From Macrostomum lignano (taxonomy: Eukaryota), in contig NIVC01001777.1 of NCBI GenBank assembly GCA_002269645.1, positions 29,429-93,428 of the forward strand: a DNA stretch of 64,000 nucleotides, read 5' to 3'. Under the pieces are notes generated by a model. That model saw nothing but the letters and a program-made list of their open reading frames with translations, was not told the origin of the DNA and ran no database searches. Numbering within the stretch: the stretch's first letter is position 1; every line of letters starts with the position of its first letter. This document shows, in pieces, positions 1-64,000 of the stretch. Position numbers and translations under genes: made by a program.

Positions 1-690
1 ACAGTTCGAGCTTATAGTACAGTTTCCAGCTTATAGTATCGTTTCGAGCTTATAGTACAGTTCGAGCTTATAGTACAGTTTCGAGCTTATAGTACATTTT
101 CGAGAATATAGTTAAGTTTCGAGCTCATAGTGAAGTTTTGAGCTTATAGTGAATTTTGAGCTTATAGTGAAGTTTCGAGCTTTTAGTACAGTTTCCAGCT
201 TATAGTACATTTTCGAGATATAGTTAAGTTTCGAGCTTATAGTGAAGTTTCGAGCTTATAGTATAGTTTCGAGCTTATAATAAAGTTTCGAGCTTATAGT
301 ACAGTTCGAGCTTATAGTACAGTTTCGAGCTTATAGTACAGTTTCGAGCTTATAGTACAGTTCGAGCTTATAGTACAGTTCGAGCTTATAGTACAGTTTC
401 GAGCTTATAGTACAGTTCGAGCTTATAGTACAGTTCGAGCTTATAGTACAGTTTCGAGCTTATAGTACAGTTCGAGCTTATAGTACAGTTCGAGCTTATA
501 GTACAGTTTCGAGCTTATAGTACAGTTCGAGCTTATAGTACAGTTCGAGCTTATAGTACAGTTCGAGCTTATAGTACAGTTTCGAGCTTATAATGAAGTT
601 TAGAGCCTATAGAACAGTTTCGAGCTTATAGTGAATTTTCGAGCTTATAGTACAGTTTAGAGCTTATAGTACAGTTTCGAGCTTTTTAAT
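1..690. repeat. Intronic minisatellite, 20-21 bp unit (TTTCGAGCTTATAGTACAG)
   Basis: About 30 tandem copies read directly. Confidence 0.95.
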
Positions 691-784
691 TTTTGAGCAT
701 TTAACAATACTGGGAGCTTGTGAAATTCAGATTTTACTCGATAATCCTACAATGTCCTGTCCTCATTTATAATTGCAACCCCAG

Positions 785-19082
<18,298 letters not shown>

Positions 19083-19243
19083 CCATTTGGCAAAATATTT
19101 TCCTACCAATTTGATTCATTTGCACATGCATGTCCGATATCCACTACTGATCAATGAATGGTTACGAATTTTATCTTTGTGCAAACAGTTTTTGTTCAGA
19201 ATATAAAGTATTTTAATTGTTTGCTGTATGAGTCATTCATTGG

Positions 19244-19888
19244 TCACTGAGTGAATAGATTATTGATCCCGATCATTGGTCCTTGAGTGAATAGATTATT
19301 GATCCCGATCATTGGTCCCTGAGTGAATAGATTATTGATCCCGATCATTGGTCCTTGAGTGAATAGATTATTGATCCCGATCTTTGGTCCCTGAGTGAAT
19401 AGATTATTGATCCCGATCATTGGTCCCTGAGTGAATAGATTATTGATCCCGATCATTGGTCCCTGAGTGAATAGATTATTGATCCCGATCATTGGTCCCT
19501 GAGTGAATAGATTATTGATCCCGATCATTGGTCCCTGAGTGAATAGATTATTGATCCCGATCATTGGTCCCTGAGTGAATAGATTATTGATCCCGATCAT
19601 TGGTCCCTGAGTGAATAGATTATTGATCCCGATCATTGGTCCCTGAGTGAATAGATTATTGATCCCGATCATTGGTCCCTGAGTGAATAGATTATTGATC
19701 CCGATCATTGGTCCCTGAGTGAATAGATTATTGATCCCGATCATTGGTCCCTGAGTGAATAGATTATTGATCCCGATCATTGGTCCCTGAGTGAATAGAT
19801 TATTGATCCCGATCATTGGTCCCTGAGTGAATAGATTATTGATCCCGATCACTGGTCCCTGAGTGAATAGATTATTGATCCCGATCAT
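19244..19888. repeat. Near-perfect 36 bp tandem array just 3' of the WDFY3 stop
   Basis: CATTGGTCCCTGAGTGAATAGATTATTGATCCCGAT about 18 times, no spacers. Confidence 0.97.
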
Positions 19889-21259
19889 TTGATATCACAT
19901 CTGTAACCAATACTGTGATTTAGATATTGTTATTAATAATTTAATTATTAAATTGTGGGCATTCACTAATATTTCTAATTCGTATTTTTCTGTTTTGAAT
20001 TCCTTTATTAAAAGAAAAAAAACATTCGCTAAATTATTCTCTGCTTTTTTAAAACATTGTTGTCATTGTAGATGATCAGTCTGTAATGTCACTGTAATAT
20101 ATCACAATCCTATTGCTATACGTAGAGTGTTGTCTTGATGTTGTTCTCCTGAACATTTTTTCTGTGCAACAGTCAACAGAGAAATCTCATTGACAGTACA
20201 TATTATTTGATTATAACAAATATGCCTCATATGGGTAATTTATATCTGCAATTATTACTATAACAAAAACAAATATTGTGAATAAATTAATTTTTCTTCC
20301 CACTAAATCCACCTCACAAGCATAATAAATTATTTCGATTATAATTTAATTATTACTTTACTAGCTACTGCTATTATAGTATAATCAACGTATATAATTA
20401 AAGCTGCTTATTTAATTTACTAATGTGGAAGCGCCCGTTTCAACTTGCCGATATGTTGCGTAAGCAACTTTGTATTGAGTTGAATTATCTAATAAAATAC
20501 GATAATTAGTTAATTGTTGTCGCTTTCCTGTTGTGTAATTATGATGCAGTATTAGATAATAATTAATAATTTATGAACTCTCTCTCTATTCCGTATGTAA
20601 TGCACTAATGTTTTTCTCATGCCGTGTATTTTATTACTGTCAATGACGCATCAGTTAGTAGTATAAATGCACATTCAATGTATTTTAATATTTAAATAGT
20701 TAGATCATTCTCTACTTTGTTCATAGGTAGTTTTATAGAGGATGTTGTTTATTCCATAATATTCCACCTCTTATACTATCAAATAAGTAATTTTATCCTG
20801 CTCTACTTGCGTTGCTACTAGTAGTACTATAGTCCGGTTTTTCTTGTTCAATAATTTATTTCTGTGCAATGTTTTTCGGGAAGAACTTTCACTCTAATCC
20901 AGATCAATCATTTCAAATTGAAAGAAAATGATTATTTAGTAAATGCACTGCACTCAAAATGTGCGCTTAAGTACGGTCGTATGTGCGTAAAAATAAATAT
21001 ATATTATTGAATATATTATACATTTAGATTATGAAACGCTCAGTTATAGCTAGCGTTTCATAAATGTTTGTGACTTTTATTTTCAGTTCATATATATTGT
21101 TAAAAATTGTTTGCGTTTTTTCTGCTGATTTCAGCCCTACAAAATGTCTCTCAGCTTTGTCTGTTCACCGAATGATTTTTCTAGAAAATGTGTCTAATAT
21201 CGTCTTTAGATGTGTCTCTAGAGCAGCCGTTATTGAAATGTTTCTTTACAGCCACCTTT

Positions 21260-22300
21260 AGATTTGTCTCTAGAATTGTTTTTAGGTGTCTCTCTAGAGC
21301 CAGATTTAGATGTGTCTCTAGAATAGTCTTTAGATGTGTCTAAAATCGCTTTGATTTAGATAAGTCTCTAGATCCGCCTTTTGATGTTTCTAGAATCGCC
21401 TTTATTTAGATATGTCTCTAGATCCGCCTTTAGATGTTTCTAGAATCGCCTTTATTTAGATATGTCTCTAGATCCGCCTTTAGATGTTTCTAGAATCGCC
21501 TTTATTTAGATATGTCTCTAGATCCGCCTTTAGATGTGTCTAGAATCGCCTTTATTTAGATATGTCTCTAGATCCGCCTTTTGATGTGTCTAGAATCGCC
21601 TTTATTTAGATATGTCTCTAGAGTAGTCTTTAGATGTCTCTAGAATCGCCTTTATTTAGATATGTCTCTAGAGTAGTCTTTAGATGTCTCTAGAATCGCT
21701 TTGATTTAGATAAGTCTCTAGATCCGCCTTTAGATGTGTCTAGAATCGCTTTAATTTAGATGTGTCTCTAGATCCGCCTTTTGATGTGTCTAGAATCGCT
21801 TTAATTTAGATGTGTCTCTAGATCCGCCTTTTGATGTGTCTAGAATCGCTTTGATTTAGATGCGTCTCTAGATCCGCCTTTTGATGTGTCTAGAATCGCT
21901 TTGATTTAGATATGTCTCTAGATCCGCCTTTTGATGTGTCTAGAATCGCTTTGATTTAGATATGTCTCTAGATCCGCCTTTAGATGTGTCTAGAATCGCC
22001 TTTATTGAGATATGTCTCTAGATCCGCCTTTAAATGTGTCTAGAATCGCCTTTATTTAGATGCGTCTCTAGATCCGCCTTTTGATGTGTCTAGAATCGCT
22101 TTGATTTAGATATGTCTCTAGATCCGCCTTTTGATGTGTCTAGAATCGCTTTGATTTAGATATGTCTCTAGATCCGCCTTTTGATGTGTCTAGAATCGCC
22201 TTTATTGAGATATGTCTCTAGATCCGCCTTTAGATGTGTCTAGAATCGCCTTTATTTAGATATGTCTCTAGAGTAGTCTTTAGATGTGTCTCTAGAGTTA
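21260..22300. repeat. ~50 bp dimeric minisatellite rich in TCTAGA
   Basis: TAGATATGTCTCTAGATCCGCCTT + TAGATGTTTCTAGAATCGCCTTTATT units; flanked by a ~28 bp direct repeat (TAGAGCAGCCGTTATT..AAATG) near 21218 and 22317. Confidence 0.9.
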
Positions 22301-22474
22301 TCTTCAGGTGTGTCTTTAGAGCAGCCGTTATTTAAATGCGTCTCTATAAAAATGAAATTCTATTTGCATCAATTTTCACTTATATCTCACAATGTTTCAG
22401 CCAGCAAAACTCTGCTTTAGTGCGCATTAAAACAAACAAATTAAAGGTGCAAGCAAACCTGCAGAGCGGCAGCT

Positions 22475-24438
22475 ATGGCCAGCATGCCGGAATTCCAGAT
22501 GCCCAAGGGCTCCTACAATCCGCTCAATAAGCGCATTGTTTACGTTGGCGGCTTAGCCGACGAAGTTGATCAGAAAGTTTTACACGCCGCCTTCATTCCG
22601 TTTGGTGACATTGTGGACATTTCTATCCCGCTGGACTACCAGTCTAGCAAGCACCGCGGCTTCGCTTTCGTTGAATTCGAATCTGCCGAGGATGCCGCCG
22701 CCGCTATCGATAATATGAACGAGGGAGAGCTCTACGGCCGCACTCTGCGCGTCAATATTGCCAGGTGCGTCTGTGGGATTAGACAGGTGCACAGCCTCCC
22801 AGTTCCTCAGTTGCTGGGCCAGCTTCCCAGAGTGTCAGTTGCTGGTCCAACCTCCCAGATCCTCAGTTGCTGGGCCAGCATCCCAGATCCTCAGTTGCTG
22901 GGCCAGCTTCCCAGAGTGTCAGTTGCTGGGCCAGCCTCCCAGTTCCTCAGTTGCTGGGCCAGCCTCCCAGATCCTCAGTTGCTGGGCCAGCTTCCCAGAG
23001 TGTCAGTTGCTGAGCCAGCCTCCCAGATCCTCAGTTGCTGGGCCAGCTTCACAGATCCTCAGTTGCTGGGCCAGCCCCCCAGATTCTCAGTTGCTGGGCC
23101 AGCCCCCCAGATCCTCAGTTGCTGGGCCAGCCCCCCAGATTCTCAGTTGCTGGGCCAGCCCCCCAGATTCTCAGTTGCTGGGCCAGCTTCACAGATCCTC
23201 AGTTGCTGGGCCAGCCCCCCAGATTCTCAGTTGCTGGGCCAGCCCCCCAGATTCTCAGTTGCTGGGCCAGCCCCCCAGATCCTCAGTTGCTGGGCCAGCC
23301 CCCCAGATTCTCAGTTGCTGGGCCAGCCCCCCAGATTCTCAGTTGCTGGGCCAGCTTCACAGATCCTCAGTTGCTGGGCCAGCCCCCAGATTCTCAGTTG
23401 CTGGGCCAGCCCCCCAGATCCTCAGTTGCTGGGCCAGCCCCCCAGATTCTCAGTTGCTGGGCCAGCCCCCCAGATTCTCAGTTGCTGGGCCAGCCCCCCA
23501 GATTCTCAGTTGCAGGGCCAGCATCCCAAATCGTCAGTTGCTGAGCCAGCATCCCAAATCGTCAGTTGCTGGGCCAGCCTCCCAGATCCTCAGTTGCTGG
23601 GCCAGCATCCCAAATCGTCAGTTGCTAGGCCAGCCTTCGAGATGCTTAGTGGCGACCTTTCTAGACTAATAAGGATTAACAGGGTGAGGCCATCATCACC
23701 AAACCCCTCACCCCTCGCAGGCCGGTGCGCATTCGCGAAGGCTGGGGCCGGCCAGTCTGGTCAGACGACAACTGGTTGAAGAAATTCGGCGGCGCCACTC
23801 TGCAGAATCGGCCTGATGGCGAGGCTGCCGATGGCAACGGGGGCGGCTCCGCAGCGGCAGCAGAAGTATCTTCAGAAAAGCCAGCAGAAGCGGCCGCCGC
23901 TTCTACAGACAGCCAGCCAGCCGCTAAGCGTTCAAAGACAGGCGGTGGAAATCCTCGGGTTTACCTGGACATCAGCATTGGCGGCCGATCGGCAGGTAGA
24001 ATCGTTGCCGAATTGCGCAACGACGTTGTGCCAAAGACCGCCGAGAATTTCCGCTGTCTGTGCAGCCACGAGCGCGGATTCGGGTTCAGGGGCTCGAAGT
24101 TTCATCGAATCATACCCGGCTTCATGTGCCAGGGCGGCGACTTCACTAAAGGCAACGGCACTGGCGGCAAGTCCATCTACGGGGAGAAGTTTCCAGACGA
24201 GAATTTCACGCTCAGACACACCGGCCCTGGCGTGCTGTCTATGGCCAATAGCGGCCCAAACACTAACGGCTCGCAGTTCTTCATCTGCACTGAAGCCACG
24301 GTCTGGCTGGATAATAAGCACGTAGTGTTTGGCCGGGTGGTTGAAGGCATGCCAGTTGTAAGAAAAATGGAATCCATGGGGTCCAAATCTGGGAAGCCTA
24401 GTCAACCAGTGGTTGTTGAGGATTGCGGCGAACTATGA
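22475..24438 (+). CDS. PPIE: Peptidyl-prolyl isomerase E (Cyp33; RRM + cyclophilin), 2 exons 22475-22764 and 23721-24438
   Basis: [12 protein letters not shown]...HRGFAFVEF; linker [13 protein letters not shown]; cyclophilin [16 protein letters not shown] and [15 protein letters not shown]; GT-AG intron in phase 2. Confidence 0.96.
22795..23630. repeat. PPIE intronic minisatellite, ~27 bp unit (CCCAGATTCTCAGTTGCTGGGCCAGCC)
   Basis: Same family as 13575-13995. Confidence 0.94.
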
Positions 24439-24962
24439 GTTCAAAAATTGTGCTGTAACTTTTGTACTTTCTTATTTTACTGTGTCGTTTAACAGTAGAA
24501 CATAGTGCTATAGTACATATTAGCCCGCCCTCACATTACGGATCAGAAGTGGTGTACATGTATTAATCTATTTACCTATCCTTGATATAAAGTTTAAACT
24601 CGTTAAGCTTAATTTTTTACCCACTCTAATAGCATATTTCAAATTCAGACCAGAACAATTAAGGTCATGTCAATTTAGTGCGCTAACTCTCGAGTTGTAA
24701 AAGTACAATGCATCCAGTTGTTGCATATTTGTCAGTTTGTTGCGCTGAAATCTTTTTTTTCTTCAAATAAACTGATTCCCGAGAGCGGCTTATGCATTTC
24801 GCGTTTACATAAACAATACTTCCGTTTTTTCTTTGATAATTTATAAAACTCATTTGCATTAAAATACAATTCGTTTGTGCCTCGTGAAATGAACATTCAC
24901 CGTTAAGTTTCCCCTCACCGATTTCAGTAACAAACAATTCACAATCGAAAAGTCACATCAAC

Positions 24963-25613
24963 ATGAGCTGTCTGCATTCCTGTCCGTTCTGTTCGAAGAG
25001 CTTCTCCCAATCGCGTGCATCTCAGGCTCTGTACCTGCGTCACGTGCAGTCTCACTCCGTGGACTGCGACTCTGAGCCTGAGTCAGTTCGAACTCCTGCC
25101 GGACGGAAGTCTTACGAGTGCCAGGTGTGCGGCAAGAAGTTCAATCGTTCAGATAGGCTCTCTTATCATGTAATACGGCACACAGTTGAAAAACCTTACA
25201 AGTGCCAGGTGTGCGGCAAGAATTTCTGTAGTCCAAATGGTCTCTCTTATCATGTAAGACGGCACACAGGTGAAAAACCTTACAAGTGCCAGGTGTGCGG
25301 CAAGAATTTCTGTAGTCCAAATGGTCTCTCTTGTCATGTAAGACTGCACACAGGTGAGCGGCCTTACCCATGCCAGGTGTGCGGCAAGAAGTTCAATGAT
25401 TCAAATTCTCTCACCCGTCATATCAGTTTGCACACAGGTGAAAGGCCTTACGAATGCCAGGTGTGCGGCAAGAAGTTCAATCGTTCAGATAGGCTCACTT
25501 ATCATGTAAGACGGCACACAGGTGAAAAACCCTACCAGTGCCAGGTGTGCGGCAAGAAGTTCAGTAATCCAGATTCTCTCGCCCCTCATATTAGACGCCA
25601 TCACGGTCGGTAA
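24963..25613 (+). CDS. C2H2 zinc-finger protein, paralog 1 (atypical N-terminal finger + 6 tandem fingers)
   Basis: CQVCGKxF...HxxxH repeats with TGEKPY linkers; single exon of 216 aa. Confidence 0.9.
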   Translation: MSCLHSCPFCSKSFSQSRASQALYLRHVQSHSVDCDSEPESVRTPAGRKSYECQVCGKKFNRSDRLSYHVIRHTVEKPYKCQVCGKNFCSPNGLSYHVRRHTGEKPYKCQVCGKNFCSPNGLSCHVRLHTGERPYPCQVCGKKFNDSNSLTRHISLHTGERPYECQVCGKKFNRSDRLTYHVRRHTGEKPYQCQVCGKKFSNPDSLAPHIRRHHGR

Positions 25614-26509
25614 CTTGTCGAATCAATCGAGCAGCAAACAGGCGAAAGGGCTTAGCCAATGCAGTGTTCTTCGAGACGTTTTCTTAAGATTCTCAAGTTT
25701 GTGTGAATTTCATGTTTAATTTCTTTGTGTGACTAATGCTCTGGCTTCCTGTTTCGTGGTGCAAGCTCGTCTTTTCTAATGTACATCATTTGCTATTACA
25801 TTTAAAGTAGGTAATACTACCATGTAACGGTATTCACATATAAGTCGTGATACATGTACGTTTGCTAGCTTTTTGCATGAATCCTAGTTCTTTTTGGTCA
25901 ATTCGTGCAATTTTCTTGCTAGTGGTGAAACAGTTTATTCGCTAACTTGCTAGGGAAACGTCACAAATATCTCAAGTTTTGCAAACAGAAAAAAAGTTAT
26001 CGAGGTTAGCAAAGCATGTGAGCGTAACTCATAGGATGTCTTGATCGGTGAGACAGCGGATGCTATATCATGTTTTGCATTTCAATTTTTACGTATTTCG
26101 TAGTTTGAAGCGAAGTTCGGATCGTTTCAATTGTCTTTAATTTCTCCAAATCAAATTATTTGCTTACTACTTGCATCATTCAAATCCAGAAAAGGACAAT
26201 TCAGGTCAATTTAGTGCGCTAATTCTCGACTTGTAAAAGTACATTGAATCTGGCGTGTTGCATTTTTATCAGTTTGTTGTGCTGAATTCTTATTTTTACT
26301 CGTAAATAAACTGAGCCCCGAGAACGGCTTATGCATTTCGCGTTTACACACACAATACTTCAATTTCCCTCAATAAATTTCTGATTGAATTGCATTAGAA
26401 TCCAAGTAGTTTGCGCTTCATGAAATCAGCACTGGCCTTTACATTTAACTCTGTTTCCCTTCACCGATTTCAGTAGCAAACAATTCAAAATCAAAGAGGC
26501 ACGACAAAC

Positions 26510-26919
26510 ATGAGCTGTCTGCATTCCTGTCCGGTCTGTTCGAAGAGCTTCTCCCAATCGCGTGCATCTGCAGCGCTGTTCCTGCATCACGTGCAGTCTC
26601 ACTCCGTGGACTTCGACTCGGAGCCTGAGTCAGTTCGACCTACCGGACGGAAGTCTTACGAGTGCCAGGTGTGCGGCAAGAAGTTCAAGGATCCAACTTC
26701 TGTACCCCGTCATTTAAAGCTGCACACAGGTGAAAAACCTTACCAGTGCCAGGTGTGCAGCAAGAAGTTCAAGGATCCAACTTCTGTACCCCGTCATTTA
26801 AAGCTGCACACAGGTGAAAGCCTCACCAGTGCCAGGTGTGCGACAAGAAGTTCTGTAGTTCAAATGGTCTCTCTTACCATGTAAGACGGCACACAGGTGG
26901 CATGCCTTACCAATGTTAA
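26510..26919 (+). pseudogene. C2H2 zinc-finger paralog 2, frameshifted at ~26817 (may be an assembly error)
   Basis: Same N-terminus as paralog 1; ggtgaaagcctcaccagtgc lacks one base relative to GE-K-P-x-QC; a third finger lies in the shifted frame and ends TGTTAA. Confidence 0.65.
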
Positions 26920-27569
26920 GGCTTGCAGCAAGGTCACCACGATCGGTAACTTATCGAAACAATCGAGCGTGCATAAAGGCGAAAGGGCTTGGCCTATGCA
27001 GTGCGCTTGCAGTGTGCAGTGCAGAAGTTTACAAAGATTCCAAAGTTTGTGTGCATTTCATGTTTAATTTCTTTTTGTCTGAATATTTCTCTGGCTTCCT
27101 ATTTTATCTGTGCAAGCTCGTTTATTCTAATTTACATCATTTAGTATTACATTTACAATAGGTAACACTACAATGTAACAGTATGCGCATGATGCTTTTG
27201 CAAGCTTTTTGAATGAAACGTTATTTTTGTTATCTGTTTTTGTATCGATTTATGATTCATTATTTCAAAATTAGTTCAATTATTGTTTTTAAATTTAGGT
27301 TCGGGGAATCACGTTCAAATAATCTTTGGAGTGAGAAGGATCTAGGACTCCCTGTCTCCTCAATCCTTGTAAATCGACTGTCACATTCGTTGTTTTGAAA
27401 TATGGCGCTGTCTTACTACTTTCTTTTTTGCTTTTAATACGAACCAGTTTTTTCTTGTGCATGTAAAATCCTTAAAAAATTAAACTAATATACAATACTA
27501 AGGCAGTTCACTGACTGTCAGTATTGTTTACGAAACCGTATATTATGAAGTTCTGTTTTCCAATGTCAG

Positions 27570-29375
27570 GGTCTAGGACTCCCTGTCTCCTCACTCCATA
27601 TATTAGTGTCTATGACTCCCTGTCTCCTCACTCCATATATTAGTGTCTATGACTCCCTGTCTCCTCACTCCATATATTAGTGTCTATGACTCCCTGTCTC
27701 CTCACTCCATATATTAGTGTCTATGACTCCCTGTCTCCTCACTCCATATATTAGTGTCTATGACTCCCTGTCTCCTCACTCCATATATTAGTGTCTATGA
27801 CTCCCTGTCTCCTCACTCCATATATTAGTGTCTATGACTCCCTGTCTCCTCACTCCATATATTAGTGTCTATGACTCCCTGTCTCCTCACTCCAGATGCT
27901 AGTGTGTCTAGGACTCCCTGTCTCCTCACTCCAGATGCTAGTGTGTCTAGGACTCCCTATCTCCTCACTCCAGATGTTAGTGTGTCTAGGACTCCCTGTC
28001 TCCTCACTCCAGATGCTAGTGTGTCTAGGACTCCCTGTCTCCTCACTCCAAATGCTAGTGTGTCTAGGACTCCCTGTCTCCTCACTCCAGATGCTAGTGT
28101 GTCTAGGACTCCCTGTCTCCTCACTCCAAATGCTAGTGTGTCTAGGACTCCCTGTCTCCTCACTCCAGATGCTAGTGTGTCTAGGACTCCCTGTCTCCTC
28201 ACTCCAGATGCTAGTGTGTCTAGGACTCCCTATCTCCTCACTCCAGATGTTAGTGTGTCTAGGACTCCCTGTCTCCTCACTCCAGATGCTAGTGTGTCTA
28301 GGACTCCCTATCTCCTCACTCCAGATGCTAGTGTGTCTAGGACTCCCTGTCTCCTCACTCCAAATGCTAGTGTGTCTAGGACTCCCTGTCTCCTCACTCT
28401 AGATGCTAGTGTGTCTAGGACTCCCTGTCTCCTCACTCCAGATGTTAGTGTGTCTAGGACTCCCTGTCTCCTCACTCCAGATATTAGTGTGTCTACGATT
28501 CCCTGTCTCCTCACTCCAGATGTTAGTGTGTCTAGGACTCCCTGTCTCCTCACTCCAGATGTTAGTGTGTCTAGGACTCCCTGTCTCCTCACTCCAGATG
28601 TTAGTGTGTCTAGGACTCCCTGTCTCCTCACTCCAGATGCTAGTGTGTCTGAACTCCCTGTCTCCTCACTCTAGATGCTAGTGTGTCTAGGACTCCCTGT
28701 CTCCTCACTCCAGATGTTAGTGTGTCTAGGACTCCCTGTCTCCTCACTCCAGATGTTAGTGTGTCTAGGACTCCATGTCCCTTCACTCCAGATATTAGTG
28801 TGTCTACGATTCCCTGTCTCCTCACTCCAGATGTTAGTGTGTCTAGGACTCCCTGTCTCCTCACTCCAGATGCTAGTGTGTCTGAACTCCCTGTCTCCTC
28901 ACTCCAGATGCTAGTGTGTCTGAACTCCCTGTCTCCTCACTCCAGATGTTAGTGTGTCTAGGACTCCATGTCCCTTCACTCCAGATATTAGTGTGTCTAC
29001 GATTCCCTGTCTCCTCACTCCAGATGTTAGTGTGTCTAGGACTCCCTGTCTCCTCACTCCAGATGCTAGTGTGTCTGAACTCCCTGTCTCCTCACTCCAG
29101 ATGCTAGTGTGTCTGAACTCCCTGTCTCCTCACTCCAGATGCTAGTGTGTCTGAACTCCCTGTCTCCTCACTCCAGATGCTAGTGTGTCTAGGACTCCCT
29201 GTCTCCTCACTCCAGATTTTAGTGTCTAGTAGGACTCCCTGTCTTCTCACTCCAGATTTTAGTGTCTAGTAGGACTCCCTGTCTTCTCACTCCAGATTTT
29301 AGTGTCTAGTAGGACTCCCTGTCTTCTCACTCCAGATTTTAGTGTCTAGTAGGACTCCCTGTCTTCTCACTCCAG
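27570..29375. repeat. 37-40 bp minisatellite (GGACTCCCTGTCTCCTCACTCCAGATGCTAGTGTGTCTA) arranged in variant zones
   Basis: Read directly; homologous to 31995-32635. Confidence 0.95.
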
Positions 29376-29439
29376 CTGTACTCTTTTGACTATTTGGTTT
29401 GGTGAATTGAGGTAACTGAACTTATATTGAATCCCGCAG

Positions 29440-30030
29440 CATTGTCCAGTCGCACTACTGACTCTATCGCTGCTATTAAGTAGCAGGCATTGTGAGGCTG
29501 AAGAGCTGCCAATTGTTGATCGAGCTGGATTGAATTATCAATCGCAGGTGTATAACGAATCTACTGGCGATGTCTACTATCCCGAGGGTCCCCTGCTGCC
29601 CTGTCGTTTGCTGCCGCCAGATCTAGTAAAGTGCAACCCGCCGCTAGACCTAAAAGGCAATGTCAGCCTGAAAGACTCTCTAGGTCACGGCTGCACTAAA
29701 TGGGGCGGTCAAAGTTATCACAAAGTTGAGCACACTAAACTGCAGTGCTTCGCCTTGCAAGACATCGAATGCTACGGCAATAGGACCTTCCTGCGCGGCC
29801 GGGCGCCCTGTTTAAAGTACAGCGGGCACTATTTCCTCACCACTCTGTTGTACTCGGTGTTCCTAGGCTTCCTAGCCATAGACAGATTCTGTCTGGGACA
29901 CACTGGCGCCGCTATTGGCAAGATGCTCTGCCTTGGCGGCTTCGGCATCTGGTGGATTGTGGACATCATTCTACTGTGCACTGGTAGTCTGAGGCCAGCT
30001 GATGAGAGCAGCTGGGTGCCTTATTATTGA
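29440..30030 (+). CDS. TM2D2: TM2 domain-containing protein 2 (amaretto-like); no in-exon start codon
   Basis: GCTKWGGQ, C-KYSGHYFLTTLLYSVFLGFLAIDRFCLGH, GGFGIWWIVDIILL; frame is open from acceptor cccgcag (29439) through signal-peptide-like HCPVALLTLSLLLSSRHCEA. Confidence 0.9.
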   Translation, partial: HCPVALLTLSLLLSSRHCEAEELPIVDRAGLNYQSQVYNESTGDVYYPEGPLLPCRLLPPDLVKCNPPLDLKGNVSLKDSLGHGCTKWGGQSYHKVEHTKLQCFALQDIECYGNRTFLRGRAPCLKYSGHYFLTTLLYSVFLGFLAIDRFCLGHTGAAIGKMLCLGGFGIWWIVDIILLCTGSLRPADESSWVPYY

Positions 30031-30984
30031 TGTAGCTCGAATTTGTGAACTCGCTATATTTTCTTTGAAATTGACTTTTTTTTTATTTATGCGCTGCAGG
30101 AAAAAAGCATTGGTTCTTGGCAACGCAAATCTTGGCGGGAAATTAGTCTGCGGGCAATTCCCATGGACCCGAATTATTGTTTTAAATATTTTGTACTAAA
30201 AAGTTCAAAAGTAACTCTTTTATGTAATATTGAGTGAAAATATTCTTTGGAAACATTTGAGTCTTTTAAAATATGTATCTTTTATGAATCATATATATAT
30301 ATGAATAGAAATTTCAGAATAATGATTCAATGAAACCTTAGCATTGTAGTTGACATCAGTGGCATAACTTTTAAATATCAAACAAAAAATAAAATCATTT
30401 GTGTGCATGTTTTTTATTTTTTAGTCAGCTTGTAATTTTGTGTTTAAAATTTCCACTGAACTAACTTATGTTCAATGTAGATACGACTGTGACTGTAAAT
30501 TTTCTTGACTTGTGTTAAAAATACTTTTACTCGTAAATCTTCACATTCATGTGGTTTGATTGATGTGGCGATTGTGTTCCTAATTATAAATACACAGTTT
30601 TCTGCGGTTTTCTATAGTGCAACGATTTTCTTGCATTGGTCTATTGACAGTAGTGATTTCATTTACAAGTATTATCGGCGATTTATAGTTATCGCTACAA
30701 AAAATTAATTGTTTTGGTAGTTTCCCTACACCTTTTATGGTCACTCCAGTTGCTATGGTAGGTAAGAGCGTAGCTAACCTGGTTGCTACGAGTATGATAA
30801 TCCCGTTGGTACTATGGTAGGTAGCTGGTTGCTACGATACTCCCCTTGCTATAGTGCCTTTCTTCTTTCTTTAAAATTCAAGTCGTTTGCGCATCCTGAA
30901 ATTAGCACTCGTCGTTTTAATTAAGTCTGTTTCCCCTCACCGATTTCAGTAACAAACAATTCACAATCGAAAAGTCACATCAAC

Positions 30985-31482
30985 ATGAGCTGTCTGCATT
31001 CCTGTCCGTTTTGTTCGAAAGAATTCTCCCAATCGCGTGCATCTGCAGCGCTGTACCTGCGTCACGTGCAGTCTCACTCCGTGGACTGCGACTCGGAGCC
31101 TAAGTCAGTTCGACCCCTTTCCGGATGCAAGTCTTACGAGTGCCAGGTGTGCGGCAAGAAGTTCAAGGATCCAACTTCTGTACCCCGTCATTTAAGGCTG
31201 CACACAGGTAAAGAGTCTTTTCAGTGCCAGGTGTGCAGCAAGACGTTCAGTCGTGCAGATATTCTCTCTCGTCATGTAAGAGTGCACACCGGTGAAAAAC
31301 CTTACCCATGTCAGGTGTGCGGCAAGAAGTTCATTGATTTACATTCTCTCACCCGTCATATACGCCTGCACACAGGTGAAAGGCCTTTCGAATGCCAAGT
31401 GTGCGGCAAAAAGTTCCATCGTTCAGATAGTCTCTCTTATCATGTAAAACGGCACACAGATAAAAGGCCTTACCAATGTTAA
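30985..31482 (+). CDS. C2H2 zinc-finger paralog 3 (atypical N-terminal finger + 4 fingers)
   Basis: Same MSCLHSCPFCSK N-terminus; ends at a stop just after the first Cys of a fifth finger. Confidence 0.85.
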   Translation: MSCLHSCPFCSKEFSQSRASAALYLRHVQSHSVDCDSEPKSVRPLSGCKSYECQVCGKKFKDPTSVPRHLRLHTGKESFQCQVCSKTFSRADILSRHVRVHTGEKPYPCQVCGKKFIDLHSLTRHIRLHTGERPFECQVCGKKFHRSDSLSYHVKRHTDKRPYQC

Positions 31483-31994
31483 GGTGTGCAGCGAGAAGTT
31501 CACTACAATGGTAACTTAACAAATCAATTGAGCGTACACAAAGGCGAAAAGGGCTTGGTCAAAGCATAGTGTGCTTTGAGTAGTTCTTGAAAGATTCTTA
31601 ACTTGATACGAGATCAATGTCTGACTAATGCTACGGCTCTGTAGTTTCTACGTGCGAGCTCGTCTTATCTAAAGTAAATCATTTGCTATCACATCTTAGT
31701 AGGTAATACTGCGATGTAACAGTATGTACATAAAAGTTCTGATACTTTTTGTAAGCTTTCGTATAAATAGTAGTTCCTTTAGTAATCTGTATTATTATGT
31801 AATACAAATAATTGTGTAGTCTTCATGCTTCGAATTACGAGCGTATTTTGCTTTTACTATGAAGCTAATTTATTATTTTATTCCTCTGCATGTACAACTT
31901 TAAAGATTTATAAACAAATATACAAAGGCAGTCTACTGACTGTCAGTACTTTTTTGAAACAGTAGCTTGTCAAAGTTCTGTTTCACTATATCAA

Positions 31995-32635
31995 GATCAA
32001 GGACCCCCTGTCTTCCACTCCAGAGATTAGTGTGTCCTGGACTCCTGTCTTCTCACTCCAGAGATTAGTGTTTCCTGGACTCCTGTCTCCTCACTCCAGA
32101 GATTAGTGTGTCCTGGACTCCTGTCTCCTCACTCCAGAGATTAGTGTGTCTGGGACCCTCTGTCTCCCACTTTAGATGTTAGTGTGTCTAGGACCCCCTG
32201 TCTTCCACACCAGTTATCAGTGTGTCCTGGACTCTGTCTTCTCACTCCAGAGATTAGTGTGTCTGGGACCCCTGTCTCCCACTTTAGATGTTAGTGTGTC
32301 TAGGACCCCCTGTCATCCACTCCAGTTATCAGTGTGTCCTGGACTCTGTCTTCTCACTCCAGAGATTAGTGTGTCTGGGACCCCTGTCTCCCACTTTAGA
32401 TGTTAGTGTGTCTAGGACCCCCTGTCATCCACTCCAGTTATCAGTGTGTCCTGGACTCTGTCTTCTCACTCCAGAGATTAGTGTGTCTGGGACCCCTGTC
32501 TCCCACTTTAGATGTTAGTGTGTCTAGGACCCCCTGTCTTCCACTCCAGTTATCAGTGTGTCCTGGACTCCTGTCTTCTCATTCCAGAGATTAGTGTGTC
32601 TGGGACCCCCTGTCTTCCACTCCAGTTATCAGTGT
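31995..32635. repeat. Minisatellite related to 27570-29375, with a 112 bp higher-order repeat
   Basis: Near-identical blocks at 32176, 32288 and 32400. Confidence 0.9.
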
Positions 32636-32960
32636 GTGACACGTTAGCATTATATTTAGTGAATTTATTCTTGTGGAACAGAGTTTTTTGAAATATATAT
32701 TTTTGCAATGATGACCGATGGGCACTTATAAAGACTTTCTCTGTCTGCAGGCGTCTAAATATTTATTAATTGAAATTTCAGGAAAATAATTCCATGAAAC
32801 TTTAGCATAACAGTTGGCATTCTGATTGCTATAGTAGTTAGCTAACCTGGTTGCTATGATGCTCCAGTTGCTATGGTAGGTATATTATGAGCCAGTAAGT
32901 AGTATGTTATTTGCCTAAAAATAAATCTTAATTTTCCTCCCAAAATGCTTCAGCACCTAA

Positions 32961-33722
32961 ATGGAGCTTCCTCAAATAAATCTGAATTCCACAATCCCCG
33001 ACTCCTCTTCACCTGACGACGTTAAGCCCGCACAGATCGGAGATCAAAAACCAACAATTGTTAAGCTTGAAACTGAACAGCAATTGCTGCTAAATGAGGA
33101 TCAACAAATTAAGCCGGATCAACAGGATGCGGCTGGGGACTGTCTTGAACAGGCCCCAGCCGCAGCTGGTGACTCAGACCAGCCAGACAGTTCCAGAGTA
33201 TCTGGCAAATGCTTTCAATGCGACTTCTGCGGCAAGCGTTTGTCCCAGCGAAGTCACCTGATGGCTCACCTGAGCATTCACACCGGGGAGAAGCCGTTCC
33301 AATGCACCCAGTGCAACAAAACCTTCTCCCGGCCCGGCTACCTCCGCGTACACAGTCGAGCTGTGCACGACAATGAGCGGCGACATCTGTGCAGATTCTG
33401 CGGCAAAGCCTTCCCGGAGACGTCCAGCCTTGGCAGGCACCTGCGCACTCACACAGGTGAACGACCTTTTGAGTGCCGCCTGTGCGGCATGCGATTCACC
33501 CAATCTGGCAGCCTCACCGATCATCAACGGATGCACACGGGCGATAGGCCTTTTGCCTGCGAAATCTGCGGAGCTAGATTCAGTAGAGCATTTTCGCTGG
33601 CTAGTCACCAGAGAATACACAATGGCGACAAGCCGTTTAAGTGTATTGTGTGCGGTAAGGCTTTCTCTCAGTCGGGTCATCTGTACCGGCATCAGCGTTC
33701 TAATCATGGCAGTCCGTATTGA
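32961..33722 (+). CDS. C2H2 zinc-finger protein (6 fingers, acidic/Gln-rich N-terminus), sequence distinct from the paralog trio
   Basis: [25 protein letters not shown] linkers; single exon of 253 aa. Confidence 0.9.
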
Positions 33723-35130
33723 TTTTTGCAGATTGCGCAGTTTGACAGCTTGGCATTTTGGCAATTCTAAAAATAGCATCATCTGTCATTTTTAGTATAG
33801 TGGACTAGCTCACTTGGCCCTCCTTGGGGGGTACGCTCGTAGTCTGGACGGACAGCAAGAATTTCAGCAAGAAATGGGTTTGAATCGGCTAAATTATTAA
33901 GCAGTACACAGAAACTTAGGGGGCATAACGGCATTTACTACTTCGGCACTAAAGGTACTAAAGTCACACTAAAAGTACTAAAGATAATAACTGACTCACG
34001 AAATCTCGAAGACTCAAATAAAACTTACACAGTTGTGCACCGATTTTTTGGATGTTTTGCAAGCTACCCCTAATTTCATTGCAATATTTAACTATTGTCC
34101 GTTAAAATTCTAACTAACGGGAGTGTAGTTTTTGCAGCTCTACTGAATACAGTAATTTGCAATAGTTTATTTATGCTTATCCATTTCCTGATCTGAGATT
34201 TTTAAACTGCACGTGACTCTGTTAGAATCTCTGAGCAGCAGTTATGAGATATGGTACAATTAGCAATACGTCATTTTTTATCATCGCTGAACTCGCACGC
34301 AAAACGCAGGTTGCCCTTAAATGAGCCGTTTTATATTTGAAAATGAAACGTAAACACTCAATGTTCATTGGGTCTATTTAAGCAGGTCTGACTTTAAGCA
34401 AATGTTACATTTTTGTTATATACTAAATTAGATAGTGAAATACAATATATAAAATATACATGTTGTCTGTCATTTTTAGCTTACTAATTTTTATATCAGC
34501 TGTTTATTAATGTACGAGTAATTACACGCTATATAGAAATCCCTAGTTAGATTTATGATTGTAAAACGAATCTAACATTTCACTTGTGTGCTAGTCTTTA
34601 TCCCACAGTATTAATGCTAATGCAATAAACGTATCTATTTGTTGTTTTTCTTATTATTCTACTTAAATTATTAGTAGTAAAAGTCTTTAATGGTCGGAAA
34701 TAAATATAATATAAACCTATAAGTATTTGATGTTTTTTACTTAAAAGTAAAACTACAAGCTAATAAAATGGTTTCACGCTGTCTGACGAAATATGAAAGA
34801 TTCCGTTCATTGCATAATCACTATTGTAAATTGTAAAGAAGATACTCGTATTTACAAAGATAACCATTCGATCTGGTTCTAGCTAAAACTATCGAATAAT
34901 ACAATAGTTCTCATCTCGGTAGTATACTTTTCACAAAACCTGTTTTAAAAGTTCTAAAAAGCAATTTTTTTAGTTAAGCAATGCTGGTCGCGGTTAGTCT
35001 GCAACTGAATTGAATAGGCTGCTTGATGAGGGTCGGGGGGGGGCGTGTGTAGCCAGGACTTTTTATTCGGAGGGCCGCTTATTATTATACGAACTCTTTA
35101 TACGAGCGTGCATGTAGTTTATGACGAGGG

Positions 35131-35388
35131 CAGGGGTCCGCAAACCCCGCCAGCCCTCGGGTCCTTTGAAACTTCACAATGGCAATCCGGCCCGCTCAAG
35201 GTTTGTCTCTTCTCAGCTCTCTTTTTCCGCTCTACTCTGCTCTCCTTTCCTTATACGAGCGTATCGATTTTATCTCGTCTCTCACCTACATGATCTTTCT
35301 TCTCTATTCTCCTTTCCTCTCTATCTAACCCGCAGCAATGATCTAGATTCCTTATCTGGCCCATAAGCTAAAAAAGTTTCCCGACCCT
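35131..35388. mobile_element. Possible degenerate hAT (Charlie-like) MITE
   Basis: CAGGGGTCCGCAAAC at the left end, AAAAAGTTTCCCGACCCTA at the right end, internal GGCCCGC; TIRs imperfect and no TSD. Confidence 0.35.
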
Positions 35389-36789
35389 AAACTAATGAAT
35401 ACGAGTACAATGACGGGACCACATGATTGGTAAAACTAAGGGTTTGAATTCCCTGGTAAGGAGCCATTGGCCCACTTTGGATGAAAAACAAAATGAAATA
35501 GAGCCAGTCCTGACTCTGTGCCTATATTTTAGGCAGCCATACAACACACGGACAAAGCACTGTGGCAGGTTTCTGAATATTGATCATTCTTCAGTTAACT
35601 GTCGATGCCAGAAGCCGCCATCTCAGGGCGTGATTAACTGCCAAATTATATATAACGTACATGTAGAAGTGCGAAATTCGATTCTAAATCATAAAGTGAC
35701 ACAGCTACACAGCTAGACGCGCTTTAGACGCAAATCAGTGATTCTACAGCAACTCTAGGGCCCCCGAGTTGCTGCAGAGTATAGCAGACAATAAAACGCC
35801 TCAAATTGACTTTTAGACGACTTATACCGTGACTACTCGTCGTTTTATAGTCGTCTAGAGTAAGTACAATTCTTTCCTATTTTACCTGCGAAAAATACAT
35901 GTACAGTACCTGCAACGACTCCGGGGTGACGCAAGTGACTCTGGGTCGCTTCTTGGCCTGGGCACCGCGTTTCCATTGGGCCGGCCAACTCCCGCCCCGA
36001 TCCACTCTTGCCCGGCGGTCCAGGAGCCGCATGGCACCGCCGCGTTAAATCCACCATGACGATGAAGAGCTGAGACTCTGTCTCTCTCCGAACTCTAAAA
36101 GAGGGCAAACAATTATCCCTTCAGCTTCTTCTCACGAATACTACTAGTTTTACATGTGCTCAAAACAATAAAACAAAATCCGACTCAACCTTTCAGATTT
36201 CAAATCTTCGATGCATACTAATATTTTACTAGAAGTAGGCAGAAAAGGTGATAAAAAAGTAAGAATAAAACAATTGAAATAATTTCCCTTGATCAGTCAA
36301 GGATTTCTGCAAAATAAGGATGATACATGAGTTAGAAATCTATATATACAGCAACCTCGGCTGATAAAACAAGCGGAGAGAAGAGTAGCAACAGACGCTA
36401 GCATGAGTGATGGGACACACGACCTGAGCCCATCCCATCATTTCAGTCGGACAGAACCGGATCGCAAAACCGATCGATGGCCCCCCTGGCAACGGGACGA
36501 AATTGAGCTGGCCGGGAGACGACTTTGACGGGGCTGGAGGGACTGAAAGTGCGGTGAGGGACAGCGATCTAGGAAGGGCGAGAGCGGCAACTATAACACA
36601 ACCGGTGCGTTGAAATCCTCACACCGCCACCCCTGCGTGGCCAAAGCAGATCTCCATAGCAATCAGTTAATTTAGTGCGTACCGTTGTAAAGGTCATTCC
36701 CTCCCGACTCAAAAGAGAAAGGGGGGTTTTAGAACAGTGCGGAAGCTGCAACCGCGCCGCTCTTCTCGGATCCGGGATTTAGTCCGGGA

Positions 36790-37070
36790 GTGCAGGGGTC
36801 TGGCGTGGCGCTCTGATGTGCCAGCGGCCCAGGCTCGATTCCAAGTGCAGTCACATTAAGTGTGGGCTAAATTGGAATCTCGGCTTGGCTCTGCTCGTGC
36901 AATAACGGCTTTGAGCGCCAACCCCCAGGGCACAGTGAAGTGTACATGCCTAACGATAAATAAAGTTAGGGCCGCTGTGCACTCCTGTGTGAGTGGTGCC
37001 TGTGCGTATGACTGCGTAGTACGTATCCGCGCGCTTGTGTGCCTGCTCAGGGGAGTCGGCGGAATGTGCC
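36790..37070 (+). mobile_element. tRNA-derived SINE-like element, family A
   Basis: GGTCTGGCGTGGCGCTCTGATGTGCCAGCGGCCCAGGCTCGATTCC shared with the copies at 4651 and 37790-38000. Confidence 0.65.
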
Positions 37071-37081
37071 GTAATGCCTAG

Positions 37082-37741
37082 TAGGGGTGTTCCAGATGGC
37101 AATTTTTCGGGGTTTGGGGTTAACCCTGAGCCCGGTGCCCCTACTCCGAACCCCGAACCCCGAACCGAAAATTTTTTCAAACCCCGAAAGCCGCGGTACC
37201 AAAACCCGACCCTAACCTTTTGACACTGAATTGGTCCATCATTTTAATGAACAAGTACGCTGCTGAGTGAAAATACAGTGATTTATATATATTTTACTCT
37301 AATTGCAAACATTTTTGGCGCGGACGTAAGCTCAAAAATAATTGAAAAATTGTTTATAAGTGCAAATAATGGCACAATGGCCCTTCAGGAAGTTTAAATG
37401 GAAAAAACATATGTTGGCCTTAGGTACGAGCTCCTTTCCTTATCTCACATTTAATGAAAACTTTTAGAATTTTAGCCAATTCAAGTCATACCCCGGCGGG
37501 CAGACAAAAAAATGCACTGCAAACCAATGAAAAATACACCTTTAACTTAATTTGCTTTTCCTATTCAATGCGATGCACTCATACACTTTCCAGAGAAATA
37601 AATCAGTAACAGTCAAAAGGAAAGAAAATTGGGCAAAACTCGAAAACCCCGAAAAAAACGCCGGCCAAACCCGACCGGAACCCCGAAACCGGTACCCCTA
37701 CCCCGAACTCCGAACCCCGACCCGAACCCCGAACACCCCTA
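37082..37741. mobile_element. hAT (Ac-like) non-autonomous element/MITE, 660 bp
   Basis: Perfect 11 bp TIR TAGGGGTGTTC...GAACACCCCTA; flanks ATGCCTAG / ATGCCTCT (6 of 8 match, 8 bp TSD-like); subterminal CCGAACCCCGAA repeats at both ends. Confidence 0.75.
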
Positions 37742-37789
37742 ATGCCTCTTGCCGGTTGTGCGATAATGTTGCTTAAAGTGCGCCAGGGT

Positions 37790-38000
37790 GCACCCAAGTT
37801 TATTTATCGTTAGGCATGTACACTCCACTGTGCATTGGAGGTTGGTCCTCAAAGACGTTAATTGCACGAGCAGAGCCAAGCCGAAATTCAAATTAACCCC
37901 AAATGAGTGTGACTGCACTTGGAATCGAGCCTGGGTCGCTGGTACATCAGAGCGGCGCGCGCCAGACCACTGGCTTCTGATAGACCCACGCACAGCAGTA
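37790..38000 (-). mobile_element. tRNA-derived SINE-like element, family A, inverted copy
   Basis: Reverse complement aligns with 36790-36970, including the B-box GGCTCGATTCC. Confidence 0.65.
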
Positions 38001-38631
38001 CAGCTAGAAACATATTGAGGGATAGCTATTAGAAAGAGGCTATTGGGACTCAACGCAAACATTATAATAAGGGTGAGCATCTCTGCTATAGGTAGGGTGG
38101 CAGTTGCTAGCTTTAAGAATGCAAATTTCATCAATTTCATTCTCTATGTTTTAGTATCCAATTAAACTGTTACCCTTTACACGATAAGGCTAAAAGATAA
38201 TCGATTGACGGGGGTGGGCAAAACGCAATCCCAAAACTCACTTCGTCTCCCGTATCATCCTATAAATATGCTTTCAAAAGAATGTTTCATAATCCTACAT
38301 GCAGCAAGACGTTTTTTATTGATAGTGGTGGCTTTTTGTTAGAAAAACTGTGAGCTTCAAGTTTTTTATTGGGTTAGTATAAGCGGCAGTGTAGACAAAG
38401 TTGTTCGTTTTACTATTGATTGCTATACTAATCAGTGTGAGTACGGCTCAAGGAAAAGGCATAATAGTACAAAAGTCTAAGAAAGCTGATCCTATAGTTA
38501 CGACTACAAGCGGCTTTCCATTTTGGAAAGATTGAAAATTTAACCATCTGAAAATGTGTGCACGAAATACCTTAGAATAAGGATATTAATGCACAGATCT
38601 AATAAAATATATAATGGTAGAATAAGGGGTA

Positions 38632-38915
38632 TGTTCTGGAGGTTCATTTTTTGTCATATTTTTGGGGGTTTACTTATTTAATTGTACATGTATTTTCTCT
38701 TTATTTAATGTACACGAGCCAACCCCCCTCAATTTGCTAACCCCACCCCACGTTAAATAATAATTAAAAAGGGCGTGATTTTTGGTCAGCGTGTTTTTTG
38801 CTAACTGGGTTGTTTTGTTTGCCTGCGCGAGAACGCAGAGGTATTGAAGGCTACAAACATCCGATTTTTGCCTACTTAGTTATTTTTCGGTTTCGAAGAG
38901 TTAGTCGATTTAACA
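38632..38915 (+). repeat. 5' LTR of BEL/Pao element 1
   Basis: TGTTCTGGAGG...GATTTAACA, 284 bp. Confidence 0.95.
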
Positions 38916-38917
38916 AC

Positions 38918-38935
38918 TGGTAGCAGAGCGTGGTT
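38918..38935 (+). promoter_or_regulatory. Primer-binding site, complementary to the 3' end of initiator tRNA-Met
   Basis: TGGTAGCAGAGCGTGGTT, 2 nt after the LTR; matches ...CTCTGCTA-CCA of metazoan tRNA-iMet (from memory). Confidence 0.75.
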
Positions 38936-38940
38936 GAAAA

Positions 38941-41900
38941 ATGCAAAAGGACGGAGAAGAATTCGAGTCGAACTACCCGCCGGCTGACGAGGAAGAACGC
39001 AAGCTGATGGACGCGAAGGCCGCCAAGACGAGGGCCAAGGCCGCATTCACCAAAGGAAGAAACCGGCTGGTGCAACAACTCGCTGCTGGTGGTCAAGACG
39101 GCGCCGAAGTACAACAGCAAGCGACTCAGTTGAAGAAGCTGGCTGATCTGGTGGATGTAGCGGTTATCAATCTGATGGAGGCGGGTCGTGAAGCTGAACT
39201 AGACAGCAATGGATTGCTTCATCTTCGCGTGCAAAAGAAATTGCCGACTGACACCCTGGCACGATACCACCGATGGGTCGGGGAGAATGGCAGAAATGAC
39301 ACGCTCAGCGCTCTTCATCAATGGCTGCTGCGGGAGGCTGAGTATCAGACGGTTGCTATGGAGGCAGTGCATGGAGTTGCGGCACAGAATGGGCCAGGAG
39401 CAGGGAAGATGGAGCAAAGTAAGAAATTCAGCGGGAGACAGCTCGAACGCATTTTGGCGCTGTCGCGGAGTCAACGAGAGCCGATGAGCAGCGCAAGAAA
39501 AACTGCCGTGTCTGTGAAGGAAGCCATGGCGCCTGGGAGTGCCCGAAGTTTGCGGAGATGAATGTAGTGAAGCGATGGGCCGTTGCTCGTGAGAAGAAGC
39601 TGTGCTTTCATTGTCTCGGCGTCAATCACTCTGGTTTAGCTTGTCGGCGGTCTAGAACCTGTGGCGTAGATGGTTGCCAGGGAAAACACCATCGAATGCT
39701 TCACCAGAAGCGGGAGCCGAAACCAGCAGCTGCAGTGACGAGAGGCGGCGAAGGAGAGGCACGAAAACCCGCGGAGGACATATCAGCGGCGACGAAGAAG
39801 GAGCGCACTATGCTGGCTGAAGTCGTAAAGGAAACTGCGTTGAGGACGGTGCCGGTGATATTGGTGGCTGGTGAGCGCCAAGTTCGGATCAACGCGTTGC
39901 TTGATGATGCGAGTACGCGCACGTACCTCAATGCGGACGTAGCAGCAGAGCTGGGACTGGAAGGTAAACTTCAGCGCATAAACGTTAAGGTGCTCAACGG
40001 AGGAGTCGAGTCGTTTGAAACAGCGCCTGTAGAAGTGACAGTCCGGAGTGTCGATGCAGCGTTTGAGACAAAAATTGTTGCTTTCACAGCGGAGAAAGTA
40101 ACCGGCGGAATGAAGGCAGTTGATTGGAGTCAACTGGCGGAGCACTGGGCGCATCTGAGAGGCATTCCGTTTGAGTCAACATCAAGCCGGAAAACGGTTG
40201 ACATGCTTATCGGTGTCGACAATGCTGAGATGCATCTGGCTTGCAAAGAAGTCTGTGGAATTCCAGGGGAACCAATAGCTCGACTGACTCCTATTGGATG
40301 GACCTGCATCGGGCAGTTAGGTTCGGATGAGGGAAGCAGCAAGAGCGGGGAATCGTTCCTCTGCCACGAGTGTCAAGATCAGGTCGACAGTCAGGTTCGA
40401 AGGTTGTGGGCGATCGAGGAAGTTCCTGATGTAGCTGAGCTGAACCGCGAAAGTGGGACGTTAACTGCGGATGAGCAGCGTGCTGTGGCGGTAGTCAAGG
40501 AGTCGATGTCGATGGTGGAAGGAAGATATCAGGTAGCCATTCCATGGAAGTCTCAAAATCGTGCTCTGCCGAGCAATCGTGAAGCTGCGGAACGCAGACT
40601 GATCAGCACGGAGAAGCGACTGCAGAGGAGTGAAGGATTGCCAAAAGCGTATCAGGAGGTGTTGGAAGGTCAGTTGGAAAAAGTTTATCTCAAGAAGGTC
40701 GAAGACAGCAGTGAGCTTCAAAACACCGAATGGTACCTGCCGCATTTTCCGGTAATCAGAGAAGACAAGGACACCACCAAGGTCCGTATCGTGTTTGACG
40801 CTTCCGCGCGCTGCCAAGGAGTGAGTCTCAATGACGTCATCCTTCCAGGACCGAAGCTTCAGAACGACCTATTTCAAGTGCTCCTTCGATTCCGTCGCGG
40901 TCCAGTGGCAATCGTTTGCGACATTGAAGAGATGTACCTCAGAATTCGCCTCAAGCCAGAAGATCGGCGCTACTTTCGATTTTTGTGGCGAGACAGGAAC
41001 GAAACGGGCAAACCTGAGGTATTCGAGTTTCAGAGTGTCGTTTTTGGAGTTAATTGTTCGCCGTTTCTTGCTCAGTTCGTGTCGCAGGAGCATGCTAGGA
41101 GTCATCAGGAAACTTTTCCAAGAGCGTCAGAAACCATTCTGAAGTCGACCTACATGGACGACAGTTTGGACTCAGTGAACAGCGTCCATGAAGCTATCCA
41201 GTTGCGCCGCGAACTGACAGCTCTGTGGGAAAAAGCCGGCATGCGTGCGAGAAAATGGATGTCGAACGCGTCTGAGGTGTTGGAGACAGTAGCTCCGGAG
41301 GATCGAGCGGTGAAAGCGCAGCACTTGCTTCGTGGAGAAATGGCGACGTCGAAGGCGTTGGGAGTGACTTGGACAGCCAATGATGATATGCTCGCGATCA
41401 CGGGAAATGCAGGTGCGAAGGAAGTGTCCGTTGAGTCGAAACGACAGCTGCTCAAGCGCGTTGCGATGGTGTTCGACCCATGCGGGTTTCTGAGTCCATT
41501 TACAATTCGCGGGCGAATTCTTCTGCAGGAGATTTGGCAGAATGGAGCGGATTGGGATGAGCCCTTGGATCAGCAAGTTGCCGCGAAGGCTACGCAATGG
41601 GCAGCGGAGATTGAAGAGTTGAGCATGCTGAAAATTCCACGATGTCTATGGCCTGATCCTACCAAAAAGGCAGTGCTACACGTCTTTGTGGATGCATCTC
41701 AGGTGGCTTACGGCGCGGTAATCTATCTCAGGAGCGCCACAAGCCTGGACGAAATCTGTGTTCGTCTTGTAGCCGCAAAAGCACGTGTAGCTCCATTGGC
41801 AGCATGCAGCATCCCCAGACTCGAGCTCATGGCGGCGGTGCTTGGCGTGCGACTCGCCCAGACGGTGGCAGATGCGCTCGATTTAGACCTGAGAGAGTCG

Positions 41901-43742
41901 GTGTTCTGGAGTGACAGTGCAAATGTGCTCTGGTGGCTTCGAGGTCGCAGTAGAATTTTCAAGCCGTTCGTAGCAAATCGTGTTGCGTTCATTCAGGAGG
42001 CGGTGAAGACTTGTCAGTGGCGTCACGTGCCGACCGATCTGAACCCCGCTGATGCCGTATCGCGAGGCTGTAGCGCCAACGACCTTTGCCAATCAGCGGT
42101 CTGGAGCGCGGGACCAGAGTTTCTGCTGCTAGATGAGGATGGCTGGCCGGCAAGGCTAGTTCCGACATCGGTTGACGGAGATCAAGAAGTTCGGCGAGAG
42201 GCGAGCAAGAGTAGTAAATCGGCGGCCGTAACTCTGTTGTCGAACGACACTACAGACAACGATTGGCGTTTGAATCCAGAGCGATTTTCGAGCTACCGCA
42301 GGCTGCGTAGCGTGACAGCATGGGTTCAGCGCTTCATCAGTAATTGCCGACTTCCACGAGATGAGAGACGACTTGGTGACCTCGAGGTCGAGGAGCTGCA
42401 AGAAGCTGAGGATCGAATCCTACGCGTGGCTCAGGAAGAAGCTTTCAAAGCAGAAGTTCAGCAGGTGCGTAGGGGAAAGCCAGTCTTCTCCAGCAGTCAG
42501 CTTCGCTGTCTCCAACCATTTCTTGATGAAGACGGACTGCTGCGAGTGGACGGAAGACTGAAGTTCGACCAGAATCTGTCATATCAGTCCAAGCATCCGG
42601 TCATTCTGCCGAGGCGAAGTTGGGTCACGAAGTTGTTGGTGAAGCACTATCACGAAGATCAAGGACATGGCGGAACAAACCAGACGCTGGCAGCGATGTC
42701 GACGAAGTTTTGGGTGATCGGTGGGCGCGAAGCCATTCGAGAATGGGAGAAGGAGTGCGCGCGATGCAGAAGGCAAAAAGCAGGACCGGAGGTGCAGCAG
42801 ATGGCGCCGCTGCCAGAGGCCAGGCTGAAGAACTCTCTCCGAGCGTTCAGCTTTGTGGCAGTCGACTTCGGTGGTCCGTTTGAAACGGTACAAGGACGCG
42901 GAAGACGGCGAACGAAGAGGTATTTGGCCCTGTTCACCTGTTTGGAGACGAGAGCCGTGCACCTAGAGATGGCGTATAGCTTGGATTCTGACTCGTTTCT
43001 GAATGCTTTCGCGCGCATGATCAACCGTAGAGGCCGGCCACTCGAAGTTTACTCGGACAACGGCGGCAACTTTGTCAAAGGCGAGCGAGAACTACGAGAA
43101 TTCGAAAACGAGCAGCAGAACAAAATCCAGAGAGCGGCAGCTGAGCGCGGCATCAAGTGGCGCTTCCAGCCTCCGTCGGCGCCCCATTTCGGCGGCGCCC
43201 ACGAAGTTATGGTTCGCGCCGCTAAGCGAGCTGTGCGCGCCATCCTTAGCAACGCTGACATCACCGACGAAGAGCTGCATTCCGCCTTCACAGGTGCGGA
43301 AGCGCTCATCAATTCCAGGCCGCTGACATACCAAACCACAAGCCCAAAGGACGACACGCCGTTGACGCCAAACCATTTCTTGCATGGACAGCTGGGTGGT
43401 GACTTTGCTACGGAAGTCTCGACCGAGGTCAGCCGCGACCCGCGCCGGCGGTGGCGACGTGTCCAAGAGCTGGTGCGGCACTTCTGGCACCGATGGCTGC
43501 GTGAGTGGGTGCCAAGACTCAACGCCAGATCCAAGTGGGTCAAGGAGCAGCCGGATCTCGCCGTCGGCGACATCGTCTTGGCGCTACGAGCGGATGCGCC
43601 TCGAGGACACTGGCCGCTCGGGCGAGTTCTCGAGGTATTTCCTGGACGAGACGGCCATGTGCGCGTGGCCAAGGTGCGGACTGGCGGTGGGACAGTGCTG
43701 CGACCCGTGACGAAGTTGTGTGTGCTGCAGCGAGGTGAATAG
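38941..43742 (+). CDS. BEL/Pao Gag-Pol polyprotein (Gag internally deleted; -1 frameshift at ~39425)
   Basis: Zn knuckles CRVCEGSHGAWEC and CFHCLGVNHSGLAC; protease LLDDAS; RT YLPHFPV..KVRIVFDAS and YMDD; RNase H FVDAS; integrase HH-CC, VDFGGP, SDNG. Confidence 0.93.
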
Positions 43743-44351
43743 TGACTGTTGACTTATTGCTAAACAAAACTTTTCAAATATGTAGTTTTTTGACGGCTAG
43801 TTTATGGTGTTTGGAATTATTTATCTTTTTCGTGTCATTATTTGCCGTTTTTTGCTCCTAATAGCTGATGTGGTGACGGGTTGCTTATTTTTGCGTATTT
43901 TGTGTTTTTTTATTCTGAGTAAAAAAGACCTGTTGCTTGCTTGAATGCGAGTTCTTTTGGCAGTTTTTGTGCTTTGATTTTTTCATATGTTTACAGTAGG
44001 GATTATTTAAGTTTTCAAGACATTTTTTATCCCGTGTTATTTCACTAATTATCGTTTGAGCGTCTTTGAGTTCGTTTGTGTTCGTCTCTTAGCAGATATT
44101 TTTTGTGTTGGCTAGCGATTGCAAAGGTTTATATTTGGCACACTATCTTTTGATCCCAATTGACACTTCACATTGCATGCGTTCTTAATGTTAATTTCTG
44201 ATTTCGCGCGATTTATTTTTTTTTGTTTACAGGAGTTTACTGTTTTTTTCGAATTATGCTCGCAACCGTTTCAATTAATTGCACGTAAGTTTCAAGGAGG
44301 CGATTTTTTTTCTGCTTTTTTGCTGATTGGCCCCAATCAGGAAGGGGGGAA

Positions 44352-44634
44352 TGTTCTGGAGGTTCATTTTTGTCATATTTTTGGGGGTTTACTTATTTAA
44401 TTGTACATGTATTTTCTCTTTATTTAATGTACACGAGCCAACCCCCCTCAATTTGCTAACCCCACCCCACGTTAAATAATAATTAAAAAGGGCGTGATTT
44501 TTGGTCAGCGTGTTTTTTACTAACTTGGTTGTTTTGTTTGCCTGCGCGAGAACGCAGAGGTATTGAAGGCTACAAGCATCCGATTTTTGCCTACTTAGTT
44601 ATTTTTCGGTTTCGAAGAGTTAGTCGATTTAACA
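44352..44634 (+). repeat. 3' LTR of BEL/Pao element 1
   Basis: 283 bp copy of the 5' LTR. Confidence 0.95.
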
Positions 44635-45119
44635 GTACATGTTACATAAAGTATGTTATATCAATGCGACTATAAAAATACATGCAAGATCGTATGTCAC
44701 TTCACGAGTGAGAAGAAGTGAATTCACAAACGAAAATCTTCTTTTTCGCAAGAGCTTTGGTCACGTGACCATACGAGCTACAAGTTATTTATGTACATGT
44801 ATAATTGGCAATTTTGCGTTATTACAAATTAAGAGGCGATTTATTCCAAAAAAGTTGTTTTAATAATATTCATAATATAATAATGTTGGGGATGGGCATA
44901 AATAAAGTTAAAAAGGACGCAGATAAACTTGTGAAACGTCGTGTGATTTCCATTAAAAACTGGTTTCTACTGAAAAATCAAGTAGCTATGGATAGAAAGT
45001 TTTTTCAATATTTGATAAAAGCGGAATGCTTTTGATTCATTTGAAACTGGGAAACCCTTTTAATTTACTGACGCGTAGTTTGCCATGGAAAGCTGCATGG
45101 CAACCAGGAACAGCTCTGT

Positions 45120-47232
45120 CTAGCTGCAGTCAACAGATGACACTCGGACCTCCCCATTCATCATCGAGTTTCCTCCGGCCACGCCGTTGCAGTCGGTGCC
45201 GAAGCAAGCAGAGCCGCCGCCTCCACCGGCGCATTCCGAGATGGCACCGGCGCCGCCGCCGCTGTAGCCGCCGCCGCCGCCGCTGCCACCGAGGAAGCTG
45301 TCAGCTTCAGAATTGGTCATTGTGCCCATGGCGCCGCCGCCGCCTCCACCGAAGCCGCCGTCGCCGGTAGCCATCGTGTCACCGCGGACGCCGCCCAGCC
45401 ACCCGCCGACGCGGCTGAAGCCTCCGGTGCCGTCGGTGGGGTAGACGCCGGTGTTGGAGACCGCGCTGCCGTTCCAGCCGGCGCCGGGGCCGCCCGGGCT
45501 GTGCCGATTGTCCGGGTTGCCATGGTAACGCGACGGGGCCACCCTGCCCGGCTCGCCCCCGTTGCCTCCAAGTCCCTTGTAGTCATTTGATAGGTAATAT
45601 GAAGAGTCGAATCCATAGCCCACAGAATTGCCGTTCACACCTGACAGGTTTTAGGGAATTTTTAAATATTGTTAAGCCAATTGAATAAAGACAATCGCAC
45701 AGAATTAATGTTGACTCATAGAAGTTTCCAGCTCGTTCACACAACCATCAAGTAGGACCAAATTTTGAGTGATCAAATTGTGATGCCTTCGTAGACTTTG
45801 ATGGTTCACTTGATGGCAGTGTGAATTGAACCTTTAAATTTTCGTATAAATTCAGAACCGACGTACCTTTGTACCTCGCAGTACGGGAGTCTGTATTTAT
45901 CGTCACTTCTAGTGTTGATCTTTTGCATGTCACCAGAATAAATTAGGAAGCCACTGCCGCAGATTCAAGGCGACAGTCGACCGGCCCAAACCCGAACCTT
46001 TCCAACGTTGTCAGGCCCGAGAATTTCTGCCAGCTCGTTCGCTGCAGGGCGAGCGACCATCCACCTCCTGGACTCTCCGGGGGGGACCACCGGATCTCCG
46101 GATCTCCCTGCACGACACCGCAGCACCAGCTGCCCGTGGTCGCCAGGGGTTAGCGATGCCTCCCCGCTGTATCCGGATGCCCGGAGCCCCTTGCAGCTGA
46201 GTCAAAAAATACTCTCTCATTGTTAGGGTTGGCCCTTGTGGGTTTTGAATCGCACTGCATCAAACCCAAAGGGCATGCATGAACTACTGCATCACCTGCA
46301 AATCTTACCGATTGCATGGTACGAAGCTCCGCCGCCTCCGCCAGCAGCGATGAGCAGCTGGTTGCCGCTGCTCTTGTACACGAAGCTGCCACCGCCGCCG
46401 CCCGAGCCGGCGAACGTTGCAGCCGACTGTTGGCCCGCCTGGCCAACAACGATGGCCAGATCGGTTTCGGCAGTCAGGCTGAAGGTGCCAGCGATGGAGG
46501 CGCCTTTGCCGGGATTCTTTGTTGCGCTGTAGTCCCAGCCGCCTCTGGCTCCCAAGACTTCGATGCGGTAGCAGCCGGTTCCCCTGATGCTAAGAGCTTG
46601 GATGGAGCCGTCCTTTCCGGAGCCCGTGGCTGTATTTAAAAGTGTACATTATTATTCGCAGGAGGACTGTACATAGACATCGGCCCCACAACCAGCGCTG
46701 AGGCAGTTGTGTTCATTCCGCTGACTTCTGTCTGAGCATATAAAAAGCGCGCCAATACTGTAAGCAGGCACGAACTCACGCACACGGTCCCTTAATTGGG
46801 AATTTAGTAGTCCCTGATACATGCCAACACTAAAAACTTACCGGTAAAGGTGACTCTCATCTTTCTTTCTTGCAGCAACCTGGAAAAGTCTGGCAGAGTC
46901 CAGATTTTGACTCCATTACCGCTTTGAAACTCCCTGCGCTGGTGCCTCTCGGTCGGCTGCAGCTGACCATTTGATTCGTCATCAACGAAGATAAAATCGC
47001 AGGTAAATTGACTGTCGCTTTTACTCTTAGCAACCACTGCGTCGCATTGTTTCTCCTGGCATTTTACAGCGCAGTGAATGTCGCTGCGAGCATCGGCATC
47101 AATTAGCATCCGTGTGCTGTGAGCTTCCGTGATGTTGATGGAGCTCGCAACCTCGTAATTAATCTGACAGTTGATTGGGATTGCAAAAGCTGCAATGAAC
47201 AGTTTTCGGGCAATACAAACTCGTCGGATAAA
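45120..47232 (-). CDS. Probably secreted protein: PAN/Apple-like domain + ALK/LTK-type glycine-rich (TG) module; exons ~47232-46842, 46629-46309, 45640-45120
   Basis: HCAVKCQEKQCDAVV..FTC (PAN-like); FT-ATGSGKDGSIQ..YRIEVLGARGG..GTFSL..IVVGQAG..GGGGGSFVYK..LIAAGGGGG..GGGGGYSGG..GEVRV resembles the ALK/LTK ectodomain; both introns phase 1, GT-AG. Confidence 0.8.
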
Positions 47233-48301
47233 CTGCTGTTTCAGTGGATGATGTCAGAAAAACATTTAAAAACAAGGCAAAAGAAGCGAGGCAATGTCGG
47301 ATGGGCTTACCAAGAATTGAGCAAAGAACAGTTACTACCGTCTTAGTTGCGAGAGCAGTCATTTTGAATTCTTGCGTTTGAGCAGCTTTCTTTGTTTTAA
47401 TTCCCAAACGTTGCTATCTGTGGAGTAGATTTGAGTCATAAATTTTATTAGCGCATTTTTATACGTTCAGCCACCCCTTAAACCATAAGCAAGTATGCGT
47501 GGGTAGGCCAATTGTCATCTACATGCAAGCGGCAGTTAGCAAATGTGTCTGCCCAGTTTTTTCTGTTGCTAAGAGCAACGAGCGTACATGCATACCTCTG
47601 CAGTTGATTGCAGACATGTACAGACCATATATTCTGCTAAGAGATGAACTACTCTTTTGACCACTGGCTACGCCATGCGCGCCATCAATGAAAACGCCTC
47701 CTTAGTACCCCATTCTCCATTTCTCTTGGGGAAAAAATTGCAAATGTCCATTTATCTAATATGCGCCTATAGCATTAACTTTGCCAAAGACCAGCACCCT
47801 ATTTCATGGTCTACGACTATACAGACTAGAGTATTCTGTTCTCCGGCTTTGCAATCAATGACATGACAATCGTGCCCGTTAATGGCCATAGTCAGCCTAG
47901 TTGATGAAAAGGAACCAAGTTCGGCCATAGACATCAGCACAAGGAAGGATTCCAGCAGCAACCTCTCCAATAGAAATCAGGCTTTAACATCGGCTCATTG
48001 CAAGTAAAGAAAAGCAATTATCAACTTTGCTTGCCATTTTCGTTATATATCTATGTCTATGGTCAAGACTATATCTCAGTTAATTCTCAACTTTGTTGGC
48101 TGAACTATCAAGCTGGCTGACAAAAGCAATACTAAATATAGTTTTTTGCAAATTCCGTGGTTGATCCTGCGAGCACGAATTTATTCCCACCCGATTTACC
48201 GGGCAGAAATGTCACAGACATCTTCAACACTCGATAGTACAGCTTTTGACATGCGAAATGAGAATTTGCTCAAGCTAGTTGAGACTCAGCTATCTGCTGG
48301 A

Positions 48302-50160
48302 TGCAGACACAGACACAGACATAGACACTGACATAGACACAGACACAGACACATACATAGACACTGACATAGACATAGACACAGACACAGACACATACAT
48401 AGACACTGACATAGACATAGACACAGACGTAGACATAGACACAGACACAGACGTAGACATAGACATAGACAGACACAGACACAGACACAGACACAGACAC
48501 AGACACAGACACAGACACAGACACAGACATAGACATAGACACAGACACAGACACAGACGTAGACATAGACATAGACATAGACAGACACAGACACAGACAC
48601 AGACACAGACATAGACATAGACACAGACACAGACACAGACATAGACACAGACACAGACACAGACATAGACACAGACATAGACACAGACACAGACACAGAC
48701 ACAGACGTAGACATAGACATAGACATAGACATAGACAGACACAGACACAGACACAGACACAGACACAGACACAGACACAGACACAGACACAGACACAGAC
48801 ACAGACACAGACATAGACATAGACAGAGACACAGACACAGACGTAGACATAGACATAGACATAGACAGACACAGACACAGACACAGACATAGACATAGAC
48901 ACAGACACAGACACAGACGTAGACATAGACATAGACATAGACAGACACAGACACAGACACAGACACAGACACAGACATAGACATAGACAGACACAGACAC
49001 AGACACAGACACAGACACATACATAGACACTGACATAGACACAGACATAGACATAGACAGACATAGACACAGACATAGACACAGACACAGACACAGACAC
49101 AGACATAGACACAGACACAGACACAGACACAGACACAGACACAGACATAGACATAAACACAGACACAGACACAGACATAGACATAGACATAGACAGACAC
49201 AGACACAGACACATACATAGACACTGACATTGACATAGACACAGACACAGACACAGACGTAGACATAGACATAGACAGACACAGACACAGACACAGACAC
49301 ATACATAGACACTGACATAGACACAGACATAGACATAGACAGACATAGACACAGACATAGACACAGACACAGACACAGACACAAACATAGACACAGACAC
49401 AGACACAGACACAGACATAGACACAGACACAGACACAGACACAGACACAGACACAGACATAGACATAGACACAGACACAGACACAGACGTAGACATAGAC
49501 ATAGACATAGACATAGACAGACACAGACACAGACACAGACACAGACACAGACACAGACATAGACATAGACATAGACAGACACAGACACAGACACAGACAC
49601 AGACACATACATAGACACTGACATAGACACAGACATAGACATAGACAGACATAGACACAGACATAGACACAGACACAGACACAGACACAGACATAGACAC
49701 AGACACAGACACAGACACAGACACAGACATAGACATAAACACAGACACAGACACAGACATAGACATAGACAGACACAGACACAGACACATACATAGACAC
49801 TGACATTGACATAGACATAGACAGACATAGACACAGACACATACATAGACACTGACATAGACACAGACATAGACATAGACATAGACAGACATAGACACAT
49901 ACATAGACACTGACATAGACACAGACACATACATAGACACTGACATAGACATAGACATAGACAGACATAGACACAGACACATACATAGACACTGACATAG
50001 ACACAGACATAAACATAGACAGACATAGACACAGACACATACATAGACACTGACATAGACACAGACATAGACATAGACATAGAGAAAGACTAGAAGTAGA
50101 CATAGACAAACAAAGACGTAGCAATATACATAGACATAGACATGGACATAGGACAGACCT
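48302..50160. repeat. (GACACA/GACATA)n hexanucleotide microsatellite, ~1.85 kb
   Basis: Read directly. Confidence 0.97.
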
Positions 50161-51014
50161 AGACAGTCAGAGGCAGAGACGGTTGCTCCTGTTCAGCCTG
50201 TAAGATCTTTAAGCAAATTTTTGACGTCCCAATTCCGGATCCAAAGCGTAGCTGCTGCATCCAACGCCAGCAGGAACCGGTAATCCCGTCCATTGGTCCA
50301 CTAGTCTGCCTTTGCCAGAGAAGAAATAACTGATCTTTGCGAAGCCAGCCGCTGATACAACAAAATATGGATTTCATGTCGAGCAGAAGCATGCTTATTT
50401 GCGTCGAACAACACAGCTCGCAGAGAAATATTGAAACACCATCCTGAAGACGATGCTTCTCTCAGCTTAACTGTAAATGAATCAGAACCTCTACCATAGA
50501 CTATAAGATTGATTCCATAGAATCCATTGATCCAGCGAACCATTTGCCATTTTGCTAAGTGGCAAAATGCAGATTGCGCCAATAAACTTGTCTCTTGTAT
50601 ACTTTCCTCAAATTTTAATTGGGAAATCCAAACAGTACTACTGGTGTTCCTCGACTTTTAGGATGAAGCAGTTAGTAGTATGCAACCAACGTCGTCAACA
50701 AATAGTTGATAAATTTTGTTCAGTAGCTCCAATAAGATCTGCTGATCTGCTGATCGAAAATTACTGTTAGTGTCAAATTTATCGCAAGGATCACCGTTAT
50801 TTATAAAAAATCAAATAAAAAGTTTGCGTCAAACCGTCAGCTTGGCGTTTGTTTTACTTCCCAATTTAAAAAAATTAAAAGGGTGACATTTTCGACACAC
50901 TTGAAAGTATTGAATGAATAAATTGAATGAAAAATGTTGTCCAAATAACGTATATAATAATGTTTATTGAGTTGAACTGCTTCATTTTTGTTGTAAAAGC
51001 AGATCTTCTTTGCC

Positions 51015-54000
51015 CTATACAAGCGACTGATTGTCGGACGTGTGCGACACGTTGGAAAAGATCGACGTTCGCTGACGAATAGTGGCGTCGTGGTGCTTGA
51101 CCATACGCTCGAACACCTGGTCCATGGACATCTGGTGCAGCGAGAAATAGTAGATATTCAGACTCTTGCGATTCTCCAATAACCAGCTGAGTGCCACGGA
51201 CAACCGGCTGACGCTGCCGACAGGGATGGCTAAGTGCACCCGATCGTGGAACTCTTCAACGACTTTAGTGTCTTTGAACTTCTTGCTGACCGCCTCAATT
51301 AGGGTGGCCATTTTCGCTTCGACACTGTCCTCCGCCTCATCTACGGAGGTGTTGAGCAGAATTTCTAGGCTGTAGCTCCGGCCGTACCTGCGTGTTTGGC
51401 AGCAGATCGGGGCTGTTGTTTCCACGACAGTGAGGTGCATTTTGTGTTTTAGATCTGGTCTTATAGTCTTATATCGTAGGTACGCTCACACAGGGTGTAC
51501 CGGTACAGCGGCTCAGACTTTCTTCATGGGCGCGATTTGCGCAACGATTCCAAGGCGAGCGACTTCTTCTCTTCCCCAGACAACACTAAGTATCATTTAC
51601 TGGTCTTTTTAAAAGCTTATAATAATAATATAATAAGAAATAATAATTGATTACACCTGCCCAAATTGGGCCAGATGTGTAACCGACAGCTCAGCCGCAG
51701 CTATTGCTCGGCGCATCTGAAGGCTGCGTACGGCTGTTCAGTCCAAGGACTGGGGGGTCGCCACACACACCCTCAATTACCCCAGCTAATGCTGGCACCC
51801 ATTTTACAGCTGGGTGAACTGAAGCAATGCAGAGTTAAGTCTTGCTCAAGGACACAAATTGTTCAGAGTGGGTCGACAATCGAACCCCCGACTTTTCAGT
51901 CGTGAGTCCGACACTCTTGAACACTAGGCTACAATCTCCTAGGCTAAAACTGATAGAAGCGAATACTTACAAACTCTTTAGCTGTTGCACGGTGCCCAAA
52001 CCAACCAGCAAGCCTCGATTGATGATAGTAACCCGGTTGCAGATCGCTTCGACCTCTTCCATGCTGTGCGTAGTGACAAGCACCGTGCAGGTGAGGGTCG
52101 CCGCAGCCCGAATCGCCTGCCAAAGAAATCTTTTACCCTCCGGATCGACGCCTGTCGTGGCTTCGTCAATGACTAGCACAGAGGGCTCGCTGAGTAGCGA
52201 GATAGCCAACGACAAGCGTCGACGAATGCCGACAGACAGATGCTCGGCTAAACTCTCTCTGTCGAGATTCAGGTCCAGACTGTCGGCTAGTTCTTCAATG
52301 AGAGAATCCAATTTGCTATCTGGCACGCCGATGATATTGGCGTAGAATTTCAGATGCTCCATCGCCGTGATGCAGCCGTACAAGGGATCGGATTGCGGAC
52401 AGTAGCCGATTGCGCCTCGACTAGTGGCCAGTCCGCTCGGCAGCCATTCGTCCTGCCGGCGCACTTCGCACCGACCTCTGGTTGCATTTAACCGACCAAC
52501 AATGGTACTCAGTGCCGTTGTCTTGCCGGCACCGTTTGGTCCCAAAATGCCAAAGATTTCCGCCGGTCCGGTGGCGAAGCTGATATCGCGAACCACTTTG
52601 GTACCGTTTGGATAAGTCTTGGCCAGGTGGCTCACCTCCAGGAGGTTCATCTCGCTGTTTGGATTCGCGTCGATTCGTTCTGTTTCCTCTTTGACTCCGG
52701 GATCCTCAGTAAGGTTGTCGAATGTCCCGACTGGCAGTTCAGAGGTGCATTTAATCTGTTGGTGGATTAGTAGAAGGCCTACTGAATTAAATAACATAAA
52801 GTGAATCTCTTATGCGAACAAAATGGTTGCATGTCCAATGATAGTTACATATAATTAGAACTGTCTCCTGTGTCTCCACAGGTGAGGCTGTTAAGGTCAG
52901 TTGACATTAGTGAAGAACTCAGAAACATGTCCCTGGCCTATATAGGCCCTGGCCTATCGCGAAATCAAATGTCACTTTTGGAATCTTCCATTTTTATATC
53001 GTTAAATGTGGCTGATTAATGGTTCTAACAGATTAGAAAGAATTTAGACTTGTTATTAGTTGTAATTTATACTTCTGCTATATTTTTGAAAATTCTGTAG
53101 ATTCAACAATAAGCATTACTAAGTGGTTTTCCTCCACACAACCCTTACCTGCAACCGAGCCTCCAACAGTTGAAGTAGAATTATCTTGTTCTCAATGATA
53201 GCCAGCGCTGTTAGCAGCACAGCAAAGTGAAGGATAATTGCTATGAACGCTGCTACCACGTGTGGCTGCGAGAAAAACAAGCTGCCCTTTAGTTCGGTGA
53301 TGTCTGAGATGCTGTCTTTATTGTAGTATGACAGAGAATAGAATATTGTCTTCACGCCGTAGAAAGTCAGGGCTATTGGAGCGAATGGCGGCAGAACAGA
53401 AATGAGTATTATTGATGCCACATTGTTGAGTTGCACGAGTAGCACAATAAATGCCAGTAATATTGAGGTGAATAAATACATTATGGTCACAAGATGATTG
53501 GCCCTGTCTAGAATAGTGCTAAGCACGTAAGTCATGAGCTGATTGCTTGGCAAGCCTAGCAGCAGTATAGGCAAGAATACGCCAGTCATGAAGAATGAAC
53601 TAGAATAGCCAGTTTGCACGATGGATAGCAGCAATAGTGTGCTCAAAGAGTACACAGTGGCGTACTGAACCCAATGAATGATAAAGTTAGTGAGCCAGTA
53701 GCTGAAGTTGCTCATGCCTATTGTAGAAAGCTGATAGCGAACTTGAGTCTCCTTGTCTTCAATGATGTCGTCGAGGAAAGTGGCTGGTATCAGCGACATG
53801 ATCAGTATCTGGAAGAAGGCTCCAAATGCCGGTACAAAGGTGGTGCGAAAGTCGTAGACGCTCTCAGCAGAAAATAAAAACTTTTTATCGTCAGGAGGTT
53901 CATCGGAACGCGCTACTGTTGTAAAGTAAGACGTGGCCCTCATATATGTTCCAATCGTTAAGGACGCCGATTTTGACGAGTTAAAATTTTCATAAATATC

Positions 54001-57000
54001 ATACGTCCCATAATAGATAACTCGCTCGGAATTGGGCGTGTTGTCACCCCAATCTATGGTGTAAGTTATCGGACACGGTTCCGCATCCGGCTTGCGGGAT
54101 TTGCACACCTTTTGGATTTTCTCAATATTGGATTTCTCTCGCAGAAAATTTTGCAGCTCAACTTCTTTCGGCTTCTGTAAAGCCAGGTAGTTTTTAGCTA
54201 TCTCCATGGGCGCAGTCTTACCAGCGTACAACCAACTGCAACGCCTCTTATCAACCTCCCATAGCATACGCGGCTTGCCTTCTACCTTTTCAAAGACGCA
54301 GACGCCGTGCTTGATTATTTCGCCTTCATTAGTCATGTTATTGCGCAGATGGATGCGATGATTATTGTTAGACCGTTCGATTGCGGCTGTGATTATCAGC
54401 ACTATCAGTAGTATGGCAGGCACAATCACCCGGCAGGCTAGGCGCATCCGAGTTCTTACCAGTCGCATCACATTGACAATTATCATTGCCTTTAGCTGGC
54501 GCAGCAGCGATGGAGCCAGCGGTGCGTGCTCTCTGGTGACAATGCAACTCAGCTTTGTGTTTCTATCCGTACTGGCTTCTGAAAAGGTCTCTTCCTGTTC
54601 GTCCTCAAATCCTTCGGCGTTTTCTTTGTCTTCGCTGAACATCTCTTGGACAGCTTCAGGGTCGAGATCTTTTAATTTCATAAAAATATCATAGAGAGAG
54701 GCCTGCAACAGCCCAAACGCTGAGACAAGCGTCATTCGTTTTTCGAATGCTTGGGCCAGGGCCGGCAAAAAGTTGATATCCCTGGCTGGCAGTTGAAAGT
54801 TCAGATTTACGCCAAAACTTTTCTTAACCTTGACCATTTTGAACTCTTCCAGGATTTGCTTTTTAACTAATTTCGAGTGCTTTTCATTCTTCAGCGTCAC
54901 TTCAAACACGAAGCCGCAGTCGAATGCGCTCTTTAAAAACAAGGACGAACCTGCACAGAGTAGTGCACCGCTAGATATGAAAATCTTCCTATCCGCCAAC
55001 GTGTCCGCCTCGTCCATGAACTGCGTGCTGATCAGTATGGCTCGGCCGTGTCTGTACTCTTGCAATAGGCGCCACATTCGTCGACGCGACTCCGGATCGA
55101 GTCCGCTAGTTGGCTCGTCCAAGAACAGGACACGCGGGTTGCCCATCAGCGCCATGATGACGGCTAGTTTGCGCTGCTGCCCGGCACTCAACCGGCCAGT
55201 CCGATAGTGCCGCTTATTATCTAGCCGGGCCACTTTTAACATCCTGGTGAGCTCCTCCTGGCACTCGTTCCATTGCAGGCCGCAACTGATAACTAACAGC
55301 TGTAACGTCTGTTCAACCGTGATGCTCGATGCAAAGTTCATGATCTGCGGACAGATGCCTAGATGGCCTCTGAGTCGAAGGCGTTTTAACGGATTCGTTC
55401 CAACGATGCCGCAGATTGACGCGTGACCAGTAGTCGGCGTGTCGGCTCCCGTCAGCAGATTGAGCAGTGTAGTCTTGCCGGCGCCGTTGTGACCAATGAT
55501 GGCGGTGATGTGGTTCTCATAAACCATAGCTGCAGGTGGAGGTTTTATGTTGGTTTGTTACTTGATACAGAAAATTTCAGTTGTTAAAATGCTCGTCCTT
55601 GATTACGTTTTTTGTCGCGAGTCAATCAAAATAAAGATTGCTGCGCCTCACCTGACATATCCTTGACAGCGTAGAAAGTCTCCGACTTGCCGCACGCCTT
55701 TCTGGCTTGAAACGCTTTGCTAAGGTGGCTCATTCGTACTAACGGTCGCAGTCCATCAGTAACTGGTTCGATATTTGCGTACTCCGGAGGCTCCTCGCCG
55801 TACAGTGGATCGTCCTTCTCCGGTCCGAGCTCTTTACTAGCTGGCTGGGCCGTCCAAAACTCTCTTCGGATGAAGAATTGAGCAGGTAGACGGAACCCGT
55901 TCCCGGACCCGCTCACGTAGTCCAACACCAGCGTGCTTAGTACTAGGACCACCGCTGATAGCAGGGTGACAACCAGAATGCTAATATTGTAAATGCTGAT
56001 TGATTCCATTCGAATCTCGGATAGCAGAATGCCTTGCACGAATTCTGCGAAGTGACCCAGAGGAAATATGAATAGTAATATGATCTTCAATACTACGATA
56101 GTACTGATTGCCATTCGGTTGACTAGTACTAGCACCATCGAGATAATAGCAATCAGCACAGTCATCAGTCCCACGTAGTAGTAGTTGCCGAATGTGACTG
56201 TGAGCAGTAGGCCAACGGAGGTGAGCGCCACCATGTAGAACAAAGACATCAAAAACACTAGCAGCATGTGAACGGGATTGAAAAAGCCCGGACATTGAAC
56301 GGCTAATGAAGTGACGAATATTATTGAGAATGAAACGATTTCTATTGCGGTCATTGCGCTTATAACTAGCCAATAGGCTGAAACTGACAAACCCTTCTGC
56401 ATCATGAGCTGCAGAAAGCCGTCCCGCTTTAGTTGAGCGATGCACGACTGCGTTGACACCAGAAAGTAGAACGACATTGAGCCAATAATTATGACGCATT
56501 GCATCATAACGGTGCGCGAGAATACTGTCTCAAAGTTTTCGTGCTTAGCGCATTTTGTCGTATTGCCCCGCACCGAGTCAGTTTTCTTGCCCTCTTTCCG
56601 GCTTGTCAGGCTAAAGAAGTGGATCTCCTTGTACATATAGTTCTTCCACTTGTTTGGGTAGCTGGACATCACGGCCAGGTTTCCCAGGTAGGGACAATTA
56701 AGGTCACCACCGTACGACATCTGGCATTCGACGCGCGGCCGATTGCTGTAATTGTAAGTGACAAAGTTGGAGAACTTACTGGTGTCCACACGGCCAAACA
56801 TAACGCTGAACATCCTGGCTTTGCAGGCCTTCGGATTGGAGCAGGTCTCAATCAAAGAACCGCTGTCCCTAACATTTTCCGAATCGAGAATGCTTTTTAA
56901 GCTTTCCAGCTGTCGTTCATACTTATAAGTTTCAGCCAGTATAAGATTTGATTCCACGAATCGTTTTGTGTCAATCGACGTGTAAACTTGGCCAAGGGTG

Positions 57001-57464
57001 CCCATCCAGCCGTCGATGATTGGGAACAGCATGTGATTAGAGATTGCGGATAGGAACACAATGATGAACCAGATGAACTTCCAACGTTTCATATGCAGCA
57101 TCAGCATCAGCAGCTGGTTTGTCTGCTCCCTAGTGCCGATCGCCTGTTGTGGCAGTCGCGGTTGTGCATGCAAATCATTATTAATTTATTCTGATTGTTA
57201 CATATTTGAGGTGAACTAATTCATGTTAGAAAATAGTCGAAAAAATGAGAGAAAGCTAGCGAATAAAAATATTTGTCAACTACGCCCTCGGGGCCGTTGT
57301 GTTCTGGCTTGTGTCGTGTCCTTGATGAATTTGGCTAAAATTTCATTTTCGGCTTGGTAGTGCCATTTGATAGGTTAAATATTTTGCAGAGTTCTCTACT
57401 CTTTGGCTCCAATCAGCCAAATTAAAGCATTAAAGTCTCTTTATTAGTAAAAACAACTTACCAT
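51015..57464 (-). CDS. Full-size ABCA-subfamily transporter (ABCA5/6/8-like); exons 57464-57462 (ATG only), 57143-55652, 55529-53149, 52755-51971, 51387-51015
   Basis: Two TMD+NBD halves; GHNGAGKTT / LSAGQQRKL / LDEPTSGLD and GPNGAGKTT / LSVGIRRRL / IDEATTGVD; ADRKIFISSGALLCAGSSLFLK; splice phases are consistent. Confidence 0.92.
51619..51936 (-). mobile_element. tRNA-derived CORE-type SINE in ABCA intron 4
   Basis: Minus strand: A-box TAGCCTAGTG, B-box GGTTCGATT, CORE-like TGTGTCCTTGAGCAAGACTTAACTCTG...CTGTAAAATGGG, 3' stem-loop and (TTA)n tail. Confidence 0.78.
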
Positions 57465-58474
57465 TTTTAGTCGGAAAATCCGCAGGTCTGAAGGCAGAAA
57501 AGTCTGATTGAATTATGCCTCTAGCCAATCAACGCGACGTAACTTCGTATTCGTATTTGTGGGCTTAAATCGAAAATTTAGCTTACACGTAGGCGCGCTA
57601 TAAATGTGTCGTGAGCGTTAAAGATGTCTGGTTCAGACGGTTTAATGATTACACTTTTATGTGCGTTGTGGCGGTTTTGGGCATAGACTATTTGGCATAG
57701 CCGTCCACAGGGTTTTGCAGTGTTTTTTTATAATAAAACTACTCAGTGTCATTTTACTGAGCAGCAGATTTACGAGCTTAATTACTGACTAATACGCAAT
57801 TTCGGCCATTTAGGACTCGTGGGAATTTTTGTAGCGTGCTGATAGGTTCTTCAACCTTTTTCGGACGATTTAATATTACGGAATGAAGTATCCCGGAAAA
57901 CTCGTAATGTCTTGAAAGTATATATGTCCTACGCTTTTTTCCTCCATACTAATCCCACTATACTGGGCAGTAATTTGCTCTTGATAATCTCAGAAGAAAG
58001 TAATCTATTAGACCTGTTAAATAATGACACAAGAATATGATAGTAATTAACGTTTGTTATATTTGTGAACACTTAAATGTTTAATTCACAGAATGTATGC
58101 AAACATAATCGGCAATTACATTAGACACCACGCACATTGTATTGTATATTGGTCTATAACTGTCTTTTCAAAGATCAAAGAAAGTTTAAAAATCAAAATA
58201 AAGCAGTCGTTTTCTATCTTTAAAAGATTAATTGACGTTTATTGACGTAACAAACATTTTAAGCGGTCTTGATTTTTGCTTGCTATTACTACAGATTTCA
58301 ATCAAAGTGAATATAAACCACTCAATAATATTAGGTCACTAACTTCTGATGTTATAAACTAAAAATTATACAGTATATTCAAAACACGACGATGCTAGAA
58401 AAAGTTTCAAAACAATCATCTTTTTTATCATTCCCTTTACCTTTGTCTCTCTCTCCTGCATCAAATTTCAAGTC

Positions 58475-60656
58475 TTAGAATGGAAATTTCCAGACAAAGA
58501 TTCCTCCATCATCGGACACGGTAACGATCAGGCGGTTGTTGGGACAAATTTTAGCCCGCATAATTGGCGAACTGTGGCCCAAGCCAACGTGAGTGACGTC
58601 ACCCTGCGCGTAGCGCCACACCTGCGTAGGGTAAGTAATCGATCCGTTTGTTATTTAGCCGTAGCTTTAACTTTGTTTTAATCACAAAAGTAGTTGGGTT
58701 TTATTACATGATTGGGGACTCTTTTATGAGGCTGAGGGTGTTTAGATTGAGGATATCTGGTAAAAACAGGCATTTGGTTTAAAACACCGGTCTATTATAG
58801 GTTGTAGGATTTAGTTGAGGACCTCAATCATCACGGGTTGTAGGATTTGGTTGAGGACCTCAATCACCACGGGAGGTAGGATTTGGTTGGGGACCTCAAT
58901 CATCACGGGAGGTAGGATTTGGTTGGGGACCTCAATCATAACGGGTTGTAGGATTTGGTTGGGGACCTCAATCATCACGGGAGGTAGGATTTAGTTGGGG
59001 ACCTTAATCATCACGGGTTGTAGGATTTGGTCGAGGACCTCAATTATCACGGGTTGTAGGATTTAGTTGAGGACCTCAATCATCACGGGTTGTAGGATTT
59101 AGTTGGGGACCTTAATCATCACGGGTTGTAGGATTTGGTCGAGGACCTCAATTATCACGGGTTGTAGGATTTAGTTGAGGACCTCAATCATAACGGGTTG
59201 TAGGATTTAGTTGAGGACCTCAATCATAACTGGTTGTAGGAGTTAGTTGAGGACCTCAATGATCACGGGTTGTAGGATTTGGTCGAGGACCTCAATCATC
59301 ACGGGTTGTAGGATTTAGTTAAGGACCTTAATCATCACAGGTTGTAGGATTTAGTTGAGGACCTCAATCATAACTGGTTGTAGGATTTAGTTGAGGACCT
59401 CAATCATCACGGGTTGTAGGATTTGGTTTGGGACCTCAATCATAACGGGTTGTAGGATTTGATCGAGGACCTCAATCATCACGGGTTGTAGGATTTAGTT
59501 GAGGACCTCAATCATAACGGGTTGTAGGATTTAGTTGAGGACCTCAACCATTACTCATAAAATCATCACTTTTACAACACTCACCTTAACAATCTTATCA
59601 TCGCCAGCGGTAACAAAGTACTGTCCATCCAAGCTGATGTCCATCCCGTTAACGGAGCCACTGCGGGAGCCGTCCAGTTCGCGAACCAGAGTGCCATCGT
59701 ACAGCTCCCAATAGGAGATCTTGCGGTCCGTGCCGCTCGTGATTACTTGGCACTCTTCCGGCTCGAAGCAGACGCACCGAAACAGAGTTTTGGAAAACAT
59801 GATCTGCTTGCGGTGGAACGTCCTGCGAGGGATTTCGAATATGGGAACGTCAACTGGGATTCGTGTCATCCTCTATGCTTAAGGAAGAATTAAATTATAC
59901 TTAATACTTTGGTTATGGTACTTGCTTAACTGCTCGATATCCGATGCTCAATCCTCACTGCTCAATCCTCATTGTTCAATCCTCACTGCTCAATCCTCAC
60001 TGCTCAATCCTCATTGCTCAATCCTCACTGCTCAATCCTCACTGCTCAATCCTCACTGCTCAATCCTCACTGCTCAATCCTCACTGCTCAATCCTCACTG
60101 CTCAATCCTCACTGCTCAATCCTCACTGCTCAATCCTCACTGCTCAATCCTCACTGCTCAAAACTCACTGCTCAAAACTCACTTGAGATCCCATACAATG
60201 CAGCTGCCATCCGCCGAGGCCGAAACGCACTGAGTATTGTCCTTGGACACTCGGATACACGACACAGCATTGGCGTGCTCCTTCATGGCTTCCTCTAGCT
60301 CCGTGACGAACGTCTTCTGGCCGGATTTCGCGACTCGTTCCTGAACTCGCCATACCCTGACCTGACCTTCGCCGCCGCCAGAAATGATTCGTCCGCAGTC
60401 GGACGTTGCCGTGATAGCCGTGACGCCTTTCTTGTGCGCCTCGTTGATGGTGTACATCAGGCGGCCAGTCTCCGGGAAGAACACCCGGATTTTGCTGTCG
60501 TCCCAACCGGAAACGATGCCACTGCCGTCGCGAAGAAAATCGATGGCGTAGCAGGTCATGTTTGGCACCGTGATGCGCAGCAGCTCCTTCTGGGTTGGCG
60601 TGTGCCACACCCGGATGTCCTCGTAGGAGCAGGTGGCGAACAGGTCGGAGGTGCCG
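58475..60656 (-). CDS. CFAP52: Cilia- and flagella-associated protein 52 (WDR16), last three exons 60656-60183, 59822-59585, 58621-58475; upstream exons lie beyond the window
   Basis: LFATCSYEDIRVW..ELLRITVPNMTC, ITSGTDRKISYWE..GTLVRELDGS, GDVTHVGLGHS..VWKFPF-stop; GT-AG phases are consistent. Confidence 0.93.
58810..59550. repeat. CFAP52 intronic minisatellite, 36 bp unit with TTGAGGACCTCAA palindrome
   Basis: About 20 copies. Confidence 0.95.
59945..60182. repeat. CFAP52 intronic minisatellite, 14 bp unit whose first copy is the splice donor
   Basis: Minus strand: GTGAGTTTTGAGCA x2, then (GTGAGGATTGAGCA)n. Confidence 0.95.
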
Positions 60657-60704
60657 CTGAAAAGAGTTGCGCGGGAAAAATTATGCACACCCAAGTAGTT
60701 TTGC

Positions 60705-61568
60705 GTCAGGTTGTTGAGTAGCTTATTGAGGTGTATTGGGTCAGGTTGTTGAGTAGCTTTATGAGTTGTATTGGGTCAGGTTGTTGAGTAGCTTAGTGTG
60801 GTGTATTGGGTCAGGTTGTTGAGTAGCTTAATGAGGTGTATTGGGTCAGGTTGTTGAGTAGCTTAATGAGGTGTATTGGGTCAGGTTGTTGAGTAGCTTA
60901 ATGAGGTGTATTGGGTCAGGTTGTTGAGTAGCTTAATGAGGTGTATTGGGTCAGGTTGTTGAGTAGCTTAATGAGGTGTATTGGGTCAGGTTGTTGAGTA
61001 GCTTAGTGTGGTGTATTGGGGCAGGTTGTTGAGTAGCTTAATGAGGTGTATTGGGTCAGGTTGTTGAGTAGCTTAATGTGGTGTATTGGGTCAGGTTGTT
61101 GAGTAGCTTAATGAGGTGTATTGGGTCAGGTTGTTGAGTAGCTTAATGAGGTGTATTGGGTCAGGTTGTTGAGTAGCTTAATGAGGTGTATTAGGTCGGG
61201 TTGTTGAGTAGCTTAATGAGGTGTATTAGGTCGGGTTGTTGAGTAGCTTAATGTGGTGTATTGGGTCAGGTTGTTGAGTAGCTTAGTGTGGTGTATTGGG
61301 GCAGGTTGTTGAGTAGCTTAATGAGGTGTATTGGGTCAGGTTGTTGAGTAGCTTAATGTGGTGTATTGGGTCAGGTTGTTGAGTAGCTTAATGAGGTGTA
61401 TTGGGTCAGGTTGTTGAGTAGCTTAATGAGGTGTATTGGGTCAGGTTGTTGAGTGGCTTAATGAGGTGTATTGGGTCAGGTTGTTGAGTAGCTTAGTGTG
61501 GTGTATTGGGTCAGGTTGTTGAGTAGCTTAATGAGGTGTATTGGGTCAGGTTGTTGAGTAGCTTAATG
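60705..61568. repeat. CFAP52 intronic minisatellite, 35 bp unit (GGTTGTTGAGTAGCTTAATGAGGTGTATTGGGTCA)
   Basis: About 24 copies; abuts the LTR end at 61569. Confidence 0.96.
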
Positions 61569-61838
61569 TGTTTTGATGGTTCATTCAATAAATTGAGTCT
61601 TCGCAGTAAGCGACTATTTTTCGGCTACTAGCCAACCGAACAAAACAACCAGCGTGCGCACTCTCTCTGGAGAGGCTGATAACTATATATTGCAATAATT
61701 TTAAATAAATGGGGTGGGTGCTGCTGAACATTATAAATGGGGGCTGGGGCTGAAACGTACGTATCAAAATCTCTGCTATGAAAGTTACGCGTAGGTGAAT
61801 GAAAAGTACACTCGTACATGTAAGCCAACTCCTAAACA
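61569..61838 (-). repeat. 3' LTR of BEL/Pao element 2 (270 bp)
   Basis: Starts TGTTTAGGAG directly after the PPT and ends CATCAAAACA; shares CCCACCCCA and GGTTGTTTTGTT motifs with the element 1 LTR. Confidence 0.85.
61582..61625 (-). other. Spliced-leader-like sequence embedded in the LTR
   Basis: GCCGAAAAATAGTCGCTTACTGCGAAGACTCAATTTATTGAATG versus recalled Macrostomum SL GCCGTAAAGACGGTCTCTTACTGCGAAGACTCAATTTATTGCATG; 25 nt exact core. Confidence 0.75.
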
Positions 61839-62447
61839 TTCCCCCCTTCCTGACAGAGCAATGTCAGCAACAAAGACCGGAAACACTGAACTTGAGTACC
61901 TAGTAACCGAACGGACAAACTATGACCATAGCAAAAAAAAAACATACAACGCCTGGGAACAGCACGAGAAGCGTGAGGGCTCAAAAGAGCTCAAAAGCCA
62001 AACTGAAAAGATGTTTCGGCACCCGCCACCAAGACTCGCAAATGAAAACAATGAAAATGCGCAAGACCGCAAACTGAAATAAGTTACCACTAAACATCAA
62101 AAAATATAAAAATTTGCAACTCAGCTTAAACTCGCAATTTTAATAAAGTCGAAAATGGTTGACAGAAAAAACCCATCACCGTAACTTAACAGAAACTTCA
62201 AACAGCTCAAACTCAAAGGAAAAACAAATGCGCCAACTGCGCTCCAAAAAAATCTGATCCCAAAAAAAACCATGAACAAAAACAGACACAACCAATAATC
62301 AAAAAGGCAACGGCTTGAAAAGCCCAAAACTGGCAGAAAGCCTACTGAACGCACACGATACAGTACAAACAATTTGAAAACTCAGCGTAAACTCGGAAAA
62401 GTCCGGAAAAGAAAACAAACAGTTCTTAAGCAAATGATCAACTCCTC

Positions 62448-64000
62448 TCACTCGAGATAGCACAGTTTGCTCACAGGCCGCACGAATACCGTCCCACCGA
62501 CCTGGACCTTGGCCACCCGGACTCGATTGTCTGAACCTGGGTAGACTTCGACTACTCGTCCCAACGGCCAGTGTCCCCGCGGTGAGTCTGCTTTGATGAC
62601 GAGAACGACATCACCTGGCTGTAAATCACGCTGCGGTCCCGCCCACTTGGCTCTCGGCTGCAACCCTGGCAGCCATTCGCGCATCCAGCGTCGCCAGACG
62701 TGCCTCACGAGTTCTTGGACGCGCCGCCACCGCCGCCTCGGGTCAGCCGCGACGTCGTCGGGCACATCCGGCGCGAATTGTCCACCAGCTTGACCGTGCA
62801 GGAAATGGTTTGGCGTTAGTGGCTCTTCGTCTCTCGGATTCGCCGATTGATAGGTGATGGGGCGCGAGTTGATAAGCGCCTCCGCTCCAGTGATCGCTGA
62901 CTGAAGCTCCTCGTCGGTGACATCTGCGCTGCCCAGAATCGCGTGTAGCGCTCGCTTCGCAGCCCGAATCATCACCTCGTGGGCTCCACCAAAGTGCGGG
63001 GCGGCTGGCGGCTGGAAGTTCCACTTGACTCGCTGCTTGGATGTCTCGCGACTGATCCTTGTCCTGTCCAGCTCCTCCAGAAGTCGCAGTTCATCTGCAC
63101 CTTTTACAAAGTTGCCACCGTTGTCAGAATACATAGCCTTGGGTAAGCCACGCCTGTTCACCATTCGGTAGAAGGCGTTCAAGAAAGAGTCCGCGTCAAG
63201 GCTGTAGGTCATCTCGAGGTGTACCGCTCGCGTCTCGAGGCATGTGAACAGCGCCAAATAGCGTTTCTGCCTCTTCTTAAATCGGCCTTGAATAGTGACG
63301 AACGGCCCTCCCATGTCGACGGCTACGTTCGTGAAGGCTTTTAAGGATCCTGCGACACGGGCATCAGGCAGTGGCGCCATCTGTTGTACGATGGGACGAG
63401 CTTTCTCTCTCTTGCACACAGCGCATTCAACCTCCCACTCGCGAATAGCTTCCCGAGCACAGATAACCCAATACTTGGCTGACAGCGCCGCCAGAGTTTG
63501 GTTAGTCCCACCATGGCTCTGCTGCTCGTGATATTGTTTGATGATCAGCTTGGTGATCCAATGCTTCCGCGGCAAAATAGATGGATGTCTTGCTGCAAAT
63601 GGCGCCTGTGGCCTGAATTTCAACCGGCCATCCACTCGTAGGACTCCTGCTGCATCACGTACCGGCTGCAAGCACCGCAGCTTCTTCTCGTTCACTGTAT
63701 CCGTCTTGAACGCTTCCTCCTGAGCTAACCTTACCAAACGCTCCTCGACCTCCTCGAGCTCATCCACCAACAGCTCACCGCCGCTCCGCTGATACTTCTC
63801 CGTCTGACAGTTCCGAATGAACCGCAACACCCAAGCGAAGACGCGCTGCAGTCGATGGAAACTAGAGAATCGCTCTGGTTTGAGTCGCCAGCCTGTCTTG
63901 TCTTCTTCATCGGTGGTGACCAGACATACGGGCTCTGCACAACGCTTCTGGATGCTTGCTAGCCTCTTCGACGGGTATTCGCCTCAGTAGTTTCTGGCGC
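62448..64000 (-). CDS. BEL/Pao Pol C-terminus (post-RNase H region and integrase)
   Basis: HEQQSHGG..CAVC, VDMGGP, SDNGGNF, HFGGAHE, GHWPLGRV. Confidence 0.93.

What the first reader, a model, noticed from the sequence alone, without database searches (positions are those of the whole stretch)
61582..61625. Host spliced leader captured in the U5 end of a BEL/Pao LTR
Seen (minus strand, end of the 270-bp LTR): GCCGAAAAATAGTCG-CTTACTGCGAAGACTCAATTTATTG-AATG, then only 13 nt (AACCATCAAAACA) to the LTR end. Known (from memory): the Macrostomum lignano SL is GCCGTAAAGACGGTCTCTTACTGCGAAGACTCAATTTATTGCATG. The match spans the whole leader from GCCG to the terminal ATG, with a 25-nt exact core. No GT donor or Sm site follows, so this is not an SL RNA gene. 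The related element 1 LTR shares upstream motifs (CCCACCCCA, GGTTGTTTTGTT) but not this segment. Inference: a trans-spliced genomic RNA was reverse transcribed, so strong-stop DNA copied the SL, and a non-homologous strand transfer fixed it in the LTR. The family may now encode its own leader, mimicking trans-spliced mRNA for translation or silencing evasion, supplying an AUG, or base-pairing with SL RNA. I know of no description of this.
Basis: partly seen in the sequence, partly recalled or inferred. Interest (0 to 1): 0.9.

Follow-up and report, generated by a model that had tools for sequence, protein, structure and literature searches.

The report
Spliced-leader copy inside a retrotransposon LTR
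A flatworm BEL/Pao retrotransposon carries, 13 bases from the end of its terminal repeat, a DNA copy of the host's 45-base spliced leader; this is most likely a scar left when a trans-spliced element RNA was reverse-transcribed, and no function is shown.

Summary
On the minus strand, 61625..61582 reads GCCGAAAAATAGTCGCTTACTGCGAAGACTCAATTTATTGAATG. It matches the published 45-nt Macrostomum spliced leader (SL) at 39 of 45 aligned positions, with a 25-nt exact core that is unique in the window.

Similarity starts at the SL RNA 5' end (GCCG) and stops at the exon/donor boundary (ATG). Genuine SL RNA genes continue with GTAAGACACCG and an Sm-like site. Here the sequence continues AACCATC, and there is no GT for the next 886 nt. 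It is therefore a retro-copied SL exon, not an SL RNA gene.

The copy lies inside a 270-bp 3' LTR (61838..61569). This LTR has a conserved polypurine tract, TGTTT...AAACA termini, and motifs shared with two related BEL/Pao LTRs that lack any SL. A 35-bp satellite in a CFAP52 intron begins right after the LTR.

Best explanation (confidence about 0.6): an element RNA trans-spliced 13 nt upstream of the U5 end was reverse-transcribed, and a template switch joined the SL copy to the LTR.

The 5' LTR lies beyond the window and no other family copies could be retrieved. Family-wide fixation and any leader-mimicry function are therefore untested, and the TATA-like boxes suggest the SL copy lies inside the transcript rather than at its 5' end.

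This is a new variant of the relict SLs known from dinoflagellate retrogenes.

The parts
61582..61625 (-). DNA copy of the complete 45-nt Macrostomum-type spliced-leader exon (44 nt here). It runs from the SL RNA 5' end (GCCG) to the exon's terminal ATG.
   Evidence: 39/45 identity. Similarity to genuine SL RNA genes begins and ends exactly at the exon boundaries.
61586..61610 (-). 25-nt core identical to the canonical SL
   Evidence: unique in the window, 0 of 100 shuffles produce a match.
61569..61581 (-). Last 13 nt of the LTR (AACCATCAAAACA). Proposed to be what remains of the original U5 downstream of the trans-splice acceptor. It ends in the ...AACA terminus shared with related LTRs.
   Evidence: el1 ends ...GATTTAACA and L007 ends ...CTAGAACA. 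There is a 5-nt terminal inverted repeat TGTTT/AAACA with the LTR start.
61569..61838 (-). 3' LTR of BEL/Pao element 2 (270 bp, TG...CA)
   Evidence: the start is fixed by the polypurine tract and by homology to el1, L007 and L008. The end is fixed by the terminal inverted repeat and the abrupt start of an unrelated satellite.
61839..61851 (-). Polypurine tract AGGAAGGGGGGAA immediately upstream of the LTR
   Evidence: the same tract precedes the 3' LTR of element 1 and the LTR of L008. L007 has GAAGGGGGGAGA.
61639..61650 (-). GGTTGTTTTGTT motif shared with the element 1 and L007 LTRs. It is the last clearly homologous block before the SL copy.
61683..61720 (-). C-rich block followed by TATA-like boxes (ATTTATTTAAAA, AATATATAG), 66-85 nt upstream of the SL copy. 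This is the putative LTR promoter.
   Evidence: The position is conserved in three LTRs; promoter function is inferred.
62448..64000 (-). 3' part of the element 2 pol gene (integrase zinc-binding domain, integrase core, DUF5641), running off the window end. The last ~515 codons are uninterrupted.
   Evidence: 62% amino-acid identity to element 1 pol, which carries Peptidase_A17 (Pao).
60701..61568 (.). 35-bp minisatellite (24.8 copies) abutting the LTR end. It is host intron sequence and is unrelated to the LTR terminus.
   Evidence: 536 of 1000 shuffles reach the observed alignment score.
60179..60694 (-). ORF spanning the exon of the host CFAP52 orthologue that encodes residues ~342-490 (the exon itself starts after the TCTTTTCAG acceptor at about 60660). 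It shows that element 2 and the satellite sit in a CFAP52 intron in the sense orientation.
   Evidence: acceptor TCTTTTCAG| before the exon.
38632..44634 (+). Element 1, a complete related BEL/Pao element used as comparator. It has 284-bp LTRs without any SL and a PBS (TGGTAGCAGAGCGTGGTT) 2 nt after the 5' LTR.

Best explanation
The segment is a relict spliced leader: a DNA copy of the SL exon that entered the LTR of a BEL/Pao retrotransposon through reverse transcription.

Proposed sequence of events:
1. An ancestral element RNA was SL-trans-spliced at an acceptor 13 nt upstream of the end of U5. The SL replaced R and most of U5 (the outron), while the primer-binding site, the leader and gag-pol were kept.
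2. tRNA-primed minus-strand strong-stop DNA copied those 13 nt and then the whole SL up to the RNA 5' end.
3. With no R homology left, synthesis continued after a non-homologous or microhomology-guided template switch. The acceptor was either the 3' end of the RNA or the R/U5 region of a co-packaged unspliced RNA. The switch landed just after ...GGTTGTTTTGTTCGGTTGGCTAGTA.
4. Plus-strand transfer then copied the new U3-R-(SL+13 nt) unit to both ends of the element.

What is shown: the exon-exact boundaries of the SL copy, its position inside the LTR, and the absence of any SL from related LTRs. What is inferred: the trans-splicing of the element's own RNA and the template switch.

The copy present here is most likely a passive scar with no demonstrated function. 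It would be transcribed as an internal part of the 5' leader.
For: 1. Exon-exact boundaries. Similarity to the SL starts at GCCG, the first base of the 45-nt SL, and ends at ATG. Genuine SL RNA genes continue with GTAAGACACCG, then an Sm-like ATTTTTAG and a terminal hairpin. The window continues AACCATC and has no GT in the next 886 nt.
2. The copy is inside the LTR. A conserved polypurine tract and TGTTT mark the LTR start. The C-rich/TATA-like block and the GGTTGTTTTGTT motif are shared with the element 1 and L007 LTRs. The AAACA end forms a 5-nt inverted repeat with the start. An unrelated satellite begins immediately after.
3. Related LTRs (element 1, L007) have 60-70 nt of unrelated sequence where element 2 has 13 nt plus the SL copy, and overall LTR length is similar at 284, 256 and 270 bp.
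4. A trans-spliced RNA of this kind would keep the PBS. In element 1 the gag ATG lies only 25 nt after the LTR, so such an RNA would look like an ordinary short-leader trans-spliced mRNA (compare the mRNAs).
5. LTR-retrotransposon RNA can be SL-trans-spliced in an SL-using host. The C. elegans Cer1 subgenomic mRNA carries SL1 (PMC3315495).
6. The copy differs from the canonical SL at 6 positions, while about 515 codons of pol are uninterrupted. It is therefore not a contaminating cDNA read, and the differences are unlikely to be simple decay of this insertion.
Against: - Only one LTR of one copy is visible. The 5' LTR lies beyond position 64000, and no other family member could be retrieved from any collection.
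- R, U5 and the transcription start are not mapped.
- The outron and its acceptor no longer exist, so they cannot be inspected. The AG dinucleotides near the U5 ends of element 1 and L007 do not fit the M. lignano trans-splice acceptor motif [T/C]TNCAG.
- A first-strand transfer without R homology is a rare event.
- Divergence is concentrated in the 5' 16 nt (5 of 16 positions against 1 of 29; Fisher p = 0.017), and this is not explained with certainty. It could reflect a variant SL RNA gene in the host, a junction that lies inside the SL, or errors made at the template end.
Confidence: 0.6

Rival explanations
1. The SL came from a cellular mRNA rather than from the element's own RNA. During reverse transcription the enzyme switched templates to a co-packaged, SL-carrying host mRNA and back again, as happens in retroviral transduction or recombination. 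In that case the SL, and possibly the 13 nt after it, are host-derived.
For: Co-packaging and forced copy-choice switching are established for retroviruses (general knowledge). The similarity of the 13 nt to other LTR termini is weak beyond the AACA end.
Against: The junction falls exactly at the SL exon 3' end, and an LTR-type ...AAACA terminus follows 13 nt later, forming the inverted repeat with the LTR start. Two precisely placed switches would be needed, against one for the own-RNA model.
Confidence: 0.15
2. The LTR is truncated, and the SL plus 13 nt belongs to flanking host DNA, such as an older relict-SL retrocopy or SL pseudogene fragment next to which the element landed. On this view the SL is not part of the element.
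For: Only the 3' LTR is visible, and no target-site duplication can be checked. A genomic SL joined to a protein-coding gene may exist in M. lignano (remark in PMC8629364).
Against: - LTR homology with related elements runs to within 13 nt of the SL copy (GGTTGTTTTGTT).
- Between that motif and the SL there is no CA that could serve as an LTR terminus.
- The segment after the SL ends in AAACA, complementary to the TGTTT start.
- The real discontinuity is at 61569/61568, where the satellite starts.
- Downstream sequence is an unprocessed intron, not a retrocopy.
Confidence: 0.1
3. The SL segment is a family-wide, selected module of the LTR leader. It might give the element RNA SL-like translation or stability properties, supply an upstream AUG, or interact with the trans-splicing machinery.
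For: The 3' 29 nt of the copy are nearly perfect (1 change) while the 5' 16 nt carry 5 changes. The pol gene is still open, so the capture may predate this insertion and have been passed on through further rounds of retrotransposition.
Against: - No second copy is available, so conservation cannot be measured.
- TATA-like boxes 66-85 nt upstream place the SL copy inside the transcript, where it cannot carry the SL's cap (inference).
- The RNA fold of the region is no more stable than shuffled sequence (z = 0.13).
- The uneven divergence has simpler explanations: a variant SL source, or a hybrid junction.
Confidence: 0.1
4. It is an assembly or library artefact: a chimeric read joining genomic LTR sequence to cDNA or mRNA-derived sequence.
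For: The site lies between a repeat (the LTR) and a satellite, which is the kind of place where assemblies fail.
Against: The copy differs from the invariant canonical SL at 6 positions, which is not expected for a contemporary mRNA read. Both junctions make biological sense, being an exon boundary and an LTR terminus.
Confidence: 0.03

Closest known systems
Relict spliced leaders in dinoflagellate retrogenes ('mRNA recycling'; Slamovits & Keeling 2008 as cited in PMC3229502; PMC6050394; PMC5585692; PMC12014239)
   Same: The SL is encoded in genomic DNA because a trans-spliced RNA was reverse-transcribed and integrated. The copy is intron-less and decays after integration.
   Different: In dinoflagellates the SL tags the 5' end of retroposed cellular genes, often in truncated tandem series. 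Here a single full-length SL sits inside the LTR of an autonomous BEL/Pao retrotransposon in an animal. That position implies the template was the element's own RNA and that the copy passed through the strong-stop and LTR-forming steps.
SL1 trans-splicing of the Cer1 (Ty3/Mdg4-type) subgenomic mRNA in C. elegans (PMC3315495)
   Same: It shows that RNA of an LTR retrotransposon can be an SL trans-splicing substrate in an SL-using host.
   Different: In Cer1 the SL is found only on RNA of a spliced 2.4-kb message. The 8-kb genomic RNA is not trans-spliced, and no SL is encoded in the Cer1 LTR.
SL-gene-specific non-LTR retrotransposons (SLACS, CZAR and CRE in trypanosomatids; NeSL-1 in C. elegans; from general knowledge, not tested here)
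   Same: SL sequence lies directly next to retrotransposon sequence in the genome.
   Different: Those elements are non-LTR and insert into intact SL RNA genes through a site-specific endonuclease, so SL gene sequence, including the intron, flanks them. Here there is no SL RNA gene (no donor, no Sm site), and the SL exon is internal to an LTR.
Genuine Macrostomum-type SL RNA genes (PMC8629364; environmental loci L005 and L009)
   Same: They share the 45-nt exon, of which the window holds a 39/45 copy with a 25-nt exact core.
   Different: Genuine genes continue with GTAAGACACCG, then an Sm-like ATTTTTAG and a 3' hairpin. The window copy continues with 13 nt of LTR terminus followed by a satellite with no GT.

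Membership tests
SL RNA gene | [quoted passage not shown] | tested here: met
   39/45 identity to the canonical exon, with a 25-nt exact core.
SL RNA gene | GT(A/G)AG splice donor immediately after the exon | tested here: not met
   The window has ATG|AACCATC, and no GT dinucleotide occurs in the following 886 nt. Genuine genes have ATG|GTAAGAC (PMC8629364).
SL RNA gene | Sm-binding site and downstream stem-loops | tested here: not met
   In the alignment to the L005 gene, similarity ends at the ATG. Rfam holds no model that detects even the genuine gene, so it is uninformative here.
BEL/Pao LTR retrotransposon (3' LTR) | Adjacent pol gene with Pao-type domains | tested here: met
   Element 2 has Integrase_H2C2 and DUF5641. 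It is 62% identical to element 1 pol, which has Peptidase_A17, RVT_1, Integrase_H2C2 and DUF5641. Database relatives carry PF05380. The protease/RT part of element 2 lies outside the window.
BEL/Pao LTR retrotransposon (3' LTR) | Polypurine tract directly upstream of an LTR with TG...CA termini and a short terminal inverted repeat | tested here: met
   AGGAAGGGGGGAA|TGTTT...AAACA. The same tract and start occur in element 1 and L008, and similar ones in L007.
BEL/Pao LTR retrotransposon (3' LTR) | Matching 5' LTR followed by a tRNA primer-binding site, and a target-site duplication | not testable with these tools
   The element runs off the window at 64000. The source contig and other copies were not retrievable.
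Relict (retro-copied) spliced leader | DNA-encoded SL with exact exon boundaries and no intron | tested here: met
Relict (retro-copied) spliced leader | The sequence after the SL is the acceptor exon of the RNA that was copied | tested here: inconclusive
   The 13 nt end in the LTR-type AACA terminus and resemble the termini of element 1 and L007 only weakly. The PBS and gag that should follow in the 5' LTR are outside the window.
SL-gene-targeting non-LTR retrotransposons (SLACS/CZAR/NeSL-1) | A non-LTR element inserted within an intact SL RNA gene | tested here: not met
   The element has LTRs and Pao-type pol, and no SL RNA gene is present.

The most novel reading that the evidence does not exclude
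The SL segment is not a one-off scar but a heritable U5 module of an active BEL/Pao lineage. After capture, the family kept retrotransposing with a host spliced leader built into its LTR, and the near-perfect 3' 29 nt are maintained because they do something. They might recruit SL-specific translation factors to an internal leader, provide an upstream AUG, or act as a target or decoy for the trans-splicing machinery. That would be a retrotransposon that has domesticated its host's leader sequence.
Probability: 0.12. Interest if true: 0.8.

Novelty: new variant of a known kind. Interest (0 to 1): 0.55.

Why it matters
If confirmed by the 5' LTR and by sister copies, this would be direct genomic evidence for two things. 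First, the RNA of an LTR retrotransposon is SL-trans-spliced within U5 in a flatworm. Second, an RNA lacking R can still complete reverse transcription and integrate, which would record a non-homologous first-strand transfer in nature.

It would extend the 'relict SL' phenomenon, known from dinoflagellate retrogenes, to animals and to the LTRs of autonomous retroelements. It would also provide a simple sequence tag for finding retro-copied RNAs in any SL-using genome.

I found no description of an SL inside an LTR in the searched literature. That library is incomplete, so this is not proof of novelty.

Tried and rejected
1. Fetching the source contig or other family copies failed by every route.
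- The exact-protein look-up of the integrase ORF found nothing.
- The protein homology search gave at best 65-73% identity.
- The two best loci, L007 and L008, are different families without an SL.
- IMG/VR scans by DNA and by protein found nothing.
- The metagenome and GTDB scans with the 25-mer returned only genuine SL RNA genes (L005, L009) and SL-capped mRNAs (L001-L004, L006), with no LTR copies.

2. The host species was not pinned down. The ABCA ORF's best hits are M. lignano proteins at 31-47% identity. The CFAP52 exon search returned no flatworm hit.

3. Rfam has no model that recognises even the real SL RNA gene.

4. The 35-bp satellite is not derived from the LTR or SL end. This idea was rejected because 536 of 1000 shuffles reach the observed score.

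5. A special RNA structure around the SL copy was rejected (z = 0.13).

6. No other SL-like relics occur in the window. The next-best hit is 11 nt, at chance level.

7. The supplement of the M. lignano LTR-retrotransposon paper is not held as text, so the family consensus sequences could not be screened.

8. The bacterial promoter/terminator scan is irrelevant to a eukaryotic LTR and found nothing. No tRNA genes are in the window to identify the PBS tRNA.

Full report
**The observation**

On the minus strand, window 61625..61582 reads GCCGAAAAATAGTCGCTTACTGCGAAGACTCAATTTATTGAATG. The 25-mer CTTACTGCGAAGACTCAATTTATTG (61610..61586) is unique in the window even with 3 mismatches allowed, and none of 100 shuffles contains it.

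The 45-nt sequence GCCGTAAAGACGGTCTCTTACTGCGAAGACTCAATTTATTGCATG is published for Macrostomum cliftonense. The 43-nt M. hystrix form (PMC10468722 supplement) and the 35-nt M. lignano form (PMC8629364) are identical over the overlap.

The best alignment gives 39 of 45 identical positions, with 5 mismatches and 1 gap. The diverged 5' 16 nt are still significantly SL-like: only 0.14% of window positions match that 16-mer as well.

**It is a copied exon, not an SL RNA gene**

Scanning public collections with the 25-mer returned two genuine SL RNA genes of Macrostomum type. One is L005, a JGI metagenome contig. The other is L009, a contig filed under a Flavobacteriaceae MAG and evidently eukaryotic contamination.

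Both genes carry the identical 45-nt exon, preceded by TTT. Both continue with GTAAGACACCG, then an Sm-like ATTTTTAG and a GCAGCCC...GGGCT hairpin. This agrees with the gene described in PMC8629364.

Aligned to such a gene, the window is similar only from GCCG to ATG, and both flanks are at chance level. After the ATG the window reads AACCATC, and the minus strand has no GT dinucleotide for the next 886 nt.

An intron-less, full-length exon copy that begins at the RNA's first base must have been copied from spliced RNA by a reverse transcriptase that reached the 5' end of its template. Five further hits (L001-L004, L006) are ordinary trans-spliced mRNAs with the SL at the contig 5' end (VDAC, IDH, CNBP-like, GAPDH and arginine kinase). 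Their start codons lie tens of nt behind the SL.

**Where the copy sits**

Upstream on the minus strand lies the 3' part of a pol gene (62448..64000). It has about 515 uninterrupted codons, Integrase_H2C2 and DUF5641 domains, and 62% amino-acid identity to the pol of a complete element elsewhere in the window.

That complete element, element 1, occupies 38632-44634(+). It has Pao peptidase (Peptidase_A17), RT, integrase and DUF5641 domains. Its 284-bp LTRs are 98.3% identical, and a PBS (TGGTAGCAGAGCGTGGTT) lies 2 nt after the 5' LTR. Database relatives of the integrase also carry the Pao peptidase domain.

About 600 nt after the pol stop comes the polypurine tract AGGAAGGGGGGAA (61851..61839), followed by TGTTTAGGAG. 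The same tract and start precede the 3' LTR of element 1 and the LTR of L008, and a similar one precedes that of L007.

The three available LTRs (element 1, element 2, L007) share an architecture: a C-rich block, a TATA-like TTTAA(A/G)A box, a G(G/A)TTG(T/C)TTTG motif, and an ...AACA end. Element 2's LTR ends AAACA at 61569, which forms a 5-nt inverted repeat with its TGTTT start. The LTR is 270 bp long.

At 61568 a 35-bp minisatellite begins (24.8 copies). Its unit has no significant similarity to the LTR end (536 of 1000 shuffles score as well). The SL copy therefore lies inside the LTR, with 13 nt (AACCATCAAAACA) between it and the LTR terminus.

Related LTRs carry no SL. In the same place they have 60-70 nt of unrelated sequence.

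**Host context**

The satellite runs to within about 50 nt of a TCTTTTCAG| acceptor. This precedes an exon encoding CFAP52 residues ~342-490. The next exon downstream encodes residues ~493-571.

The exons for residues 1-341 must lie upstream, beyond the element. Element 2 and the satellite therefore occupy a CFAP52 intron in the sense orientation. What follows the LTR is unprocessed host intron, not a retrocopy.

The host's ABCA ORF matches M. lignano proteins best, but at only 31-47% identity. Neither retroelement has a close match in the protein collection. The host is therefore a Macrostomum-type flatworm whose genome is not in the searchable collections. It cannot be called M. lignano on this evidence.

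**Most likely mechanism (inferred)**

1. An element RNA was trans-spliced at an acceptor 13 nt before the end of U5. That RNA lost R and most of U5 but kept the PBS, the leader and gag-pol. In element 1 the gag ATG lies only 25 nt after the LTR, so such an RNA would resemble a normal short-leader trans-spliced mRNA.
3. Without R homology, synthesis could only continue after a non-homologous or microhomology-guided switch. The acceptor was either the RNA 3' end or the R/U5 region of a co-packaged unspliced RNA. In the second case the normal R-mediated transfer follows.
4. This gives U3-R...GGCTAGTA + SL + 13 nt, and plus-strand transfer copies that unit to both ends of the element.

This accounts for three features: the exon-exact boundaries, the 13-nt LTR-type tail, and the replacement of the homologous U5 stretch. 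A precedent exists for SL trans-splicing of LTR-retrotransposon RNA: the Cer1 subgenomic mRNA in C. elegans (PMC3315495).

**Open points**

The six differences from the canonical SL are unevenly spread: 5 in the first 16 positions against 1 in the last 29 (Fisher p = 0.017). About 515 pol codons remain open, so simple neutral decay of this insertion is an unlikely cause. Four explanations remain:
- the capture is older than this insertion and was inherited through further retrotransposition;
- the source was a variant SL RNA;
- the switch occurred inside the SL at a site of microhomology (the homologous stretch of L007, GAACCAAGAAT, loosely resembles GCCGAAAAAT);
- errors were made at the template end.

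None of these could be tested. The AG dinucleotides near the U5 ends of element 1 and L007 do not fit the M. lignano acceptor motif [T/C]TNCAG, so they give no independent support for a conserved acceptor.

**Function**

TATA-like boxes lie 66-85 nt upstream of the SL copy, so the copy would be internal to the transcript and could not carry the SL's cap. The local RNA fold is no more stable than shuffled sequence. Conservation across copies cannot be measured.

**Comparison with known systems**

The closest known phenomenon is the relict SL of dinoflagellate retrogenes (PMC3229502; PMC6050394, PMC5585692 and PMC12014239). The present case differs in that the SL lies inside the LTR of an autonomous animal retrotransposon.

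It is not an SL RNA gene, because the donor and Sm site are absent. It is not an SL-gene-targeting non-LTR element either.

Papers on M. lignano LTR retrotransposons and on SL trans-splicing do not mention an SL within an LTR, and my literature searches found no such report.

**Verdict**

This is a real and unusual feature whose origin is well explained, but it rests on a single LTR. It is a new variant of a known kind. Interest is 0.55, and would be higher if the 5' LTR and sister copies show the segment to be heritable and conserved.

Noticed in passing
window 38632-44634 (+): A complete BEL/Pao element (element 1). It has 284-bp LTRs that are 98.3% identical, a PBS (TGGTAGCAGAGCGTGGTT) 2 nt after the 5' LTR, a gag ORF at 38941-39561, and a 1394-aa pol ORF at 39558-43742 with Peptidase_A17, RVT_1, Integrase_H2C2 and DUF5641. 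GTA flanks both ends. It appears young and possibly intact.
   Followed up: partly
window 58800-59551, 59945-60183, 60701-61568: Three successive introns of the CFAP52 orthologue are largely filled by minisatellites of 36, 14 and 35 bp (90-96% unit identity). The 35-bp array has no GT on the sense strand over 886 nt. The arrays create spurious long ORFs (for example 59922-60298).
   Followed up: partly
L009 1589-1633 (JAGQZA010000190.1): A contig deposited as part of a Flavobacteriaceae MAG carries a genuine Macrostomum-type SL RNA gene (45-nt exon, GTAAGACACCG donor, Sm-like site). It is therefore flatworm contamination in a bacterial genome bin.
   Followed up: partly
L005 615-725 (Ga0302322_100095745): An environmental metagenome contig holds an SL RNA gene with the identical 45-nt exon. 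About 1.1 kb downstream on the same strand is a long ORF, not characterised here. A partial duplicate of the SL 5' end (GCCGTAAAC) lies 14 nt upstream of the gene.
   Followed up: no
L007 1-2763 (Ga0450804_4074132): One 2.8-kb contig joins integrase, polypurine tract, a 256-bp LTR, PBS and gag. It could be a one-LTR circle, a tandem element, or a transcript assembly collapsed on R. Its PBS is the same as in window element 1, although the integrase (compared with element 2) is only ~65% identical.
   Followed up: partly
window 8960-9530 and 48180-50160: Large arrays of 8-12-bp units (ACATAGACAGAC-like). They are related to each other and, in inverted orientation, to 12465-12721 and 6634-7348. 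They generate 570-612-aa artefactual ORFs at 48270-50124(-).
   Followed up: no
window 9584-12454 (+), 22475-23779 (+), 32961-33722 (+), 53119-57173 (-): Host genes in the window: a BEACH/PH_BEACH-domain exon, an RRM protein, a C2H2 zinc-finger protein, and an ABCA-type transporter. The transporter's best database relatives are M. lignano proteins at only 31-47% identity.
   Followed up: partly
window 27865-28674 (+): This ORF gives a Pfam Microvir_lysis hit (E = 1e-17) with no individually significant stretch. It is almost certainly a low-complexity artefact.
   Followed up: no
literature (PMC8629364): The authors note that the 'SL RNA' reported in 2015 actually maps to the 5' end of a protein-coding gene (Mlig013257.g1) in the M. 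lignano genome. This may be another DNA-encoded relict SL in this genus.
   Followed up: no
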